64,000 nt of DNA from Clostridiales bacterium (GTDB lineage: Bacteria > Bacillota > Clostridia > Ch29). The notes beneath the pieces were generated by a model. It was not told the origin of the DNA. It was given only the letters and a program-made list of their open reading frames with translations, and did not search any database. The stretch lies in NCBI GenBank assembly GCA_012728565.1, contig JAAYEV010000103.1, positions 11-64,010 on the forward strand, in the 5' to 3' direction. Shown piece by piece: positions 1 to 64,000 of this stretch; position 1 is the first letter of the stretch, and every line of letters begins with the position of its first letter. The translations under genes were made by a program, and so were the position numbers.

Positions 1-159
1 ACATACTCTTTATTCCTGCGTTTCCAGTTGCCTTTTGTTTGACAGCAATGTTTATATTACATGATTATTGTATGTAATTCAACACTTAAAAATTACCATC
101 CCTCATCATTTTCTATTATTTTTCTTAAGTATTGCAGTTCTTCTGCAGTTTCCTATTGA

Positions 160-858
160 TTAGTTGATTATGTCCGGCACAACGTTTAGGAACTCGTCTT
201 CCGGGACAAAGATGTAGCTTTGTGGAATGTCTCCTACTATAATGGTTTCCGCAACCGGTATTCGTGTCGCCACATCAACCACATCGCTGGCCAGCGGAAG
301 CACCACCCTTACCTGGGCATTAACCGCAAGGTAGATTTTATGCCTGGTCTGGTTAATTCCCGCCTCTTCAAAGTCGGTGATAAAATCCACAACAACTGTT
401 CCCATGGGCAGAATGTCGATATTAAACCTGGGCCCTAAGTTGGCAAATATTTCGCTTCCCAGCACGCTGCCCAGTGGAATGCCTACTTTCTTGGTGCCCA
501 TCTGTCTTAGGCTTTCCTGTATTCTTAATGCGGTTTCTGCGGCTATCCTATTCATGGACATGGTGTTTGCCTGCAGCATGGTAATCCTGTTTTCTTTGTC
601 GGTTTTAACCACAAACAGGTCTTCATATTTGACCTTATATGTAAGCTCGGACATAATGGCTTCGTTAATAACCTGCGTTGCGATGGTTTTTGCCCTCATT
701 TCGGATATGGCAAGCAGCAGCGGCTTTATATTATAATTTACCATCCAGCTTAAGAATAAAACAATTAATACTATTACTATTATAATTACAGAGCCCTTTA
801 TTTTTTTCCTAAGGGCCGACCTTTTGCCGAACCTTGCTCTAAACCTGGGCTTACCCAT
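160..858 (-). CDS. yunB: sporulation protein YunB
   Basis: ORF 160..930 resembles YunB and has an N-terminal TM helix. Start moved to the ATG ending at 858, which has GGAGG 7 nt upstream; in-frame ATGs further upstream lack an RBS. TAA stop at 160-162. Confidence 0.8.
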   Translation of the reverse strand: MGKPRFRARFGKRSALRKKIKGSVIIIVIVLIVLFLSWMVNYNIKPLLLAISEMRAKTIATQVINEAIMSELTYKVKYEDLFVVKTDKENRITMLQANTMSMNRIAAETALRIQESLRQMGTKKVGIPLGSVLGSEIFANLGPRFNIDILPMGTVVVDFITDFEEAGINQTRHKIYLAVNAQVRVVLPLASDVVDVATRIPVAETIIVGDIPQSYIFVPEDEFLNVVPDIIN

Positions 859-1062
859 AAAAAAACCTCCTTCCATATATATTATGTTGACGTATCGCCA
901 ATAGTCACACAGAAAATATAATGCGCACAAAACGGCTGGAGGCTTTTGTCACCGGCCTCCCATCGACATCCCGTCACAATTATTTATTTTTTTAAAGCAT
1001 TTGTGTTATAATCAGAATAATGTAATAAACTACACGCAGGGTCCCTCGGAGGAGGTATTATA

Positions 1063-3489
1063 ATGACAGATAAAAAAGGAGAAAAGAAAAAGAAAAGGCT
1101 GAGCGTTCTAAGGCTGATTATAATAGTATTTCTCTTGATCGCCTTCATAGGGGCGGGCGCGGCTGCCGGGATAGTGGCGGCCTATATCAAGGACGCCCCT
1201 GAAATTGGTACAGAGGACATTCTTCAGTTAAGACAGTCATCCATAGTATATGAAGAGGGCACCGGCGAAATAGTGGACAGGATCCACGCCGAGGTGAACC
1301 GGACTCTTGTTCACCTTGACGACGTTCCAAAGCACGTTCAGAATGCCTTTATTGCCATTGAGGATGAAAGGTTCAGGTCGCACTTTGGTATTGACATCAA
1401 AAGAATAATAGGGGTGACCATTCAAAACCTTAAGGAGCGAAGAATTGTAGCGGGTGCGAGCACCATAACGCAGCAGCTTGTAAGGAACGTGGTCCTTACC
1501 CAGGAACAAAAATTCAAAAGAAAGATACAGGAACAGTACCTTGCGATAAAACTGGAGAGGGTATTCACAAAGGACCAGATACTGGAGGCCTATTTGAATA
1601 CCATATACTTCGGTCACAGTGCCTACGGGATTCATGCGGCTTCCATGACCTATTTCGGCAAACATCCTTCCGAACTGACTTTGGCCGAGGGAGCGATGGT
1701 AGCCGGAGTTACAAATAACCCACGGCTTTATTCACCCTATCTTAATCCAGAGAATGCTAAAAAGCGCCAGGAACTGGTCCTTAGAAGCATGCTTAACCAG
1801 GGCTATATAAGCCAGCAGGAGTACGACAGTGCAGTACGGGAGGAACTGGAATATGTGAGGGGAGAGGTTGAGGAGGAGGAAATCGCAATATCCTCGTACT
1901 TTGTCGACCAGGTTAAGATTGACGTCAGGGAAGACCTGATGGAAAAGTATAACTACACCAAGGACGAGGCAAACAATCTTTTGTTCAACGGCGGACTGCA
2001 GATATACTCCACCATCGATTTAAAAATGCAGGAAATAGTGGAGAATGCCTTCAAGGACCCCGCAAACTTCCCGGAAACAAAGGAGGATGAAAAGGGAGTA
2101 CCGCAGCCCCAGGCGGCAATGGTAATAATTGATTACAAAACCGGGCAGGTGAAAGCCATGGTGGGCGGAAGGGGCCAAGAGGGGTCCATGCTGCTTAACC
2201 GCGCAACCCAGTCCTACCGCCAGCCCGGGTCTTCGATAAAACCCCTTTCGGTTTACACCGCCGCCATAGACAACGGTTACACGGCGGCAACCGTCATAGA
2301 TGACGTGCCGGTGGCCTTTATCGGCGGCGACGGGAAACTATGGATACCCAAGAACTGGTACACCGAAGGAGGACGCCCCACCTATTGGGGTTTAAGCACC
2401 CTCAGGGAAGGCCTCCAGTGGTCCATGAACGTGGTAACGGTGAAGCTTCTTAACGACCTGGGCATAGACATAGCCTTTGATTATGCCGAAAAGATGGGGA
2501 TTACAAGCCTTGTGAAAAGCGGCCCGGTGATGGACCGGAACCTTGCTTCCCTTGCCTTGGGCGGACTGACAAAGGGCGTATCACCCATTGACATGGCTAC
2601 CGCCTACGGCACCCTTGCCAACAAGGGGGTCCGGATAAAACCCATAACCTATGTCAGGGTAACCGACGCCAACGGAAACGTACTTCTTGAAAAGGAGCCT
2701 GTAAAAACAAGGGTAGTCGGCGAGGACGTAGCCTATATTGTAACTGATATGCTGAGGTCGGTCGTTAAGGGAGGTACCGGCACCAGCGCCAATTTCAACA
2801 TGCCGGTGGCCGGCAAAACGGGTACCACCACCGATTCGGTGGATGCATGGTTTGTTGGCTATACGCCCTATTACGTGGCATCCCTCTGGATGGGGAACGA
2901 CGAACCTTCAAACATGGGCTTTGGCGGAAGCTCATATCCCACCAGGCTGTGGAGAAAGGTCATGGAAGAAATCCACAAGGACCTACCGGTTATTGACTTT
3001 GAAAGGCCTGCAAACATTGTAACTAGGGCGGTGGATACAAAGTCCGGCAAGCTGCCCACCGACCTTTCCTACATGGACCCGCGTAATACCGTAAGAAATG
3101 AGCTGTTTATACAAGGTACCGAACCTACAGAATATGATGACGTACACGTGGTAAGGGACGTTGATGTGACCACCAATAAGCTGGCAACGCCCTTCTGCCC
3201 GCCCACGCTGGTGGAATCAAGGGTGTTCGTACAAAGACCGGTACCCTTTGACAGCGAACAGTTCCTGGAAAGCATAGGCGGGATAGACCCGAAAGTAAAC
3301 CTCGTACCCAGGGATGCCATCTACGATGTGCCTACAGAATACTGCCCGGCTCATAATCCCTTCGGAATACCCTGGGGGCAGAACGGGCAAAACGGGGGAT
3401 GGCCGCCCGGCGAAGAGCCCGGTGACGAAGAACCTGGAGAGGAGACAATCTTCGACCAGATAACAGATGAACTGCAAAATCAGGACTAA
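1063..3489 (+). CDS. class A penicillin-binding protein (bifunctional transglycosylase/transpeptidase, PBP1A-type)
   Basis: 808 aa with a Lys-rich N-terminus and a TM helix. Glycosyltransferase-51 motifs (IEDERFRSHFGID, RIIGV...TITQQL) are followed by transpeptidase motifs SSIK, SMN and KTGT. RBS GGAGGAGG sits upstream. Confidence 0.92.
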   Translation: MTDKKGEKKKKRLSVLRLIIIVFLLIAFIGAGAAAGIVAAYIKDAPEIGTEDILQLRQSSIVYEEGTGEIVDRIHAEVNRTLVHLDDVPKHVQNAFIAIEDERFRSHFGIDIKRIIGVTIQNLKERRIVAGASTITQQLVRNVVLTQEQKFKRKIQEQYLAIKLERVFTKDQILEAYLNTIYFGHSAYGIHAASMTYFGKHPSELTLAEGAMVAGVTNNPRLYSPYLNPENAKKRQELVLRSMLNQGYISQQEYDSAVREELEYVRGEVEEEEIAISSYFVDQVKIDVREDLMEKYNYTKDEANNLLFNGGLQIYSTIDLKMQEIVENAFKDPANFPETKEDEKGVPQPQAAMVIIDYKTGQVKAMVGGRGQEGSMLLNRATQSYRQPGSSIKPLSVYTAAIDNGYTAATVIDDVPVAFIGGDGKLWIPKNWYTEGGRPTYWGLSTLREGLQWSMNVVTVKLLNDLGIDIAFDYAEKMGITSLVKSGPVMDRNLASLALGGLTKGVSPIDMATAYGTLANKGVRIKPITYVRVTDANGNVLLEKEPVKTRVVGEDVAYIVTDMLRSVVKGGTGTSANFNMPVAGKTGTTTDSVDAWFVGYTPYYVASLWMGNDEPSNMGFGGSSYPTRLWRKVMEEIHKDLPVIDFERPANIVTRAVDTKSGKLPTDLSYMDPRNTVRNELFIQGTEPTEYDDVHVVRDVDVTTNKLATPFCPPTLVESRVFVQRPVPFDSEQFLESIGGIDPKVNLVPRDAIYDVPTEYCPAHNPFGIPWGQNGQNGGWPPGEEPGDEEPGEETIFDQITDELQNQD

Positions 3490-3497
3490 GGTCAATA

Positions 3498-3529
3498 GGT
3501 GCGGACAATCCGCACCTTTCTTTTCGTTT
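3498..3529 (+). terminator. rho-independent terminator after the PBP gene
   Basis: Perfect 8-bp stem GGTGCGGA / TCCGCACC with a CAA loop, followed by TTTCTTTTCGTTT. Confidence 0.7.
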
Positions 3530-3564
3530 GTCTTCATATTACGTCCCAAGGGCCCGTCATTTTT

Positions 3565-4128
3565 TTATTCCTGTCCCATTATTACGCGAAGGGCCTTGGT
3601 AAGCACCGGGGCGCCCAGGACACAGTCGTCCCGGCCGTTCATTTTGCCCGGGTCACCCACCCCGACAATAACGGGAACTTTAATAGTATTTAAAATTTCC
3701 AGGGTATCCCCGTAAACCACGCCGTTCCCCGACGGGTTTCCCAGCTTGTCCACCGACCCGCTTATTATATTGAGGCTGCTGTCCACCGAGCAGTCCACCT
3801 TAACCCCTTCAACGTCCTGTGTGTTTGAAGCCACCGCAATGACACCCAATATTTCTATGTCCTTAGACTCTGCAAGGCATTTTATCACCTTTTCGCCTTC
3901 CCCAAGCCCGGGCTTTCCCCTGTCATCCACCATCACCACCACCGGATCGGCAGGGGATTGTTTTATCATATCGATGATTTCATCACCACTAAGGGGCGTT
4001 GGATTCCCCGCCGACCGGGAGATGCACCTTCCCCCGACCTGGGCGGCGGCTGTCTCGGCAGCCTGCCTGGCAACATTGTCCCCGTCTGTAATTATGACCA
4101 CTTTGCGCCGTTTTTTGGACTTATCCAT
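3565..4128 (-). CDS. stage V sporulation protein AE-like soluble Toprim-like protein (SpoVAEa-type)
   Basis: ORF 3565..4176. Start placed at the ATG ending at 4128 with RBS AAAGGGAAACAGGGAA. The VVIITDGDNVARQAAE...GNPTPLSGDEIIDMIK motif is typical of the soluble SpoVAE N-terminal/Toprim-like protein, and the gene lies just downstream of spoIIA-sigF as in spoVA loci. Confidence 0.55.
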   Translation of the reverse strand: MDKSKKRRKVVIITDGDNVARQAAETAAAQVGGRCISRSAGNPTPLSGDEIIDMIKQSPADPVVVMVDDRGKPGLGEGEKVIKCLAESKDIEILGVIAVASNTQDVEGVKVDCSVDSSLNIISGSVDKLGNPSGNGVVYGDTLEILNTIKVPVIVGVGDPGKMNGRDDCVLGAPVLTKALRVIMGQE

Positions 4129-4267
4129 TTCCCTGTTTCCCTTTGCTTTTGTTCTGTATCCTGTGGATGATGTCATTTAATGTTTCAAAATCCGTCAAAT
4201 GCCTGGGCCTTAGTTTTGGCTGTCCCATATCCACCGGCGGGCTGTACTGCAGTGTATCTTTTTTCAT
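4121..4267 (-). CDS. candidate small protein (48 aa, MKKDTLQYSPPVDMGQPKLRPRHLTDFETLNDIIHRIQNKSKGKQGNG)
   Basis: Found by hand; too short for the ORF track. ATG at 4267 is preceded by AGGAGCTAAGAA (AGGAG at 7-nt spacing). Its TAA stop overlaps the downstream start as ATGGATAA, suggesting translational coupling to the SpoVAE-like gene. Confidence 0.3.
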   Translation of the reverse strand: MKKDTLQYSPPVDMGQPKLRPRHLTDFETLNDIIHRIQNKSKGKQGNG

Positions 4268-4270
4268 TTC

Positions 4271-4441
4271 TTAGCTCCTGTATACCAAACCCACACCGGT
4301 TGTTTCACAGCCTGTCATAACAAGCTTTGCCTTTTCAGGCTCCCTTCGCCGTTCGCCAAAGGCCATGATACAGGAACAGACCACAAGAACGGCCAGTACA
4401 AGCAGTATGAACCCCAGGACAGTTCCCTTCTTAAATTTCAT
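4271..4441 (-). CDS. small single-pass membrane protein (56 aa)
   Basis: ORF 4271..4459. Start at the ATG (MKFKKG) ending at 4441 with GGAGGGG 7 nt upstream. One hydrophobic helix (LGFILLVLAVLVVCSCIMAF). Confidence 0.4.
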   Translation of the reverse strand: MKFKKGTVLGFILLVLAVLVVCSCIMAFGERRREPEKAKLVMTGCETTGVGLVYRS

Positions 4442-4562
4442 TCCAACCCCTCCGTTCATGGTTTTAGTATTGTCCGTTTTCTCCTTTTAATTCAAAAAGA
4501 CCATGGCCCGGACTTGGGTGAAAACACAAAAATAAAAAAGGGCCCTTTATTAGTCCCTCTTT

Positions 4563-5309
4563 TTATTTGGTCATGGACTGCCTCATTTTATCCAGAACCC
4601 TTTTTTCTATACGGGATACCTGGACCTGGGATATGCCCAGCTTTTGAGCTATCTGCGTCTGGGTCCTGTCCTGGAAATACCGCATGATTATTATCTGCCT
4701 TTCCCTGGGCTTTAGCTTGTGGAGCATTTCCTTCAGTATAATCCTGTCCAGCATATCGCCGCTTTTATCTTCCTCCACAGCCACCTTGTCGATAAGAAAT
4801 ATCGGGGAACCGTCATCCTGGTGTATTGTATCGTAAAGGTATTCCGGCGCCGCGGCAGCATCCATCGCCAGTACTATGTCTTCATTTGAAACCCCCAGTT
4901 CCTCGGAAATCTCATTCAAGGTGGGCTCCCTTCCGTTATCCCTTATAAGCCTTTCCTTGGTTTGACGTATCCTTCCGCTTAGTTCCTTGAGTGACCGGCT
5001 CACTTTAACAATACCATCATCCCTTAAGAATCTCTTGATCTCACCGGCTATCATCGGAACGGCATAGGTGGAAAACCTAACATTATAATCAGGATTGAAA
5101 TTTTTAATGGCCTTAAGCAGGCCGATACTGCCTAGCTGGAACAGGTCTTCGTATTCATAGCCCCTGTTCAGAAAACGTTTGACTATGCTCTTTACAAGGC
5201 CGGTATTGTTTTTTAAAAGCAGGGACTGGGCTTCCTTGTCCCCCTGCTGGGCTTTTCTAATAAGCTGCAGCGTTTCCGCGTGGCTTAAGACCTCGGAATT
5301 ATCCCTCAT
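4563..5309 (-). CDS. sigF: sporulation sigma factor SigF (sigma-F)
   Basis: Sigma-70 regions 2-4 are present ([35 protein letters not shown]; C-terminal [23 protein letters not shown]). The start overlaps the spoIIAB end by 11 nt, as is typical of the spoIIA operon. Confidence 0.93.
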
Positions 5310-5760
5310 TGCCACTAACCCCTTGTCCCTTTGCCAGTGAAGCAAATTTTTTTCTCATAATCACAACCGTTCCTTTGCCTTTTTCGGAATGCACCTCCAC
5401 CTCGTCCATGAATGTCTCCATCACTGTAAAACCCATCCCCGACCTCTCCAACTCCGGTTTGGAGGTGTAAAGGGGCTGCCTGGCCTGCTCCACGTCCTCG
5501 ATACCTTTTCCCTCATCCCTCACCTCGATTTCCACCCCGTGTTCGTCCATGCGGCATTTTATGATTATAATGCCTTCACAGTCTTCGTACCCGTGAATTA
5601 TGGAATTTGTAACCGCTTCTGAAACCGCTGTCTTAATATCGGCCAATTCCTCGATGGTGGGGTCCAGCTGCGAGGCAAAGGCGGCGGTGGCTACCCTTGC
5701 AAAGGCTTCATTCTGGGATTTACTGGGTATTCTAAGCTCCATAAAATTTTTCACATTCAT
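5299..5760 (-). CDS. spoIIAB: anti-sigma F factor SpoIIAB (serine kinase)
   Basis: GHKL ATPase motifs ([45 protein letters not shown]) align closely with B. subtilis SpoIIAB. RBS AGGGGGTGAAAA upstream. Confidence 0.93.
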
Positions 5761-5773
5761 CGATTTTCACCCC

Positions 5774-6109
5774 CTAAAGGTCATTAACTGCTTTGCTTAT
5801 ACTGCTGTAAGATTTTATTATATCGTATATGCCCGATACCTCTAAAACACGGGACACCTGATTGTTTTCATTGACAACCGCAACCTTGCCTCCCCTGAGA
5901 TTTACCTTCTTAAACCTGCCAATCAGCACCCCTATTCCCGAGCTGTCCATAAAGCTTAAATGGGTCAGGTCCAGTATCAGGTGCTTGACCGGGTTGTTTT
6001 CCAGACCGCGGTCCACAAAGTCCCTGAACTCCTCCGCAGTATGGTGGTCAAGTTCCCCTTTAACCCTGCATATAAGAATATTGCCTGTGACCTTCGCAGT
6101 AAGGTCCAT
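5774..6109 (-). CDS. spoIIAA: anti-sigma F factor antagonist SpoIIAA (STAS domain)
   Basis: 111-aa STAS protein with the phosphorylatable Ser context LTHLSFMDSSGIGVLIGRF. First gene of the spoIIAA-AB-sigF operon; RBS GGGAGGGATGA. Confidence 0.92.
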   Translation of the reverse strand: MDLTAKVTGNILICRVKGELDHHTAEEFRDFVDRGLENNPVKHLILDLTHLSFMDSSGIGVLIGRFKKVNLRGGKVAVVNENNQVSRVLEVSGIYDIIKSYSSISKAVNDL

Positions 6110-6119
6110 ATATCATCCC

Positions 6120-6270
6120 TCCCATCAAAGCAGCGGGGACAAAGCTCACCCACCCGTCCCCAAAAAGGTTTACCATTATTGTTTCTTCAGTAGGTTCGAT
6201 TTCCCTTCAATGAAAACTGTATTGTTTTGCCTTCTTTGGATGGATAATAAGAGTATTTGTCGAATAACAA
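6120..6270 (-). promoter_or_regulatory. putative spoIIA operon promoter region (sigma-H type, with Spo0A box)
   Basis: TGTCGAA (consensus 0A box) at 6258-6264. On the minus strand GAAGGGAAAT is followed after a 12-nt spacer by GAAGAAA, which loosely fits sigma-H (AGGAwwT-N11-12-RnnGAAT), about 70 nt upstream of spoIIAA. Confidence 0.35.
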
Positions 6271-6333
6271 GGGGATTATTTATAAAAAAACTGCCCCCAT
6301 GAAATCCAATCCACGGAGGCAGCGTCTTTCCGG

Positions 6334-7740
6334 CTATGCTGTTTTTTTCGTCTCTTCCTCAGGCAGCTTTTCCATCGTGATTCCTGTATACCCGTAAAAT
6401 ACTGATACTATCGGGTTCAGCAGGTTCAGGAAAGCGTAGGGCAGGTATGCAAAGGGATGAACCGCCAAGGTTGAAAGCATAAAGGCCCCGCATGTGTTCC
6501 ATGGGATAAGCGGGGATGACAGCGTCCCTGCGTCCTCCAGCACCCTTGACAGGTTCTTGGGATGCAGTCCCCTCTCGGCGTATGCGTTCTTAAACATCCT
6601 ACCCGGTACCACCAGCGACATGTACTGGTCACCGGATGTTAGGTTTATGAAGAAGCAGGACAATACCGTGGCAAGTACCAGGGATCCTGTGCTGTTAACA
6701 ACCCTAAGTACTTTTTCAAGCAGCGCGTTGAGCATTCCGGTTCTTTCAAGTACCCCGCCAAAGGACATCGCGATCATAATAAGGGATACCGTCCACATCA
6801 TGCTGTCCAGTCCACCCCTGCTCAATAGGTCGTCTATCTCCACTATTCCGGTTTCTGAAACAAACCCGTAGTGGGAAGCCTCTATTATTGCACTCATGCC
6901 GGCGCCCTGGAAAATTGCAGCGAATATACCACCCAGTACGACCCCTCCAATAAGACCGGGTATCGCCGGAACCTTGAACACCACCATCAGGATAACTATT
7001 ATCGGCGGTATAAACAGAAGAGGATTTATCGCAAATTGTCCCGCTAAACCGTCAAGCAGTTGGTTTATCTGTGCTACATCCAATTCCTTGCCCGCATACC
7101 TTGCACCGAGAATACCGTATAGAATAAGTGCAATTATTAGGCTGGGGCCTGTCGTGTAAATCATGTGCTTGACGTGATCGAACAGGTCTGAACCTGCCAT
7201 GGCCGGTGCCAGGTTTGTGGTATCGGACAGCGGTGACATTTTATCACCAAAGTATGCACCCGAAATAATTGCCCCCGCAACCATCGGCAGCGGCATTCCA
7301 AGTCCCATGCCTACCCCCATTAGCGCTACACCGACCGTACCCGCAGTTGTCCAGGAGCTTCCGGTGGCCAGTGAAACGATGCAGCAAATCAGGCAGGTTG
7401 CAACAAGGAATATACCCGGAGAGAGTATTTTTAGCCCGTAGTAAATCATTGTAGGAACTACGCCGGCCAGTATCCATACACCAATCAGCATACCGACGAT
7501 CATTAGAATAAGTATTGCCTGCATTGACATCTTGATTCCGTCAATAATCCCGTCCTGAATGTCGTCCCACTTATAGCCTGCTCTTATGGCAACTATCGAA
7601 GCAACAGCAGCGGTCACAAGGATAGGCATATGCGGGTCGCCCCCAAAGAGCATAATGGTGGCCATCAGTGAAACAATCAGAAACAAAAGAACAAACAGCA
7701 CCTCTCCAAAGCTGATTTGCCTTTGTGTCTTTTCCTTCAC
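6334..7740 (-). CDS. Na+/H+ antiporter NhaC-family membrane transporter
   Basis: 468 aa with about 12 TM helices and NhaC-like conserved stretches. GTG start with AAGGAGG at 8-nt spacing. A terminator-like hairpin (CTGCCTCC...GGGGGCAG followed by a T-run) lies downstream near 6290-6335. Confidence 0.8.
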   Translation of the reverse strand: MKEKTQRQISFGEVLFVLLFLIVSLMATIMLFGGDPHMPILVTAAVASIVAIRAGYKWDDIQDGIIDGIKMSMQAILILMIVGMLIGVWILAGVVPTMIYYGLKILSPGIFLVATCLICCIVSLATGSSWTTAGTVGVALMGVGMGLGMPLPMVAGAIISGAYFGDKMSPLSDTTNLAPAMAGSDLFDHVKHMIYTTGPSLIIALILYGILGARYAGKELDVAQINQLLDGLAGQFAINPLLFIPPIIVILMVVFKVPAIPGLIGGVVLGGIFAAIFQGAGMSAIIEASHYGFVSETGIVEIDDLLSRGGLDSMMWTVSLIMIAMSFGGVLERTGMLNALLEKVLRVVNSTGSLVLATVLSCFFINLTSGDQYMSLVVPGRMFKNAYAERGLHPKNLSRVLEDAGTLSSPLIPWNTCGAFMLSTLAVHPFAYLPYAFLNLLNPIVSVFYGYTGITMEKLPEEETKKTA

Positions 7741-8034
7741 TATACATACCTCCTTTTATAAAAAAAATATACGATTACTATTTTTACATTCTATCATATT
7801 ATCACTATGGGCACAATAAATATTAACCGCTTTGTCCTTTTAATTGAATGAAGCGGTAAACACCCCTCGAACAAATATAATAGGTTTTTTTTAATACTGC
7901 GTTATGTTATTATTGTTGTGGACAGCACAGGTTAGATACTTGGATAAAAGGCAGGAGGACGGATCTCTTGTCCGTTAGGATTGGAACCCGTAATCATAGC
8001 CTGTTACCTGTGACCTATGTTCTGAAAACCGGAG

Positions 8035-8541
8035 GTGGTGACTTTGTTCACGGTCGGTATAATAACGGTAAGCGACAAAGGATATGCAGGGGAGAGGAAG
8101 GACCATAGCGGCCCGGCAATAGAAGAAGTGCTAAGAGCAATCGGCGGAAAGGTTGTAGACTACGTAATAGTCCCGGATGAACGAGACAGCATTTCCAATG
8201 CGATAATAAACATGACTGACCATAGCGGTATAGACCTTGTCCTGACAACGGGGGGAACAGGTTTTTCCCCGAGGGATGTCACGCCGGAAGCAACCCTTGC
8301 CGTAATAGAAAAACAAGTGCCCGGCATTCCGGAAGCCATGAGGCTTGTAAGCATGCAAATCACCCCAAAGGCAATGCTGTCCAGGGCGGTTGCCGGTATA
8401 AGAAAAAAATCCCTCATTATCAACCTTCCCGGCAGCCCGAAAGGGGTGACCGAAAGCCTGGAGGCGATACTCCCTGCACTTCCCCACGGACTTTTGATAC
8501 TGCAGGGCAAAGCCGGAGAATGCGGCGGTACCGGTAATTAG
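8035..8541 (+). CDS. mogA: molybdenum cofactor biosynthesis protein MogA/MoaB (molybdopterin adenylyltransferase family)
   Basis: MoCF-biosynthesis fold motifs GIITVSDKG and LVLTTGGTGFSPRD. GTG start at 8035 (or TTG at 8044) after GGAGG. Its stop overlaps the thiI stop on the opposite strand. Confidence 0.85.
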   Translation: MVTLFTVGIITVSDKGYAGERKDHSGPAIEEVLRAIGGKVVDYVIVPDERDSISNAIINMTDHSGIDLVLTTGGTGFSPRDVTPEATLAVIEKQVPGIPEAMRLVSMQITPKAMLSRAVAGIRKKSLIINLPGSPKGVTESLEAILPALPHGLLILQGKAGECGGTGN

Positions 8542-9692
8542 ACCTCCAGGGTCTCCCTTGTTTCAACCGCCTCATCTATCAACCTTTGTACTTCCAGGTG
8601 GGACTCCGACTGGAGTATCCTTTCAAGTCTCGGCCTTGTCTCCGGGTGCTGCGGCAAAAAAAGGGTACAGCAGTCTTCATAGGGCAGTATGGACAGTTCA
8701 TAGGTACCTATGCTCCTTGCCCTTTCAGTTATTTCTATCTTATCCATTCCCACCAGCGGCCTTAACACCGGCAGATTCACGCTGGAATCCGTCACAAATA
8801 TGCTTTCCATGGTCTGGCTTGCGACCTGGCCCAAGCTCTCCCCCGTCACAAGGGCAAGGGCATTGACTTCTCCCGCAATTCTTTCGGCGATTCTCATCAT
8901 AAAACGCCGGGTCAGTATTGTGCTCTGTTCGGCAGGGCAGTGCATGTTTATGCTGCTTTGTATATCGGTCAGCGACACCATGTGAAGCCTGACACCACCG
9001 ATGTACCCCGCCAGCACCCCTGCCAGGTCTATGACCTTTTGCTTCGCCCGCTCGCTGGTAAAGGGAAAGCTGTGAAAGTGAACCGCCTCCAGTTCCACTC
9101 CCCTTTTGGCGACCATCCAGCCCGCCACCGGGCTGTCAATACCGCCGGACAGAAGCAGCAAGCCCTTTCCCCCTGTTCCGGTGGGCAAGCCCCCGCTTCC
9201 CTTTTCCATGCCTGCAAATATATAAGCCTTGTCCCTTATTTCAATGTTGATCATAAGGTCCGGCCGGTGTACATCCACCTTTATTCCTTCGCTGTTTTTT
9301 AGGATAAAGCCCCCAACCAGCCGGCAGATTTCAGGGGAGCCAACCGGGAAAGACTTGTCCGCCCTCCTGCTTTCCACCTTGAAGGAACCCGGGCTGCGCT
9401 TCCTAACCATTTCCAACGCAGTTCTTTTTATGGTGTCCAGGTCCTTTTCCACCATAACCACCCTGCTTAATGAAACAATACCGAATACTCTTTTTAGCCG
9501 TTCCACCGCCCTGTCGGTGTCTTCCGGGCCGCTTACGGGTTTTATAAATATCCTGCCGCGGTCCTTTATTATACTGTGGTCTATCCCCTTAAGCGCCTTG
9601 CCTATGTTTTTTATAAGCTGTCTTATGAAAAGGGACCTGTTTCCGCCCTTGAGCGCTATCTCACCGTATCTTACCAGTATCAACTCTTCCAT
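8538..9692 (-). CDS. thiI: tRNA 4-thiouridine(8) synthase ThiI
   Basis: THUMP domain at the N-terminus and PP-loop SGGIDSPVA; 384 aa, typical of the short Firmicute ThiI. Confidence 0.9.
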   Translation of the reverse strand: MEELILVRYGEIALKGGNRSLFIRQLIKNIGKALKGIDHSIIKDRGRIFIKPVSGPEDTDRAVERLKRVFGIVSLSRVVMVEKDLDTIKRTALEMVRKRSPGSFKVESRRADKSFPVGSPEICRLVGGFILKNSEGIKVDVHRPDLMINIEIRDKAYIFAGMEKGSGGLPTGTGGKGLLLLSGGIDSPVAGWMVAKRGVELEAVHFHSFPFTSERAKQKVIDLAGVLAGYIGGVRLHMVSLTDIQSSINMHCPAEQSTILTRRFMMRIAERIAGEVNALALVTGESLGQVASQTMESIFVTDSSVNLPVLRPLVGMDKIEITERARSIGTYELSILPYEDCCTLFLPQHPETRPRLERILQSESHLEVQRLIDEAVETRETLEV

Positions 9693-9696
9693 ATAA

Positions 9697-10857
9697 TCAT
9701 CTCCCGGATATTCTCCTTAAGAACCCTACTTCGGTTACAAGTGCATCCACAAGTATATCAGCCTCATCAATGGAATTGAACGGGCAGAGGCTAATCCTCA
9801 CGGTACCCTCCGCCTCCTCTTTGCTTAGGCCTATGACTTCCGGCACCCCGGCTGCCTTTATTTGTTTTGACGAGCAGGCGGACCCTGTGGAAATATATAT
9901 GCCGTGTTTTTCCAAGGCGTGGAGCAATACCTCGCCCTTCACTCCGCGAAATGAAACGCTTAAAATATGTGGAGCGCCACTATCCCCCTCGGGGGTATTG
10001 ATCCTTATATCATCAATACTTTTTTCAATACCCTCCCTGATTCTTTGTTTAAGCTCTGCCATTTTTGCAGTGTATTCGCTAAAATGGCTGCTGAAAACTT
10101 CGACGGCCTTTCCCATTCCTGCAATCCCGGGCAGGTTTTCGGTCCCCGAACGCAAGCCCATCTCCTGTCCCCCTCCGGTCTGCCATGGACGCAGATTTAT
10201 GCCCTTTTTGCAGTACAGCGCTCCTATGCCTTTCGGTCCATGGAATTTATGGGCGCTTATTGAAATAAGCTGCGGTCCCGTTTTGCCCACGTCAAGGGGT
10301 ATTTTCATAAAGGCCTGTATGCAGTCGGCGTGGAAAAAGGTAAGGGGGTTTTTCTCCCTGACTAGCTTGCCTATAAGTTCAAGGGGCTGTATGCATCCCG
10401 TTTCATTGTTTACTGCCATAAGCGTAACCAGTATTGTGTCTTTTTGGACGGCCTGCGCCAGTTTATCCAGGTCCACCACGCCGTAACAGTCCACGTCTAT
10501 ATAGGATACTTCAAAACCGTCCTTTTTCAAATCCTCCAGTGTCATTTGCACCGACGGGTGCTCCGCCCTGGTGGAAATTATATGTCTGCCCCTGTTAGAA
10601 TAACTGCGGGCGATTCCCCTTATTGCGGTGTTGTTGGCCTCGGTACCGCCGGAAGTAAAGAGTATTTCGGAAGGGTCAGCTTTAAGCGCTTCAGCCACCG
10701 TCTTTCTGCTTTCCTTCAGGATGTTCTCCGCCTGTATACCTTTTCTGTGCAGCGACGACGGGTTGCCGTATTCCTCGGTAAGGCACCTTACCATCGCCTG
10801 CACCACCTGTTCAAAGGGCCTTGTTGTAGCCGCATTGTCAAAATATATCTCTCTCAA
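9697..10857 (-). CDS. iscS: cysteine desulfurase (NifS/IscS class V aminotransferase) paired with thiI
   Basis: ORF 9697..10929 has an N-terminal extension with no homology. Probable TTG start at 10857 after GGAGTGG, giving MREIYFDNAATT. PLP Lys context SISAHKFHGPKG; active-site Cys loop STGSACSS. Confidence 0.85.
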   Translation of the reverse strand: MREIYFDNAATTRPFEQVVQAMVRCLTEEYGNPSSLHRKGIQAENILKESRKTVAEALKADPSEILFTSGGTEANNTAIRGIARSYSNRGRHIISTRAEHPSVQMTLEDLKKDGFEVSYIDVDCYGVVDLDKLAQAVQKDTILVTLMAVNNETGCIQPLELIGKLVREKNPLTFFHADCIQAFMKIPLDVGKTGPQLISISAHKFHGPKGIGALYCKKGINLRPWQTGGGQEMGLRSGTENLPGIAGMGKAVEVFSSHFSEYTAKMAELKQRIREGIEKSIDDIRINTPEGDSGAPHILSVSFRGVKGEVLLHALEKHGIYISTGSACSSKQIKAAGVPEVIGLSKEEAEGTVRISLCPFNSIDEADILVDALVTEVGFLRRISGR

Positions 10858-10981
10858 GCTTGTCCACTCCTTCCATTTGGCGGGCCTACTTAAATAATAA
10901 TACCCTAGTGCCGTATAAATGTAAACCACCCTATTCCTGCCAAGGTCATACCGCTTACGTTTTTCCGCCCCCGGGTTTTTC

Positions 10982-11010
10982 TTGACACGGCCGGGACCTT
11001 CTGCTAGGAT
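10982..11010 (+). promoter_or_regulatory. sigma-A type promoter for lysA
   Basis: TTGACA (10982-10987), a 17-nt spacer, then TAGGAT (11005-11010). The leader to the lysA ATG is about 30 nt, too short for an L-box. Confidence 0.6.
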
Positions 11011-11045
11011 ATAAAAAATAACTACAGCTCAAAGGGTGAAAACAC

Positions 11046-12362
11046 ATGAAACTTCACGGCACAATGAGGATAAACTCCCAATCCCACTTGGAAATCGGTG
11101 GGTGCGACTGTACCGAATTGGCAAAGGATTTCGGCACACCGCTGTATATAATGGATGAACAGCTAATAAGGGAAAACTGCCGCGGCTTCGTGAGAGCGTT
11201 TTCCCGCTGCTATCCGAGTATAGAAATAGTCTATGCAGGAAAAGCCTTTTTAACCACGGCAATGGCAAAGATTATTGAAAGCGAAGGCCTGTCGCTGGAT
11301 GTCGTGTCCGGCGGCGAACTGTATACCGCCTACAGCGCAGGCTTTCCCATGGATAGAGTGTACTTTCACGGCAACAACAAAACGCCGGAAGAAATTAACA
11401 TGGCCTTGGAATATGGCGTGGGCTGTATAGTTGTGGATAACCCTTCAGAACTGGAGATGCTGGACAATACCGCCTCTTCCATGGGCGTCAGGCAAAAAGT
11501 TCTGGTAAGGGTATCACCGGGCGTTGCAGCCAACACGCATCAATACATCCAGACCGGACAGTTGGATTCCAAGTTCGGATTCCCGCTGTACCGGGACGGT
11601 GCCTTCAGGGCGGTAAAGCGGGTATTGGCTTCCAAGGCTTTGGCCTTCGAAGGCTTGCACTGCCATATCGGGTCCCAGATTACCGATGTAAGCGCCTTTT
11701 GCACCGCCGCGGAAAACATGCTGGGTTTTGCTGCGAGGATTAGGACGGAACTTGAGGCCCCGGTTAATGTGCTCAACCTTGGCGGCGGATTCGGCATATA
11801 CTATACCAAGGAGGACCGCCGGATGCTCCCGGAAGACTTTTCCGAGCCCATAACGTCCTCGGTAAAGGAAGCCCTTGCCAGGTATAATCTCGCTGCGCCT
11901 AAACTTATGGTGGAACCGGGCAGGTATATTGTAGGGGATGCCGGCACCACCCTGTACAAGGTAGGTTCTGTAAAGGACATTCCGGAAGTGCGCAAATACG
12001 TATTCGTGGACGGGGGGATGGCGGATAATCCGCGCCCTGCCTTGTACCACGCAAGGTACAGGGCAACCATAGCCAACAGGATGGAAAAAGCGGAGGGTGA
12101 AAAGATAACCCTGGCGGGCAAGTGCTGCGAATCCGGCGACATACTGTTAAGGGACATAATTCTTCCTGAAATAAAAAGCGGTGACCTTATCGCGGTGTTT
12201 TCAACCGGCGCCTACAACTATTCCATGGCAAGCAACTATAACCGCCTTCCCAAGCCTGCGGTGGTCCTTGTCAGCGACGGAAAGGCCGACCTTATTGTAA
12301 AACGGGAAAGCTACCAGGACGTAATAAGAAACGATATAATACCCGAAAGACTAAAAAAATAG
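11046..12362 (+). CDS. lysA: diaminopimelate decarboxylase
   Basis: 438-aa fold-type III PLP decarboxylase. PLP Lys in YAGKAF, and GGGFGI and EPGR motifs present. Confidence 0.92.
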   Translation: MKLHGTMRINSQSHLEIGGCDCTELAKDFGTPLYIMDEQLIRENCRGFVRAFSRCYPSIEIVYAGKAFLTTAMAKIIESEGLSLDVVSGGELYTAYSAGFPMDRVYFHGNNKTPEEINMALEYGVGCIVVDNPSELEMLDNTASSMGVRQKVLVRVSPGVAANTHQYIQTGQLDSKFGFPLYRDGAFRAVKRVLASKALAFEGLHCHIGSQITDVSAFCTAAENMLGFAARIRTELEAPVNVLNLGGGFGIYYTKEDRRMLPEDFSEPITSSVKEALARYNLAAPKLMVEPGRYIVGDAGTTLYKVGSVKDIPEVRKYVFVDGGMADNPRPALYHARYRATIANRMEKAEGEKITLAGKCCESGDILLRDIILPEIKSGDLIAVFSTGAYNYSMASNYNRLPKPAVVLVSDGKADLIVKRESYQDVIRNDIIPERLKK

Positions 12363-12392
12363 GTCACGGATGATAGTTGGTATTAGAACATT

Positions 12393-12420
12393 AAAAAAGA
12401 AGCCCGGAGGCTTCTTTTTT
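12393..12420. terminator. bidirectional rho-independent terminator (lysA / LUD gene)
   Basis: Palindrome AAAAAAGAAGCC-cgga-GGCTTCTTTTTT with A/T runs on both sides, between convergent genes. Confidence 0.8.
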
Positions 12421-13024
12421 AGTACCCCAAGTCCTGGTCCACGAACATTAAATTTATTTCTTTACCCTTGGGACAGCGCTCCATTACTACCTTTACAGAG
12501 CACATCCTGTCGGGCGAATCGCAGTCGTGACACCGGCCGGTTTTGCTGCAGGGCGTTCTGAGAGCAAGCCGCCTTGCATTGGGCGGACAGGCCTCATTCT
12601 TAATCCTTTCCACCGCCTGCTCTTCATTCTCCACCACCTTGTTCCGACCGCATATTATGTATACCCTGTCAGGGCCGTAAAACATGCTTGCGACCCTGTT
12701 CCCTATTCCGTCAATGTTTACCAGTTTCCCGTCGGCGGTCACCGCGTTTGAACTGCAAAGATAAACATCCGCCTGGGAGGCCAGCTTCCTTGTTTTTCCT
12801 ATCTCGGATTTATCCACTTCCCAGTGGAAGTATACAATATTGCCCCTTGCCCTCAGTATATCGGTAATGCCGCTCTGCTTAACGGTAATTGACCCCCCGA
12901 CCCCAACCGACTGTTCAGGTCCTATCTCCTTTTCAAGGACCTTAACAACCTGGTCAATGTTATCAAAGGCCCTTGCCTTAAAACCCCTTTCGTTGAACAC
13001 CTTTAAAATAGAGTCAAAATCCAT
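12419..13024 (-). CDS. LUD-domain protein (YkgG/LutC-like, DUF162)
   Basis: 201 aa; LutC-like core (VGVGGSITV, YLCSSNAVTADGKLVNIDG) and a C-terminal Cys cluster (CHDCDSPDRMC). Confidence 0.7.
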   Translation of the reverse strand: MDFDSILKVFNERGFKARAFDNIDQVVKVLEKEIGPEQSVGVGGSITVKQSGITDILRARGNIVYFHWEVDKSEIGKTRKLASQADVYLCSSNAVTADGKLVNIDGIGNRVASMFYGPDRVYIICGRNKVVENEEQAVERIKNEACPPNARRLALRTPCSKTGRCHDCDSPDRMCSVKVVMERCPKGKEINLMFVDQDLGY

Positions 13025-13104
13025 ATCATAGACCTCCCCGCTATTAGTTTTTCATGCCACTCCTTGCATGGCTCCCGTTGTGCCCCTGAAAGTCCCCTTT
13101 CGGT

Positions 13105-13656
13105 TTAGAAATTTGGCGGAACCAAAGCCGAAATCAGCTTTGCCTTTTTTTCACTCATGGTATAGTAACGATGGGGCAGCATTTCCTCTATATACAGGCT
13201 GTCGCCTTCATTTAGCACGTAAGTCTCCATACCCACCTGGACTTCAATCTTGCCTTCCAGCACCAGGAGACACTCGTCGGCCCTGTGGCTCATCGGCTCA
13301 TCACTGCTCCAGCAGCCGGGGTCCAACTCGGTATATATTATCTCCTGCTTGGGTTTTACATGGTTTCCCATGGGGACCGGTGTTACGTATTCGTGGATTA
13401 TGTTTGAATTGGGCAGCGCAAGTTTTTTGCGCTCATCCCTGCGGACCAGGATGCTGCTCTTGCTTTCCTCTATCAAAAAGTGGAACAGCGGCACTTCTAA
13501 TGCTTCAGCAATTTTTCTCAGCGAAGATATTGATGGGCTGGTCAGGTCTCTCTCCAACAGCGAAATATAACTTGTGCTGAGACCGGTTTTATCGGCCAGC
13601 TCAGATAGTTTCAAACCCTTACTCATTCTTATTTCCCTAATTTTATTCCCCAGCAC
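13105..13656 (-). CDS. XRE-family HTH transcriptional regulator with C-terminal cupin domain
   Basis: N-terminal HTH (IREIRMSKGLKLSELADKTGLSTSYISLLER) and a C-terminal cupin barrel (CLLVLEGKIEVQVG...YVLNEGDSLYI). Likely GTG start after AAGAGGTG; the ORF extends to 13665. Confidence 0.8.
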   Translation of the reverse strand: MLGNKIREIRMSKGLKLSELADKTGLSTSYISLLERDLTSPSISSLRKIAEALEVPLFHFLIEESKSSILVRRDERKKLALPNSNIIHEYVTPVPMGNHVKPKQEIIYTELDPGCWSSDEPMSHRADECLLVLEGKIEVQVGMETYVLNEGDSLYIEEMLPHRYYTMSEKKAKLISALVPPNF

Positions 13657-13741
13657 CCGTGACACCTCTTATACATATTTTAATGTTACTATATAAGTAT
13701 ATCAGAATTATTATAATTATTAAATATTTCGCTTCATATTC

Positions 13742-15271
13742 CTATAATTTTCTGTCAATGGCTTCTTCTGCCACCCTGACCGGTTCGCCGGAAAGCACCA
13801 GTTCCAGGGCGCTGTGCATATCCGTGTGCATAATCCTGTCCTGCCCCAAGGGTTTAACGCGGCTTCTTAAAAGGTCATAAACCGGCCTTGTGCCCTTTCC
13901 CATTTTACCGGCGCCCCGCAGGTCCAATGCCTGTGCCGCGGCCAGGTACTCTATGGCAAGAACATTGGCAAGGTTTTCCTTTATCTGCGCCCCTTTACGC
14001 GCAGAAATGGTACCCATGCTCACATGGTCCTCTTGGTTTGCGGAAGAGGGTATCGAATCCACGCTGGCCGGATGGGCAAGAACCTTGTTCTCCGAAACCA
14101 ATGCGGCGGCCGCATATTGTGTAATCATAAAGCCCGAATTCAGTCCCCCGTTTGGTGTCAAAAAAGGTGGAAGACCGTTGCTGAGCTGCGGATTTACAAG
14201 CCTTTCTATCCTTCTCTCGGAGATGTTGGCAAGTTCAGACAGCGCTATACCTAGGAAGTCCATCGCAAGGGCCACCGGTTCCCCGTGGAAATTACCCCCG
14301 GACAGAACATCGCTGCTGTCCGGGAAAATAAGCGGGTTATCCGTCACCGCATTAATCTCGGTTTCTATTATCCCTGCAGCATATTCTACGGCATCACGGC
14401 AGGCCCCATGCACTTGGGATGTACACCTCAGGGCGTAGGCATCCTGCACCCTTCTTTCACCTTGCCTGGTAATAAATGTGCTCCCTGCCACCAGGTCCCT
14501 TATGTTCCCGGCGGATACAATCTGGCCCCTATGGCCCCTTACCCTGTGAATCCTTTCATCAAAGGCATCTATAATGCCGTTCAGTGCCTCCAGGGTGATA
14601 GAGGCTGCTATATCCGCCATTTTTACCAGCATCATGGCGTCATACAGCGTAAGGGACGCCACCGCCGACATTGCCTGCGTGCCATTTATCAGCGCAAGCC
14701 CTTCCTTGGAAGACAGCGTACAGGGCTTAAGGCCGGCCCTTTTTAGTGCCTCCGCCCCTCCCAGGACTTCTCCCTCGTATTCCGCCCTGCCTTCTCCCAA
14801 CATCACCAGTACCATGTGCGCCAGCGGCGCAAGGTCGCCGCTGGCACCCAGCGATCCCTTTTCCGGGATAACGGGGTGCACTCCCTTATTTAGCATTTCT
14901 ACCAGTAGGTTAAGGGTTTTAAGCCTTACCCCGGAATATCCCCTGCACAGGGTATTTATCCTAAGCAGCATTATGGCCCTTACTACATCCTTTGCAAAAC
15001 TCTCACCCACGCCGCAGGCGTGGCTCACGATAAGGTTTCTTTGCAGTGCCTCGGTCTCATCCTTTGAAATGGCCACGTCACTGAACCTGCCAAAACCCGT
15101 AGTCACTCCATATACCACTTCTTCCCGTCTTACGAACTCCTCCACGATTTCCCTTGACCTGTTTATTCTTTCTACGGCAGCCGAATCTATTTCCACCGAC
15201 CAACTTTCTCTCGCTACCATGGCCACCTGGTCAATTGTGAGGTTTTGGCCATTAACCACAATTCTGCTCAC
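13742..15271 (-). CDS. hutH: histidine ammonia-lyase (MIO-dependent aromatic amino acid lyase family)
   Basis: MIO-forming Ala-Ser-Gly triad in GASGDLAPLAHM and the HAL-type SHACGVG motif. ORF 13742..15304; probable GTG start at 15271 after GGAGGT, aligning with Bacillus HutH. Confidence 0.85.
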   Translation of the reverse strand: MSRIVVNGQNLTIDQVAMVARESWSVEIDSAAVERINRSREIVEEFVRREEVVYGVTTGFGRFSDVAISKDETEALQRNLIVSHACGVGESFAKDVVRAIMLLRINTLCRGYSGVRLKTLNLLVEMLNKGVHPVIPEKGSLGASGDLAPLAHMVLVMLGEGRAEYEGEVLGGAEALKRAGLKPCTLSSKEGLALINGTQAMSAVASLTLYDAMMLVKMADIAASITLEALNGIIDAFDERIHRVRGHRGQIVSAGNIRDLVAGSTFITRQGERRVQDAYALRCTSQVHGACRDAVEYAAGIIETEINAVTDNPLIFPDSSDVLSGGNFHGEPVALAMDFLGIALSELANISERRIERLVNPQLSNGLPPFLTPNGGLNSGFMITQYAAAALVSENKVLAHPASVDSIPSSANQEDHVSMGTISARKGAQIKENLANVLAIEYLAAAQALDLRGAGKMGKGTRPVYDLLRSRVKPLGQDRIMHTDMHSALELVLSGEPVRVAEEAIDRKL

Positions 15272-15435
15272 TGCTTTACCTCCAATCCATACCTTCCTAT
15301 ACAACCTAAAAACATAAATAGGACATCCAGCCCCGACATATGTGCTCTAAATGTCCCAATCCTCAATCTACCATGAGCCTTAATATTTTATTCTATGTTT
15401 CTCCATATTAATCCTGCCGGCGAAACTTTTTTTAT

Positions 15436-16494
15436 CTACCCGATAATTTCAACGATTGTGATATCCGATTCTTTTGAAAAATCCAGGAATTCTCCCCCCG
15501 CCAATACAACCGGTTTGGTAGGCTGCTGCGGGTATATGTATATAACTTTGCCTATACGCCCGTCACTTAGCCGTACTATATTGCCCACAAAGAAGCGGGA
15601 TATGCCTTGCAGGAAAACCCTAGATATGTATGGGTCCAGACTGTCGAAACTCCTGTCCGAAATGTATTCAGCCACCTTAAAGGGGGGTCTTTTCTTTCTG
15701 TACACCCTGTCCGACATCATCGCATCAAATATGTCCGCAACGGCAACAATTTTGCCGTAGGTATGTATCTTTTCTCCCTTAAGCCCCAATGGGTACCCGC
15801 TTCCATCCTCTCTTTCGTGGTGCATAAGGGCTCCCATCAGCACATCATTGCTCAGAATGTTGTTCTTTTTAAGTATATTATAGCCGTATATCGGGTGCTG
15901 TTTCATAATGTTCCATTCTCTTTCATCCAGGTTGTCCGGCTTGTTCAATATCTCCGGGGGCACCCTACACTTGCCTATATCATGAAATACGCCGGTATAT
16001 CCAAGCTTTCTAAGGTCTCTTTCCGGCATTTTAAGCCATTTGCCCATGAGTATGGCCAACAGGCTTACATTGATGGAATGATAATAGGTATACTCGTCTG
16101 TGATGTGTATTTGCTGCAGCTTGGGCACAATGTTTTCATCATCATTAATTAGGTCTATAAAAACGCTTACCGTTTCTCGTATTCCATCCAAGTTCAACAT
16201 TCTGCCCGACTGCACACTATCGAAAAGTTCCTTGATTACCTTGTTTGACTCATTGTACACCTTTAAGAATTGTTCTGTCTTAACTGCATATGCAGTCTTG
16301 TTTCGTGATGGTCTCTCCTTAACGTCGGTATCTGTTACGATGCTCAAATATGGAATGTTAAGGTCCTTAATCCTTTCAATCATATTGGAAGTAAGCGTCG
16401 TACCTTCTGCCAGGAATAGCGTTCCTCCCTCGTTAATAAAGTCGCTCTTCAGCCTCATCCCCGGCCTCAATTCTTCCGCTTTCAGGTAAGCCAC
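15436..16494 (-). CDS. HD-GYP domain c-di-GMP phosphodiesterase
   Basis: HD motif in VFHDIGK and HHEREDGSGYP (HD-GYP), with an N-terminal sensor-like domain. GTG start after GGGGGTGA. Confidence 0.85.
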   Translation of the reverse strand: MAYLKAEELRPGMRLKSDFINEGGTLFLAEGTTLTSNMIERIKDLNIPYLSIVTDTDVKERPSRNKTAYAVKTEQFLKVYNESNKVIKELFDSVQSGRMLNLDGIRETVSVFIDLINDDENIVPKLQQIHITDEYTYYHSINVSLLAILMGKWLKMPERDLRKLGYTGVFHDIGKCRVPPEILNKPDNLDEREWNIMKQHPIYGYNILKKNNILSNDVLMGALMHHEREDGSGYPLGLKGEKIHTYGKIVAVADIFDAMMSDRVYRKKRPPFKVAEYISDRSFDSLDPYISRVFLQGISRFFVGNIVRLSDGRIGKVIYIYPQQPTKPVVLAGGEFLDFSKESDITIVEIIG

Positions 16495-16701
16495 GCACTC
16501 ACCCCCGAGTAGAAAAAAATGCCTTTACACCTCTATTATACGAATTTTGTCGTTTTTTTTCAACAATTTTCTATATTTTTCAAAAGAATATCAAAAATAC
16601 TAGGCCTATAATATTTTACGAAAGAGGGAGCATATGTAACATTTATCTGCCCAAAATCCCCGTACCCGAACCTATTGCCCAAAAACGGGCATTGAAAAAA
16701 A

Positions 16702-16730
16702 ATAGATAAAGGAATATAATATCCACCATG
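16702..16730 (+). promoter_or_regulatory. sigma-A promoter of the ACT-hom-thrC-thrB operon
   Basis: TTGAAA (16702-16707), a 17-nt spacer, then TATAAT (16725-16730), about 50 nt upstream of the ACT protein ATG. Confidence 0.6.
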
Positions 16731-16779
16731 TAAATACATATGTCCACCAGTGGTGCACATAAATAAAGGGGGTGATTGT

Positions 16780-17220
16780 ATGAAGGAGCCGGTATACTAC
16801 ATCGTGGATTCCTCGGTGCTTCCGGAGGTGTTTTCCAAGGTAATCGAGACAAAGGCCCTTCTTCGAACGGGCAGGGCCAAAAACGTTAATGCAGCGGTAA
16901 AGATGGCAGGCATCAGCAGAAGTGCGTTTTATAAATACAAGGATTATGTCTTTCCTTTTTATGAAACAAGAAAAATGAAAATAGCAACCATTACTTTGCT
17001 GCTTGAACATATTCCGGGGGTACTGTCCAAGGTCCTTGATACAATCGCCAAAGCCCAAGGGAGCATCCTTACCATAAACCAGAACATACCCATACACGAC
17101 GTGGCTATGGTAAGCATCTCCTTCCAAACATCAGACATTAACAAGGACGTGGAGGAATTATTGAACGATATAAGAAAAATCCCCGGAGTCAACAGCTTAG
17201 ATATTGTATCCAGAGAATAG
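16780..17220 (+). CDS. ACT domain-containing protein (UPF0735 family)
   Basis: Start at the ATG at 16780 (MKEPVYY) with RBS AAAGGGGGTGA. C-terminal ACT fold (KIATITLLLEHIPGVLSKVLDTIAKAQGSILTI). Confidence 0.8.
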   Translation: MKEPVYYIVDSSVLPEVFSKVIETKALLRTGRAKNVNAAVKMAGISRSAFYKYKDYVFPFYETRKMKIATITLLLEHIPGVLSKVLDTIAKAQGSILTINQNIPIHDVAMVSISFQTSDINKDVEELLNDIRKIPGVNSLDIVSRE

Positions 17221-17233
17221 GGAGGTAATCATC

Positions 17234-18496
17234 ATGGTTAAGATAGGACTGCTGGGGTGCGGCACCATAGGTTCCGGGGTAGTGGAGCTTCTGGAAAGGG
17301 ATTCGTGCAGGAAAAATGACCTTTCAATAGAGAAGATTTTGGTACGCAACAAGGATAAACATTACAACAAGCCTTACGGCTGTAAGCTGACCGACAGTTT
17401 TAACGACATTATATCAAGCGATGTTGACATCGTGGTTGAGGTGATGGGAGGTATTGACCCGGCGTATTTTTACGTAAAGCAGTCACTGCTTAAGGGGCGG
17501 CACGTGGTAACCGCCAACAAGGACCTTATAGCAAAGTTCGGCAGCGAATTGCAGAATATTGCCCGCCAAAACGGGGTACGGCTGCTGTTCGAGGCCAGCG
17601 TCGGGGGAGGAATACCCATAATAAAACCCCTAAAAGAATGCCTTGCTGCCAACAACATCACCGAGATAAGGGGAATAGTAAACGGTACCACCAATTATAT
17701 ACTGTCCCGCATGGACAGCTCCGGGCTTGATTTTGAAACCGCTCTTAAAGAAGCACAGCAGTGCGGGTACGCGGAAGCCAATCCTGAAGCGGACATACTG
17801 GGACTTGACGCCGCCAGGAAACTGGCCATTTTATCCTCCATTGCATTCCGAATTAGCGTTAATTATGAAGACATACCTGTCCAAGGCATAAACAATATTT
17901 CCGCCGATGATATAAGCCTGGCCAGGTACTTGGGATGTTCGGTGAAATTATTGGCTTTGAGCCGGAAAACCGACCATGGTATAATGGCAAGAGTTGCGCC
18001 TGTGCTGCTAAAAAACACCGACTCGCTGGCAAGGGTGTCGGATGTGTACAATGCCATAGTTGTAAAGGGAGACGCTGTGGGTGATGTTCTGTTCTTCGGC
18101 CGGGGTGCAGGCAAACTGCCTACCGCCAGTGCCGTGGTTGGTGACATTTTTGACATAGTAAGGCACAACATGTCAAGCCAAGGGGTGGAGGATTGCAAGC
18201 TGGAGGACCCTGCCCCGGTGAAGCTGGATACCGCGGGCTGCAAGTCGGATTTCTTAATAAGGGTCAAGGTAAATGACCGTATTGAAGCTATGAATATAAT
18301 CGCAGGCCTTTTCAGTAGATTCGAACTCATATTCCCGGAAAGGGCAAAGCTCGGAAGGCTTATTGACCAAGACCAGGTTATATTTGTCGCCCATGATATA
18401 TATGAAACGGACATTGACAAAAGAATTGACCTGCTGGGAACCGCCGACTGTATAGACAATGTACTCAGCATTTTACGCGTAGAGGGGGAAGCTTAG
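17234..18496 (+). CDS. hom: homoserine dehydrogenase
   Basis: NAD(P)-binding GLLGCGTIGSG and catalytic-domain motifs, plus a C-terminal ACT domain. Start at the ATG at 17234 after GGGAGGT. Confidence 0.92.
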   Translation: MVKIGLLGCGTIGSGVVELLERDSCRKNDLSIEKILVRNKDKHYNKPYGCKLTDSFNDIISSDVDIVVEVMGGIDPAYFYVKQSLLKGRHVVTANKDLIAKFGSELQNIARQNGVRLLFEASVGGGIPIIKPLKECLAANNITEIRGIVNGTTNYILSRMDSSGLDFETALKEAQQCGYAEANPEADILGLDAARKLAILSSIAFRISVNYEDIPVQGINNISADDISLARYLGCSVKLLALSRKTDHGIMARVAPVLLKNTDSLARVSDVYNAIVVKGDAVGDVLFFGRGAGKLPTASAVVGDIFDIVRHNMSSQGVEDCKLEDPAPVKLDTAGCKSDFLIRVKVNDRIEAMNIIAGLFSRFELIFPERAKLGRLIDQDQVIFVAHDIYETDIDKRIDLLGTADCIDNVLSILRVEGEA

Positions 18497-19576
18497 TTGA
18501 GATACAATGGACTAATTGAACGATACAGGGATTATCTCAATGTCGGTGAGAATACAAGAATAATAAGCTTGAACGAAGGCAATACCCCCCTTTTAAGGGG
18601 TTATGCAGTGGAAGAACGGATTGGCAGCAATATCAAAGTCTATTTAAAATATGAAGGCCTTAACCCGACCGGGTCCTTTAAGGACAGGGGTATGACCATG
18701 GCGGTTACTAAAGCGGTGGAAGCCGGCTCGAAGTGTATTGTATGCGCTTCTACCGGCAACACTTCCGCCTCCGCAGCCGCCTATGCGGCAAGAGCGGGTA
18801 TCGGGTGTATAGTTCTTATACCCGCCGGTAAAATAGCGCAGGGCAAACTGGCACAGGCATCCGCATACGGAGCCAGAGTAATAGCATTGGATGGAAACTT
18901 TGACCAGGCCTTGGATATGGTAAAAAGGCTTTCAGAGGAATATCCGGTAACGCTGGTTAACTCCATCAATCCCGACCGGATAGAAGGACAAAAAACCGCC
19001 GCCTTTGAACTGTGCGACCAACTCGCCGGTCCGCCCGATTATCTCGCCATTCCGGTTGGAAATGCCGGAAACATAACAGCCTACTGGAAAGGCTTTAAGG
19101 AATACATGCAAAGCGGGGTTATAAATAGCCTTCCTGTAATGCTGGGTTTTCAGGCGTCAGGTGCCGCGCCCATCGTTGAGGGAAGGGTAATAACAAACCC
19201 TGAAACGATTGCCACCGCCATTCGCATAGGCAATCCCGCAAGCTGGAAAGGCGCGGAGAATGCCGCGGCCCAGTCCCACGGCCGTATTGACAAGGTGACC
19301 GACCAAGAAATCTTAGAGGCATACAGGCTGCTTGCTTCCGGCGAAGGCATATTCGCAGAACCGGCTTCCTGCGCATCGGTGGCGGGACTTATTAAACTGG
19401 CAAAAGAAGGACACATTGAAAAGAACTCCACCGTGGTTTGCGTCCTGACCGGAAACGGCCTCAAGGACCCGGATATAGCCATAAACACAAGCTCAAAACC
19501 ACTGCAGCTTCCAGCCGATTTCAATACCCTTTCGGCCCAAGTTGCAAGCCTAATTGGCGGTGATGAATATGTATAG
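18497..19576 (+). CDS. thrC: threonine synthase
   Basis: PLP Lys motif [14 protein letters not shown] start overlaps the hom stop (TAGTTG) with GAGGGGGAAGC upstream. Confidence 0.9.
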
Positions 19577-20468
19577 GGTAAAAGTACCGGCTACTTCTGC
19601 CAATATGGGACCGGGCTTTGACTGCATGGGTGTTGCGTTGGATATTTACAACACGGTGGCGGCGGAGGAAATACCTGAAGGATTAGTAATAGAGAACCAC
19701 GGCAGGGATGCAGGCCTAATTGGAAAGGATGACTCCAATTTAATATACAAGGCTATGAAAACCGTCTTTGAAAAGGTGGGCTATATACCGGCGGGACTTA
19801 AAATAACCTCTTATAATGAAATCCCGGTGGCACGGGGCCTGGGCAGCAGCGCTGCAAGCACGGCGGCGGGACTTATACTGGCAAATGCAATGACCGGGTA
19901 AACCTTGAGCCTGGAAGAGATTATCCGGTTGGGCACAGCCTTGGAGGGCCACCCCGACAACATAGTACCGGCCCTGATTGGCGGCATGACCCTATCGTAC
20001 TCCCAGGATACCTCTTCGGTGGGGTATATAAAGGTGGATTTTCCCGAAAACCTTAGAATGCTTGTAATGGTTCCGGATTTTATGCTGTCCACCACAAAGG
20101 CACGCATGGTACTCCCCCAACAGGTTGAACTGGGGAATGCCGTGTTCAATATCAGCAGGGCGGCATTGATGGTTGCGGCCCTTACGGCGGGCAAACTGGA
20201 GCATCTCAAGTACGCCGTACAGGACAGGCTCCACCAACCCTACAGGGAAAAGCTCATACCCGGAATGCAGGAAGTATTCGAGCAGGCTTATAATGCCGGT
20301 GCAAGGGGAGTATTTCTTAGCGGTGCCGGCTCAACAATTGTAGCCATGGTGGATGCCGATAACAGTGATTTCCTGTCAAGGCTTAGAGCCTTCCTGGAAA
20401 GGATGTCCTATAACTGGGAGCTTAAATTCGTGAATGTCAGCAGGCAGGGGGCGGCACGTATTCAATAA
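19563..20468 (+). pseudogene. thrB: homoserine kinase interrupted by an in-frame TAA (two ORFs 19554..19901 and 19905..20468 in the same frame)
   Basis: The N-terminal ORF carries GHMP kinase motif 2 (PVARGLGSSAASTAAG). The C-terminal ORF continues (EGHPDNIVPALIGG...GAGSTIVAM). TAA at 19899-19901 sits in-frame between ...ANAMTG and TLSLEE.... Confidence 0.85.
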
Positions 20469-20505
20469 CCCCTCCAACTCCATACGGCCGCTCCCTTTTC
20501 AAAAA

Positions 20506-20540
20506 AGCTAAAGTGGTTTACGCTTTAGCTTTCTTTTGTT
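20506..20540 (+). terminator. rho-independent terminator of the thr operon
   Basis: AAGCTAAAG-tggtttac-GCTTTAGCTT followed by TCTTTTGTT. Confidence 0.7.
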
Positions 20541-20657
20541 ACTTCCTCATCCCACAATCCCCCTATTTTTCTAATACTTAATTGTTCTTCGGCTCTTTAC
20601 AACCGCATCCAATAATTATATTATATTGTTAACGATAATAGATGGAGATGATGCGTT

Positions 20658-21245
20658 ATGAAAATTGAAAAGATAAGTGATTACAAGGTAAAAATAACCA
20701 TCAGCTCGATTGACCTTGAAGAGAGAAACATTGATATGGACGACCTTGTATACAACAGCCCCAAGGCCCAGGAATTGTTCTGGGATATCCTGTACCAGGC
20801 CTATGTCGAACAGGGTTTTGAAGTAAAGGATGAACAGTTGGTTGTAGAGGCGATACCCAACTCAAGGGACACCTTTGTAATAACAATAACAAAATACAGG
20901 AACCGACAACTGCTTAAGCCGGGGCCCAGTAAGTTCATCAAGGGCTCGGATACAAAAAAAGCGGTCAAATCAAAGGAGATCTGCTACTGCTTTGACGACC
21001 TGGAAGATATCATAGCCCTAAGCAAAAGGATTATTGACAACTTCAGGGGCGACAGTTCGGTTTACAAGCACCGGAATGCTTATTACCTGGTCCTGAAGCC
21101 CTATGACACATACCCGAACCTTTCGCTTGAAGTGATTGCGGAGGAATACGGGTACCGCTGCAGGACCGCCGAAATGTTTTTAAAGGAATACGGAGACGCC
21201 CTTATTGAAAACAGTGCCGTGGAAATCCTTGCATGGTGTATATGA
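20658..21245 (+). CDS. mecA: adaptor protein MecA (ClpC adaptor)
   Basis: MKIEKISDYKVKITISSIDLEERNID closely matches the MecA N-terminus; 195 aa. Confidence 0.88.
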   Translation: MKIEKISDYKVKITISSIDLEERNIDMDDLVYNSPKAQELFWDILYQAYVEQGFEVKDEQLVVEAIPNSRDTFVITITKYRNRQLLKPGPSKFIKGSDTKKAVKSKEICYCFDDLEDIIALSKRIIDNFRGDSSVYKHRNAYYLVLKPYDTYPNLSLEVIAEEYGYRCRTAEMFLKEYGDALIENSAVEILAWCI

Positions 21246-21274
21246 AAAGAGCTGCCTTGCGGCAGCTTTTTTTC
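21246..21274. terminator. bidirectional terminator (mecA / GGDEF gene)
   Basis: AGCTGCC-ttgc-GGCAGCT flanked by an A-run and a T-run. Confidence 0.75.
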
Positions 21275-21286
21275 ATATAAAAGTAT

Positions 21287-21979
21287 CTAAGCCTCTCCCC
21301 ATTTGCTGTTCTCGAAGGCTTTCCTTTTTTTGTTCAATTTTGCCCTGTAGAGTACAGCATCCGCCCTTTCAAGAAACTCGTTTATGTTTTCGCCGTCGTA
21401 ATGTATAAGACTGACGCTCATGGTCACTTCTCCCGGTCGGGTTTTATACACTTGTCTCTCTATCAAGTCCACAGCCCTGTCCATAACAATCCTTGCCGAA
21501 ACTATATCGGTCTCCGGCAGTATTACGGCAAACTCATCCCCGCCGAACCTTGCCACTATATCCGAAGAGCGGGTGTTTTGTTTCAGTTTACGGCCAATCT
21601 TTTCAAGGGCAATATTACCCTCCAGGTGCCCGTACTTGTCATTGTAAGATTTGAAGTCGTCACAGTCGGCAAAGGCCAGCACCAGTGAGCGGCCGTACCT
21701 TTTTGCCCTGTCCATTTCTTCCTCCAGCCTTGTAATAAAGAAACGGTAGTTGTAGACCTTGGTCAGTTCATCGATAATCAGGTTGTTATAAAGGTATGAA
21801 ATGCAATTGTTAAGCCTTGAAAGGAAGATAACAAAAAAAATCCCCGATATGACCAGCCACTGCCTTTTCGCGTTCTGGTCCATAGTGGAAATTAGTATGA
21901 GGAAAACAAGGACCCCTGTAATGAGCAGGCACACAAGATACATCCGGGCACTGGATTTTATTTTCCTAAAACCCCTCAT
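21287..21979 (-). CDS. membrane-anchored GGDEF diguanylate cyclase
   Basis: Two N-terminal TM helices and a GGDEF domain with an intact RFGGDEF active site. No I-site RxxD is obvious. Confidence 0.85.
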   Translation of the reverse strand: MRGFRKIKSSARMYLVCLLITGVLVFLILISTMDQNAKRQWLVISGIFFVIFLSRLNNCISYLYNNLIIDELTKVYNYRFFITRLEEEMDRAKRYGRSLVLAFADCDDFKSYNDKYGHLEGNIALEKIGRKLKQNTRSSDIVARFGGDEFAVILPETDIVSARIVMDRAVDLIERQVYKTRPGEVTMSVSLIHYDGENINEFLERADAVLYRAKLNKKRKAFENSKWGEA

Positions 21980-22105
21980 AGGAACCCCTACCCCTGGCAG
22001 TTTTCAGTTAATTATATAATACCATGCTACAAATTGGTAGTCCCATTCAAAAACTGACAAAAAAAATCACCAAACTTTTTGGGTCTGGTGATTTTTATCC
22101 GTTGT

Positions 22106-23305
22106 TTAATTCATCCCGGCAGCAATCTTTATATTCCGCTGGTGGTCCTGGTCCTGCTTACCGTCCACGTGCCTCGTGCTGTTGTAAAAATGAACGTCAA
22201 AATGGCCTGGAAAGCCGTTATTTTTAATGTACTCAACGTCATGGGGCATTGCGCTGGCCGAAGCGGCTATTTTCCTTCCCTTTACTTCTACCAGTACCGG
22301 TCGGGAAGCCCAGCTCCAGGAACCGCCCCATATACTTTTCATAGTATTTGCATCCTGCACCGTCAACGGTTCAACATCGGCATGGTTTGCGCCCACCGTC
22401 CTTCTGGCATTCCAGGAAACCCCCGTGTAAAAATCGGTAATCTTTGCATCGGCACCTATGGGCCACACATACTGTGCCTCGCTCCACCAGTCCAGCAGTT
22501 CCCCGTAATTTGGCCCTGGAGTTGGCTTAACCGGAACATGGTGTACCGGTATTTTGAGCTTTTGTCCCACGTATATTACCGAGTTCTCATTCATGCCATT
22601 TGCATCCAGTATTTCCCTGTAGGGCACTCCATACTTTATACCCAGCGACCAGAAGTCGTCACCGCTTTGTACCGTATGGGTGGTGTAGGTAACATAGGGC
22701 TTCTGCCCCGGCGGCGGCGGGGTCTGCTGCGGCGGCGTTGACTGCCCGCCCCCCCTCGAAGGGGGCGTATAGGCGCCTCCCTTTACCGGGGGAACATAAA
22801 GCACCATGCCCGGGTAAAGGACGGTGCCGGCAGAAGCATCGTTTGCCTTCATGAGGCTTTGCATGCTTATGCCATAGGCATTGCTTATAAGCCAAAATGT
22901 TTCCCCCTGTTTTACCGTATGGGTTTTTACCGATGACGGCAGCTTTATACTCTGGCCCTTGTACAGGACCGACCCGGTATTTGCCCCGTTGAGGGCAAGC
23001 AGTTCGTTCATGTCCACGTTCATTTTTTGACTTATTATCCAGTATGTATCCCCGGCCTTAACTATGTACCCTGCATTCTCCCCGGGTATTGTCACCCTCT
23101 GGCCCACGTATAAGACAGAATTGCCATTGGCTCCGTTAGCATTCAGCAGCGCTGTCAAATCCACCCCGTACCACTGGCTTATTTTCCAGTAGGTATCACC
23201 CGGTGAAACAACGTGCACCGTATCCGCCAGGGCTGTTCCCCCTCCGGCGGCTGCAATGGACAAGGCAATGGTCCCAATCAATGCAATTTTTTTGATTTTC
23301 CCCAT
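22106..23305 (-). CDS. secreted 4xLysM cell-wall protein with C-terminal peptidase M15 (CwlK/VanY-like) domain
   Basis: Signal peptide, then four LysM repeats (TVHVVSPGDTYWKISQWYGV..., YIVKAGDTYW..., HTVKQGETFW..., HTVQSGDDFW...) and a Pro-rich linker. The C-terminal domain has WGGSW and AMPHDVEY, resembling the CwlK WGGDW and YPHFELY motifs. Confidence 0.7.
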   Translation of the reverse strand: MGKIKKIALIGTIALSIAAAGGGTALADTVHVVSPGDTYWKISQWYGVDLTALLNANGANGNSVLYVGQRVTIPGENAGYIVKAGDTYWIISQKMNVDMNELLALNGANTGSVLYKGQSIKLPSSVKTHTVKQGETFWLISNAYGISMQSLMKANDASAGTVLYPGMVLYVPPVKGGAYTPPSRGGGQSTPPQQTPPPPGQKPYVTYTTHTVQSGDDFWSLGIKYGVPYREILDANGMNENSVIYVGQKLKIPVHHVPVKPTPGPNYGELLDWWSEAQYVWPIGADAKITDFYTGVSWNARRTVGANHADVEPLTVQDANTMKSIWGGSWSWASRPVLVEVKGRKIAASASAMPHDVEYIKNNGFPGHFDVHFYNSTRHVDGKQDQDHQRNIKIAAGMN

Positions 23306-23412
23306 TCAATCATCCCTTCTGTTGTTGTTTGCTGTTTTGAAATATTTGGTTAACATAATCTATACAAATAAGTATTCTACGTCTTTCTCCTCTTCCCTTC
23401 AGGTAAATTTGT

Positions 23413-23436
23413 GTAAAAAAAAGAGCCTTACGGCTC
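23413..23436 (-). terminator. rho-independent terminator of the lipoprotein gene
   Basis: On the minus strand, GAGCC-gtaa-GGCTC is followed by TTTTTTTT; the stop codon lies in the loop. Confidence 0.7.
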
Positions 23437-25239
23437 AAATATCTTGAAATACTGCCCCAGAACAAGGTAATCGTTGGTATAGTTTGCCAATATATCGGGT
23501 TTTCCGTTCCTATTGATATCCCGTACAATCATGGCAGTTATACCGTCGCTTCCCAGGGTTTCGCTCCGCCAGGTATCCTGCAGCTTATAGTCTTCCCCTT
23601 CCCACACATGTATTTCGCTATTCATGTTAACATAATCTCCCAGGTGCAGGGCGGCAGCAATCCTTTGCCTGCCTCCGTATGCGCCTATCCAGGCAAAGGG
23701 TACTTCCCTTGTATCCCGGGGAAGGCTTATTTCCGCCATGACTTCTCCATCCCTTGAATGAACTTCCAGCTTTCTTCCGTCAAATACCAAAAACTCTGCC
23801 ACTCCATCCCCATCCATGTCGCCCGCTGCCTTAATACTCAGTTTATCCTCAAAGATACGGATGTCGTACCACCGGCCATTGCGGTAAGATACCTCAAACA
23901 CGCCGCCCCCGTCTTCCTCTTCCAAGGGCATATCTTCAATATAGTAAAACTTTATCGGTTCCATCGCATCGGCATATTCTTCAAAGACGACGGTATGATA
24001 CTCACCAAAGGTTCCTTCGTGATACCAGTCAATATACCACTCGGTCCCGTCGTGGGACAGCACGAATATCCCTTCGTTGGTTTGATACAAATGGTCCCTT
24101 TCACCGGCGTACCTAAAACCTACCCTTAATACCACGCTTTCCGTGGCACCCCTTTTAAGACTTTTTACGCCCAAAAGTTCCACCCATTCAGGCTTTATTC
24201 GACTGCCAAGGACTTCGGATACTGCACCTTTCCAGTCAATCTCACCGACTTTTTTCAGCAGGCCGTTCTCAAGACTGTAAATGCTTACATAGTATTCTGT
24301 TTCGGGCCCCTCAATTACTGCCAGGTTGTCCTGGGCAGTTTTTTCAATCAATACCAGCACAGCCGGATGGCCCTCCAGCACTCTTCCCATACCACCTTCG
24401 GTGACCACCCTGCCGTTTTCCAGCCTGTCGTTCATATCGCTATAGTACAGGTTGGCAATCTTCCCCCCGCTGTATGTATATATACCTATAGCACTGGTAG
24501 GCTCCGGACCTATGCCTTCCCATTCGCCCTTTGTTCCAATAGCCAACAGCTCATGGCTGCCGTCCCCGTCCATGTCCTTAAGGTCTGCCAGCACCAACTG
24601 ACCCAGGGTGTCCCAATCCTGCGGCACCGCCTCCTCAAATCCTAAGAGGGAAGCCTCCATGGCATTAAGTTTCCACATATTCCTGTCAAGCACCAGCATC
24701 ACGTCCAGGTTCAAATAGTCGCCGATGCCTACCTTCAGCCTGTCTCCATTGGGAAGGGGGTTTTCAATCCTGGCATTGTCGAAGTTACCGATGTTATAAT
24801 CTTTCAGTTTTCCTATCCCGTCCCTTACAAACCCTGCCAGGTCACCATTGTCCAGGTACCTGTAAGATGCAAAGTTCATATGCGACTGCCTGAAAAACTC
24901 TTCAAGGGGCTGAAGGGTCAGCATATCCATTTTCTCCAGGTCGTTATGTTCCCAGGCATCCAGGAAAAGTCTGACAGCCTGTTCCTGGCTTATGAGGACG
25001 TTCTCCTGCCGCTGCCCATCGCCACCATTACCGGGCTCTTCCCCCACCGGCACCATAACCCAGTTTTCCACTTCACCCGTCTCCCCGTTACCTTGGACGG
25101 AAGATACCTCTTTGGCTTCCTCCCCGGCGCCGATAATAGTCTCCTCTTGTATCGGCGTTTCTTCCGGGCTTACGGCTTCGGTGCTGCACCCGGCCAGCAA
25201 TACAGTTATTATCAATATACCGATCATCCTTCTATACAT
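23428..25239 (-). CDS. large lipoprotein with FG-GAP/VCBS-like repeats
   Basis: Lipobox LLAGC|S. Repeated D-x-D-G-D-G motifs (DMDGDGSHELLAIG, GDMDGDGVAEFLVFDG, RDINRNGKPDILANY) in predicted beta-propeller repeats. The exact start (ATG vs GTG, 25239-25248) is uncertain. Confidence 0.65.
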   Translation of the reverse strand: MYRRMIGILIITVLLAGCSTEAVSPEETPIQEETIIGAGEEAKEVSSVQGNGETGEVENWVMVPVGEEPGNGGDGQRQENVLISQEQAVRLFLDAWEHNDLEKMDMLTLQPLEEFFRQSHMNFASYRYLDNGDLAGFVRDGIGKLKDYNIGNFDNARIENPLPNGDRLKVGIGDYLNLDVMLVLDRNMWKLNAMEASLLGFEEAVPQDWDTLGQLVLADLKDMDGDGSHELLAIGTKGEWEGIGPEPTSAIGIYTYSGGKIANLYYSDMNDRLENGRVVTEGGMGRVLEGHPAVLVLIEKTAQDNLAVIEGPETEYYVSIYSLENGLLKKVGEIDWKGAVSEVLGSRIKPEWVELLGVKSLKRGATESVVLRVGFRYAGERDHLYQTNEGIFVLSHDGTEWYIDWYHEGTFGEYHTVVFEEYADAMEPIKFYYIEDMPLEEEDGGGVFEVSYRNGRWYDIRIFEDKLSIKAAGDMDGDGVAEFLVFDGRKLEVHSRDGEVMAEISLPRDTREVPFAWIGAYGGRQRIAAALHLGDYVNMNSEIHVWEGEDYKLQDTWRSETLGSDGITAMIVRDINRNGKPDILANYTNDYLVLGQYFKIFEP

Positions 25240-25455
25240 TCTACACACCCACTATCCATAAATTAGAAACCTGTATTAATTTTACCTTTACTTGTTAGAC
25301 GGTACAACTTCTTTTTTGTTTCATAATTTTTTATATTTATACCCATAAAACGCCTACCTTAACAATACCGGATTTCTAATACAACCAAAAGGAAATTCAG
25401 AACAAGTATAGAATTATTGTGGTTAAGTACAATATGATAAAGGAGAAACGTAAGT

Positions 25456-26412
25456 ATGAAGACAAACACATTAGGTAATACCGGCATTGAGGTAACCGAA
25501 CTGTGCCTGGGCGCCCTGCCAATGGGACCGCTGCAGAAAGATATACCCCTTGAGGAATGTGTCAAGGTGGTAGAAACCGCGTTGAGAAAAGGTATAACCT
25601 TTATAGATACGGCCCAGATGTACAAAACCTATGCGCCCATTAGGGAGGCAATAAAGCGAACGGGCATTCGGCCGGTCATTGCTTCCAAATCGGCAGCACC
25701 GGATTATGAAGGCATGGAGAGGGCGATAAAAGAAGCACTGGAGCAGCTTGACGTTGATTACGTGGATATCTTCCTACTGCACGCCGCCAGGGCGGGAACC
25801 GAGGTCTTTGAAGCAAGGGCTGGAGCCATTGAATGCTTAAAGGACTGTAAAGCCAAAGGCCTTATTAGGGCAATGGGGATATCCACCCATGACACAAAAG
25901 TGGCAGAGCTGACTGCAAAAAGGCAGGATATGGACATAATGTTCCCCATCATCAACAAGGCAGGTATCGGCATTTTAAACGGAACCGTCAATGATATGCT
26001 TAGGGCAATAAAGGAAAACAGCACAGCCGGAAAAGGCGTTTACCTTATGAAGGTTCTGGGCGGGGGGAACCTTATAAACGACTATATAGAAAGCGTCAAC
26101 TACGCAAGAAGCATTGACGGTTATCATTCCATTGCCGTGGGTATGGTAAGCCCCGAAGAGGTTGACTTTAACGTTGCCTATTTTAACGGCACCTACGACC
26201 CGGAGAAAACTCCGACCGTAAAAGGCTATTCCAAGCAATACCAGGTATTCACCAATCTTTGTAAGGGATGCAAAACCTGCGTTGCGGCATGCCCAAACTA
26301 TGCGATAGAGTTTGACGAAGAAACGAAAAAGGCGTATATCAACGAGGAAAAATGCCTCACCTGCGGTTACTGCACCTCCTCGTGCAAAGAGTTCGCCATA
26401 AGGCTTATCTAG
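25456..26412 (+). CDS. aldo/keto reductase fused to a C-terminal 2x[4Fe-4S] ferredoxin domain
   Basis: AKR TIM-barrel (GNTGIEVTELCLG..., IDTAQMY) plus two CxxCxxCxxxCP-type clusters (CKGCKTCVAACP, CLTCGYCTSSC). Confidence 0.85.
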   Translation: MKTNTLGNTGIEVTELCLGALPMGPLQKDIPLEECVKVVETALRKGITFIDTAQMYKTYAPIREAIKRTGIRPVIASKSAAPDYEGMERAIKEALEQLDVDYVDIFLLHAARAGTEVFEARAGAIECLKDCKAKGLIRAMGISTHDTKVAELTAKRQDMDIMFPIINKAGIGILNGTVNDMLRAIKENSTAGKGVYLMKVLGGGNLINDYIESVNYARSIDGYHSIAVGMVSPEEVDFNVAYFNGTYDPEKTPTVKGYSKQYQVFTNLCKGCKTCVAACPNYAIEFDEETKKAYINEEKCLTCGYCTSSCKEFAIRLI

Positions 26413-26425
26413 CTTTAATAATTTA

Positions 26426-26457
26426 GGGGCATATCAGAACGATATGCCCCTTGTCTT
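26426..26457. terminator. hairpin between convergent genes (AKR-ferredoxin / membrane protein)
   Basis: GGGGCATATC-agaac-GATATGCCCC followed by TTGTCTT; the T-tract is weak. Confidence 0.5.
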
Positions 26458-26896
26458 AGGCTTCTTTTTTGGCTAGCCGCCGCTGGAAATACAAAAAGAC
26501 CGGAAGCGGAATGGCTATCCATCCGAAACTCTTTATCAGGTTATTCTTTGCCCTTTCAATCTGCCGTTCCTTTTCCTGCTGAACCATTGCATCATATCTT
26601 GCCTTAAGTTCTTCTTCAGTTAGCTCCGGCTGCTCGGTCTGTTCACCTTCAACCGCCGGCTTTTCGGTATTCCATCGTTTGTAATCCTCAAAAGACTGGT
26701 AGTAATACGCGGGCGCAACAATATCCGCCGCGGCCATGAATACTCCAACGCTCCCGCCTATGGTCATCATAAGTGTTGCAAACAAAACCAGGTATATATA
26801 TACGTTCTTTATCACATCTTCTCCCCCTTCCCTTGATTCTGCCCTGATTCCCGCAACTGCGAGGATTATAAGCAGAATAACTGCGGGAATAATCAA
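26456..26896 (-). CDS. hypothetical membrane protein
   Basis: Two N-terminal TM helices and a charged coiled C-terminal half. The TTG start lacks a good RBS, so the start is uncertain. Confidence 0.5.
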   Translation of the reverse strand: MIIPAVILLIILAVAGIRAESREGGEDVIKNVYIYLVLFATLMMTIGGSVGVFMAAADIVAPAYYYQSFEDYKRWNTEKPAVEGEQTEQPELTEEELKARYDAMVQQEKERQIERAKNNLIKSFGWIAIPLPVFLYFQRRLAKKEA

Positions 26897-26960
26897 CAGT
26901 GAAATTGATACTATAAGGCCTCACCTCTTCCTGTTATTAGTCTACTGCCGCTTACATTTA

Positions 26961-27392
26961 TTAGACATCTTTTACCTCGGTTTTGTTCCGGCAGTCAATC
27001 AAAAAACTGTACCCGTGTTTCACAAAACCTAGTGTTTCATAAAACCTGTGGGCCCTTTCCCTTTTCAGGCTGCTGGATAGTGCCATCTTGTAGCACCCTT
27101 TTTTACAGCAAAGGTCCAGCGCAAATCGCATCATCTGTTTTCCAATACCCTGACCTTGGAGGTCTTCCTTTACCACAACGTCCTCCACGACACCGGAGGG
27201 GGTGCCCATGTGGGCAAGATTGTCCATAATCAGCAGCGCAAAGGTACCCACTACCTCTCCCTGATGCGTTGCCACATAAACCCTGTAATCGGGATAGCTT
27301 TTCATTTTATAAAATATCTCCTTCGCCCGTTCCAGTGGAAGTATTTCCTCGTCCATTTCGGGCTGGGAATACAGCGATAGTATGTGGGGCAA
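26961..27392 (-). CDS. GNAT family N-acetyltransferase
   Basis: Acetyl-CoA-binding motif QGQGIGKQMM and the GNAT fold pattern. Confidence 0.85.
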   Translation of the reverse strand: MPHILSLYSQPEMDEEILPLERAKEIFYKMKSYPDYRVYVATHQGEVVGTFALLIMDNLAHMGTPSGVVEDVVVKEDLQGQGIGKQMMRFALDLCCKKGCYKMALSSSLKRERAHRFYETLGFVKHGYSFLIDCRNKTEVKDV

Positions 27393-27662
27393 ATCCCTCT
27401 CCGAAGCTTCCCTTATCTCTATGTTAATGATAATCCCCTCCCAACAATCAAGAGGTCATTCCCTTCATTAAACTCTTTCCCTAATCTCGCGCTCTATAAA
27501 CAGCTTCGAACCCGGTTGGCTTACCATGGCTGTTGTTTATTAGTAGAACCATTTTGTGGGCAGCAGGAAAGTCCAGGACATTGCAACAACAGCAATGGTA
27601 AATGCCATATTAAGCCACGTTTTTCTGCCCCCTATAAGCTTATTCAGCATCGCCCTAATGCT

Positions 27663-28322
27663 TTAAACCGATACATCCTGGAACCAGCATCCTTCATAAA
27701 AATACTGTTCCCCCGGCTTCAAATCAATCCGGAAAGAAAACACGGGACCGTCGGTCACCACGGTATGAAATTCCCCTTCCTCCCCCGAAGCATCCACTCC
27801 CGCTTCTTCAATTTCCTTAACCGTGTCCTCGTCCAGGACCCGGCCGAGAAAGGACCTGTCCAACACCCCGTCCCTGACCGCGACGATTGTTGCCTTGAAA
27901 CCTTCATTTATGAACTCGAGAAGCAGTTCCTTCCGCTTCTCCTTCCAAAGCGGAAAGCAGGGCTGAATACCCGTGCGGCGGCAGACCTTTTCCACCCACC
28001 GTCGGTGGTCGTCTATGTCTATGTCGCCGAAAACCCCAAAGCCTATTCCGTCTGCGGCAAAACCATCAAGGGCGGAGATAAATACGTTTTCATAGACATC
28101 CCAAGAAGCCGAACGAGTGACCAACGGGATTTTTAATGCCGCCGCCTGTTTCCTGACAAGGTCGATACAAAGGCCGTGGGATCGCGACCTTTCACCGTTT
28201 TCGGTAAGCATCGTTAAAAGCAGGCGGGGTTTCCCCCCTGCCTTTAATGACCGGTACAAGGCCAGGCACGAATCCTTCCCGCCGCTCCATGAACAGAAAA
28301 AGTGACAGTTCTCTATACCCAT
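27663..28322 (-). CDS. Dph6-related PP-loop ATP pyrophosphatase (MJ0570/diphthine-ammonia ligase-like family)
   Basis: PP-loop SWSGGKDS at the N-terminus, with an EGE.HT-type C-terminal motif (GEFHTVV). Start at the ATG (MGIEN) ending at 28322 after GGGAGGTTGC. Confidence 0.7.
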   Translation of the reverse strand: MGIENCHFFCSWSGGKDSCLALYRSLKAGGKPRLLLTMLTENGERSRSHGLCIDLVRKQAAALKIPLVTRSASWDVYENVFISALDGFAADGIGFGVFGDIDIDDHRRWVEKVCRRTGIQPCFPLWKEKRKELLLEFINEGFKATIVAVRDGVLDRSFLGRVLDEDTVKEIEEAGVDASGEEGEFHTVVTDGPVFSFRIDLKPGEQYFYEGCWFQDVSV

Positions 28323-28456
28323 GCAACCTCCCATGTTCTCATCTTGTAATGTAAAGCCGGCCATGTTTTTCATATTATTCGGTTATACATTCCTTTTTTA
28401 TTGGACTTAAAACACTGCCAAAAAGTTCCGTTAATCGGTTTAACTTGTTTATTATA

Positions 28457-29290
28457 TCATCGCAGGTGGATTATCGGCAAATGGGGCCTGTTGTTCATCC
28501 TAACCGGGATTATGCTGCTGCCCAGTCCCCGGCTTACCACCATCTGTACACCGTTTTCCGAGGCATACAGGCCGGATGTGTATTTTGGTAAAAAGCCCTG
28601 GTGGGGGGCCACTACCCCCCTGTTAACAAAGGGTATCCTGAACTGTCCCCCGTGGGCATGGCCGCTTAATACCAGGTCAGGTCTAACTTCGTTCGAAGCT
28701 GAACAGTACGAATCAAAAAGCTCCGGCCTGTGCGCCAGGAGTATCCTGGGCATATCCTTTGCCATTTCCAAGCCATAGAGGCGGTCCTCCGAATAGCCGG
28801 TGCCGTCCCCAAGCCCCATAATGGCGATCATGGAACTGACCTTTCTAAATACTTCAACCCTGTTTTCCACCACCAGCACACCGGTTTTCCCTATGGCTTC
28901 CTCCCATTTTCCGGCATCCCTTCTCCGGGCCTCATGGTTTCCCCTCACCGCATAGGTAACCGCGATACCCGTTAGGTCGGTGCAGAATTTTATAAAATCC
29001 GGATTATCCCACCTGCCGCTTCCATCCAGTATATCACCGGTCAGCGCAATTATATCGGGCTTTTCCCTTTGCAGTATTTTTATGAATCTCCCTGTATCCG
29101 GCGCATAAAGGGGAATGTGGACATCCGATACATGGGCTATTTTCAGGCCCTTCAGTTCCTCCGGCAGGTTGTTTATCGCCACGTCAATATGCTCCACCTG
29201 CACCCAGGTGTTCTGAAAATAAACATATACTATTATGACCGCAAGGGCACCGGTTAGCATCCCCACTTTGCTTTTCCCTTTCTTTTTCAA
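28457..29290 (-). CDS. membrane-anchored metallophosphoesterase (YkuE-like)
   Basis: N-terminal TM helix and calcineurin-like motifs (HVSDVH, GDILD, GNHE, SGHAHGGQ). Confidence 0.85.
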   Translation of the reverse strand: MKKKGKSKVGMLTGALAVIIVYVYFQNTWVQVEHIDVAINNLPEELKGLKIAHVSDVHIPLYAPDTGRFIKILQREKPDIIALTGDILDGSGRWDNPDFIKFCTDLTGIAVTYAVRGNHEARRRDAGKWEEAIGKTGVLVVENRVEVFRKVSSMIAIMGLGDGTGYSEDRLYGLEMAKDMPRILLAHRPELFDSYCSASNEVRPDLVLSGHAHGGQFRIPFVNRGVVAPHQGFLPKYTSGLYASENGVQMVVSRGLGSSIIPVRMNNRPHLPIIHLR

Positions 29291-29307
29291 TTTCTACACA
29301 TCCAATT

Positions 29308-31266
29308 CTAGATACCACCCTTAATACCGGGCTTTGCTTTTTTCTTTCGCTTTGCTATCCAGATAACCGTCATGGCTATCAAAACTATTACAATTGTCAC
29401 AACGGCGTATACCGCCAGGGCAATACCGTTGGGGTTTTTAACAAGGGCAGCTATACTGCGGCTGCTGTCAACAACCTTCCTTCCGTGGGTACTGTTATAA
29501 TATGGTGGTATTTGCGGAACCCCGCCCACCCTGTCAAAGGACTGCAGGTACCTGGCAATGGCAAGCCATTCCTTGACCTCTTCCCCGCTTGCCGCATCCT
29601 TAATGATGTGCTGCTCGAAATCGGTAACGGGTATCCCCTCGGCGGTTTTGGGAACTATGGACAAAAGCCCGAAGGACTTATCCCCCACTATTGAGAGCAT
29701 CTGGGCCGAGTACAGTCCGGCCACAACGCGGTACAGCTTTTCGTCCTCTATCTCTTCCCTGGACCCGTCCGGTCTCATGAGATAGGCATCGGTTACCTTG
29801 TTGAAAATAAGCCGGTTGGGGTTGAAGGTAAAATTAACACCTGAGATAAACAGCTGTGCCACATCCATCATTGGGGCAACCGATGCGTCAACCTCGCAGG
29901 CCGTTTTCAGTTCTTTGCCGGTAAGATACACCGAAATCAAGGGGTAACCGGGGATTCCGTCGGCGCCTATTCCCAAAGAGCTTACACTGAAAGCATCCGC
30001 TGCGGTTATTTCTCCCTTATAAAAGGAACCCCGTATGGTGCCAACAGGAACAATGGCCGCATCAACAGGAATGTAATCCTTGCCCTCCGCTTGTTTTACT
30101 GCGTATATATAGGCATCGCTTATCAGGTTCCCCAGCGTATCCTCGCCGTGGGAATCGGATATTTCGCCCTGGGGCCTAAAATTAAAGGGCGATACGGCCA
30201 GCACCTGGTCAAATTCCAGGCCGAACCTATCGAAATATTTTTGCTGTACCAGCTCCTTGTATCCATTTACAAGGCCCTGTATACGCTCATCCTCCGGTAA
30301 TTGCTCGTCTATCCGCCTCAGGCGGTAGTCTTTCAGCCTCCAGCCCTCAGCGTCCTGCGATAATTCTATCACACCCAGGTACCTGCAGCTGTCCCCGGCG
30401 GAGCCAATAATGGTATCCCCTACAACAAGCGGTTCTGAATACACGGTATGGGTGTGGCCGCTTATTATTACGTCTATTCCGGATACCTCCTTTGCCAGTA
30501 CATCATCGCCGGGCTCCTTGCCGTCCCCCCAGGTGCCGGTATGGGAAAGGCAAATGATAAGGTCCGCCCTTTCCTTATTCTTAAGTACATCCACAATCCG
30601 GCGGGCGCTTTCCACCGGGCTGTCGAACTCCACCTCCGACATGGGCGCCTTGTAGGCGGCATCCTCCCCCATCAGGCCGAATATGCCCACCCTTACGCCG
30701 TTTCTTTCAATTACAGTGTATTCTTTAACCCCAAAATCTTCGTAGGCCTTTTTAAGCGCTGCCAGTGAAGGGGATAATTCCCCGTTATCATCCACTGGAA
30801 ATACCACATTGGACTGCATAACCTGCGGCAGGCGGTCCCCGCTTTTTAGAGCGGCCGTTAAGCTCTCCGCAAGGCCCATGGCCCTGTAGTCGTATTCATG
30901 GTTTCCAAAGGTGACTGCGTCATACCCCATCGCGCCCATTAGTCTTAGCTCAGGCGCATCGCTTTGGAATATGGTCTGAAAGGGAGTCCCCATGGAAAAG
31001 TCCCCTGCATCAACCAGCAGGGCATCGGGGTTTCGTTTCTTTTCATCCAGGATTGCGCTTTGGAGCCTTGCAAAACCGCCCGAATTTGTAACAGAACCGT
31101 TCTGCAGGTCCTTAACCGGCAGCAGGTGGTCGTGCAGGTCATGGGTAAAAAGTACCGTCATGCTTTTCCCGGCCCCCTGGGCCGAAGCCGGTTTTGGGTC
31201 CACAAGTAAAGTAAATATGAAACTTAATAGAATAATAAACGTAACTGCCCTATATTTACTATTCAT
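29308..31266 (-). CDS. bifunctional metallophosphatase/5'-nucleotidase, C-terminal membrane anchor
   Basis: Signal peptide. N-terminal metallophosphatase motifs (DLHDHL, DAGDF, GNHEYD) and a 5'-nucleotidase C-terminal domain. A C-terminal TM helix is followed by a KRKKKAK tail. Confidence 0.88.
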   Translation of the reverse strand: MNSKYRAVTFIILLSFIFTLLVDPKPASAQGAGKSMTVLFTHDLHDHLLPVKDLQNGSVTNSGGFARLQSAILDEKKRNPDALLVDAGDFSMGTPFQTIFQSDAPELRLMGAMGYDAVTFGNHEYDYRAMGLAESLTAALKSGDRLPQVMQSNVVFPVDDNGELSPSLAALKKAYEDFGVKEYTVIERNGVRVGIFGLMGEDAAYKAPMSEVEFDSPVESARRIVDVLKNKERADLIICLSHTGTWGDGKEPGDDVLAKEVSGIDVIISGHTHTVYSEPLVVGDTIIGSAGDSCRYLGVIELSQDAEGWRLKDYRLRRIDEQLPEDERIQGLVNGYKELVQQKYFDRFGLEFDQVLAVSPFNFRPQGEISDSHGEDTLGNLISDAYIYAVKQAEGKDYIPVDAAIVPVGTIRGSFYKGEITAADAFSVSSLGIGADGIPGYPLISVYLTGKELKTACEVDASVAPMMDVAQLFISGVNFTFNPNRLIFNKVTDAYLMRPDGSREEIEDEKLYRVVAGLYSAQMLSIVGDKSFGLLSIVPKTAEGIPVTDFEQHIIKDAASGEEVKEWLAIARYLQSFDRVGGVPQIPPYYNSTHGRKVVDSSRSIAALVKNPNGIALAVYAVVTIVIVLIAMTVIWIAKRKKKAKPGIKGGI

Positions 31267-31472
31267 TTTATTGACCTCACTTTTTATTTTTATTCCTTAT
31301 ATCTTCCCCCGTTACGTTACCGGTGCTTATGCTGCCATGGCATTTAAAGCCCTTCTCCTTATATTTCCGGGCTACTCTTATCATTCTATGACTTTATACA
31401 ATTTCCTGCCATATGTAAAAAAACAGGGACTGCCCCTGTTTAGTATGTTTTCGGCCGCTTGCCGGTGCCCGG

Positions 31473-32852
31473 TTATTCAATCACAATGACCGCACCGCTC
31501 TGGTAGTCCATCCAGTTGTATAAAAACTCCGCATGGCTGGTGTAGTTGCGCACGCACATGTTGGAGCGGGGGAATGTTCCTATGGTGTGAAGGTACTCGA
31601 TGTGCCCGGGGTCCACTCTCTCGCCGTCCTGCTCCTCGTATGCCACCGGAACGCCGTGGATATAAGCCCCGCCGGTAAACCGTACCGCAAAGGGTGCGTA
31701 CCCGGCAACGTCCGGCGAATCGCTTTTCAGGTACTCGAATCGGTCTTTCTTCTCTATTGCCTTATAACTGCCGAGGGTGGTTTCAAAGGAATACTCCCCC
31801 GGAAAGCCGGTGGTGGCTAAAGTATAGGATATAAGGTTTAGGGTGTCCCCCGCCACCTCAAAGGCGGCTTGATTCTGGTGGGTCCTGTCCACCACCACCA
31901 CGTGATTCAGCCGGCTTAACGTGGCATCAGCATCAATGTACTTTTTGGGAACATAAAAGTCTCCGTCAAAGGAAGGCACATCAACATGGTATAAATCACC
32001 TGCCTCGCCGAGTATCCTTACCAGCATCCCGTCCGGTATATACCGGAAATCGCCGCCGGTATCCGCCTGGAAGTAAGCCGGAGCACTGTGATAGACCCTG
32101 TATCCGTGCTCGTCCACCGCGGCGTCTCCCTTCTGAGGCGGCGGTCCGTTTTGGTTCTTGTAATTGCTTATAAAATGAAGGGGTCCCTGGGCTACCTGCT
32201 GTTTAAGGTCATTCACCGCGTCCCGCATCCTTTCAAAGCGGAAACTCCGCGGGGTTCCCTCGGTTGAGTGGAGGTAACCCTCGCCGGTTTTGTTGCCGTC
32301 CCAGAAGCCAACCCTGTACCATATATTGGACCCCTGGAACTCGTCGCTTTCAACCCTCTGCAGTAATGATAACTTGTCAAGGTTCCCCACGCTTGCTACG
32401 GTGGCAGAATCCTGCACGGGATTTTCCCGGACTTTAGCGCCGTTATCCGCCGTCACCAGGAAATAATCAAAGGGAAGGCTGTACCGGGTGTATTGTACAG
32501 CGTCATTTATCCCCTCCGGCAGGGTGGTGCTGTATTCATGGAGCACGGCATTCATCTTTTTGGAGCCGACTTTCTTTACCATTTGAAGGCTTCTCTGCCG
32601 GTCAAGGGCGGATATCCTCCTGCTCCCGTCCTCCTGCGCTGTCTCTGTAATACGCAGGTCATCCTTTATGCTGTAACCGTTGATGTTTTCCTCCACCGCT
32701 TCTTTGCCGGACTTTGCCAGCTTGTCCTCCTTGGGCTGTTCAGTCTGCCGTCTTGGGGAGGGCCGCTCCTCGGGAGGCGCAGGCCGGTTAACGCAGCCCG
32801 CCGCCGCGATTATTAGGATAATTATGAGTACCAAACTGAATCTTCTTTTCAT
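31473..32852 (-). CDS. L,D-transpeptidase-fold lipoprotein (YkuD-like catalytic domain, atypical motif)
   Basis: Lipobox AAAGC. The C-terminal domain has HTIGTFPRSNMCVRN instead of HGT...SHGC[IV]R, and an SH3b-like segment lies internally. Start likely at the MKRRF ATG (32852) after GGAG. Confidence 0.65.
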   Translation of the reverse strand: MKRRFSLVLIIILIIAAAGCVNRPAPPEERPSPRRQTEQPKEDKLAKSGKEAVEENINGYSIKDDLRITETAQEDGSRRISALDRQRSLQMVKKVGSKKMNAVLHEYSTTLPEGINDAVQYTRYSLPFDYFLVTADNGAKVRENPVQDSATVASVGNLDKLSLLQRVESDEFQGSNIWYRVGFWDGNKTGEGYLHSTEGTPRSFRFERMRDAVNDLKQQVAQGPLHFISNYKNQNGPPPQKGDAAVDEHGYRVYHSAPAYFQADTGGDFRYIPDGMLVRILGEAGDLYHVDVPSFDGDFYVPKKYIDADATLSRLNHVVVVDRTHQNQAAFEVAGDTLNLISYTLATTGFPGEYSFETTLGSYKAIEKKDRFEYLKSDSPDVAGYAPFAVRFTGGAYIHGVPVAYEEQDGERVDPGHIEYLHTIGTFPRSNMCVRNYTSHAEFLYNWMDYQSGAVIVIE

Positions 32853-32953
32853 ATGCATCTCCATCCCTTGTTTTTTGTTAATACTCCAGGTATATTTTTC
32901 TCAAGTAACCGCTGCATTATGTATTTCGCAGCCAATACAAAAGCAGCCCCCTG

Positions 32954-33424
32954 TCAGTAGGCTGCTCCCTCAAGATTTATAAAGCTGGTATCGACTATTT
33001 CGCCGTCCAGGGTAACCCGGGCAAGGCATACCGGCAGCTTGAACCTTCGCGGCCCGGCACTGCCCGGGTTTATGTACAATATCCCGTCTTTCCTTTCTTC
33101 TTTTGCCCTGTGTGAATGACCGCTTATCACGATGTCTATCCCCTCTTTCCGGGGGTCGATATCAAGCTCTTTCAAGTCATGCAGCACGTATATATTCTTA
33201 TTCCCCATTCTCACCGACTCTGTCCCGGGGAGCTTGGCTGCCCATTTTCCCCGGTCGCAGTTACCCCGGACCGCTTTTACCGGGGCTATTTCCTCAAGCT
33301 TTTCTATAACCACCGGGCTTCCTATATCCCCGGCATGTATTATTAGGTCCACTCCTTTCAAGGCGTGGACTGCTTCTTCCCGCAGCAGGCCGTGAGTATC
33401 AGAAATTATTCCGATGGTTTTCAT
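32954..33424 (-). CDS. YfcE/MJ0936-family metallophosphoesterase
   Basis: Motifs ISDTHG, HAGD, GNCD and SGHSH. Start at the ATG at 33424 after GGAGGGGGAAA. Confidence 0.85.
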   Translation of the reverse strand: MKTIGIISDTHGLLREEAVHALKGVDLIIHAGDIGSPVVIEKLEEIAPVKAVRGNCDRGKWAAKLPGTESVRMGNKNIYVLHDLKELDIDPRKEGIDIVISGHSHRAKEERKDGILYINPGSAGPRRFKLPVCLARVTLDGEIVDTSFINLEGAAY

Positions 33425-33606
33425 CCCGGGTTTCCCCCTCCAACACTCTCTCATCACTGCCTTTTAGCAAACAAATATGCCTGGTTCAGCAAACCATAAG
33501 TTCGTCATCGATTTTCAAAGGGTTCTGTACTATTACAAGGGGCATTATTTCCGGCGTTCTTTCGAAAAAACGAACGGTATCAACACCCATCCCAAGCACC
33601 TTCCCA

Positions 33607-34164
33607 TCATATTTTGAAAGCTATCGGGAGGTCCTTAATGTATTTTCTCCAAATCATATGGTCATATCCTTCGCCCCAATAGTCCTTTATTACATAGGCA
33701 GGCTCACCGAATTTCCTTTTCCAAACTCTCTGGGCGTTCTTGTACCCACTGTCCAGGCAGAATTCGTCAATATTTCTGCCAAGCAGCGTAAGGCAGATGG
33801 CATTCAGCATAAGCGTACCGATCCCCTGCCGCTGGTAGGCCGGGTGAACGAAAGCCGTTCCCACCTCAACCACGCCTTCCAGCTCTCCGTTGGTACAGTC
33901 TAAAATTATCGGACCGGTGGGGCCGTATTCTATTGTACCTACAATCTCTCCCTCTATTAAAGCTGTAAGAAAATATCTCCTCTCCCCATTTGATTCGAGG
34001 TCTTCCTTAAGGATGCTTTTCTTCTCAAAAATCTCTTTTTCCATGTCCTCGGCCATATGCGCCAGGCCCTCTTTTGCGAAGGTGTCCCGGACCACCAGTT
34101 CAAAAAAATTGTGCAGCTTTTCTACATCCCCCGGCTGGGGCCTTCGTATCTCTATGTTTGCCAA
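33607..34164 (-). CDS. GNAT family N-acetyltransferase
   Basis: Motif QRQGIGTLML and the GNAT fold. Confidence 0.8.
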   Translation of the reverse strand: MANIEIRRPQPGDVEKLHNFFELVVRDTFAKEGLAHMAEDMEKEIFEKKSILKEDLESNGERRYFLTALIEGEIVGTIEYGPTGPIILDCTNGELEGVVEVGTAFVHPAYQRQGIGTLMLNAICLTLLGRNIDEFCLDSGYKNAQRVWKRKFGEPAYVIKDYWGEGYDHMIWRKYIKDLPIAFKI

Positions 34165-34364
34165 TTAAACCGCCCCCTTTTCTTCTTTGTTTCACCATCA
34201 CATTGTCGTATGACTTATTGATGCCGCCTTGATTAATTCTTTCAGCGCGCTACGCCTTTCCTTGGCCTGTTCGGGTGAACGCATTTCCGGTAAAACATGG
34301 GGCTTGCCGCAATATACTTTTTCTAGTATTCTCCAGTTGTTTGGCTTCTCCTTCAGAATACAAG

Positions 34365-34395
34365 AAAAAGAGACGGCTCATTTTGAACCGTCTCC
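34365..34395 (-). terminator. rho-independent terminator of the ior operon
   Basis: On the minus strand, GGAGACGG-ttcaaaatgag-CCGTCTC is followed by TTTTTCTTG. Confidence 0.75.
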
Positions 34396-34402
34396 TTGCT
34401 TC

Positions 34403-34981
34403 CTAGCCTGCCAGTTCCATTCCCTTCTGAAGGGCTTTCTTGTTTATTTCAACAAACTGCGGCTTGACCTCTTGTTCTATCGCCTTGTCCCAGTCCAGGT
34501 TTTCAAGGCCTATGGCCTTAACCAGCGCTCCCAGCAGCACTATGTTTTGCGTCCTCGGGTTGCCAAGCTCCCTTGCCACTTCGGCGGCCTTGAACACTAT
34601 GGTCTTAACCTTGCCCTTTAGTTCCTCGATTATTCCCTCCGGGTACTCGGCAGCACCGGTAAGAATTGGCATGGAGGGTATGGCGTGGTCGTTTACCACC
34701 ATCACGCCGTCCTTTTTCAGGTACTCCAGCATCCTTAACGCTTCCATCCGCTCAAAGGATACTATTATATCCGCCTGGCCCTTGCCTATAATGGGCGAGT
34801 ACACCTTATCACCGTACCTCACCTGGGTTGTTACGCTGCCGCCCCTCTGGGCCATGCCGTGTACCTCCGACATCTTTACATCGTACCCGGCGTTTACTAG
34901 GGCTGTTGACAGAACCTTGCTCGTCAGGATTATACCCTGTCCTCCTACGCCTACAAACAGTATATTCTTAACGTCTGCCAT
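34403..34981 (-). CDS. iorB: indolepyruvate:ferredoxin oxidoreductase subunit beta (IorB)
   Basis: 192-aa PFOR gamma-domain protein (GVGGQGIILTS...). Starts 2 nt after the iorA stop. Confidence 0.85.
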   Translation of the reverse strand: MADVKNILFVGVGGQGIILTSKVLSTALVNAGYDVKMSEVHGMAQRGGSVTTQVRYGDKVYSPIIGKGQADIIVSFERMEALRMLEYLKKDGVMVVNDHAIPSMPILTGAAEYPEGIIEELKGKVKTIVFKAAEVARELGNPRTQNIVLLGALVKAIGLENLDWDKAIEQEVKPQFVEINKKALQKGMELAG

Positions 34982-34983
34982 GA

Positions 34984-36726
34984 TTATTCACCCACCTTCT
35001 CTATGGCTTTAAAGGCGCAGAGCTGTGTGCACAGCTCGCAGCCGTTGCACATGGTATCGTCTATTACCACCCTGCCGTCCTGCTTGGATATGGCCGGGCA
35101 GCCTATCTGCATGCAGGCGTAGCACTGCGTGCATTTATCCTGGTTTACCCGGCAGTAGCCCGTTGGCTGCGGCTCGGTCTTAATCAGCGCACAGGGCCAT
35201 TTGGTCACTATTACATTGGGCTTATCCTTCTTCATGGACTCGTTAACCGCTGCACGCATTTCCTTTAGGTTAAGCGGGTTAACCACTTTTACATCCTCTA
35301 TGCCCAGGGCGCTGCATATCTTCGGAATGTCCAGGGTTACGGTGTCTTCGCCCTTTAAGGTTTTGCCGGTGCCGGGGTTGTCCTGGTGACCCGTCATGCC
35401 GGTTATCCTGTTGTCGGCTATTATTACCGTTATGTTGCTCTTGTTATAGGCTACATCCATTAGGCCGGTTAGACCCGAGTGGAAGAACGTAGAGTCGCCT
35501 ATTACCGCAAACACTTTGCCTTCCCTGCCATTCTTGTCTATCGCTTTTTTAAAGCCGTGGCCCGCGCTTATGCTGGCTCCCATGCATATGCAGGTATCGG
35601 CTGCATTCAGCGGCGGCGCGGCGCCTAAAGTATAGCAGCCTATGTCGCTGGTTACCACCGCGTCCTTCTTGCTTAAGGCAAAGAACAGTCCCCTGTGCGG
35701 GCAGCCGGGGCACAGCACCGGCGGGCGGCCGGGCATCTGACGGTCCGGTTTTAAAAGCTCTTTTTCCGTACCCAGCAGGCTTCTTTCTATGATATCCGGG
35801 TTTAATTCGAAAATACCGGGTATCTTGTCCTTGCCTATGCAGTCAAAGCCCAGTACCTTTACCGCCTCTTCGATATAGGGTTCGTTTTCCTCTATCACGT
35901 ATAGGGTTTCTACCTGCTTTGCAAACTCCGCAATCTTTTTCCTGGGCAGCGGGAAGGTCATGCCTAGCTTCAGGTATGAAGCCTTGTCACCGAACACTTC
36001 CTTCGCGTACTGGTAGCTTATGCCGCTTGTTATTATTCCTACCTTTTTGTCGTTCCACTCGATGAAGTTCAGCGGCGTGATGTTGCTTCGCTCCTCCAGT
36101 TTTGCCAGCCTTTCTTCCAATGACACGTGCAGTTTACGCGCGTGTGCCGGCGTTGCGATGTATTTGCCCATGTTTCTTTCATAGGGCTTGATACTTACTT
36201 CTTCCCTTTCTCCCAGCTCCACCAGCGTCTTGCTGTGGCATATCCTCGTGGTTACACGCAATAGTACCGGTACGTCAAATTCCTCACTTAGCTTTACGGC
36301 TTCCAGTACAAAGTCCTTGGCCTCCTGGCTGTCGCTGGGCTCCAGCATTGCCACCTTCGCGGCCTTGGCATAGTACCTGTTGTCCTGCTCGTTCTGCGAG
36401 CTGTGCAGCCCCGGGTCATCGGCCGATACCAGCACAAGACCACCGTTTACGCCGGTGTAGGCTACCGTGAACAGCGGGTCTGCGGCTACGTTTACGCCCA
36501 CGTGTTTCATGGCCGCCAGGGCCCTGGCGCCCGATATTGAAGCGCCTATGGCCGCTTCCAAGGCCACCTTTTCATTGGGCGCCCATTCTGCGTATATTTC
36601 TTCGTAGGGTGCGATGTTTTCCAATATCTCGGTGCTGGGTGTGCCCGGATAGGCCGCGGCTACCGTTACGCCAGCCTCGTATGCACCCCTGGCAATGGCC
36701 TCATTGCCGGATAGTAGTTTCTTCAA
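34984..36726 (-). CDS. iorA: indolepyruvate:ferredoxin oxidoreductase subunit alpha (IorA; TPP enzyme with 2x[4Fe-4S])
   Basis: 580 aa; TPP-binding GDSTFFHSG and two C-terminal CxxCxxCxxxCP clusters. Confidence 0.88.
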   Translation of the reverse strand: MKKLLSGNEAIARGAYEAGVTVAAAYPGTPSTEILENIAPYEEIYAEWAPNEKVALEAAIGASISGARALAAMKHVGVNVAADPLFTVAYTGVNGGLVLVSADDPGLHSSQNEQDNRYYAKAAKVAMLEPSDSQEAKDFVLEAVKLSEEFDVPVLLRVTTRICHSKTLVELGEREEVSIKPYERNMGKYIATPAHARKLHVSLEERLAKLEERSNITPLNFIEWNDKKVGIITSGISYQYAKEVFGDKASYLKLGMTFPLPRKKIAEFAKQVETLYVIEENEPYIEEAVKVLGFDCIGKDKIPGIFELNPDIIERSLLGTEKELLKPDRQMPGRPPVLCPGCPHRGLFFALSKKDAVVTSDIGCYTLGAAPPLNAADTCICMGASISAGHGFKKAIDKNGREGKVFAVIGDSTFFHSGLTGLMDVAYNKSNITVIIADNRITGMTGHQDNPGTGKTLKGEDTVTLDIPKICSALGIEDVKVVNPLNLKEMRAAVNESMKKDKPNVIVTKWPCALIKTEPQPTGYCRVNQDKCTQCYACMQIGCPAISKQDGRVVIDDTMCNGCELCTQLCAFKAIEKVGE

Positions 36727-36820
36727 TCATCTCACTCCCTCACAAAATATGTTATTATTAGTCGGATGATATTATTAACCCCACACAAAATTATACATTA
36801 AACATCGACAAATATCACAG

Positions 36821-37726
36821 TCATATTTTTCCCGCGACTACGCTGCCCAGCGCAATTGAATAGAGTTTTGCCTGGTGGGTGTCCGCCCTCGAAACCAGCA
36901 CAATGGGCGCCTTTGCTCCCATTACCACCCCTGCGGATTCTGCGTTGGCGAAATAGGTCATGCACTTTCCTATGCCGTTCCCCACCTCTATGGCGGGTAC
37001 CAAAAGCACGTCGGTGTCACCGGCAACCGGGCTTTCCACTCCCTTGTGTTTTGCCGCCTCCTTGCTGAAGGCAAGGTCAAAGGACAGCGGACCGTCCACC
37101 ACGGCGTTTCCGAATTCCCCGGTCTCCGACATCTCTTTCAGTTTTACCGCGTCCATCGTCGCCGGCATCTTGTCGTTCGCTTTTTCAACCGCTGTTAAAA
37201 CGGCCACCTTGGGCTGCTCCAGTCCCAAAGCGGTACAAACTTCAATGGCATTCTCTATTATCTGCTTTTTCTCTTCCAGCGACGGCGCTATGTTCATGCC
37301 GCCGTCGGTCAGGAATATCAGCTTGTGGTACGCCGGAACCTTGTATACCATAACATGACTCAACAAGTTTATGCCCCGCAGGCCTATTTCCTTGTCAAGG
37401 ACAGCCTTTAACAGGTCCGCCGTGCCCAGGATTCCTTTCATAACAAACTGCGCCCTGCCGCCGCTTACCAGCGATACCGCCTCGCGGGCCGCTTCCCTTA
37501 CGTCGGGAACATCGATTATTTCAAACTTTGTAACATCCATTTTGATTCGATCGGCTATGTCCCTTATTGCTGCTCCGTCGCCCACCAGGACTGGTTCCGC
37601 AATCCCCAGCCTGTACGCTTCGTCGACAGCCAAGAGCACTTCCTCGTCCTGGGCGGCCGCCACCGCAAGCTTCATAGTGCTTTGCTTTTTGGCACTTTGT
37701 ATAAGTTGCTCAAAACTTGTTATCAA
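36821..37726 (-). CDS. ptb: phosphate acyltransferase (phosphate butyryltransferase/phosphotransacetylase family)
   Basis: Pta/Ptb fold (GGAQFVMKG, SRADT). TTG start at 37726 after GGAGGGA, giving MITSFEQL; the ORF track extends to 37741. Confidence 0.8.
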   Translation of the reverse strand: MITSFEQLIQSAKKQSTMKLAVAAAQDEEVLLAVDEAYRLGIAEPVLVGDGAAIRDIADRIKMDVTKFEIIDVPDVREAAREAVSLVSGGRAQFVMKGILGTADLLKAVLDKEIGLRGINLLSHVMVYKVPAYHKLIFLTDGGMNIAPSLEEKKQIIENAIEVCTALGLEQPKVAVLTAVEKANDKMPATMDAVKLKEMSETGEFGNAVVDGPLSFDLAFSKEAAKHKGVESPVAGDTDVLLVPAIEVGNGIGKCMTYFANAESAGVVMGAKAPIVLVSRADTHQAKLYSIALGSVVAGKI

Positions 37727-37841
37727 GCAACATCCCTCCATTTCTCTTTTTATTATTCTTTATTCATAAAATATATCCTTCAAGAATTGACATGAATTTT
37801 AATTATAAAAATATTTTAATATCTCAAAATTAAAAATAAGA

Positions 37842-39062
37842 TTAATAAATAAATACATAAAGAATTATTGTGGCCGCTAAGAGAACCAACCAGTATATTT
37901 TGTACTGTCCAAAAAGTTCCTTGATTTCAACATTGAAATACTCTGCAGTAAATACCTGGCACAGGTGCATTGGAGAAATAAAGTAAAACAAGAATGCCCA
38001 TCCATATATCATCGATGTTATATATGCCTTATCGCCGGCGTCCGCAGCAAAGGTAATAAAAAGCGGCAGGAACATGCCTATAACGGCATTACAATTGCCT
38101 GTCAAGAGCCCCATTACTGCAGTGGAAAGCATAATAAGCACCCGCATATCCATACCCGAAGCCATCAAGTTATTTATCGACTGCGGAATTGCCGGCATCT
38201 GTTTAATAAAACCCTGCAAACACATTATACCGGCCACGGCATAAACCATGCTCCAGTTTATCCCCTTGAACATTTCCCTTATAAAATCTTGTTTTCCCTT
38301 ATCTATCAGGAAATATACGATGGCAACCCCTGGAATCAGTGCCAGGTAAAAGGGCAATCCAAAGACCACGTTTGTTACAACTCCCACCCATAACGGGGAG
38401 GTATAAACCAGCACTGATCCTATTCTTTCAACAATGCCTCTTTCAGCCTTACTGACAGGGTCTTCTGCCTTGGATATGCCGTTTCTCATGAACAGCATAT
38501 AGCTCGCGGTTATGGAGACCAATGCCACCGGAATATTATATTTTATTATGGTATAGGGGCTTACCCCGCCAATCTGGCTGGTAAGAATCATAGTGGTGGA
38601 AAAGGGAAACAAAAAAAACGCAATGTGCCTGAAAACAACGTTAATAGCCGCTTTACGCACCTTGTCAAGCCCCAGTTTGTCCCCTACGCTGTCCACCACC
38701 GGTGCCGACATAACTGCACCCCCTGGAATAGAAAGCACACCTACCAATAACGGCAGGAACATCATTGAAATCTTGTTGTTATTAAAAAGGTCCTCCAATG
38801 AATCCGCCATTTTATCCAATATGCCATATTTCTGCAGCACGGAGCTTAAGATGCAGATTACCGCAATCACTGCGAATAACTCAACTGTCGGTCTTTCCAT
38901 GATTGATTTTAAAACTGCAGTCACAACCTCCAGTGGAGTAAAGCCGGCTATAAAACCCATGACAACTGCCGCTGTAAGCATTGTAGTGCCAATATGGACT
39001 TTTTTATAAAGCAGAGCAATTATTATCAAAAATGCAGCTGCTAATGCTATTAACTCCCTCAC
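37842..39062 (-). CDS. polytopic membrane permease (DUF401/ion-transporter superfamily-like)
   Basis: 406 aa with about 10-12 TM helices and an internal repeat architecture. Co-directional, immediately upstream of ptb-iorAB. Confidence 0.55.
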   Translation of the reverse strand: MRELIALAAAFLIIIALLYKKVHIGTTMLTAAVVMGFIAGFTPLEVVTAVLKSIMERPTVELFAVIAVICILSSVLQKYGILDKMADSLEDLFNNNKISMMFLPLLVGVLSIPGGAVMSAPVVDSVGDKLGLDKVRKAAINVVFRHIAFFLFPFSTTMILTSQIGGVSPYTIIKYNIPVALVSITASYMLFMRNGISKAEDPVSKAERGIVERIGSVLVYTSPLWVGVVTNVVFGLPFYLALIPGVAIVYFLIDKGKQDFIREMFKGINWSMVYAVAGIMCLQGFIKQMPAIPQSINNLMASGMDMRVLIMLSTAVMGLLTGNCNAVIGMFLPLFITFAADAGDKAYITSMIYGWAFLFYFISPMHLCQVFTAEYFNVEIKELFGQYKIYWLVLLAATIILYVFIY

Positions 39063-39085
39063 AATATAGCCACCCTTTATATGAA

Positions 39086-40174
39086 TTATATATTAAACCT
39101 GAAATTGATTATATCGCCGTCCTGTACTATGTAGTCCTTGCCCTCCAACCTGTACAGGCCCTTTTCCTTCACTCTGGCCATCGAACCGAGGTCCCTCAGG
39201 TCGGAATACTTTACCACTTCCGCCCTAATAAAGCCTCTCTCTATGTCCGAATGAATTTTTCCCGCTGCCCTATGAGCAGTGGTTCCCTTCTTGATGGTCC
39301 ATGCCTTCACTTCGTCCTCCCCGGCGGTAAGGAAGGAAATCAGCCCGAAGTATTCGTACGTCGTCCGGGCCAGCCTGTCTATTCCCGGCTCAGTTATCCC
39401 TGCCTCCTCCATGAACAGTTTTTTGTCCTCCTCGTCAAGGCGGTCAATCTCCACCTCCATCTGGGCGCATATTTCCATAATGGGCATTCCCTTTTCCCGG
39501 GAGTACTTGTACAGCTCCTCCTTTTGCGGGTAGTCGCCGGAGGACAGCTGGTTCTCGTCAATATTTATCACCAGCAGCATGGGTTTTACCGAAAGAAAGT
39601 TAAAAGTCTTGAGGTGCTCTTTTTCCTCATCGTCAAGGTCCAGCGAGTATATCGGCAGTTCCTCCTCAAGGGCGGCCATGCATTTTTTTAACACCGCCAG
39701 TTCTTCCCGCATGGCGCTGTTTATCTTCTTTGAACTTTCTATCCTTTCTATCCTGGTCTCAATAATGCCAAGGTCCGCCAGCAGCAGCTCGGCGTTTATC
39801 GTGTCTATATCCCTTAGGGGGTTTATGTCTCCCTCCACGTGGGCCACGTTTTCGTTTTTAAAGGCCCGTACTATCTGGACAAGGGCGTCCACCCTGCGCA
39901 CCGATTCCAGGAACTGGTTGCCCATGCCCATACCGGCGCTGGAACCCCTCACCAGTCCCGGCAGGTCTATAATCTCCATGGTAGCATAGGTTGTCTTTTT
40001 GGGCTTATACAGGCTTGACAAAAAATCCACCCTTTCATCGGGTATCTTGGCAACCCCGACATGGGCCTGGGTTTTGCCGGACGAAAAGGCGCTTGTTTCC
40101 AGGTCTGAATGGGTTAATAGGTTAAAAAAGGTGGTCTTCCCCACCGTAGGCAGCCCGGTAAGTCCTATTTTCAT
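39086..40174 (-). CDS. ychF: ribosome-binding ATPase YchF (Obg-family GTPase with TGS domain)
   Basis: Aligns along its length with E. coli YchF (GLPTVGKTTFFNLLT, DLPGLVRGSS, NQFL, C-terminal TGS DYIVQDGDIINFRFNI). ATG start at 40174 after AAGAGGGTGA. Confidence 0.9.
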   Translation of the reverse strand: MKIGLTGLPTVGKTTFFNLLTHSDLETSAFSSGKTQAHVGVAKIPDERVDFLSSLYKPKKTTYATMEIIDLPGLVRGSSAGMGMGNQFLESVRRVDALVQIVRAFKNENVAHVEGDINPLRDIDTINAELLLADLGIIETRIERIESSKKINSAMREELAVLKKCMAALEEELPIYSLDLDDEEKEHLKTFNFLSVKPMLLVINIDENQLSSGDYPQKEELYKYSREKGMPIMEICAQMEVEIDRLDEEDKKLFMEEAGITEPGIDRLARTTYEYFGLISFLTAGEDEVKAWTIKKGTTAHRAAGKIHSDIERGFIRAEVVKYSDLRDLGSMARVKEKGLYRLEGKDYIVQDGDIINFRFNI

Positions 40175-40259
40175 AACGTCTATCACCCTCTTACACGCGT
40201 TGTTCTTTTCCTGCATACTATTATAACATATTCTTTACCCGGGATACTTATCCGTTGCT

Positions 40260-41405
40260 TTACTTTTCAACTAGGCCGAACCTTTCTTTTAAGCCCAGTA
40301 CTCTCTTCACCGCCCTGTCAATTGTAGACCGGTCAATTTCACCGTTTCTTAACGCTTCCACCAATGCATCAAAGACGCCTATCATGTTTTCCCTTGTGTG
40401 CCCTACAAGAATCATGTCAACCCCCGCCTTAACCGCGCGTACCGCGGCCTCGCCGGGGCTGTACAGCTTGGTAATCGCCCCCATGTCCAGGTCGTCGGAT
40501 ACCACCACCCCGTCAAACCCGAGCTGTTCCCTCAGTATACCGTTTATTATTTCGGGAGACAGAGTGGCGGGACTACTGGCGTCAACGTGCGGCAGCAGTA
40601 TATGGGCGCTCATTATCGCAGGTACTCCCGCTTCCACCGCTTTCTTGAAAGGAACCAGCTCAAAACTTTGCAGCCTGTCCATTGTATTCTCCACCACCGG
40701 CAGGTCGGTATGGGAATCCACCAGCGTATCCCCATGCCCGGGAAAATGCTTAGCTACGGGAATTATACCCTGGTCCAGCGTACCCTGTATGAAGGCAAGA
40801 CCCATCTTAGATACGGTTTCAGGGTCGCTGCCGAAGGCCCTGTCCCCTATCACTGGGTTTTTGGGATTGCTGTTAATGTCCAGTATTGGCGCAAAGTTTA
40901 GGTTGATACCCATTTCTTTTAGCTGGACCGCCATCTCTCCGGCGGCTTCCCTCACCCTGTCCGGGTCCCCGTCCGCCGCCTGCGCCCTTGCCGAGGGAAA
41001 CTTGCCCCTTTCCCCCGGCAGCCGGTTCACCCGTCCCCCCTCCTGGTCGGCTCCGATTAACATGCCTACGCCCCCGGGGCCGGTTTTCAGCCCTTTCAGG
41101 GCCCCGGTAAGGGCTGCCGTCTGCTCGGCACTCTCAATATTCCTGCCAAACAATATAACTCCGCCAATCCTGCGTTCCTTCAGGAATTTCGCGGTATCCC
41201 CGTCCAGCTCGGTACCTTCAATACCCACCATCAAAAGCTGCCCTATCTTTTCTTCCGGCGTCATGCCCTCCAGCAGCGAATCCAAGGCGGACTTCTGGTT
41301 TTCTGCCCCGGGCTGCTGTTGGGGCGCTAGTTTATCTTCATTTCTCCTGATACATCCTGGGGTAATAACAGCCAGCGCCACTATTAGCAATAGCAGTCTT
41401 TTCAT
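40260..41405 (-). CDS. nagZ: glycoside hydrolase family 3 beta-N-acetylhexosaminidase (NagZ-like) lipoprotein
   Basis: Lipobox ITPGC and GH3 N-domain motifs (KHFPGHGDT, GFDGVVVSDDL). Start at the MKRLLL ATG at 41405 after GGAGGGA. Confidence 0.85.
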   Translation of the reverse strand: MKRLLLLIVALAVITPGCIRRNEDKLAPQQQPGAENQKSALDSLLEGMTPEEKIGQLLMVGIEGTELDGDTAKFLKERRIGGVILFGRNIESAEQTAALTGALKGLKTGPGGVGMLIGADQEGGRVNRLPGERGKFPSARAQAADGDPDRVREAAGEMAVQLKEMGINLNFAPILDINSNPKNPVIGDRAFGSDPETVSKMGLAFIQGTLDQGIIPVAKHFPGHGDTLVDSHTDLPVVENTMDRLQSFELVPFKKAVEAGVPAIMSAHILLPHVDASSPATLSPEIINGILREQLGFDGVVVSDDLDMGAITKLYSPGEAAVRAVKAGVDMILVGHTRENMIGVFDALVEALRNGEIDRSTIDRAVKRVLGLKERFGLVEK

Positions 41406-41427
41406 TATCAAAATCCCTCCGAGTGTT

Positions 41428-42384
41428 TTATTCCTCACAAAATTTGCGCACCGCTTTTCCCCCCAGGTAACTGAACTTTTTGCCCTGCCAAGTGTCCAGT
41501 GCTTCCATTTGCTCCTCTATGTATTCTTTTACCTTCCACCAGCTTGTATCCCAATTGGCCGTAATTGTTTCCTCCTCCGGCGCCCTGCCAATCAGCCTTT
41601 GCACCACGATGTCCGGGCTTAAATGCTCCAGAAAGGCTATAACCCTTCTTGCGTATTCCTCCACCGAAACAAGCCGAATGCTTTTTTCATTGTACAGCCG
41701 GGCCAACAGGGTCCCCTTTACAATATATAGCGAATGAAGCTTTACCTGCTGCACTCCCAGGGCGGACAAGACCTTGGCGTTTTCCACCGCGTCCGCCATG
41801 TTATCCCAGGGCAGGTCCAGTATAAGATGTGCACATACGCCAAAGCCCGCATTCCTTACCCTTAATACGCTGTCTATGAACTCGGCAAGGGTATGGCCCC
41901 TGTTTAGCCTTGAAAGGGTGTGGTAGTTTACCGTCTGAAGCCCCAATTCAAAGGTTGCCTCAATCCCGGTCCGCCCAACAAAATCGCTTGCCTCCGCCAG
42001 GTGACGGTCACTAATACAGTCCGGCCGGGTGGAAATATACACTTCCACTATCCCGGGCATGCAGGCCTGGTCCAGGTAATGGGAAAACCTTTCGGGAGGC
42101 ATATAGGTATTGGAAAAGTTTTGGAAGTAGGCGATGAACTTTTTGGCATTATATTTTTTGCCTATGTACTCCATATTCCGTTCAAGCTGTTCCTTTACCG
42201 GTATCATCTCCGGCAAAGCCTCAAACCCGGCGCCGGATTCGCCGCAAAAAATACACCCGCCGACACCCAGTTCGCCGTCCCTGTTGGGACATGTAACCGG
42301 CAGGTTGACCGGAAGCTTGTACACCTTGCACCCGTGCTTATTTCTCAAATACTCCGAATACACCCTGTACCTGGACTTTAACAT
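41428..42384 (-). CDS. TIGR01212-family radical SAM protein (YtqA-like)
   Basis: Radical SAM Cys cluster CPNRDGELGVGGCIFC and the elongator-like family signature. Confidence 0.8.
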   Translation of the reverse strand: MLKSRYRVYSEYLRNKHGCKVYKLPVNLPVTCPNRDGELGVGGCIFCGESGAGFEALPEMIPVKEQLERNMEYIGKKYNAKKFIAYFQNFSNTYMPPERFSHYLDQACMPGIVEVYISTRPDCISDRHLAEASDFVGRTGIEATFELGLQTVNYHTLSRLNRGHTLAEFIDSVLRVRNAGFGVCAHLILDLPWDNMADAVENAKVLSALGVQQVKLHSLYIVKGTLLARLYNEKSIRLVSVEEYARRVIAFLEHLSPDIVVQRLIGRAPEEETITANWDTSWWKVKEYIEEQMEALDTWQGKKFSYLGGKAVRKFCEE

Positions 42385-42442
42385 GCCTATTTCCCCTCCC
42401 CGATCCGTCCCTTAACAACGCCGTATTACGGGCAACCCTGTA

Positions 42443-43144
42443 TCAATACAGCCGGACCGGCTTAAACCCAAGCCTGTCACAGGAGGTGAGGAGAAACTCT
42501 ATGCCTTCCACCCGTCCCTCCACCGCATCCTTGAAGTCAGGCCCGTGAAGATGCCCGTAGATACATTTGCTTACCCCGTAATCCTTCATCAGTTCCAAGA
42601 ACTCCCTGGAGCCCTTGTCGGTATAAAAGGGCGGGTAATGCAGCATCGCCAGGACCTCACGGCAGTTTTTGCCCTTCAAGCTTTTGAGGGACAGTTCCAG
42701 CCTTCCCAATTCCCTTCGAAAAACCTTATCATCATGCTCGGTAAATTCAGGATTGTCGGGACTAATCCATCCCCGTGTACCGCAGATCCCAACCCCATCG
42801 CAAACAAAGCTGTTATTGTGTAGGAAATATATATCGCAAAAACCCTTGTTTTCCAAGAATTTGTTCATTTTTTTAAGGGTGGTCCACCAGTAGTCGTGGT
42901 TTCCCTTGCATAGAATTTTTTTGCCGTGCAGGCTTGATAAAAACCGGAAATCCGCCTCCGCCTCCTCAAGGTATGTAGCCCAGGACAGGTCGCCGCAGAC
43001 CAGCACCCAGTCGTCGTCGGTTATGGTTTTGTTCCAGTTTTCATCAATTTTTTGCATATAATTCTCCCATCCTCCGCCGAAAACATCCATAGGTTTGTTT
43101 ACGGCCATGGACAGGTGTAAGTCAGAAATCGCGTATATAGCCAT
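42443..43144 (-). CDS. metallophosphoesterase (calcineurin-like)
   Basis: Motifs SDLH, GDLS, GNHDYW and GHLH. Confidence 0.8.
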   Translation of the reverse strand: MAIYAISDLHLSMAVNKPMDVFGGGWENYMQKIDENWNKTITDDDWVLVCGDLSWATYLEEAEADFRFLSSLHGKKILCKGNHDYWWTTLKKMNKFLENKGFCDIYFLHNNSFVCDGVGICGTRGWISPDNPEFTEHDDKVFRRELGRLELSLKSLKGKNCREVLAMLHYPPFYTDKGSREFLELMKDYGVSKCIYGHLHGPDFKDAVEGRVEGIEFLLTSCDRLGFKPVRLY

Positions 43145-43222
43145 ACTGAATTCTCCCGTATTAACCCTTTCACAAGATATTTAAGATGGGGCGTCATGTC
43201 CGCCCCTGCGCTGTGCTTATTC

Positions 43223-44248
43223 CTAAGCTGCCGGCCTCTTCATTGCATACCGCGCCGCGGTATAACCTCCCAAAAAGCCCCCCATGTGAGCAAAATTATC
43301 TATACCCGGGGTGGACAGGCCAATAAATATGTTTATTGCCAGTATTGTTAAAAGATTTGCCATAAAGCCCCTCCTGAAAACCCCCGGCCTTTTCCTGGCG
43401 AAATAAAGCAGCGCCCCCAACATACCGAAAATAGCCCCCGAAGCCCCGGCGGAAACCGCCCGGGTGAATAAAAAGCTGAATACGCTGCCGCAAATCCCGG
43501 CGGCCACATAAATCACCGCAAACCTGTACTTACCATAAACCCGCTCCGCAATGCCCCCCAGCTGGTATAGGGCATAGGAATTGAAGGCGAGATGGGCAAA
43601 GCCCACATGAAGAAACATGGGCGTTACAAACCTCCAATACTGTCCCCTTATTACAAGGGGCGCATACATGGCACCAAACCTTATTAGCACGCCTACATTG
43701 GTGGAGCCCCCCGCCAGCGTCATAAGCAGCCACATGAGTACATTTATGGCAATAATAGCACGGGTTACAACCGGCCTATTCTCCCTTTCAACTCTGTGGA
43801 CGGTTCTTAGGTCCACCGGGTTATACCGTTCCAGCCTATTTTTATCGGCAAAGTCCCGAAGCACATGTCCCAGCTTTTCAAGGCCGTACGCATCCCCCAG
43901 CACCGAACCCCTTTCAATGTCCACCTGAAGGCTGGACAGGGTTATACCGAAAAGTCCTTCTTGCGATATCATTGGCCGATAGCCGTTGAAAAATACGTTG
44001 GCAACCCATGCCCGGGAACAGTTCATACGTCTCATGTATTCCCTGACACCGGGGAAAAGCCGGTAGTCAATAAACTCGTCGTACCTGTCATCGGTAATAA
44101 AAAATACAAGTTCCAAGTCCTCGCCCCTTCTTCGTACAAGGGCGCGAAGGTCCGGCTGTCCCTCAACCTCCAGCAGTGAATACGCCATTTCGTCCATCAA
44201 CCGGGCGGATACGGCATTTATGTACCTGTATTCCAAATCCATTGTCAC
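43223..44248 (-). CDS. rhomboid family intramembrane serine protease with N-terminal cytoplasmic domain
   Basis: Catalytic GASGAIFG Ser motif and a downstream His in a TM helix (FAHMGG), with a six-TM core. Confidence 0.85.
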   Translation of the reverse strand: MTMDLEYRYINAVSARLMDEMAYSLLEVEGQPDLRALVRRRGEDLELVFFITDDRYDEFIDYRLFPGVREYMRRMNCSRAWVANVFFNGYRPMISQEGLFGITLSSLQVDIERGSVLGDAYGLEKLGHVLRDFADKNRLERYNPVDLRTVHRVERENRPVVTRAIIAINVLMWLLMTLAGGSTNVGVLIRFGAMYAPLVIRGQYWRFVTPMFLHVGFAHLAFNSYALYQLGGIAERVYGKYRFAVIYVAAGICGSVFSFLFTRAVSAGASGAIFGMLGALLYFARKRPGVFRRGFMANLLTILAINIFIGLSTPGIDNFAHMGGFLGGYTAARYAMKRPAA

Positions 44249-44292
44249 ACCATCCTAAGCGGCAGGTTAAAGCTGCGGGTATCACCCTTCCG

Positions 44293-44676
44293 CTACCTTA
44301 CCTTAACCGTTTCCTTTTTCTGTCCCTTCTCCGCCCTTTTCTTAATCTTTTTAACAATGTCCGGAACCATATCGATAAGCCTTTCCAGGCCGGTATTCCC
44401 GTTTAGCGGTATTACCGATATGTCCCCCTCCTTTATTACTATAACCGCGGTGGGCGAAATCTTGGCGCCCAGGCCTGCTCCGGCACCGCCCTTCTGGGGT
44501 TTGCTGTCCTTTGCGCTCTCTTCACTGCCGCCGCCGGTGCCCATCCCAAAGGTGACATTAATCACCGGGATAAGAGTTATGGTCCCTACTTCTATGGGCT
44601 CCCCCACAACGGCCTTGGTTGTCAAAAACTCCTCCATTTCCTGAAATATGGTCTTTAGACTACCCGTTAAATCCAT
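44293..44676 (-). CDS. ytfJ: sporulation protein YtfJ (GerW family)
   Basis: VGEPIEVGTITLIPVINVTFGMGTGGG matches the GerW/YtfJ signature. Confidence 0.85.
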   Translation of the reverse strand: MDLTGSLKTIFQEMEEFLTTKAVVGEPIEVGTITLIPVINVTFGMGTGGGSEESAKDSKPQKGGAGAGLGAKISPTAVIVIKEGDISVIPLNGNTGLERLIDMVPDIVKKIKKRAEKGQKKETVKVR

Positions 44677-45274
44677 ACCTTTTACCTCCCTTTACGTTGA
44701 TTCTTTCCAGAAACCTATCCCTTATATATACCGCACCGTGTTTAAATCCTATAAAAACCAATACTACCGGTATTATTACCCCTTTAAGGTATAAATCAAC
44801 CTCAAAGTTTTTACCGGAAAAATCCGGCGTATACTGCAGCACGCCGCTGCAGTGTGCCGAGATACATGCCATAAGCCCCGCGGCCATGCCTGTGTATGCC
44901 GGGTCTTCAAAGCCAAGTATAAGCTTGAGTGTCCCTTGTTTTCCCATGGTCGTTTTTATAATGTCCCGGACTAAACCCGGAATATATTTAAAATATTTCT
45001 TTTTGGACTTGTATGTTGATATTATACCCGGCGTTTCTTCCCCGCCCCCCACTGGCCGGTCCTTAACGGCAGAGGAACTGTAAAGCGGCAGCCCCAGCGC
45101 TTTGAAAGTCGTAGTACTGTGACCCGCGTGCCCATGGTAACTGCAGCACAAAAGCCCCGCCCCGTAGCATACCCTTCCGTCTATTTCTATCCCTTTGTTT
45201 TTGTTTACCGCCAGGCAAAGCCTTACCGGTATAAGCAGAATCATCAAACTTGCAGCGCCCAGTACCCAGAACAT
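44660..45274 (-). CDS. ytfI: DUF2953 sporulation membrane protein YtfI
   Basis: Overlaps the ytfJ start by 17 nt, with conserved ytfI-ytfJ synteny. ATG at 45274 after GGTGGGGG. Confidence 0.7.
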   Translation of the reverse strand: MFWVLGAASLMILLIPVRLCLAVNKNKGIEIDGRVCYGAGLLCCSYHGHAGHSTTTFKALGLPLYSSSAVKDRPVGGGEETPGIISTYKSKKKYFKYIPGLVRDIIKTTMGKQGTLKLILGFEDPAYTGMAAGLMACISAHCSGVLQYTPDFSGKNFEVDLYLKGVIIPVVLVFIGFKHGAVYIRDRFLERINVKGGKRYGFNG

Positions 45275-45531
45275 GCCCACACCCCCACCGTCGTACCCTT
45301 ATCGCCCCTTGCATTATACCTGATATATTCTTTATTTCCTGTCAAATACCTGCTTGTTATCTACGATTAAATCACCCACAGCCCTATATAATAGGCATAA
45401 TAATTAAGCAGCAGCTTTTTACGCCGCCGCTTAATCCTAAAAAAACGGACAGAAAACGGTGCCGACAGTGTAATTGTGCCCTGCGGCAATAATGAAAGAA
45501 GCGGCCTGGGCTTCGGGCACCATGGTCAAGC

Positions 45532-46395
45532 CTAAAAGACCCCCTGTGAAATGTTCTCCCTTCGGGCGTATATCACAAATATTAGTTGGTCAATGTATAC
45601 CGTTATGACGGTGCTTATAAGGGCAGCGGCCGCCGCTATGGGTATTACTGCAAGCAAAGCCGCCGCCGAACCTATACCCAGTATGGTACCGGCATCCATC
45701 CCGGGAATGCTTATACCCGGCAGGTTTATGTCCAAGTTTATACCGCCAACGCTTAGGCCGCCCTTGCCGCCTTCAGCGCCTTTATTGTTGTTACTCCCGT
45801 CAAATAGGCCCCTTACAAAGACTACCAGAACCATGGGCCAGAAAAATTCCCTGGCAAACCTGTAGCTGTCCCTAAAGGCCTCCGCAACGTCCAGGTCCTT
45901 GTAGGCAAGGGCCGCCTTCCAGGCGCTCAAAAAAACACTTACCACTATCATTGCTATCACCATGCCAATTACCGCCACTATATTTAGCACGGGAATAACA
46001 AAAAGGATAAGCGTCGACAGCCCTATTAATATGAATAATAGGAAAAACAAGAAGCCGCCGGCAAACACCCTGCCGATATACTTTCCTATACCCTCGCTGA
46101 AATCTTTCATGCCAATGCTGTAATCCAAAGCCGCCTTTGAAAAAAGGCCAATCTGGCCGCTTTCCACAACAAGATTTCCAATAAAGGTCACCAGGCCGAC
46201 CATTATCACTGCCAGCGGCATGCCCAGCACTACCTTGCCCTGGAGAATGCCCAAAAAAGCCGACCCAACCATGATAAAAACAAAAACCATGAAAAGTCCC
46301 GCCATAATCAGTCTGGGCACGAACAGTACGAGTCTTTGCTTAACAATCCCAAAGGTTTCTTTGCAGTACATCCACAGTTCCTCAAATTGACCCAT
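45532..46395 (-). CDS. hypothetical polytopic membrane protein with Gly-rich C-terminal segment
   Basis: 287 aa, with about 4 TM helices, a Gly-rich linker and a C-terminal TM helix. No motif recognised. Confidence 0.55.
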   Translation of the reverse strand: MGQFEELWMYCKETFGIVKQRLVLFVPRLIMAGLFMVFVFIMVGSAFLGILQGKVVLGMPLAVIMVGLVTFIGNLVVESGQIGLFSKAALDYSIGMKDFSEGIGKYIGRVFAGGFLFFLLFILIGLSTLILFVIPVLNIVAVIGMVIAMIVVSVFLSAWKAALAYKDLDVAEAFRDSYRFAREFFWPMVLVVFVRGLFDGSNNNKGAEGGKGGLSVGGINLDINLPGISIPGMDAGTILGIGSAAALLAVIPIAAAAALISTVITVYIDQLIFVIYARRENISQGVF

Positions 46396-46499
46396 TTTAC
46401 CCCTCCTATCAGCAGAATATGTAATACTTGGTCGGCCTAATTCTTACAGCATTTATTTTATTATAACATAACCGGTGCATGGGCTGAACCCTTTCCGCG

Positions 46500-47489
46500 C
46501 TACAGCTGAATCTGCCGCAACTGCCGCCCGTACCCGGTTATGTGAATATAGCGTATTCCCCGCCAGTTGTAAAAAACAAGGGGATAGTTATCCCGGTCCA
46601 CGGTATGGCAGGAGATAAGTATCCTGTTTATATTGCCCGGCTCCGGGTTCGCCACCACTATAAGGCAGTGATTGAATGCATCGTCATGGGAAAAGTCAAG
46701 CTGGATAACGTCCCCCAGGTCGATATCCGAGGGGGACACCTCCTGTCCCCTGGGGCCTGTGCCCCTGTTGCCGATAACAAATCGGTAGAAAAACTCCACC
46801 CCGGTCCAGGAAGGGGAACGGTTGTTAAGGCTGTAATAGTACCAACCGGTACCCTTTGTATTGTTCATGGGGCACCCGCCGGCATGCAGCACCTGGGAAC
46901 AAAAGTTGGTACAGTCCCCTCCCAGGTTCTCAAAGTCGTAGTATTTCGGGTTCCTTCCCAGGGCCCATCGGTGTGCGTATTCCAAAGCGGCGCTGCGGTT
47001 GTACTGGTCCACCCTAAGTACCGGCGGATGGTCCTTATGCAGCATCGGATGACACCAGTCGAGCCTGGGTCTTAATACAGGCCACCTCCTCGGCGGGCCT
47101 TCCCCCATTTCGTCCCTGTACCTGTGGGATGTAATGTACCACCGGTTCCCGGTTTTACGCAGCCTAAGCGTGTGAAGCATTCCCCCCATGGCAGAGACGG
47201 TATCCCGGGTCAGCTCGAAAACCACCCTATGCCTCTCTTTAAGTTTAACCCCTGCCCGACCGCACTTAACAATTATCCTGATAAAGTCAAGGGAAAACCT
47301 GTAATCACGGTAACAAAGCCCCAGCGCCTTTGCCCGTTCCAACTCGGAAGAATACTTTTTCTCCTCGGCCTCCATTTCCGTCCCGATACAGTATTCCCCG
47401 AAGGAAACCATCCTTCCGCATCCAAGCCCGTAATAACGCCTTTCAAAGTAACCCCTTATCCTGTCCCTGATGTCTTCCGCCTCGCCCAT
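46500..47489 (-). CDS. putative amidase-domain protein (PF12671-like C-terminal Cys/His domain)
   Basis: The C-terminal half has YYDFENLGGDCTNFCSQVLHAGG and a downstream His (FNHCLIV), typical of the 'putative amidase domain' family. No signal peptide. Confidence 0.6.
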   Translation of the reverse strand: MGEAEDIRDRIRGYFERRYYGLGCGRMVSFGEYCIGTEMEAEEKKYSSELERAKALGLCYRDYRFSLDFIRIIVKCGRAGVKLKERHRVVFELTRDTVSAMGGMLHTLRLRKTGNRWYITSHRYRDEMGEGPPRRWPVLRPRLDWCHPMLHKDHPPVLRVDQYNRSAALEYAHRWALGRNPKYYDFENLGGDCTNFCSQVLHAGGCPMNNTKGTGWYYYSLNNRSPSWTGVEFFYRFVIGNRGTGPRGQEVSPSDIDLGDVIQLDFSHDDAFNHCLIVVANPEPGNINRILISCHTVDRDNYPLVFYNWRGIRYIHITGYGRQLRQIQL

Positions 47490-47550
47490 ATTCCATCCCC
47501 CTTCGCAAGCGCTACTTAAAAATATGTAAGTCCGGATGAAATAATGCCCA

Positions 47551-47578
47551 AATAAAAAAACCCGGCCTTGGCCGGGAG
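47551..47578 (-). terminator. rho-independent terminator
   Basis: On the minus strand, CCCGGCC-aagg-CCGGG is followed by TTTTTTT. Confidence 0.75.
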
Positions 47579-47580
47579 AC

Positions 47581-48069
47581 TTACAACTTATCTCCGCAGG
47601 ATGGGCAAAACTCCGACCCCTGCTGAATTAATGCGCCGCACTTACCGCATACCGAGCCGTTCATTACCTCCACCCTGAAGTCTTCCTCATCCCCGACAAT
47701 TCTGGTCGGCCGTTCCAGTTCCCTGCCGCACACGTGGCAGTACCGCTGGGATGTGCCCACCACTTCACCGCACCCCCTGCACAGGGAACCCCCTTTAATC
47801 TGCACCACCTTGCGGTTTAGCCTGCTTATCTTGTAATATATCTCGTCTATGAGCTGGCACTTGTCCAAGACCGTTTTTTCCTTGAGATTTCCTTTCCTGT
47901 AGTCCTCGTAAACGGTTCTGCCTATTTCCTCGTATAAACTGTTTATTTTTTCCTTCTCAGAGGCAATATCCAGCTTGACCTTCGCAATCTCGAACAGTTC
48001 ACCGGACTTTTGCGACAGGGTCCTCGTACCCTGTGAAACCTTCCTGCTTAAATCGTCCCAAAAACTCAT
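47581..48069 (-). CDS. zinc-ribbon protein with N-terminal coiled-coil
   Basis: Two CxxC...CxxC zinc ribbons in the C-terminal half. Confidence 0.7.
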   Translation of the reverse strand: MSFWDDLSRKVSQGTRTLSQKSGELFEIAKVKLDIASEKEKINSLYEEIGRTVYEDYRKGNLKEKTVLDKCQLIDEIYYKISRLNRKVVQIKGGSLCRGCGEVVGTSQRYCHVCGRELERPTRIVGDEEDFRVEVMNGSVCGKCGALIQQGSEFCPSCGDKL

Positions 48070-48127
48070 TGGTTCTCCTCCTAAAATTCGTTCTAATTAC
48101 TATTATATTCAAAAGTCCCCGCCGGGT

Positions 48128-49039
48128 CTATTGCAACCCTGCGGTTTCTTTCCGACGCGCCGCCACAAGGTTAATTATGACCACCGCCGATAACACCAAT
48201 ACTATCCCCGTAAACTGTATAAAGCCTAGAGCCTCCTTTAGCACAAGCACCCCTAGGGCAACCGTCACCACCGGTTCGAAGGCGCTTAGGATTGCCGCCC
48301 TTGAAGGGCCTACCTCCTTCACTCCCAGGTAAAAGGTGATAATCGCAAGGGCGGTGGAAAACACGGCTATTATAAGCACCGCCGCCCAGCCCCTCAGTGT
48401 CATGCCGCTGTATATCTGCCCGGAGAAAAAACCCACAACCGACATGGTTACAGCGGAAGAGGAAACAATGCAGGCGGATACTACTATTGGGTCCAGGTCG
48501 TTAAGCGGCCGCGCAAAGTCTCCCCCCAGCAGTACTATATAGACGGAGTAGCATACCGCTGCCAAGACAGCCAGCAGCACTCCTGTTAAGTTGACATATA
48601 TGCCCGGTGCCCATACCATCATTGCGGTCCCGGAAAAGGCCATTACTAGGGCCGCAATCTGCCTTTTGTCCGTTTTTTCCTTCATGAAGATTATCATGTA
48701 CAGGCTGACAAATACCGGGTAAAGGTATAATCCCATGGCTGTAAGGCAGGCAGGTATAAAATTCAGCGAAGAAAAAAAGCATATGGATGTGGCTGCATAA
48801 AATACGCCGCCCAGCAAAAAAGTCCTTGCCAGATGGTCCCTTCCCAGTCGTACCTTTTTTAACCTGCCCGTTAACGCGTTGTAAATCCACATCAGTAGGG
48901 CGGCGGTGATATATCTCATGACCAGCACCGAAACCGCAGTCGCACCTTCCTGGTAGGCGATTTTTGCCACAATACCCATTATGCCGAATCCCGCCGCCGA
49001 TATAAGCACCAGAAGGTTACCCATTAGGTTCTTACTCAT
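48128..49039 (-). CDS. EamA/DMT-family transporter
   Basis: Ten TM helices with duplicated EamA halves. Confidence 0.8.
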   Translation of the reverse strand: MSKNLMGNLLVLISAAGFGIMGIVAKIAYQEGATAVSVLVMRYITAALLMWIYNALTGRLKKVRLGRDHLARTFLLGGVFYAATSICFFSSLNFIPACLTAMGLYLYPVFVSLYMIIFMKEKTDKRQIAALVMAFSGTAMMVWAPGIYVNLTGVLLAVLAAVCYSVYIVLLGGDFARPLNDLDPIVVSACIVSSSAVTMSVVGFFSGQIYSGMTLRGWAAVLIIAVFSTALAIITFYLGVKEVGPSRAAILSAFEPVVTVALGVLVLKEALGFIQFTGIVLVLSAVVIINLVAARRKETAGLQ

Positions 49040-49132
49040 ACCTCATCCCTGCCTATACATTATTTTCAGGCGGCGGCCCGGCCTAAGTCCCCGCTCTCTC
49101 CGACGGGAATCAAACCCGGCTGGGTCCCGGGA

Positions 49133-50398
49133 TTAGTCCAGCATGCCACCCATCTCAAAGGGCTCCAGGTAAAGGGGATGCTTCCTGCACAGGGCCAGCA
49201 CCCTTTCCCTGTATTCGTCTAGGTCCGCCCCGCCGTTTGCATTTTTTAGCAGCTTTATAATAATCTCCGCCACTTTGTCTATGTCCTCTTCCATGAATCC
49301 CCTGGAGGTCACCGCGGCAACTCCGATCCTAATCCCACTTGTGATGGCTGGGGACGTCGTGTCATAGGGAATCATGTTCTTGTTCACCGTAATACCCACT
49401 TTTTGCAGCAGTTCCTCAGCCTGCTGCCCGGTTATGCCGATAGGCCTTAAATCAACCAACATAAGGTGGTTGTCGGTCCCTCCCGACACGATTCTAAACC
49501 CGTTTCGCGCCAGGTTCTCTGCCATCCTTCGGGCATTTTTTATGACCCGGCCCTGGTATTCCCGGAACTGCTCGGTCATGGCTATTTTAAAGGTAACCGC
49601 CTTTGCCATTAAGTTGGGCAGTATAGGCCCGCCTTGTATGCCGGGGAAAATCGCCTTGTCCACCTTTTCGGCGTATTTCTCCTTGCACAGGATGATACCG
49701 CCCCGGGCACCCCTCATGGTCTTGGTGGTGGTGCTTGTGACAATGTCCGCATACGGCACCGGGCTGGGATGCAGCCCTGCGGCCACCAGGCCGGCGATAT
49801 GGGCCATATCCACCATGAAATAGGCTCCGACGCTGTCGGCTATATCCCTGAAGGCTTTAAAATCTATAATCCTTGAGTATGCGCTGGCACCGGCAATAAT
49901 AAGCTTCGGCCTGTGCTTTTTCGCAATACTTTCCACCTCGTCGTAGTCGATAAGCTCGGTTTCCCTGCTGACACCATAATCAACGGCATTATAGAACCTC
50001 CCCACGATGCTTACCCTGCTGCCATGGGACAGGTGACCCCCATGCTGCAGGTTCATTCCCATTATGGTATCGCCGGGATTAAGAAGCGCCATGAAGGCCG
50101 CCAGGTTTGCGTTTACCCCCGAATGGGGCTGTATGTTGGCGTGCTCCGCCCCGAACAGCTTTTTTGCCCTCTCAATACCTATGCTTTCAATCGGGTCAAT
50201 ATATTCGCAGCCGCCGTGATACCTTCTGCCCGGGTATCCTTCGGCGTACTTGTTGGTGAGTACCGAACCCTGGGCTTCCAGTACCGACGGGTACACAAAG
50301 TTCTCCGAGGCAATAAGCTCGATGGTAGTTATCTCCCTTACAAGTTCCTTTTCCAGCCAATGCGCTATCTCCGGGTCTACAATGTTCAGCCTGTTCAA
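49133..50398 (-). CDS. glyA: serine hydroxymethyltransferase
   Basis: PLP Lys in TTTKTMRG, and LIASENF and [10 protein letters not shown] motifs. Confidence 0.95.
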
Positions 50399-50508
50399 TT
50401 CTACCCCTCCGTTTGTTTCTACTCTATTGGTTTATTGAGACCTTGATTAACAATATATATCTATTCTCCCATCAAGGCCTTATTCCTTTTTTTATCCGCC
50501 CGTTTTGT

Positions 50509-50537
50509 TTGCCCCTTCAGCCCCTTGCTGCTATAAT
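50509..50537 (+). promoter_or_regulatory. putative extended -10 promoter for kynU
   Basis: TTGCCC, a 17-nt spacer, then TGcTATAAT (50529-50537). Confidence 0.45.
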
Positions 50538-50621
50538 CTTGGATAGACGGTAGTTGGCAGCTTATGGTTTGTACTATCATCCAGTACTGTAACCTGTGAT
50601 TCTATAAAAAGGAGGTACCCT

Positions 50622-51914
50622 ATGTCGGAAAAATTTGATACCACCAGGGAAAGTGCCCTGCTTTTGGACGACCATGATAGTCTTAAAGACTTCAGGGAGC
50701 GCTTTTATCTGCCCGAAGGCAAAATCTACATGGATGGAAACTCCCTTGGCCTTCTTTCAAGGGAAGCCGAAAAGGCGCTGCTTAACGCCCTTGAGGACTT
50801 TAAAGTCCTCGGCATTGACGGCTGGATGGACGGCAGCCCTCCCTGGTTCACGTTGGCCGAAGAGATAGGAAAAAAACAGGCTGCGCTGGTGGGGGCAAAG
50901 GAAAACGAAGTGGTAGTCCATTCATCAAACACCGTGAACCTTCACAACCTGCTTTCCACCTTTTTCAGGCCGGAGGGCATAAGGAACAAAATCCTTATAG
51001 ACGAACTTAATTTCCCCTCCGACAGGTACGCGGCGGAAGGCCACCTGCTGCTGCGCGGCTTGGACCCTGCAAAGCACTTGGTGGTTGTTAAGAGCCGGGA
51101 CGGAAGAACCATAGAAGAAGATGACATTGTGGAGGTCATGACCGACGAGGTGGCACTGGCGATACTACCTTCGGTGCTTTACCGCAGCGGCCAGCTTCTT
51201 GATATGCAGTACCTTACGAAAGAGGCGCACAAAAGAGGCATCCTGGTTGGGTTTGACTGCTGCCACTCGGTGGGGGTGGTGCCCCACAGCTTTTCCGAAT
51301 GGGGAGTGGACTTTGCCTTCTGGTGCAATTACAAGTACCTAAACAGCGGCCCCGGCGCCACCGCCAGCCTGTATATAAACAGCAGGCACTTTGACAAAAA
51401 GCCCGGGCTGTGGGGATGGTGGGGCTACGACAAGGCGAAACAGTTCGATATGAACCCCGACTTCCAACCGGCGCCGGATGCCGGCGCCTGGCAGATTGGG
51501 ACGGTACATGTTTTCAGTGCTGCGCCGCTTTACGGGTCCATGAAGATATTTGAACAGGCGGGAATACAAAACATAAGGGAAAAGTCCCTCAGGCAGACCG
51601 GGTACCTGATGTTTCTTATAGACAGCCTGCTCTCAAGAGAGCCTTACAACTTCCGTGTCGGCACCCCCAGGGACCCCCGCCGCAGGGGCGGACACGTGGC
51701 ACTGGAGCACGATACCGAAGCCGTAAGAATAAACGCTGCCCTCAAAAAACGGGGTGTCATACCGGACTTTCGCTTCCCAAATGTAATACGCCTTGCACCT
51801 ATAGCGCTCTATACCTCCTACCTCGAAATATGGCAGGTGGTGCAGCATATCAAGGAAATAATGGATACAGGGGAATACCAAAACTTCCCCCGGGAAAGGG
51901 GAACGGTATCATAA
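50622..51914 (+). CDS. kynU: kynureninase
   Basis: PLP fold-type I enzyme; N-terminus (FYLPEGKIYMDGNSLGL) and length match KynU. RBS AAAGGAGG. Confidence 0.85.
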   Translation: MSEKFDTTRESALLLDDHDSLKDFRERFYLPEGKIYMDGNSLGLLSREAEKALLNALEDFKVLGIDGWMDGSPPWFTLAEEIGKKQAALVGAKENEVVVHSSNTVNLHNLLSTFFRPEGIRNKILIDELNFPSDRYAAEGHLLLRGLDPAKHLVVVKSRDGRTIEEDDIVEVMTDEVALAILPSVLYRSGQLLDMQYLTKEAHKRGILVGFDCCHSVGVVPHSFSEWGVDFAFWCNYKYLNSGPGATASLYINSRHFDKKPGLWGWWGYDKAKQFDMNPDFQPAPDAGAWQIGTVHVFSAAPLYGSMKIFEQAGIQNIREKSLRQTGYLMFLIDSLLSREPYNFRVGTPRDPRRRGGHVALEHDTEAVRINAALKKRGVIPDFRFPNVIRLAPIALYTSYLEIWQVVQHIKEIMDTGEYQNFPRERGTVS

Positions 51915-51916
51915 AA

Positions 51917-51946
51917 ACAAAGCGGGTCTTTACCCGCTTTGTTTTT
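51917..51946. terminator. bidirectional terminator (kynU / GH18 gene)
   Basis: AAACAAAGCGGGT-cttt-ACCCGCTTTGTTT palindrome with flanking A and T runs. Confidence 0.8.
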
Positions 51947-53267
51947 ATGCCGAAATCCTCTTTTCAATTACATCCCAAACCCCGGCGTCCTCAAGGCCTA
52001 ACCTCCACAGCGCGATACCGCCTATATTGTATTCTTTCACTATATCCAGCTTGTGCTCAAGGCTGGATTTGCTCTCAAACCACACCTCGTGGTACTGCCC
52101 GTTTTGGGTGTACTTGAAATAGGGCACCCTGGCGACGTTATCCCACTGTATCTTGGCACCCATTGAGGAGGCCAGGTTCACCGCCTGGGAATAGGAGATA
52201 TAGCGGGCGCCTTTTTTGCCCACCGTCCAGTCGAACCCGTAGCCCGGCACTCCCATCAATATCTTGCCGGCCGGGATTTGCCCGACAGCGTACTTCATTA
52301 CATCCCTAACCCAGCCGTACGAAGCCACCGGCCCCGGACCGCTGGAATAACCGTGCTCGTCGTAAGTCATTATCACCACATTGTCAGAGTATTTTGCAAT
52401 TTCCTTGTAGTCGAAAGGCCCCGACCAGGTGTTTTTCAGGCTGTCGCTGGTCTTTGCCGGTACGCATACGGTTATCCTATATCCCTTGGGAGACAGCCTT
52501 TCATAGAGCTCCTTTATAAGGGCGGAAAATCTTTCCCTGTCCGCCACATAGATGTTTTCTATGTCAATGTTTATTCCATCGTATCCGAACTTTTCAAGGA
52601 CTGCCTCAACATTGTCAATAAATGCTTTTCGGCTTTCGCCGGTAGCCAGCATCTTCTTTGCCAGTTCCTTTCCGTTGGCCTTGCCGCCGTACAGCATATT
52701 GTGCACCAGCATCAGCACTTCCATGTCCTGTGCATGGGCTTTGTCAATAATTCTTTTCATCTTTTCATCGGTAAACCCTTCCTCCGGGTGGTGCTGCTGC
52801 AGAATGCTTGCGTCCGCCGGAGACAGCCGGTACCAGAACGGGGCGACGGCGCTTATGTTTTTGCCGTACTTGACCATCCTGTCATAGGAACTGGGCAGTA
52901 TATGTTCATCGTCCACGTAAAATCCCAGCACATACCGGCTGCCCAACCGCGAAGAGGAACCTGTGACGTTTTCCCCGTCGTATGTATCCCGACCATCGCC
53001 GTCCTCCGGCTGCTTTTTACCGTCCCTTTCATTCCGGCCCAGCCCTGACGGTTTGCCGTCCGCGTCATCGCTCCCTTTGGCATAGGCCTTTAATACCGGG
53101 GAAACATCCGGCTGAAGCATATAGTTTTCCTTCGTTTCCAGCTCCACCGTACCGGCCTTTCCCCCGGCGGCCGGAACAGGCGAGCTGCTGCCGAAAGCTG
53201 TTACAAGCATCAATGCGAGGATGGATACCGCTGCAAATACTGTTCTTTCCTTTACCAAAGTACTCAT
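51945..53267 (-). CDS. secreted glycoside hydrolase family 18 (YdhD/YaaH-like spore peptidoglycan hydrolase type)
   Basis: GH18 DxxDxDxE motif (DGINIDIE). Signal peptide. Start at the ATG at 53267 after GGGAGG. Confidence 0.8.
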   Translation of the reverse strand: MSTLVKERTVFAAVSILALMLVTAFGSSSPVPAAGGKAGTVELETKENYMLQPDVSPVLKAYAKGSDDADGKPSGLGRNERDGKKQPEDGDGRDTYDGENVTGSSSRLGSRYVLGFYVDDEHILPSSYDRMVKYGKNISAVAPFWYRLSPADASILQQHHPEEGFTDEKMKRIIDKAHAQDMEVLMLVHNMLYGGKANGKELAKKMLATGESRKAFIDNVEAVLEKFGYDGINIDIENIYVADRERFSALIKELYERLSPKGYRITVCVPAKTSDSLKNTWSGPFDYKEIAKYSDNVVIMTYDEHGYSSGPGPVASYGWVRDVMKYAVGQIPAGKILMGVPGYGFDWTVGKKGARYISYSQAVNLASSMGAKIQWDNVARVPYFKYTQNGQYHEVWFESKSSLEHKLDIVKEYNIGGIALWRLGLEDAGVWDVIEKRISA

Positions 53268-53490
53268 CGTAGCCTCCCTGATGATATGCCGTCCTTTCGA
53301 TTGTATCACGCCCGGGCGGGGCTATCACCCTGAAAATCATGGCAGAAAAAAGACATGGGGACGGTTCTTCTGTCTATCCAAAAGAGCGCTAACGGTAAAA
53401 GGATTATTATAATTTTAGAAGAAATACTAGTAAAGGGCTGAAGTAACAAGGTGTTCTAACTGTATATATAAAATATAAGGGGTTGTGTAA

Positions 53491-53904
53491 ATGGACATAG
53501 TAAGCGCATGCCTTTGCGGCATTAACTGCAAATATGACGGAAAAAACAATCTCAACACGGCTCTAATGGAAAGGGTAATGCGGGGAGAACTGCTGCCGGT
53601 ATGCCCGGAAGTCTTGGGCGGGCTGTCGATACCCCGGGTCCCATGCGAAATAAAGGATGGCAGGGTATATACCAGGGACGGAAGGGACGTTACGGAAGAG
53701 TTTTATCTTGGCGCAAAAAAAACCCTGGAAATCGCCAGGGCAGCCGGTGCAAAAAGGGCCTTCCTTAAGCAGAGAAGCCCCTCCTGCGGCTGCGGTAAAG
53801 TCTATGACGGAAACTTTTCGGGAAAAATAGTACCCGGTGATGGTATTACAGCCGCCCTTTTAAAACAAAACGGTATCGAGGTTATAACCGAAGAAGACTT
53901 ATAA
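53491..53904 (+). CDS. DUF523 domain protein (TudS-like [4Fe-4S] family)
   Basis: Conserved Cys pattern (CLCGINCKYDG, CPEV, CGCG) typical of DUF523. Confidence 0.75.
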   Translation: MDIVSACLCGINCKYDGKNNLNTALMERVMRGELLPVCPEVLGGLSIPRVPCEIKDGRVYTRDGRDVTEEFYLGAKKTLEIARAAGAKRAFLKQRSPSCGCGKVYDGNFSGKIVPGDGITAALLKQNGIEVITEEDL

Positions 53905-53910
53905 AAAAGC

Positions 53911-53945
53911 TTCCGGAAAAACTTCATCCGGAAGCCAAACTTTTA
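53911..53945. terminator. bidirectional terminator (strong for the tRNA strand)
   Basis: GCTTCCGGA-aaaacttca-TCCGGAAGC. The minus-strand reading is followed by TTTTTTAT immediately 3' of the tRNA. Confidence 0.75.
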
Positions 53946-54022
53946 TGGTCGGAGTGAGAGGATTTGAACCTCCGGCCTCTGCGTCCCGAACGCAGCGCTC
54001 TACCAAACTGAGCCACACCCCG
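53946..54022 (-). tRNA. tRNA-Pro (anticodon CGG)
   Basis: Cloverleaf readable by eye: acceptor stem CGGGGTG/CACTCCG with C1-G72, anticodon stem CTGCG/CGCAG with loop TTCGGGA, TpsiC arm GGTTCAAATCC, and an encoded 3' CCA. Confidence 0.85.
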
Positions 54023-54041
54023 GTTTTCACGTTACTATTGT

Positions 54042-54070
54042 AGTATAACTTAAAAGAAACAAAAAATCAA
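54042..54070 (-). promoter_or_regulatory. sigma-A promoter of tRNA-Pro
   Basis: On the minus strand: TTGATT, a 17-nt spacer, then TATACT, about 13 nt upstream of the mature 5' end. Confidence 0.55.
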
Positions 54071-54117
54071 CTGTATTACTATGGCAATATAAAAACGCCA
54101 TATACCGTTGAAGGATA

Positions 54118-54156
54118 AAAAAGCTGCCGGGCTATGGCATAACCCGGCAGCTTTTT
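54118..54156. terminator. bidirectional terminator downstream of the aminotransferase gene
   Basis: AAAAAGCTGCCGGG-ctatggcataa-CCCGGCAGCTTTTTT. Confidence 0.75.
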
Positions 54157-54161
54157 TAGCT

Positions 54162-55307
54162 CTATTTTACCAAGTGCTGCTGCAGCACTCCCACGCCTTT
54201 TCCAAGTTCCACCGTCATACCGGCCCGATACATCGCCCTTTCTATGGTAGCAATTACCGAAACCAGGTCGTGTTTGTCTATGTTGCCCATATGGCCCAGC
54301 CTGAACATTTTACCCGCATAGGCTCCCAGTCCGCCGGCCACCATTATGCCTTCCTCCGCCAAAAGGCCTCTGAACTTCGCGTCGTCGGTTCCTTCGGGAT
54401 AAACCAGGTTTGACAGCGTAACCGCCCTGCGGCCTTTTTCCGCCAGTATCCTGAACCCAAGGGTCTCGAGTGCCGCCTGCATCGCAGCGGCGTTTTTCCT
54501 GTGCCTTTCGTACCTGTTTTCGATACCCTCTTCCTTTATTATCCTCACCGACTCCTTAAGGGCCCAAACCATGTTGACCGCCGGTGTTGCATAATACTTG
54601 GAGGGGTCGTTCATGATGGGAATCCATTTTTCGAAGTCGATAAAGTACTCCGGAATGGACCCAAGGCTTTTCCTTTTATCCAGGGCTTTCTGGTTTACCC
54701 ACAGCATTGTAAGCCCGGGAGGTACGCCAAAGGCTTTTTGCGAGCCGGTAAACAGTATATCTATTCCCATGTCGTCCACGTATTCCGGTTCGGCCGCGGT
54801 GGCGCAGACACCGTCCACTATGTATATGGTCTCCGGGAACTCCTTCATCATTTTGCCTATCTCGGCCACCGGCGCACACACGCCTGTGGAAGTGTCCACA
54901 TGGGTTACTGTCATAGCGGCGTACTTTTTCTCGCCCAGCTTTTCCCTTATTTTTTCAACGGGAACTATCTTACCCCATTCACTGGAAAGGATATCAACGT
55001 TCAGTCCCTTTCTCTCGCACAGTTCTATGAAACGGTCCCCGAAGAATCCGTGGGAAACTATAAGTACGTTGTCACCCTTCTTTGTGGTATTTGCAATGGC
55101 CATTTCCATACCCATGGTGCCGCTGCCTGCAATAACAAACACTTCCCCGCTGCACTTGAACAATACCTTTAAATCTTCCAACAGCCCTTTAAAGTCCTTT
55201 ACAAATTCAGGGTCACCGAAGGCTACCGTCTCCCTGCCCATCTGGTCCTGGATGGACCTAGTAACCGGAGTCGGGCCTGGAATCATAACTAGTTTCCTGG
55301 TTTTCAT
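54162..55307 (-). CDS. class V aminotransferase (alanine-glyoxylate/serine-pyruvate aminotransferase family)
   Basis: PLP Lys in FTGSQKAFG; 381 aa. Confidence 0.85.
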   Translation of the reverse strand: MKTRKLVMIPGPTPVTRSIQDQMGRETVAFGDPEFVKDFKGLLEDLKVLFKCSGEVFVIAGSGTMGMEMAIANTTKKGDNVLIVSHGFFGDRFIELCERKGLNVDILSSEWGKIVPVEKIREKLGEKKYAAMTVTHVDTSTGVCAPVAEIGKMMKEFPETIYIVDGVCATAAEPEYVDDMGIDILFTGSQKAFGVPPGLTMLWVNQKALDKRKSLGSIPEYFIDFEKWIPIMNDPSKYYATPAVNMVWALKESVRIIKEEGIENRYERHRKNAAAMQAALETLGFRILAEKGRRAVTLSNLVYPEGTDDAKFRGLLAEEGIMVAGGLGAYAGKMFRLGHMGNIDKHDLVSVIATIERAMYRAGMTVELGKGVGVLQQHLVK

Positions 55308-55398
55308 AAAAACCCTCCTCGTCTATTTTTTGTTTCATATTTTTGTATCATTATATGTATGTTATATGTATGTTCCAAATTTAATTATAGCGCATTTA

Positions 55399-57768
55399 TC
55401 ATTTCAATTCTACCACCGTAACACCGTCCCCGCCCTCCCCGAAACTGCCCCTTCTAAACGAGGCTACGTACCGGTTGGACCTTAAAAGCTGCTGGATACC
55501 GCTCCTTAAAACTCCGGTGCCCTTGCCGTGTATTATTACAACCTGTTTTAAACCGGAAAGGTGCGCATCGTCCAGGTATTTATCCACGGTGATCATTGCC
55601 TCTTCCAGTACCTGGCCCCTAACATCCACTTGGGCGGAAATGGTAGCGGCCTTTGACAGGGAACCGGCGCCCTGACTGATTTCTTTTGGCTTAATTTCCT
55701 CCTCCACCTTTTCCAGGTTGCCCAGTTTTACCTTTATCTTCATAATACCTACCTGCACCAGCGCTTCATCGTCGTACTTCTCCAGCACCGTACCCTTCTG
55801 GGCCAGGCTTATCACCCTGACCGGGTCGCCGGGCTTCAAGTCCCGGGGCTGTCTGCCGGCACCCTCGCCGGTAATGCCGGAGCTTAAGGCTTCCTCCAAC
55901 TTTTCTATGTCCCATCGAATCTTCTGCCGTACCTGCTCTATCCTTCTGTTCCTTTCGGTGCTTTCAACGGCGGTAAGGCTTCTCAGTTCCTTGATAAGGT
56001 CCGCCGCTTCTTCACCGGCATGCTCTAGAATTCTCTTTGCTTCGGCCCTTGCCTGCTGCAAAATTTTTTCCTGTCTTTCCTCCAGCCGCCTGGCCTTATT
56101 CTGGTATTCCAACTTTACCCTTTCCACTTCCTGTCTTAAGCGCCGAGCCCATTCCTTCTCCTGCTCCGCCTCCCTTTTATTCCTTTCCAGGTCCCCTATG
56201 AGGTCTTCCAACCGGACCTCCTCCCCGGTAAGGTACATGGAAGCGCTCTCAATAAGGCTTTCACTGAGACCCAGCCGCTTGGATATTTCGAAGGCGTTGG
56301 ACTTTCCCGGGATGCCTATTGTAAGCCTGTAGGTGGGGCTTAGGGTTTCCACGTCAAACTCCACGCTGGCGTTCTCCACCCGCTCCTTGGTAAGGGCATA
56401 CTGCTTAAGTTCGCTGTAATGGGTGGTGGCGATGGTGCATATCCTTCTGCTGCGAAGGTAATCCAGTATCGCCATAGCCAGGGCGGCGCCCTCGGTAGGG
56501 TCTGTACCCGCTCCCAGTTCATCCAAAAGCACCAGGCTGCCACGGCTCGCCTGTCTCAGTATATCCACAATGTTGGACATATGGGACGAAAAGGTGCTGA
56601 GGCTTTGTTCTATACTCTGCTCGTCACCGATATCCGCAAAAACGTCCCTGTATACGGCTAGCTCGGTTCCTTCCTGGCAGGGAACCTGAAGCCCCGCCTG
56701 GGCCATAAGCACCATCAGTCCCACCGTCTTAAGTGTGACCGTTTTACCACCGGTGTTCGGGCCGGTTATCACCAGCACGTCGAAGTCCCTGCCCAGGTGC
56801 ACGCTTATTGGTACCACGACCTTCGGGTCTATCAGCGGGTGCCTTGCTTTCTTTAAGTTTATGTACCCCGATGTATTGTATAAGGGTCGGGTTGCTTCCA
56901 TCTCCAGCCCCAGCTTTCCCCGGGCAAACATAACATCAAGCTCCGTCAAGATTCCCATGTTGGTACGTATATCGTCCAGTACGTCACTCACAAGCAGTGT
57001 AAGGGTTGACAGTATTCTCTCTATTTCAAGTTTTTCCTTGGCTGAAAGTTCCCTCAGCCTGTTATTCAGCTCCACCACCGCCATGGGCTCGATAAAAAGG
57101 GTAGCCCCGGTGGAGGACTGGTCGTGTACTATACCGGGCACACTGCCCCTGTACTCCTGCTTTACCGGAAGCACATACCTGTCTCCCCGGGTTGTGACTA
57201 TAGCATCCTGCAGGTATTTCTGGAAACCGGCGGAGGCCACCATTGAGTTTAATTTAGCCCTTATCTCCTCGTTTATCGAACCCACCTGTCGGCGAATATT
57301 CCTAAGGGTAGGGCTTGCATGGTCTGCTATTTGCCCAGGGCCCTCTATACACCTTGTAATTTCCTTCTCCACTCTCGGGTGGGGAACAAGGCTCTCCACA
57401 ATTGCCCTTAGGGTGTCAAACCCTTCTTCGCGGCCGCCCCGGGGGGCTTTCATGTATTCCTTCATACCGGCGGCACAGCGCAGTAGGTCGGCCACTGCCA
57501 GCAGCTGCTCGGAATCCAGTACCCCTCCGGCCTCCACCCTCTTCAGCACCGGCCCAAGGTCGGTAACACCGCCCAGCGGGGGCAAGCCCTTTTTGACCAG
57601 GGCCTTTATGCATTCGGCGGTCTCCTGCTGCAGCCTTTCCACTTCATCAAGATGACATGAAGGCCTTACCTGTAAGCACCTTTTCCTCCCCGCCTCGGAT
57701 GCCGCCATTTCAGACAACCTTTTAATAATTTTATCGAATTCCAGCGTTTCCAACGTTCTGTCCTTCAT
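55399..57768 (-). CDS. mutS2: endonuclease MutS2 (MutS ATPase domain + C-terminal Smr nuclease)
   Basis: Walker A ITGPNTGGKT and a C-terminal Smr domain (VIIHGKGTGVLR). Confidence 0.92.
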   Translation of the reverse strand: MKDRTLETLEFDKIIKRLSEMAASEAGRKRCLQVRPSCHLDEVERLQQETAECIKALVKKGLPPLGGVTDLGPVLKRVEAGGVLDSEQLLAVADLLRCAAGMKEYMKAPRGGREEGFDTLRAIVESLVPHPRVEKEITRCIEGPGQIADHASPTLRNIRRQVGSINEEIRAKLNSMVASAGFQKYLQDAIVTTRGDRYVLPVKQEYRGSVPGIVHDQSSTGATLFIEPMAVVELNNRLRELSAKEKLEIERILSTLTLLVSDVLDDIRTNMGILTELDVMFARGKLGLEMEATRPLYNTSGYINLKKARHPLIDPKVVVPISVHLGRDFDVLVITGPNTGGKTVTLKTVGLMVLMAQAGLQVPCQEGTELAVYRDVFADIGDEQSIEQSLSTFSSHMSNIVDILRQASRGSLVLLDELGAGTDPTEGAALAMAILDYLRSRRICTIATTHYSELKQYALTKERVENASVEFDVETLSPTYRLTIGIPGKSNAFEISKRLGLSESLIESASMYLTGEEVRLEDLIGDLERNKREAEQEKEWARRLRQEVERVKLEYQNKARRLEERQEKILQQARAEAKRILEHAGEEAADLIKELRSLTAVESTERNRRIEQVRQKIRWDIEKLEEALSSGITGEGAGRQPRDLKPGDPVRVISLAQKGTVLEKYDDEALVQVGIMKIKVKLGNLEKVEEEIKPKEISQGAGSLSKAATISAQVDVRGQVLEEAMITVDKYLDDAHLSGLKQVVIIHGKGTGVLRSGIQQLLRSNRYVASFRRGSFGEGGDGVTVVELK

Positions 57769-57841
57769 TGTCCCGCCCCTTTGTTTCTGAGGTCAGCAGT
57801 CGGCACCTGTGACCTGTAATCTAATAATTATGTCCCGGTCC

Positions 57842-60241
57842 CTATACTCCCCTGTAAAAATGTCCCCTGGTTATTCCGCTCGCAATGTATCTTTCGACAA
57901 GGTCCCGGTCGTAAGGCTCCCCGTCGGCTGCCTTCCTGTAGTTTTCTACAAGGTATGCAAACTCTTCCGCTTCCTCGTCCAGGTGTATAAGCCTTATTCC
58001 CCCGATACCCGTTCCCCGCAGGTCCTCCATTTTATCCAGCATAAAAAGGGGTTGTGAGTTGCTAACTTCGGTCCTGCCGGTTTCATCTTGGAAAACGGGG
58101 AAAACAAAACCCTTGCTGTCCATAAGGCCGTAGCTTCCCTTTCCCAGCCCCTCCAGCACCGGGTAGCGGATTGTCATAAGCCTCTGCCTTCCATGGACCG
58201 CCGCTTCGCAGTATATTTCCGACCCAAGGGCTATATCCCTCACCTGTTTCAGCGTAAGCTCCGGTGACAGCACCGCCCCGCTGCAACCCCACTCCTGCAC
58301 CTTTGCCGCACTTAGGCGGTTAAATATGTTAAAACCCTGCCCTGCTATTATTTCCACATCACCCCGGTATTCCCCGCAGGCAGCAAGGTGGCCGGGATTT
58401 GATATTTCTATCCCATGTATTATGTGGCGCAGTCTTTCAATAAGCCCTGTTATCCGCTCAATATCCTCCCGGTCGGTTACCAGCGGAAACTTTACATAAA
58501 GCGTAAGGCCACGGTGAAGAACGCTGTATTCTTCTTCATCCTTTTCAAAGCACCTTAGCACCACCCTGTCCGCCCCCGACCGTGCAAACAGCTCGGCAGA
58601 GGAGGGACTGCCCGTTTCAACGGTAAGGCGTATCCTGTCATTGGGGCGACCTGCCCGCCGGTACCTTTGCTGTTCCAGCGATGTAATTAGCTCTTTGGTT
58701 CCAACGGGTTCCCGGTCGGTCCCGGCCCTTATTCGCCCCAGCTGCTCTAAGGCCTTTCGCCTTAGATTGTTTATCTCAGAAACGGATATATATATTCCCT
58801 TATCGGCATCAACGGTTATTTGCTCCATCACAAAGGGGGTCCCCCCGGTCTTGGCAAGCTGTTCGGAAATCCTTTCGCCGTCCATCGCAACCTTTTCCGC
58901 CGGCTCCACCGGCCTATCCCCCCTGACGGTCACATAACCGCCCCGGTCATCCCACAGCCTGATTTCCGGTAGCAGTCCCTTTCTAAACGAGGCGGCGCAG
59001 TACACCGGAATCCTTTTGCTGTCTTCTTTATAGCTTGAGGCAAGGTCCTCCATCAGCTCCCTGTCGTAGGTTTTAAAAACCACGCTGCCAACAACGACAC
59101 TCTTTTTGAATTCAATCTCAGCCACCTGGCCCTTACTGCCTTTTTCGACAGGTTTCCCGTTTACCGACATGGAAGTCACCCTTGTTCCCGCCCTGCCGCT
59201 TCCGGTGTCCAATTCTATACCATCCCCGATGTTCAGCCGGTCGGAAAGCCTTATTTCCACCCTTCCCGCCCCGGTTCCGGCTATCACACCTACCGGCACT
59301 CCCCTGTTGTCCGGGCGGTCATGGTTCAAAAAACCCTCCCGCTCCCCGCCAAGGACAAAACCCGCAGTGAAACCGCGGTTAAAAACCCGAAGCAAAAGGT
59401 CCTTCCCTTCTGAAGTATCCCCTATACTGCCCTTTTCCAGGTAATTGTCAATAGCCCTTCGGTAGACCCTTGTTGCCGCCGCCACATACTCCGGCCTCTT
59501 CATGCGGCCCTCTATCTTAAAGCTGTCTATGCCGGCCCTAAGCAGCGTATCCATCCGGTCAAGGGTAAACAGGTCCCTGGGGCTTAAAAGGTATCCCTCT
59601 TTTACAGTCCTCCCTCCCCGGTCCCGGTCCACTACCCTGTACCACTTCCTGCAGGGCTGGGCACACTTCCCCCGGTTGCCGCTCCTGCCGCCAATAAGGC
59701 TGCTCATCAGGCACTGGCCTGAATAGGACATGCACAGTGCCCCCTGCACAAAAACCTCCACCGGCAGCCCCGACAGCCGTTTTATGTTCAATACCTCCTC
59801 CAGCCGCAGTTCCCTTGCAGCAACCACCCTGTCAATGCCGGCATCTTTAAGAAGCAGCGCACCCTCGGGGCTGTAAATGGTCATCTGGGTGCTGGCGTGA
59901 ACCTGCATACCGGGGAAATATCTCTTGGCAAGGGCTGCTAATCCAAGGTCCTGCACAATGACCGCATCCGCCCCAATATTGTATAAATATTCCAGGTAAT
60001 GTACCGCATCCCCTAGCTCCTCATCGGATATCAGGGTATTAAACGTGACATAAATCCTAACCCCGCGCAGGTGTGCATACCGCATCGCCTGCTCCAGCTC
60101 TCGGTCGTCGAAATTGGAGGCATAACTACGGGCGTTATACCTTTGACCGCCCATATATACCGCATCGGCACCGTTCTGGACTGCCGCCCTAAGGGCTTCC
60201 ATGCTTCCTGCCGGGCTTAGTAATTCGGGTTTATATGCCAT
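57842..60241 (-). CDS. U32-family peptidase, long form
   Basis: Family signature at the N-terminus (ELLSPAG, E-x-F-x-x-G-A-[LM]-C, GRSGNRG.C.Q.CR) and a C-terminal extension. Confidence 0.85.
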   Translation of the reverse strand: MAYKPELLSPAGSMEALRAAVQNGADAVYMGGQRYNARSYASNFDDRELEQAMRYAHLRGVRIYVTFNTLISDEELGDAVHYLEYLYNIGADAVIVQDLGLAALAKRYFPGMQVHASTQMTIYSPEGALLLKDAGIDRVVAARELRLEEVLNIKRLSGLPVEVFVQGALCMSYSGQCLMSSLIGGRSGNRGKCAQPCRKWYRVVDRDRGGRTVKEGYLLSPRDLFTLDRMDTLLRAGIDSFKIEGRMKRPEYVAAATRVYRRAIDNYLEKGSIGDTSEGKDLLLRVFNRGFTAGFVLGGEREGFLNHDRPDNRGVPVGVIAGTGAGRVEIRLSDRLNIGDGIELDTGSGRAGTRVTSMSVNGKPVEKGSKGQVAEIEFKKSVVVGSVVFKTYDRELMEDLASSYKEDSKRIPVYCAASFRKGLLPEIRLWDDRGGYVTVRGDRPVEPAEKVAMDGERISEQLAKTGGTPFVMEQITVDADKGIYISVSEINNLRRKALEQLGRIRAGTDREPVGTKELITSLEQQRYRRAGRPNDRIRLTVETGSPSSAELFARSGADRVVLRCFEKDEEEYSVLHRGLTLYVKFPLVTDREDIERITGLIERLRHIIHGIEISNPGHLAACGEYRGDVEIIAGQGFNIFNRLSAAKVQEWGCSGAVLSPELTLKQVRDIALGSEIYCEAAVHGRQRLMTIRYPVLEGLGKGSYGLMDSKGFVFPVFQDETGRTEVSNSQPLFMLDKMEDLRGTGIGGIRLIHLDEEAEEFAYLVENYRKAADGEPYDRDLVERYIASGITRGHFYRGV

Positions 60242-60473
60242 ACAACCATTCCCATCCTTGAATTCTTTAATATTATATCAATTGGACATGTTTTTTAACA
60301 TAGTCTTCGTAAAATTCATATATTGCCTTGCAATGTATAATTTTGCATTACTACGCATGATTTTGCATATTATTGCTTCTCCCAAGCGTGTCAAAAAAAC
60401 TATTATTGCTTCAAATTCGCCCGGTAATATGCAAATTTCTTACAAATAACGGCAATTAGCGGCAGAAAATTGA

Positions 60474-60502
60474 TATTGTTATTTATGTAAGTTTATAGTA
60501 TA
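60474..60502 (+). promoter_or_regulatory. putative sigma-A promoter of the liv operon
   Basis: TTGTTA, a 17-nt spacer, then TATAAT, about 85 nt upstream of the livJ ATG. Confidence 0.45.
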
Positions 60503-60590
60503 ATCAGTTAAATGTAAGAGTTGTACATACCGGGCGCACAAGTGTCCGGGAAACTAGGAAATCTTTATATTCCAATAAGGGGGTAACAAG

Positions 60591-61757
60591 ATGGTAAGAA
60601 AGTTGTCTTTTCTGTTAGTCGCGCTGATTATTATGTCCCTCGTTCTTTCCGGCTGCACGCCGAAACCCGCAGAGGAAACCGGCGGAGGAGAAGAAGAGGA
60701 CGTAATAAGGATCGGTGTTTTTGAGCCGATGACCGGCGCGAACGCAGCAGGGGGAGCACTTGAGGTAGAGGGCGTGGAGCTGGCAAACAAGCTCTATCCC
60801 GAAGTGCTGGGCAAAAAAGTGGAACTGGTTATCGTTGACAACAAGTCCGACCCTGTAGAAGCAGCCAGCGCCGCGGCACTGCTGGTAGAAAAGGAAAAAG
60901 TCGCGGCAATAATAGGAAGCTGGGGTAGTTCCCTTTCCATGGCCGCAGGGGATATCATAAGGGATAAGGTACCTACCGTTGGTGCTTCGTGTACCAATCC
61001 CCTGGTTACCCAAGGCAACGACTGGTATTTCAGGGTATGTTTCATAGACCCGTTCCAGGGTAAGGTTATGGCGACCTATTCCTATGAAAAACTCGGCGCC
61101 AAGAAAGCGGCAATAATCCAGGAAGTCAACAACGACTATGCAATAGGTCTTGCAAAATTCTATACCGATGCTTTCAAAGAGCTGACCGGTGACGACAACG
61201 CAATAGTTGCAGTTACCAACTACAATACCGGAGACCAGGACTTCTCCGCCCAGCTTACCAACATAATGACGGCAAATCCGGATGTAATATTCGCTCCGGG
61301 TAACTTCACAGAGTCGGCGCTGATAGTAAAACAGGCAAGGCAGCTTGGTATTACCGTCCCGATAATCGGCGGTGACACCTATGAGACACCCGAATTCATC
61401 GAGATAGGCGGAGATGCCGTTGAGGGCTGCGTATTCTCAACCTTCTTCACCTCCGAGACGCCGATAACAAAAGAATCCGAAAAGTTCCTGGAGGAATACA
61501 GAGCTGAATACGGCAAGGAACCGGCCGCTGTTACGGCGCTTGCATACGACGCCTATATCCTTATCCTTGATGCGATAGAAAGAGCCGGATCCACCGACCC
61601 GGTAGCCTTAAGGGATGCAATAGCCGCAACCGAAGGTTTCGAAGGCGCTGCCGGTATAATAACCCTTGATGAAAACGGCGACGCAGTTAAGAACGCGGTT
61701 ATAAAACAGGTCAAAAACGGCGAATTCGTTTATATGGACACTATTGAACCCAGGTAG
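60591..61757 (+). CDS. livJ: branched-chain amino acid ABC transporter substrate-binding lipoprotein
   Basis: Lipobox LSGC|T and a type I periplasmic binding fold (Leu/Ile/Val-binding family). Confidence 0.88.
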   Translation: MVRKLSFLLVALIIMSLVLSGCTPKPAEETGGGEEEDVIRIGVFEPMTGANAAGGALEVEGVELANKLYPEVLGKKVELVIVDNKSDPVEAASAAALLVEKEKVAAIIGSWGSSLSMAAGDIIRDKVPTVGASCTNPLVTQGNDWYFRVCFIDPFQGKVMATYSYEKLGAKKAAIIQEVNNDYAIGLAKFYTDAFKELTGDDNAIVAVTNYNTGDQDFSAQLTNIMTANPDVIFAPGNFTESALIVKQARQLGITVPIIGGDTYETPEFIEIGGDAVEGCVFSTFFTSETPITKESEKFLEEYRAEYGKEPAAVTALAYDAYILILDAIERAGSTDPVALRDAIAATEGFEGAAGIITLDENGDAVKNAVIKQVKNGEFVYMDTIEPR

Positions 61758-61774
61758 AAGCAGTATCCTATGAG

Positions 61775-61813
61775 AAATACGCTTCCTTCCCCCAAAGGAA
61801 GGAAGCGTATTTT
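61775..61813 (+). terminator. intra-operon terminator/attenuator between livJ and livH
   Basis: Perfect 16-bp stem AAATACGCTTCCTTCC / GGAAGGAAGCGTATTT with loop CCCAAA, followed by TTTTT. Confidence 0.8.
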
Positions 61814-61842
61814 TACGGACATTTGATACGGGTGGTGATTAT

Positions 61843-62736
61843 ATGGCTTTTGATGTTTTTTTGCAGCATCTTACAAACGGGATATCCCTGGGAAGCCTGT
61901 ATGCCCTTGTAGCTATAGGTTATACAATGGTTTATGGTATTCTTAGGCTGATAAACTTCGCCCACGGGGACATTTTCATGATGGCAACCTACTTTACTTT
62001 TTACAGCATTGTCATTTTTGGTGTGCCGTGGTATGCAGCTTTCCTGGCGGTAATAGTCGTTACCGGTGCCCTGGGAGTGATCCTTGAGGCTTCAGCTTAC
62101 AGGCCTTTAAGGGATGCCCCAAGGATTTCCATTATGATTTCAGCCATAGGCGCATCCTTCCTTCTTGAGAACCTCGCCATCGTTATCTTTGGAGGAAGAC
62201 CCAAGGCCTTTCCCGCACTGGACTTCTTTACCGAAGTGATTAAACTGGGTACCGTCTCCATACAAAGGTTGACATTTATTATACCTGTAATGACTCTTGT
62301 TTTGTTGTACGTGCTATTATACCTAATAAATAATACAAAAAGCGGTATGGCTATGAGAGCGGTGTCCAAGGACTTCGAAACCTCCCGCCTTATGGGAATT
62401 GACGTAAACAGGACCATATCCGTTACCTTCTTTTTAGGCTCTATGCTGGCAGCAGTGGGAGGCATCATGTGGGGCATGAAATTCCCACAGATACAGCCCC
62501 TGATGGGAGTTATGCCCGGGGTTAAATGTTTTATCGCCGCCGTAATAGGGGGTATCGGCAACATCCAAGGCGCGGTTTTGGGCGGCTTTATACTGGGTCT
62601 TGTGGAAATCCTGCTGATCGCTTTCCTGCCCGATTTGACCGGTTACAGGGATGCCTTTGCATTTATTCTGCTGATTATTGTACTGCTCTTCAGGCCTACC
62701 GGAATAATGGGCGAAAAAATAGCGGAGAAGGTGTAG
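61843..62736 (+). CDS. livH: branched-chain amino acid ABC transporter permease
   Basis: LivH-type permease with 8 TM helices. Confidence 0.88.
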   Translation: MAFDVFLQHLTNGISLGSLYALVAIGYTMVYGILRLINFAHGDIFMMATYFTFYSIVIFGVPWYAAFLAVIVVTGALGVILEASAYRPLRDAPRISIMISAIGASFLLENLAIVIFGGRPKAFPALDFFTEVIKLGTVSIQRLTFIIPVMTLVLLYVLLYLINNTKSGMAMRAVSKDFETSRLMGIDVNRTISVTFFLGSMLAAVGGIMWGMKFPQIQPLMGVMPGVKCFIAAVIGGIGNIQGAVLGGFILGLVEILLIAFLPDLTGYRDAFAFILLIIVLLFRPTGIMGEKIAEKV

Positions 62737-62739
62737 CCA

Positions 62740-63861
62740 ATGAATAACAATACACAAAAACAATCCCCTTTAATAAGGTTGGACTGGATAAAAGAAAGAA
62801 ACCCGAAACTTACAATAATATCGTTACTGCTGCTGGGCATATTCCTTTATATTGCAGATAACAGGTTTGACGCCTACCAGGTCAGGGTTTTAAACCTTTG
62901 CGCCATATATACGGTACTGGGCCTCAGCATGAACCTGATAAACGGTTTTACAGGACTGTTTTCGCTGGGTCATGCAGGTTTTATGGCAATCGGAGCCTAT
63001 ACCTGCGCACTGTTAACCATGCCGGTGGCGGTAAAGGACCAGAACTTCTTTCTGGAGCCAATAAATGAGGTGCTGCGCACAATAGTGCTGCCGTACCCTG
63101 CGGCACTGCTTGTGGGAGGAATATTCGCCGCCCTTATGGCGTTCTTAATAGGTGCCCCGGTGTTAAGGCTTAAGGGTGACTATCTGGGTATCGCCACGCT
63201 GGGCTTCGCGGAGATAATAAGGATAGTTATAACAAATCTCCAGACCATAACCAACGGGGCATTGGGCCTAAAAAGCATACCGGCCAAAACAAACCTGTGG
63301 TGGAGCTATGGCATAGCAGTTTTTACGACGGTGTTTCTTGTTTGGCTCATAAACAGCAGCTATGGAAGAGCCTTCAAGGCAATCCGGGAGGACGAAATTG
63401 CCGCCGAAGCCATGGGTATAAACCTTTTTAAACATAAGGTGCTTTCCTTTGTAATAGGCGCGTTTTTTGCCGGAGTGGGCGGAGGCCTGCTTGGAAACCT
63501 CCTGGGCGCGATAAACCCGCTGCTCTTTAGGTTCACATTGACCTTTAATATACTGCTTATTATAGTCCTTGGCGGCATGGGCAGCATAACGGGTACCATC
63601 ATATCCGCCTTCATAGTCACCATAGGCCAGGAAGCCTTGAGGTTCTTGGACCAGCCCTTCAGCCTCGGGTTCATCCAGGTACCCGGTATTTCCGGCTTGA
63701 GGATGGTGGTATTCTCGGCCCTTTTGATGCTGGTGGTGCTGTTCTTCCGCAGGGGCCTTATGGGTACTAATGAGTTCAGCTGGGACAGCTTTATAGGTTT
63801 TTTCAAGAATTTAGGCAAAGGGCCGGGAAAACCTCTTTCAAAAGGGGGAACTGAATCATGA
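62740..63861 (+). CDS. livM: branched-chain amino acid ABC transporter permease
   Basis: LivM-type permease. Confidence 0.88.
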
Positions 63862-64000
63862 TACATCTTAGAACTGATTCCATTACAATGCAGTTCGGTG
63901 GACTGACAGCGGTCAAGGAATTCAGCCTGGAACTACGAAAAGGCGAAATAATTGCGCTGATAGGACCCAACGGCGCGGGCAAAACAACGGCTTTCAACAT
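63858..64000 (+). CDS. livG: branched-chain amino acid ABC transporter ATP-binding protein (5' partial; continues beyond window)
   Basis: ATGA overlap with the livM stop. Walker [10 protein letters not shown] is visible before the window ends. Confidence 0.85.

Follow-up and report, generated by a model that had tools for sequence, protein, structure and literature searches.

The stretch of DNA analysed here, a 64-kb window, carries two small open reading frames on its minus strand between sigF and a gene for a SpoVAE-like protein (open reading frame (ORF) listing and sequence). The upstream flank, sigF (4563..5309, minus strand), is the last gene of spoIIAA-spoIIAB-sigF and matches TIGR02885 (spore_sigF) above its cutoff, with an E value of 3.8e-105. 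The downstream flank, spoVAEa (3565..4128, minus strand), encodes a 187-aa protein that matches PF14097 over residues 9–184 at 236 bits against a cutoff of 27 (E = 2.8e-70); against NF052647 it scores 199.4 bits, marginally below the cutoff of 200. Between them lie ORF1 (4271..4441, minus strand), encoding a 56-aa single-pass membrane peptide, and ORF2 (4121..4267, minus strand), encoding a 48-aa basic soluble peptide, both recognized by ORF listing, profile matches and pN/pS. A preliminary description had placed two small ORFs in this interval, correctly and with the right flanking genes; it had also called them unannotated, whereas NCBI records of metagenome-assembled genomes list the two side by side, each as a gene for a 'hypothetical protein' (PK684_06130/06135 and VFF83_06160/06165 are examples). 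ORF1, ORF2 and spoVAEa form a separate unit immediately downstream of spoIIAA-spoIIAB-sigF, the site of the canonical spoVA operon. A PBP1 gene (1063..3489, plus strand) converges with this unit.

ORF1 and ORF2 share one reading frame, their starts lying 174 nt or 58 codons apart (4441 − 4267), and are separated by TAA-GAA. The open frame of ORF1 extends over 4459..4271 and would encode 62 aa if read from its first ATG, or 56 aa if translation began at ATG 4441. The latter is the likely start, because the upstream ATG (4459) lies only ~6 nt past the predicted −10 element and lacks a ribosome-binding site (RBS). The ORF1 RBS, GGAGGGG (4447..4453, minus strand), is positioned 7 nt before ATG 4441, and GAACGGAGG at this site is kept in relatives, including L014 and L028 (loci of relatives are denoted by L numbers). 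The ORF2 RBS, AGGAG (4275..4279, minus strand), lies 7 nt before ATG 4267 within the last ORF1 codons and is invariant in close relatives. At the other end of ORF2, its stop overlaps the spoVAEa start (4128) in ATGGATAA. Both RBSs, the TAA-GAA junction, the common frame and the stop–start overlap are thus present as first described. The spoVAEa ATG falls inside ORF2 codons N47–G48 and has a weak RBS of its own; given this position, translation of spoVAEa is probably coupled to that of ORF2 through the ATGGATAA overlap. An alternative spoVAEa start at 4176, which would give 203 aa, is not conserved, as its ATG is gone in L005.

The unit is bounded upstream by the intrinsic terminator of the spoIIA operon (4527..4563, minus strand), in which a hairpin (4563..4534; folding energy −10.5 kcal/mol) is followed by a T-run. 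Equivalent hairpins with T-runs and differing stem sequences follow sigF in L012, L013 and L014 (z = −3.9, −4.3 and −2.5, respectively). Between the terminator and ORF1 lies a predicted forespore (sigma-G/F-type) promoter-like motif (4465..4493, minus strand), consisting of GAATT (4493..4489), a 17-nt spacer and AATACTA (4471..4465). It matches GHATR-N17/18-CATNHTA at 9 of 11 positions, a score reached 394 times in the window and not significant alone. A refined form, G[ACT]ATT-N17/18-AATA[AC]TA, which was defined post hoc, occurs once in the window (0.15 expected) and exactly once in each of L013, L014, L016, L017, L018 and L028, each time a short distance ahead of ORF1; the motif is conserved at this position in at least seven divergent loci. 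Searching the relatives' loci with the exact promoter string gave no match, owing to single-base differences, and a promoter scan found no sigma-70 promoter in the region. The strict B. subtilis sigma-G consensus matches the window at a single site, which lies within a permease gene and which we regard as chance. ORF1, ORF2 and spoVAEa make up a predicted three-gene unit that begins downstream of the sigF terminator and of this conserved motif resembling forespore-type promoters. At its distal end, the unit shares a palindromic hairpin (3497..3517) with the convergent PBP1 gene; on the plus strand this is a terminator with 9 pairs, 6 of them G–C. Because the minus-strand T-run is poor, we can only infer that the spoVAEa unit also ends here.

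The ORF1 peptide has a basic N-terminus, a transmembrane (TM) helix at approximately residues 5–30, a juxtamembrane motif R-x-(K/R)-(E/K)-P-x-(K/R)-A-K-L-V and a variable tail. Residues T7, G10, L14, R31, P35, A38, K39, L40 and V41 are invariant (alignment A4). The alignment contains no conserved lipobox cysteine, on which ground a lipoprotein signal was rejected. In the ORF2 peptide, a helix at residues 22–42 comes after the motif Y-x-[LP]-P-[VIA]-D-x8-R-H-x2-D-x-E, and Y8, P11, D13, R22, H23, D26, E28 and I37 are invariant (alignment A3); the alignment has no conserved stretch of 7–10 columns. AF2 models give a helix with pLDDT 81–94 over residues 11–30 of ORF1 and a helix at residues 22–42 of ORF2 (mean pLDDT 72). 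These monomers were used for helix content alone; single helices of 48–56 aa give meaningless fold matches.

Each peptide belongs to a small, undescribed protein family. Word-based peptide searches reached only relatives with at least 71% identity, and the more distant ones came to light only from SpoVAEa homologues and the genes around them. When 1,186 six-frame ORFs were searched with the profiles, the positional ORFs were the sole matches (E = 2e-22 to 1e-6). The ORF1 profile matches those of L012, L013 and L014 (E = 2e-22 to 2e-10), and the ORF2 profile those of L013, L012, L015 and L014 (E = 2e-12 to 1e-6), as well as P0139 (E = 1.4e-6) and P0142 (E = 1.3e-4) in a library of 1.84e9 proteins. 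A degenerate DNA pattern for ORF2 gave ten matches in metagenomes, all ten being true members in the same gene context. ORF1 family members are ~55–65 aa long and encoded by the first cistron after the sigF terminator, as in the window; ORF2 family members are 48–58 aa long, have a C-terminal helix and overlap the start of the next spoVA gene with their 3′ end, and the window ORF2 shares all of these features.

Outside these families, Pfam and NCBIfam scans of ORF1, ORF2 and all family members returned only sub-threshold matches reflecting TM bias (for example, DUF6529, E = 0.02), and neither profile had a meaningful match among PDB sequences. Neither peptide is a remnant of SpoVAA (PF12164) or SpoVAB (PF13782): no member matches these Pfam families at E ≤ 1, and L014 has both small ORFs alongside intact spoVAA and spoVAB. 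All members of strong similarity come from uncultured metagenome lineages and, as far as sequence similarity identifies them, clear homologues are restricted to one narrow clade of Clostridia from anaerobic digesters, most of it uncultured. In an hhalign comparison, ORF1 aligned with a probability of 83% to an uncalled 52-aa ORF that precedes spoVAA in Crassaminicella profunda, and with the 57-aa ORF of L016 it had only a local 12-residue motif in common. By hhalign, the ORF2 profile showed no significant similarity to the small ORFs at the same position in L016 and L017 (54 aa in the latter), and the families may for this reason be narrow.

Both ORFs are open in every relative examined and are never fused, and both are distinct protein-coding genes under purifying selection. 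Conservation in related genomes was one of the checks that the preliminary description had named. Pooled over independent pairs within the reduced lineages, pN/pS is 0.27 for ORF1 (p = 1.2e-10) and 0.40 for ORF2 (p = 2.3e-6), and in each case pN/pS is lower in the called frame than in any of the other five. In distant pairs, pS is saturated (0.7–0.9) and pN is 0.2–0.4. The constraint is moderate, as dN/dS among relatives is 0.1–0.55 for the two ORFs, compared with 0.13–0.22 for SpoVAEa and 0.01–0.05 for SigF.

The gene order in relatives places the two ORFs within the spoVA operon. L014 has the order sigF-ORF1-spoVAA-spoVAB-ORF2-spoVAC-spoVAD-spoVAEb-spoVAEa-spoVAF-PBP1, and both L014 and L017 carry the complete A-B-C-D-Eb-Ea-F set in B. 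subtilis order. In L015, spoVAC lies directly downstream of ORF2. L028 and L029 have sigF-ORF1-ORF2-spoVAC-spoVAD-spoVAEb-spoVAEa, L013 and L026 have sigF-ORF1-ORF2-spoVAEa-spoVAF, and the window, L001–L012 and L018–L027 have sigF-ORF1-ORF2-spoVAEa-PBP1. Judged by gene order, the ORF1 and ORF2 families are thus regular predicted cistrons of the spoVA operon in relatives, ORF1 being first, before spoVAA, and ORF2 lying between spoVAB and spoVAC. This supports and extends the earlier suggestion of two coupled micro-proteins of a forespore spoVA-like unit, since full spoVA operons of relatives conserve each of them as a cistron.

The locus of the window lineage lacks spoVAA-spoVAB, spoVAC-spoVAD-spoVAEb and spoVAF but has kept both small genes, which are still constrained. 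Using tblastn with queries that included L014 SpoVAA and SpoVAB, we detected no SpoVAA, SpoVAB, SpoVAC, SpoVAD, SpoVAEb or SpoVAF in the 64-kb window, in agreement with the preliminary description, which had noted spoVAC and spoVAD as missing from this position. SpoVAC, SpoVAD and SpoVAEb are encoded at the homologous position in L014, L016, L017 and L028, and their absence here appears to be a deletion from an ancestral Bacillus-like arrangement that relatives retain. The start of the gene after ORF2 occupies the same aligned position (A-ATG-GA, ORF2 codons N47–G48) whether that gene is spoVAC or spoVAEa, and spoVAF remnants survive in the sister lineages L023 and L028. On these grounds, a nine-cistron ancestor would have given rise to the window arrangement by in-place deletions. 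A search for SpoVAA or SpoVAB remnants between ORF1 and ORF2 of L012 and L028 found nothing significant. The series of loci with nine, six, four and three cistrons constitutes a natural deletion experiment on the separable parts of the operon.

Taken together, ORF1 and ORF2 are most probably separate, conserved spoVA-operon genes retained in a deletion-reduced unit, and candidate SpoVA partners. An unlikely alternative is that the genes are real and their role is mainly in cis, with ORF1 serving as a promoter-proximal RBS, ORF2 supplying a coupling start signal, and the peptides having no SpoVA role or an unrelated forespore role. The last codons of ORF2 always hold the start of the next gene, whose own RBS is weak, so that retention of ORF2 could partly reflect this signal, and that of ORF1 its promoter-adjacent position; dN/dS above that of the neighbouring genes and the unrelated sequences of positional small ORFs in distant operons fit the same account. 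However, the invariant residues of ORF2 are spread along the whole peptide, from Y8 to I37, and the RxKEPxRAKLV motif of ORF1 is far from any start signal. Moreover, two separate deletions precisely spared ORF2, and the constraint continues after the deletions.

We consider it highly improbable that the two frames are open by chance within a conserved leader or regulatory RNA that belongs to spoVAEa and encodes no protein. Such a leader would accommodate the shortness of the region, the identical DNA of close relatives over some stretches and the lack of family matches for either peptide. Against it, a scan of 3400..4700 with Rfam 15 at E ≤ 1 gave no match, the called frames show the lowest pN/pS, and amino-acid motifs persist in distant pairs with saturated synonymous sites. 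A spoVAEa leader cannot explain ORF1 and ORF2, because their orthologues occur in other DNA contexts, before spoVAA and between spoVAB and spoVAC. The remaining part of the earlier interpretation, that a nonsense TAA inactivated a single ~106-aa gene and left the two ORFs as its halves, draws on their common frame and on TAA-GAA as the sole separation, and is refuted: the stop is kept in every close relative (DNA divergence about 14%), no fused protein occurs in collections of 5.8e9 or 1.8e9 proteins, the ORFs overlap by 4 nt in different frames in L013, lie 72 nt (L012) and 173 nt (L028) apart or are separated by spoVAA-spoVAB (L014), and each has its own RBS and is still under purifying selection, leaving this pseudogene reading with next to no credence.

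The SpoVA complex imports and releases Ca-dipicolinate (Ca-DPA) and is key to spore heat resistance and germination; its accessory parts (A, B, Ea and F/FigP) are still being worked out. SpoVAEa is soluble yet present at the spore inner membrane, and it has no known mechanism of action. ORF1 and ORF2 are concrete candidates for missing partners, above all of SpoVAEa, because they stayed with it while all other spoVA genes of the locus were deleted in successive steps. Taking the two as retained spoVA-operon genes, we tentatively propose that they would be accessory SpoVA subunits of the forespore inner membrane, with ORF1 as a tether and ORF2 as a docking adaptor for soluble SpoVAEa and/or the C-D-Eb channel, tuning Ca-DPA release at germination. 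In a broader and somewhat more speculative form, ORF1 (bitopic tether) and ORF2 (docking peptide) could be unrecognized subunits of the SpoVA dipicolinate-channel and germination apparatus of Clostridia, working with SpoVAEa. The operon would then generally comprise nine cistrons rather than seven, and the reduced ORF1-ORF2-SpoVAEa unit would represent a minimal regulatory module that is self-contained and can be separated from C-D-Eb. Many spoVA operons may contain rapidly evolving counterparts at the corresponding positions; candidates are the 52-aa Crassaminicella ORF that precedes spoVAA and, in L016 and L017, the small ORFs that precede spoVAC.

In B. subtilis, spoVA is a seven-gene sigma-G operon directly after sigF, and SpoVAEa is not needed for DPA uptake but affects DPA release (PMC9186386, PMC11841064). 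The minimal DPA channel consists of SpoVAC, SpoVAD and SpoVAEb, which according to Gao et al. are present in all spore formers. The window unit resembles this operon in following sigF behind a terminator and a forespore-type promoter-like motif and in encoding SpoVAEa (PF14097); it differs in keeping Ea alone, with two small genes before it and C, D and Eb not at the locus. The B. subtilis operon is not known to contain a small cistron ahead of spoVAA or in the spoVAB–spoVAC interval. FigP (YqhR) is a recently recognized membrane partner of SpoVAF (PMC10903944; review PMC11841064), and the partnership and ion-channel activity were shown experimentally. Compared by role and not by sequence, FigP provides a precedent for an accessory subunit of the SpoVA/germination apparatus that was overlooked for decades; unlike ORF1 and ORF2, it is encoded outside the operon and is far larger, and the window lineage lacks spoVAF. 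KdpF, AcrZ, CydX and MgtS are small single-pass accessory subunits of bacterial membrane transport complexes. ORF1 has no sequence relationship to them and its partner in SpoVA is only putative, but it is similar in its size of ~50 aa, its one TM helix and its predicted co-transcription with the complex it would serve. The small DUF1657 proteins, whose function is unknown, are co-encoded with spoVAC, spoVAD and spoVAEb in the spoVA2mob operon of heat-resistant Bacillus spores. ORF1 and ORF2 have no Pfam match to DUF1657 at E ≤ 1 and lie in another operon context, but they too are small proteins encoded among spoVA genes.

The locus lies on the minus strand of the window, where spoIIAA (6109..5774), spoIIAB (5760..5299) and sigF (5309..4563; TIGR02885, E 3.8e-105) are followed by ORF1 (4459/4441..4271; 62 or 56 aa by the start chosen), ORF2 (4267..4121; 48 aa) and spoVAEa (4128..3565; 187 aa; PF14097, E 2.8e-70; NF052647, 199.4 bits against a cutoff of 200). 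Next come a convergent class A PBP gene (PBP1; 1063..3489, plus strand) and a yunB-like gene (930..160, minus strand). The sequence details given in the preliminary description were all found: the ORF1 and ORF2 RBSs (GGAGGGG and AGGAG) each lie 7 nt from their own ATG, the two genes share one reading frame with TAA-GAA between them, and the ORF2 stop overlaps the spoVAEa start (ATGGATAA). It had also described spoVAC and spoVAD as missing here, which holds for the whole 64 kb: in tblastn with a relative's SpoVA proteins, SpoVAEa was the sole match in the window, and SpoVAA, AB, AC, AD, AEb and AF were not found. Some gene callers use an upstream spoVAEa ATG (4176, minus strand), giving 203 aa and a 56-nt overlap with ORF2; we prefer 4128 because the 4176 ATG is lost in a related locus (L005) and the Pfam match to the 187-aa form begins at its residue 9. 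A 110-aa ORF (3217..3549, minus strand) antisense to the 3′ end of the PBP1 gene has no family match, is open in two related loci (L001 and L002) only through mirroring the conserved PBP1 gene, and is probably spurious.

The ORF1 and ORF2 peptides had no match in Pfam, NCBIfam, Rfam or PDB sequences, and word-based searches of 5.8e9 proteins reached close relatives only (71–98% identity). Without exception, these are 48 aa long for ORF2 and 56/62 aa for ORF1; several are already present in NCBI MAGs as neighbouring 'hypothetical protein' genes. Every close-relative locus has the order sigF-ORF1-ORF2-spoVAEa-PBP1-yunB and keeps the inter-ORF stop. Three metagenome contigs (L020, LFRM01016091.1; L021, LSQX01010455.1; L025, CZCB01015101.1) match at SigF (100%) and PBP1 (99.5–100%) and share an identical ORF2 peptide with the window, indicating that the same organism was sampled repeatedly.

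As the two peptides alone reached no distant relatives, we used SpoVAEa as the query and retrieved the gene neighbourhoods of its homologues (54–79% identity). Behind sigF, L012 (SpoVAEa 79%) has ORF1-like and ORF2-like genes 72 nt apart, then spoVAEa; in L013/L026 (77%) the two overlap by 4 nt in different frames and precede spoVAEa and spoVAF; in L028/L029 (75%) a 173-nt gap separates them, followed by spoVAC, AD, AEb and AEa; and in L014 (67%) the order is ORF1-like, spoVAA, spoVAB, ORF2-like, spoVAC, AD, AEb, AEa, AF and PBP1. In L015, to which a SpoVAEa identity does not apply, an ORF2-like peptide of 58 aa is encoded immediately upstream of spoVAC. Profiles from close relatives only, searched against the complete set of 1186 six-frame ORFs from the distant loci, matched exactly the positional ORFs (ORF1: E 2e-22, 3e-17 and 2e-10; ORF2: E 2e-12, 3e-11, 2e-10 and 1e-6). 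Among 1.84e9 representative proteins, the ORF2 profile picked out two further matches, P0139 (E 1.4e-6) and P0142 (E 1.3e-4), and a degenerate DNA pattern for its invariant residues returned 10 metagenome contigs (10/10 true members in the same context, 0 random). At the sequence level, homology to the distant positional ORFs is statistically supported. Both ORFs are conserved as separate genes, and their operon membership in relatives supports the earlier proposal of two coupled micro-proteins of a forespore spoVA unit.

Judging by record titles and sample names, clear homologues come only from one narrow clade of Clostridia, mostly uncultured, sampled in anaerobic digesters and biogas reactors. 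Further afield, L017 (Crassaminicella profunda; SpoVAEa 54%) has the full spoVA operon. Directly 5′ of its spoVAA is a 52-aa ORF (1719..1877; CP082326.1, about 1214456..1214614), absent from the gene calls, which has the ORF1 architecture; its alignment to the ORF1 profile (hhalign probability 83%) spans 42 columns and takes in RAKLV. Other small ORFs at the ORF1/ORF2 positions (L016, 2617..2790 and 2890..3024; L017, 2948..3112) lack significant sequence similarity, those at the ORF2 position in both loci having none to ORF2; they may be homologues that diverged rapidly, or analogues of separate origin. In the lineage with spoVAF retained, a 311-aa gene without a Pfam match lies between spoVAF and the convergent PBP1 (L013, 6146..7081; also in L026).

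Among close lineages, dN/dS was 0.22–0.55 for ORF1, 0.10–0.42 for ORF2, 0.13–0.22 for SpoVAEa and 0.01–0.05 for SigF. The called frame had the lowest pN/pS of the six (ORF1 0.40, ORF2 0.25; other frames 0.45–1.5), and in distant lineages pN was 0.2–0.4 although pS was saturated at 0.7–0.9. Pooling three phylogenetically independent pairs, all from lineages with the reduced locus, gave pN/pS of 0.27 for ORF1 (Fisher p 1.2e-10) and 0.40 for ORF2 (Fisher p 2.3e-6). Together, these patterns indicate that both are protein-coding and still under constraint. One low-coverage (0.43x) assembly of this locus (L010), in which many genes are broken, spoVAEa and PBP1 among them, was left out of the evolutionary analysis. 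In metagenome contig L008 (10332..11010), spoVAEa is in two pieces (92-aa and 122-aa ORFs), owing to a frameshift or else to faulty assembly; in the near-identical L007 the gene is intact.

A hairpin with a T-run lies directly 3′ of sigF, and equivalent hairpins with different stem sequences follow sigF in L012, L013 and L014. Upstream of ORF1 is GAATT-N17-AATACTA (4493..4465). The B. subtilis sigma-G consensus is GHATR-N17/18-CATNHTA; the window motif agrees at 9/11 positions, a score this high occurring 394 times in the window and not significant alone. A motif of the same form, defined post hoc as G[ACT]ATT-N17/18-AATA[AC]TA, occurs exactly once each in L013, L014, L016, L017, L018 and L028 (76 kb, both strands), always ~25–35 nt upstream of the ORF1 RBS in otherwise unalignable intergenic regions, and once in the window against 0.15 expected. 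The window's sole exact match to the strict consensus (63575..63603, plus strand) falls within the coding region of a LivM-like ABC permease (62740..63861) and was rejected as chance. Transcription is predicted to begin at about the upstream ATG (4459), which favours the 56-aa ORF1 start (4441). ORF2–spoVAEa translational coupling is likely, as the RBS of spoVAEa itself is poor and the gene's ATG falls within ORF2 codons N47-G48.

In B. subtilis, sigF is followed by spoVAA-AB-AC-AD-AEb-AEa-AF (PMC9186386, PMC11841064); L014 and L017 keep this spoVA order, suggesting that the full operon is ancestral. The reduced locus would have arisen by in-place deletion, with stepwise loss of A-B, C-D-Eb and F along the series L014, L028, L013 and window. 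In support, the gene after ORF2 starts at the same aligned position (A-ATG-GA in the ORF2 N-G codons) whether it is spoVAC (L014, L028) or spoVAEa (window, L012, L013); behind spoVAEb, the spoVAEa start context differs. Moreover, SpoVAF fragments (C-terminal and middle parts) persist after spoVAEa in L023 (3069..3197) and L028 (5619..5770) and look like remnants of decayed spoVAF in lineages without the gene; the window has no such remnant. As C, D and Eb occur in all endospore formers according to Gao et al. (PMC9186386), a second C-D-Eb locus is expected elsewhere in this genome.

ORF1 and ORF2 are conserved, constrained spoVA-operon cistrons, kept with SpoVAEa when other genes leave. ORF1 (invariant T7, G10, L14, R31, P35, A38, K39, L40 and V41) consists of a TM helix, confidently modelled by AF2 (pLDDT 81–94 across residues 11–30), then RxKEPxRAKLV, the architecture of the small bitopic proteins that serve as subunits in membrane complexes. 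ORF2 (invariant Y8, P11, D13, R22, H23, D26, E28 and I37; AF2 helix at 22–42, mean pLDDT 72) resembles a short docking motif followed by a helix. SpoVAEa is soluble, is reported at the spore inner membrane and influences Ca-DPA release rather than uptake (reviewed in PMC11841064). These features make a tether and adaptor role for ORF1/ORF2 a natural hypothesis, and we tentatively entertain the possibility that both serve the SpoVA apparatus as accessory subunits. The main alternative is that they are retained chiefly for cis reasons, ORF1 as the promoter-proximal cistron and ORF2 as the signal that couples translation of the gene after it; this seems improbable, as no start signal is near the invariant residues and ORF2 was spared by two independent deletions. 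The other reading in the preliminary description, two halves of a single broken ~106-aa gene, is refuted by the two whole genes (spoVAA, spoVAB) between ORF1 and ORF2 in L014, by their different frames in L013 and by the absence of a fused form from word-based (5.8e9 proteins) and profile (1.84e9) searches; their common frame in the window is coincidence.

The observation is real and the role, judged from sequence, putative. ORF1 and ORF2 each represent a previously undescribed family of small proteins belonging to the spoVA operon, and ORF1-ORF2-spoVAEa is a naturally reduced module of the known spoVA system, not a new kind of system: compared with B. subtilis spoVA, only spoVAEa is left at the window locus, preceded by ORF1 and ORF2.

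What the first reader, a model, noticed from the sequence alone, without database searches (positions are those of the whole stretch)
19554..20468. Homoserine kinase (thrB) is split by an in-frame TAA within an otherwise intact ACT-hom-thrC-thrB operon
The two adjacent ORFs 19554..19901 and 19905..20468 are in the same frame. Together they reconstitute a full-length GHMP-type homoserine kinase, broken only by TAA at 19899-19901 (...ANAMTG*TLSLEEIIRLG...). Gene ends in this window stop at TAA, TAG or TGA as usual (yunB and the PBP end in TAA), so a recoded genetic code is excluded. The gene therefore carries either a genuine nonsense mutation or an assembly error; a true mutation would make the organism a threonine auxotroph or dependent on an alternative kinase. 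The C-terminal part could reinitiate at TTG 19905 to give a split enzyme, which would be unusual for a GHMP kinase. The surrounding operon looks fully functional, with a good promoter, translationally coupled junctions and a terminator, which argues against long-standing decay.
Basis: seen in the sequence. Interest (0 to 1): 0.6.

Follow-up and report, generated by a model that had tools for sequence, protein, structure and literature searches.

The report
Single-base stop codon inside thrB
One G-to-T change turns a glutamate codon into a stop in this assembly's homoserine kinase gene, which is intact in every close relative, so it is an ordinary young knockout mutation or a base error.

Summary
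An in-frame TAA at 19899-19901 cuts a typical 299-codon thrB (ATG 19569 to TAA 20468), the last gene of an ACT-hom-thrC-thrB operon. The intact allele is in public data: protein P0001 is identical at all 298 other residues, has Glu at position 111, and sits on at least 72 contigs from biogas and anaerobic-digester metagenomes. All 14 related DNA loci that span the site read GAA. The lesion is therefore one G>T transversion, Glu111 to stop. The nearest contig is 99.94% identical over 20.9 kb with no indels, and its only difference inside thrB is this base. The TAA allele was not found anywhere else. The stop is not conserved. The window uses all three stop codons normally (TAG 18, TAA 17, TGA 9). 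It carries no suppressor tRNA, and TTG 19905 has no Shine-Dalgarno sequence. Programmed readthrough and a conserved split gene are therefore rejected. Other assemblies of this species also carry sporadic private nonsense SNPs (2 of 283 coding singletons), so this kind of event is background. Whether it is a real, very young null allele (slightly favoured) or a consensus base error cannot be settled without reads. Interest is low.

The parts
16692..20532 (+). Whole transcription unit: promoter-like site, ACT-domain gene, hom, thrC, interrupted thrB and terminator-like hairpin
   Evidence: The gene order is the same in relatives L001-L010.
16692..16720 (+). Sigma-70-like promoter, TTGAAA-17-TATAAT (11 of 12 matches), upstream of the operon
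   Evidence: Consensus scan. This is a pattern match only, not evidence of function.
16780..17220 (+). ACT-domain protein (146 aa as called in relatives), first gene of the operon
   Evidence: NCBIfam NF003361 at 190.7 bits, Pfam ACT and gene calls in L001-L010. Shine-Dalgarno pairing is -13.4 kcal/mol.
17234..18496 (+). hom, homoserine dehydrogenase (420 aa from ATG 17234; the ORF is open from TTG 17204)
   Evidence: Pfam Homoserine_dh and NAD_binding_3 and gene calls in relatives. Shine-Dalgarno pairing is -11.4 kcal/mol at 17234 against -6.1 at 17204.
18497..19576 (+). thrC, threonine synthase-type PLP enzyme (359 aa); it starts on the base after the hom stop
   Evidence: Pfam PALP with E 4.5e-76, ORF list and gene calls in relatives.
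19569..19901 (+). thrB codons 1-110 plus the premature stop. This piece contains the GHMP phosphate-binding motif (PVARGLGSSAAS).
   Evidence: which places it at TIGR00191 profile positions 2-113. It is identical to P0001 residues 1-110.
19899..19901 (+). The lesion: TAA where all relatives have GAA (Glu111). The change is G>T at 19899.
   Evidence: All 14 loci have G here. It is private among the 12 loci aligned at >=95% identity. The codon effect was computed.
19902..20468 (+). thrB codons 112-299 with the natural TAA stop. This piece contains the EGHPDN motif, the remainder of the N-terminal lobe as inferred from the model, and the GHMP C-terminal domain. TTG 19905 is the first in-frame start candidate.
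   Evidence: which places it at profile positions 119-299. It is identical to P0001 residues 112-299. TTG 19905 has no Shine-Dalgarno sequence, at -3.9 kcal/mol.
20504..20532 (+). Terminator-like hairpin (12 pairs) followed by a T-rich tail, 36 nt after thrB
   Evidence: This is a pattern match only.

Best explanation
A single G>T transversion at window 19899 changed codon 111 of thrB from GAA (Glu) to TAA. I take it most likely to be a real and very recent loss-of-function allele, carried by the sampled strain or by the sub-population that dominated the consensus. Ribosomes would terminate after Gly110. The released 110-residue fragment has the phosphate-binding loop but lacks the EGHPDN motif, about half of the N-terminal sheet and the whole C-terminal domain, so it should be inactive. 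thrB is the last gene of the operon, so the upstream genes are unaffected and no gene lies downstream before the terminator-like hairpin. The expected phenotype is threonine auxotrophy unless another kinase exists elsewhere in the genome, which is tolerable in a protein-rich digester. What is shown: a one-base lesion, private to this assembly, in an otherwise unchanged gene, and not conserved. What is inferred: that the base is real rather than a consensus error, that the fragment is inactive, and the phenotype. The broader claim that this is a private point substitution and not a programmed or conserved feature has a confidence of about 0.95. The 0.5 given here applies to the narrower claim that it is a real mutation rather than an error.
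For: The intact allele P0001 is identical at every other residue, has E at position 111, and was seen on 72 contigs and in 121 collection blocks. All 14 related loci have G at the site. L001 is 99.943% identical over 20.9 kb with 0 gaps, and its only thrB difference is 19899. The window looks like a good assembly. Its 20 singleton SNPs in 46 kb are mostly synonymous transitions (11 synonymous, 3 missense, 1 nonsense, 5 intergenic), which is what real variation filtered by selection looks like. Its C>A share (3 of 20) matches that of relatives (37 of 315). Comparable private nonsense SNPs occur in two other assemblies of the species (hutH Q440* in L008, rhomboid Q108* in L018). The AlphaFold2 model (pLDDT 92.6) puts residue 111 in the loop 109-114, between the helix after the P-loop and the next helix. 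Strands 140-169, which I read as completing the N-terminal lobe, lie in the missing part.
Against: No reads are available, so a consensus or base-call error cannot be excluded. Random errors hit stop codons roughly ten times more often than selected variants do (my own rough estimate, not a tool result), which raises the posterior for an error. The exact 39-mer with TAA has no match in the genome or metagenome contig collections. The truncated products are not on record either. There is thus no independent sighting of the allele. The gene shows no second mutation, as expected equally for an error.
Confidence: 0.5

Rival explanations
1. It is a sequencing, polishing or consensus error. The organism's real thrB reads GAA and is intact, and the T at 19899 is an artefact, for example a low-coverage position, a minor allele picked up by the assembler, or a G>T oxidative-damage artefact.
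For: The allele is seen in no other assembly. The rest of the gene and operon is untouched. G>T is the classic 8-oxoG artefact type (established knowledge). Two further private G>T changes lie at 28498 and 37800 on the same strand; neither is a synonymous coding change, one being L265M and the other intergenic. Truncated thrB products in this species can be pure artefacts: P0055 comes from a 2.6x-coverage contig with 19 one-base deletions in 19 kb.
Against: The window otherwise shows no sign of poor quality. It has 0 indels against L001 over 20.9 kb. Its singletons are dominated by synonymous transitions, and its C>A share is the same as in relatives. Substitution errors are rare in well-covered modern assemblies (established knowledge).
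Confidence: 0.42
2. It is a functional two-piece homoserine kinase. After terminating at TAA, the ribosome reinitiates at TTG 19905. The 110-aa and 187-aa fragments then assemble non-covalently, which is helped by the break lying in a surface loop.
For: TTG lies 3 nt after the stop, in frame. Residue 111 sits in a loop (109-114) at a variable alignment position. PDB entry 5was lists a homoserine kinase as two chains of 185 and 55 residues. That may mean a nicked enzyme can hold together, at a different site; it is a lead only.
Against: TTG 19905 has no Shine-Dalgarno sequence (-3.9 kcal/mol, against -9.1 to -13.4 for the operon's genes), and TTG is a weak start codon. The split is absent from all 14 close loci and all 30 homologues, which are single chains of about 300 aa. 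As I read the model, the cut falls inside the N-terminal lobe, whose sheet needs strands from both pieces. Each piece scores below the thrB family cut-off.
Confidence: 0.03
3. The stop codon is read through by programme or suppressed, either by an ochre suppressor tRNA or by a recoding signal, so that full-length enzyme is still made.
For: Nothing positive. The downstream sequence stays in frame and undamaged, but the other explanations predict that too.
Against: The stop is not conserved, since relatives have a plain GAA. TAA ends 17 of 44 genes in the window, so it is a normal stop here. The only tRNA in the window is tRNA-Pro(CGG), and Rfam finds no other RNA element. UAA is read by both release factors and is among the least leaky bacterial stops (established knowledge).
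Confidence: 0.02

Closest known systems
ThrB homoserine kinase (EC 2.7.1.39), GHMP kinase superfamily, NCBIfam equivalog TIGR00191. Solved examples include 5wat, 6cyz, 3hul and 1fwk.
   Same: It aligns to solved homoserine kinases at E 3e-53 to 4e-30. It carries the GLGSSAA and GHPDN motifs, which are invariant in the 30-sequence alignment, and it sits last in a hom-thrC-thrB operon.
   Different: In this window the reading frame is cut at codon 111, so no full-length product is encoded. Each fragment alone falls below the family cut-off.
The intact allele of the same species (protein P0001; loci L001-L010 from biogas and anaerobic-digester metagenomes and MAGs labelled Bacillota or Clostridia bacterium)
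   Same: It is 100% identical at the 298 other residues. The DNA of L001 is identical across thrB except at 19899, and the operon and flanking genes are the same.
   Different: It has GAA (Glu) instead of TAA at codon 111.
Sporadic private nonsense or frameshift alleles in metagenome assemblies of this species (L008 hutH Q440*, L018 rhomboid Q108*, and the frameshifted thrB P0055 in L036)
   Same: They are isolated disruptions of otherwise conserved genes, each seen in a single assembly.
   Different: L036 is demonstrably error-ridden, with 19 one-base deletions in 19 kb at 2.6x coverage. The window shows no indel over the 20.9 kb it shares with L001.
hom-thrC-thrB threonine operon of Bacillus subtilis and other Firmicutes (own knowledge)
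   Same: The gene order and tight coupling are the same: hom and thrC abut, and thrC and thrB overlap by 8 nt.
   Different: Here a PRK04435-type ACT-domain gene precedes hom, and thrB is interrupted.

Membership tests
ThrB homoserine kinase (TIGR00191 / GHMP kinases) | The whole protein scores above the curated equivalog cut-off (168.25 bits). | tested here: met
The encoded fragments alone score 101.9 and 148.5 bits, below the cut-off.
ThrB homoserine kinase (TIGR00191 / GHMP kinases) | The GHMP phosphate-binding motif (GLGSSAA) and the GHPDN motif are present. | tested here: met
   G90 L91 G92 S93 S94 and G127 H128 D130 N131 are invariant columns and are present in the window sequence. However, the two motifs lie on opposite sides of the stop.
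ThrB homoserine kinase (TIGR00191 / GHMP kinases) | A single uninterrupted reading frame of about 300 codons. | tested here: not met
   There is a TAA at codon 111. All 30 homologues and all 14 related loci are uninterrupted there.
ThrB homoserine kinase (TIGR00191 / GHMP kinases) | ATP-dependent phosphorylation of L-homoserine. | not testable with these tools
   This needs an enzyme assay or complementation of a thrB mutant.
Programmed stop-codon readthrough or recoding | The in-frame stop is conserved among orthologues. | tested here: not met
   None of the 14 related loci has a stop; all read GAA. The exact 39-mer carrying TAA has no match in the genome or metagenome contig collections.
Programmed stop-codon readthrough or recoding | A decoding agent (suppressor tRNA) or a recoding RNA element is present. 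| tested here: inconclusive
   None is present in the 64-kb window, which has only tRNA-Pro CGG and no other Rfam hit. The rest of the genome is not available.
Altered genetic code (TAA reassigned) | TAA is not used as a terminator at gene ends. | tested here: not met
   17 of 44 genes in the window end in TAA, including thrB itself.
Naturally split (two-gene) enzyme | The split is conserved in relatives, and the second piece has its own ribosome-binding site and start codon. | tested here: not met
   No relative is split. TTG 19905 has a pairing energy of -3.9 kcal/mol, against -9.1 to -13.4 for the four starts used in the operon.
Decaying pseudogene | Several disabling or non-synonymous changes have accumulated relative to functional orthologues. 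| tested here: not met
   There is exactly one nucleotide difference from L001 within thrB, and 100% amino-acid identity elsewhere.

The most novel reading that the evidence does not exclude
The TAA is real and the gene still works as a two-piece homoserine kinase. Termination at TAA would be followed by reinitiation at TTG 19905, and the 110-aa and 187-aa fragments would reassemble across the surface loop 109-114. This would be a freshly born split GHMP kinase caught at the moment of fission.
Probability: 0.03. Interest if true: 0.5.

Novelty: already known. Interest (0 to 1): 0.08.

Why it matters
It matters little beyond annotation. If the base is real, this strain is a fresh threonine auxotroph within a species whose other sampled members are prototrophic at this locus. 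That would be a small, ordinary example of auxotrophy arising in a nutrient-rich anaerobic digester. If it is an error, the gene should simply be annotated as intact thrB. In either case it should not be reported as recoding, as a split enzyme or as operon decay. The practical value is for annotators: flag thrB as [quoted passage not shown].

Tried and rejected
1. I looked for an independent sighting of the TAA allele. The exact 39-mer was searched in the genome contigs and metagenome contigs collections, and exact-product look-ups were run for both fragments. Nothing was found.

2. I tried to find the window's own assembly through two other proteins that carry private substitutions (the L265M metallophosphoesterase and the U32 peptidase). 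Neither is on record, so no second copy of the strain could be examined.

3. I asked whether thrB is recurrently inactivated in this species. Truncated products P0055, P0056 and P0045 exist. The one contig I checked, the source of P0055, is a 2.6x-coverage assembly with 19 one-base deletions. The idea was rejected for lack of support. P0056 and P0045 were not traced.

4. I tested for an oxidative-damage signature. The three private G>T changes looked suggestive, but the window's C>A share (3 of 20) equals that of relatives (37 of 315). There is no signal.

5. I checked for recoding elements and suppressors. Rfam and ARAGORN found only tRNA-Pro.

6. I tested the reinitiation idea. No Shine-Dalgarno sequence precedes TTG 19905 or any later in-frame start; the best is -6.7 kcal/mol at GTG 20034.

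7. An alternative homoserine kinase could not be assessed from a 64-kb window. None of the gene calls in the related loci covering most of the window carries a GHMP-kinase Pfam domain apart from thrB. About 10 kb of the window (roughly 5.5-9.5 kb and 46.7-52.7 kb) was not covered by any relative and was not scanned.

Full report
**Observation.** The window reads ...GCA ATG ACC GGG TAA ACC TTG AGC CTG GAA..., with TAA at 19899-19901. ORFs 19554..19901 and 19905..20468 are in the same frame. The first ORF matches Pfam GHMP_kinases_N and the second matches GHMP_kinases_C. Against the NCBIfam thrB equivalog TIGR00191 they cover profile positions 2-113 and 119-299. Their scores are 101.9 and 148.5 bits, each below the 168.25-bit cut-off.

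The upstream genes are a PRK04435-type ACT-domain gene, hom and thrC. hom and thrC abut, and thrC and thrB overlap by 8 nt. A TTGAAA-17-TATAAT site lies at 16692-16720 and a 12-pair hairpin with a T-rich tail at 20504-20532. The only correction is that the thrB start used in every relative is the ATG at 19569 (MYRVKV..., 299 aa), not TTG 19554.

**What the stop replaces.** A protein search with the two pieces joined found P0001, a 299-aa homoserine kinase. It is identical to the window at every residue except the stop, where it has Glu. It was recorded on 72 contigs and in 121 collection blocks, and the loci retrieved come largely from biogas-fermenter and anaerobic-digester samples and MAGs labelled Bacillota or Clostridia bacterium.

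Fourteen related DNA loci span the site, and all have G where the window has T. The lesion is therefore GAA to TAA, Glu111 to stop, by one G>T transversion. The closest contig, L001 (JGI 3300020111), is 99.943% identical over 20,900 bases, with 12 mismatches and no gaps. Its only difference inside thrB is position 19899.

**Is the allele seen anywhere else?** It is not. The exact 39-mer containing TAA has no match among the GTDB species-representative genomes or the JGI metagenome contigs. The same pattern with N at the variable base finds only G-bearing sequences. Neither truncated product is on record. Two other window proteins that carry private substitutions are also not on record. The window's own assembly therefore appears to be absent from the collections, and no second look at this strain was possible.

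**Quality and background of the window.** I fetched 36 related loci that together cover about 54 kb of the window and counted singletons wherever at least six sequences align.

| | Window | Relatives |
|---|---|---|
| Singleton SNPs | 20 in 46.1 kb | 315 |
| Synonymous | 11 | 175 |
| Missense | 3 | 106 |
| Nonsense | 1 (thrB) | 2 |
| Intergenic | 5 | 32 |
| C>A/G>T class | 3 of 20 | 37 of 315 |

- The window's mutation spectrum is 12 C>T, 4 T>C, 3 C>A and 1 T>G.
- The window has one private indel, an extra A in an intergenic A-run at 54122.
- The two nonsense singletons in relatives are hutH Q440* in L008 and rhomboid Q108* in L018.

Private nonsense SNPs are thus a low-level background feature of assemblies of this species. 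The window looks like a normal, good-quality member of the set.

One truncated thrB product in the database, P0055, comes from a contig of 2.6x coverage that carries 19 one-base deletions in 19 kb. It is an artefact, not evidence that thrB is lost repeatedly.

**Programmed or conserved alternatives.**
- The stop is not conserved.
- Thirty homologues down to 43% identity are all single chains of about 300 aa. Column 111 is variable (E, D, N, K, G, S, T, R, Q, F), while G110 is nearly invariant.
- TAA terminates 17 of the 44 genes inspected, TAG 18 and TGA 9, so the code is standard.
- The window holds one tRNA, Pro-CGG, and no other Rfam element.
- The four starts used in the operon pair with the anti-Shine-Dalgarno sequence at -9.1 to -13.4 kcal/mol. 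TTG 19905 reaches only -3.9, and no later in-frame start does better than -6.7.

Readthrough, recoding and a conserved split gene are therefore rejected. An accidental split enzyme made by reinitiation is possible in principle but unsupported.

**Consequence if real.** An AlphaFold2 model of the intact protein (mean pLDDT 92.6, pTM 0.90) places residue 111 in the loop 109-114. That loop lies between helix 93-108, which follows the GLGSSAA phosphate-binding loop, and helix 115-126. The 110-residue product would keep the P-loop. It would lose the invariant GHPDN motif (127-131), strands 140-169, which I read as completing the N-terminal lobe, and the entire C-terminal GHMP domain. By inference it is inactive.

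thrB is the last gene before the terminator, so no gene lies downstream to suffer polarity. The predicted phenotype is threonine auxotrophy unless another kinase is encoded elsewhere, which a 64-kb window cannot show. The absence of any second change in the gene means the event is very recent or not real.

**Real mutation or error.** This cannot be decided here.
- For a real mutation: the assembly is otherwise clean, and its private variants look like selected natural variation.
- For an error: a random base error is roughly ten times more likely than a surviving natural variant to create a stop (my own rough estimate, not a tool result). The allele also has no independent sighting.

I put a real, young null allele at about 0.5, an error or minority allele at about 0.42, a working split enzyme at about 0.03 and suppression at about 0.02.

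**Comparison with the known, and verdict.** The gene belongs by sequence to ThrB (TIGR00191, GHMP kinases), with solved relatives 5wat, 6cyz, 3hul and 1fwk. It fails the one family feature of an uninterrupted frame. It is an ordinary internal-stop allele of a well-known gene in a well-known operon type. Novelty is "already known" and interest is low (0.08). Its proposed orthologue test has now been done: relatives have GAA, and none has two separate genes.

Noticed in passing
window 28498 and 37800: There are two further private G>T changes on the same strand as the thrB lesion. One gives L265M in a metallophosphoesterase (28457..29290, minus strand) and the other is intergenic. With 15047 C>T, they are the only private SNPs in the 9.5-45.5 kb stretch, where 10-12 relatives are available. 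The overall spectrum is not unusual, but these are the positions to inspect in the reads alongside 19899.
   Followed up: partly
window 54122: This is a private one-base insertion: an extra A in the run GGATAAAAAAGC. It is absent from all 6 relatives covering it. It lies in the intergenic stretch between the tRNA-Pro(CGG) gene (53946-54022) and the aminotransferase gene that ends at 54162.
   Followed up: no
L036 (ENA ERZ2647963 NODE_1491, cov 2.57), thrB at 10001-10600: The truncated thrB product P0055 (199 aa) comes from a C5-to-C4 deletion at the position equivalent to window 20114. The contig has 19 one-base deletions in 19 kb, and several other genes are split (Aminotran_5, Orn/DAP decarboxylase, LUD). 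It is an error-ridden low-coverage assembly. P0056 shows the same frameshift and P0045 a different one; neither was traced.
   Followed up: partly
L004/L013 (GCA_900198705.1 FZPS01000050.1) and L017 (FZPS01000199.1): In this assembly a 3-kb segment (truncated hom, thrC, thrB; 96.6% identical to window 17689-20688) sits among unrelated small genes, some phage-like (DUF1064, IDEAL, PemK toxin). A second contig matches window 29645-39385 at 99.96% identity and then diverges. These are either chimeric contigs or genuine mosaicism.
   Followed up: no
L016 7368-8576; L003 13860-15817: Insertion-sequence polymorphism exists among strains. L016 has a Transposase_mut (IS256-type) gene between the DUF401 and PTA_PTB genes, equivalent to about window 37.8 kb. 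In L003 a DDE_3 transposase hit is recorded on the FG-GAP gene product, with a small HTH_33 ORF next to it. Both are absent from the window.
   Followed up: no
window 46096-46235 and 62446-62487: There are two tight clusters of private, mostly synonymous substitutions: 6 in 140 nt of a hypothetical gene and 5 in 42 nt of a branched-chain ABC permease gene. They look like short recombination tracts from a more distant lineage rather than independent mutations. Only 4-5 relatives cover these parts.
   Followed up: no
L008 (equivalent to window 13987) and L018 (equivalent to window 43927): Other assemblies of the same species carry their own private nonsense SNPs: hutH Q440* (CAG>TAG) and rhomboid Q108* (CAG>TAG). 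This shows that isolated internal stops are a background feature of these data.
   Followed up: partly
window 16535-16563 (minus strand) and 16692-16720 (plus strand): Two equally good promoter-like sites (TTGAAA-17-TATAAT, 11 of 12 matches) face away from each other in the 285-nt spacer between the HD-domain gene (15436..16494, minus strand) and the ACT-hom-thrC-thrB operon. No riboswitch or T-box was detected in the operon leader.
   Followed up: no
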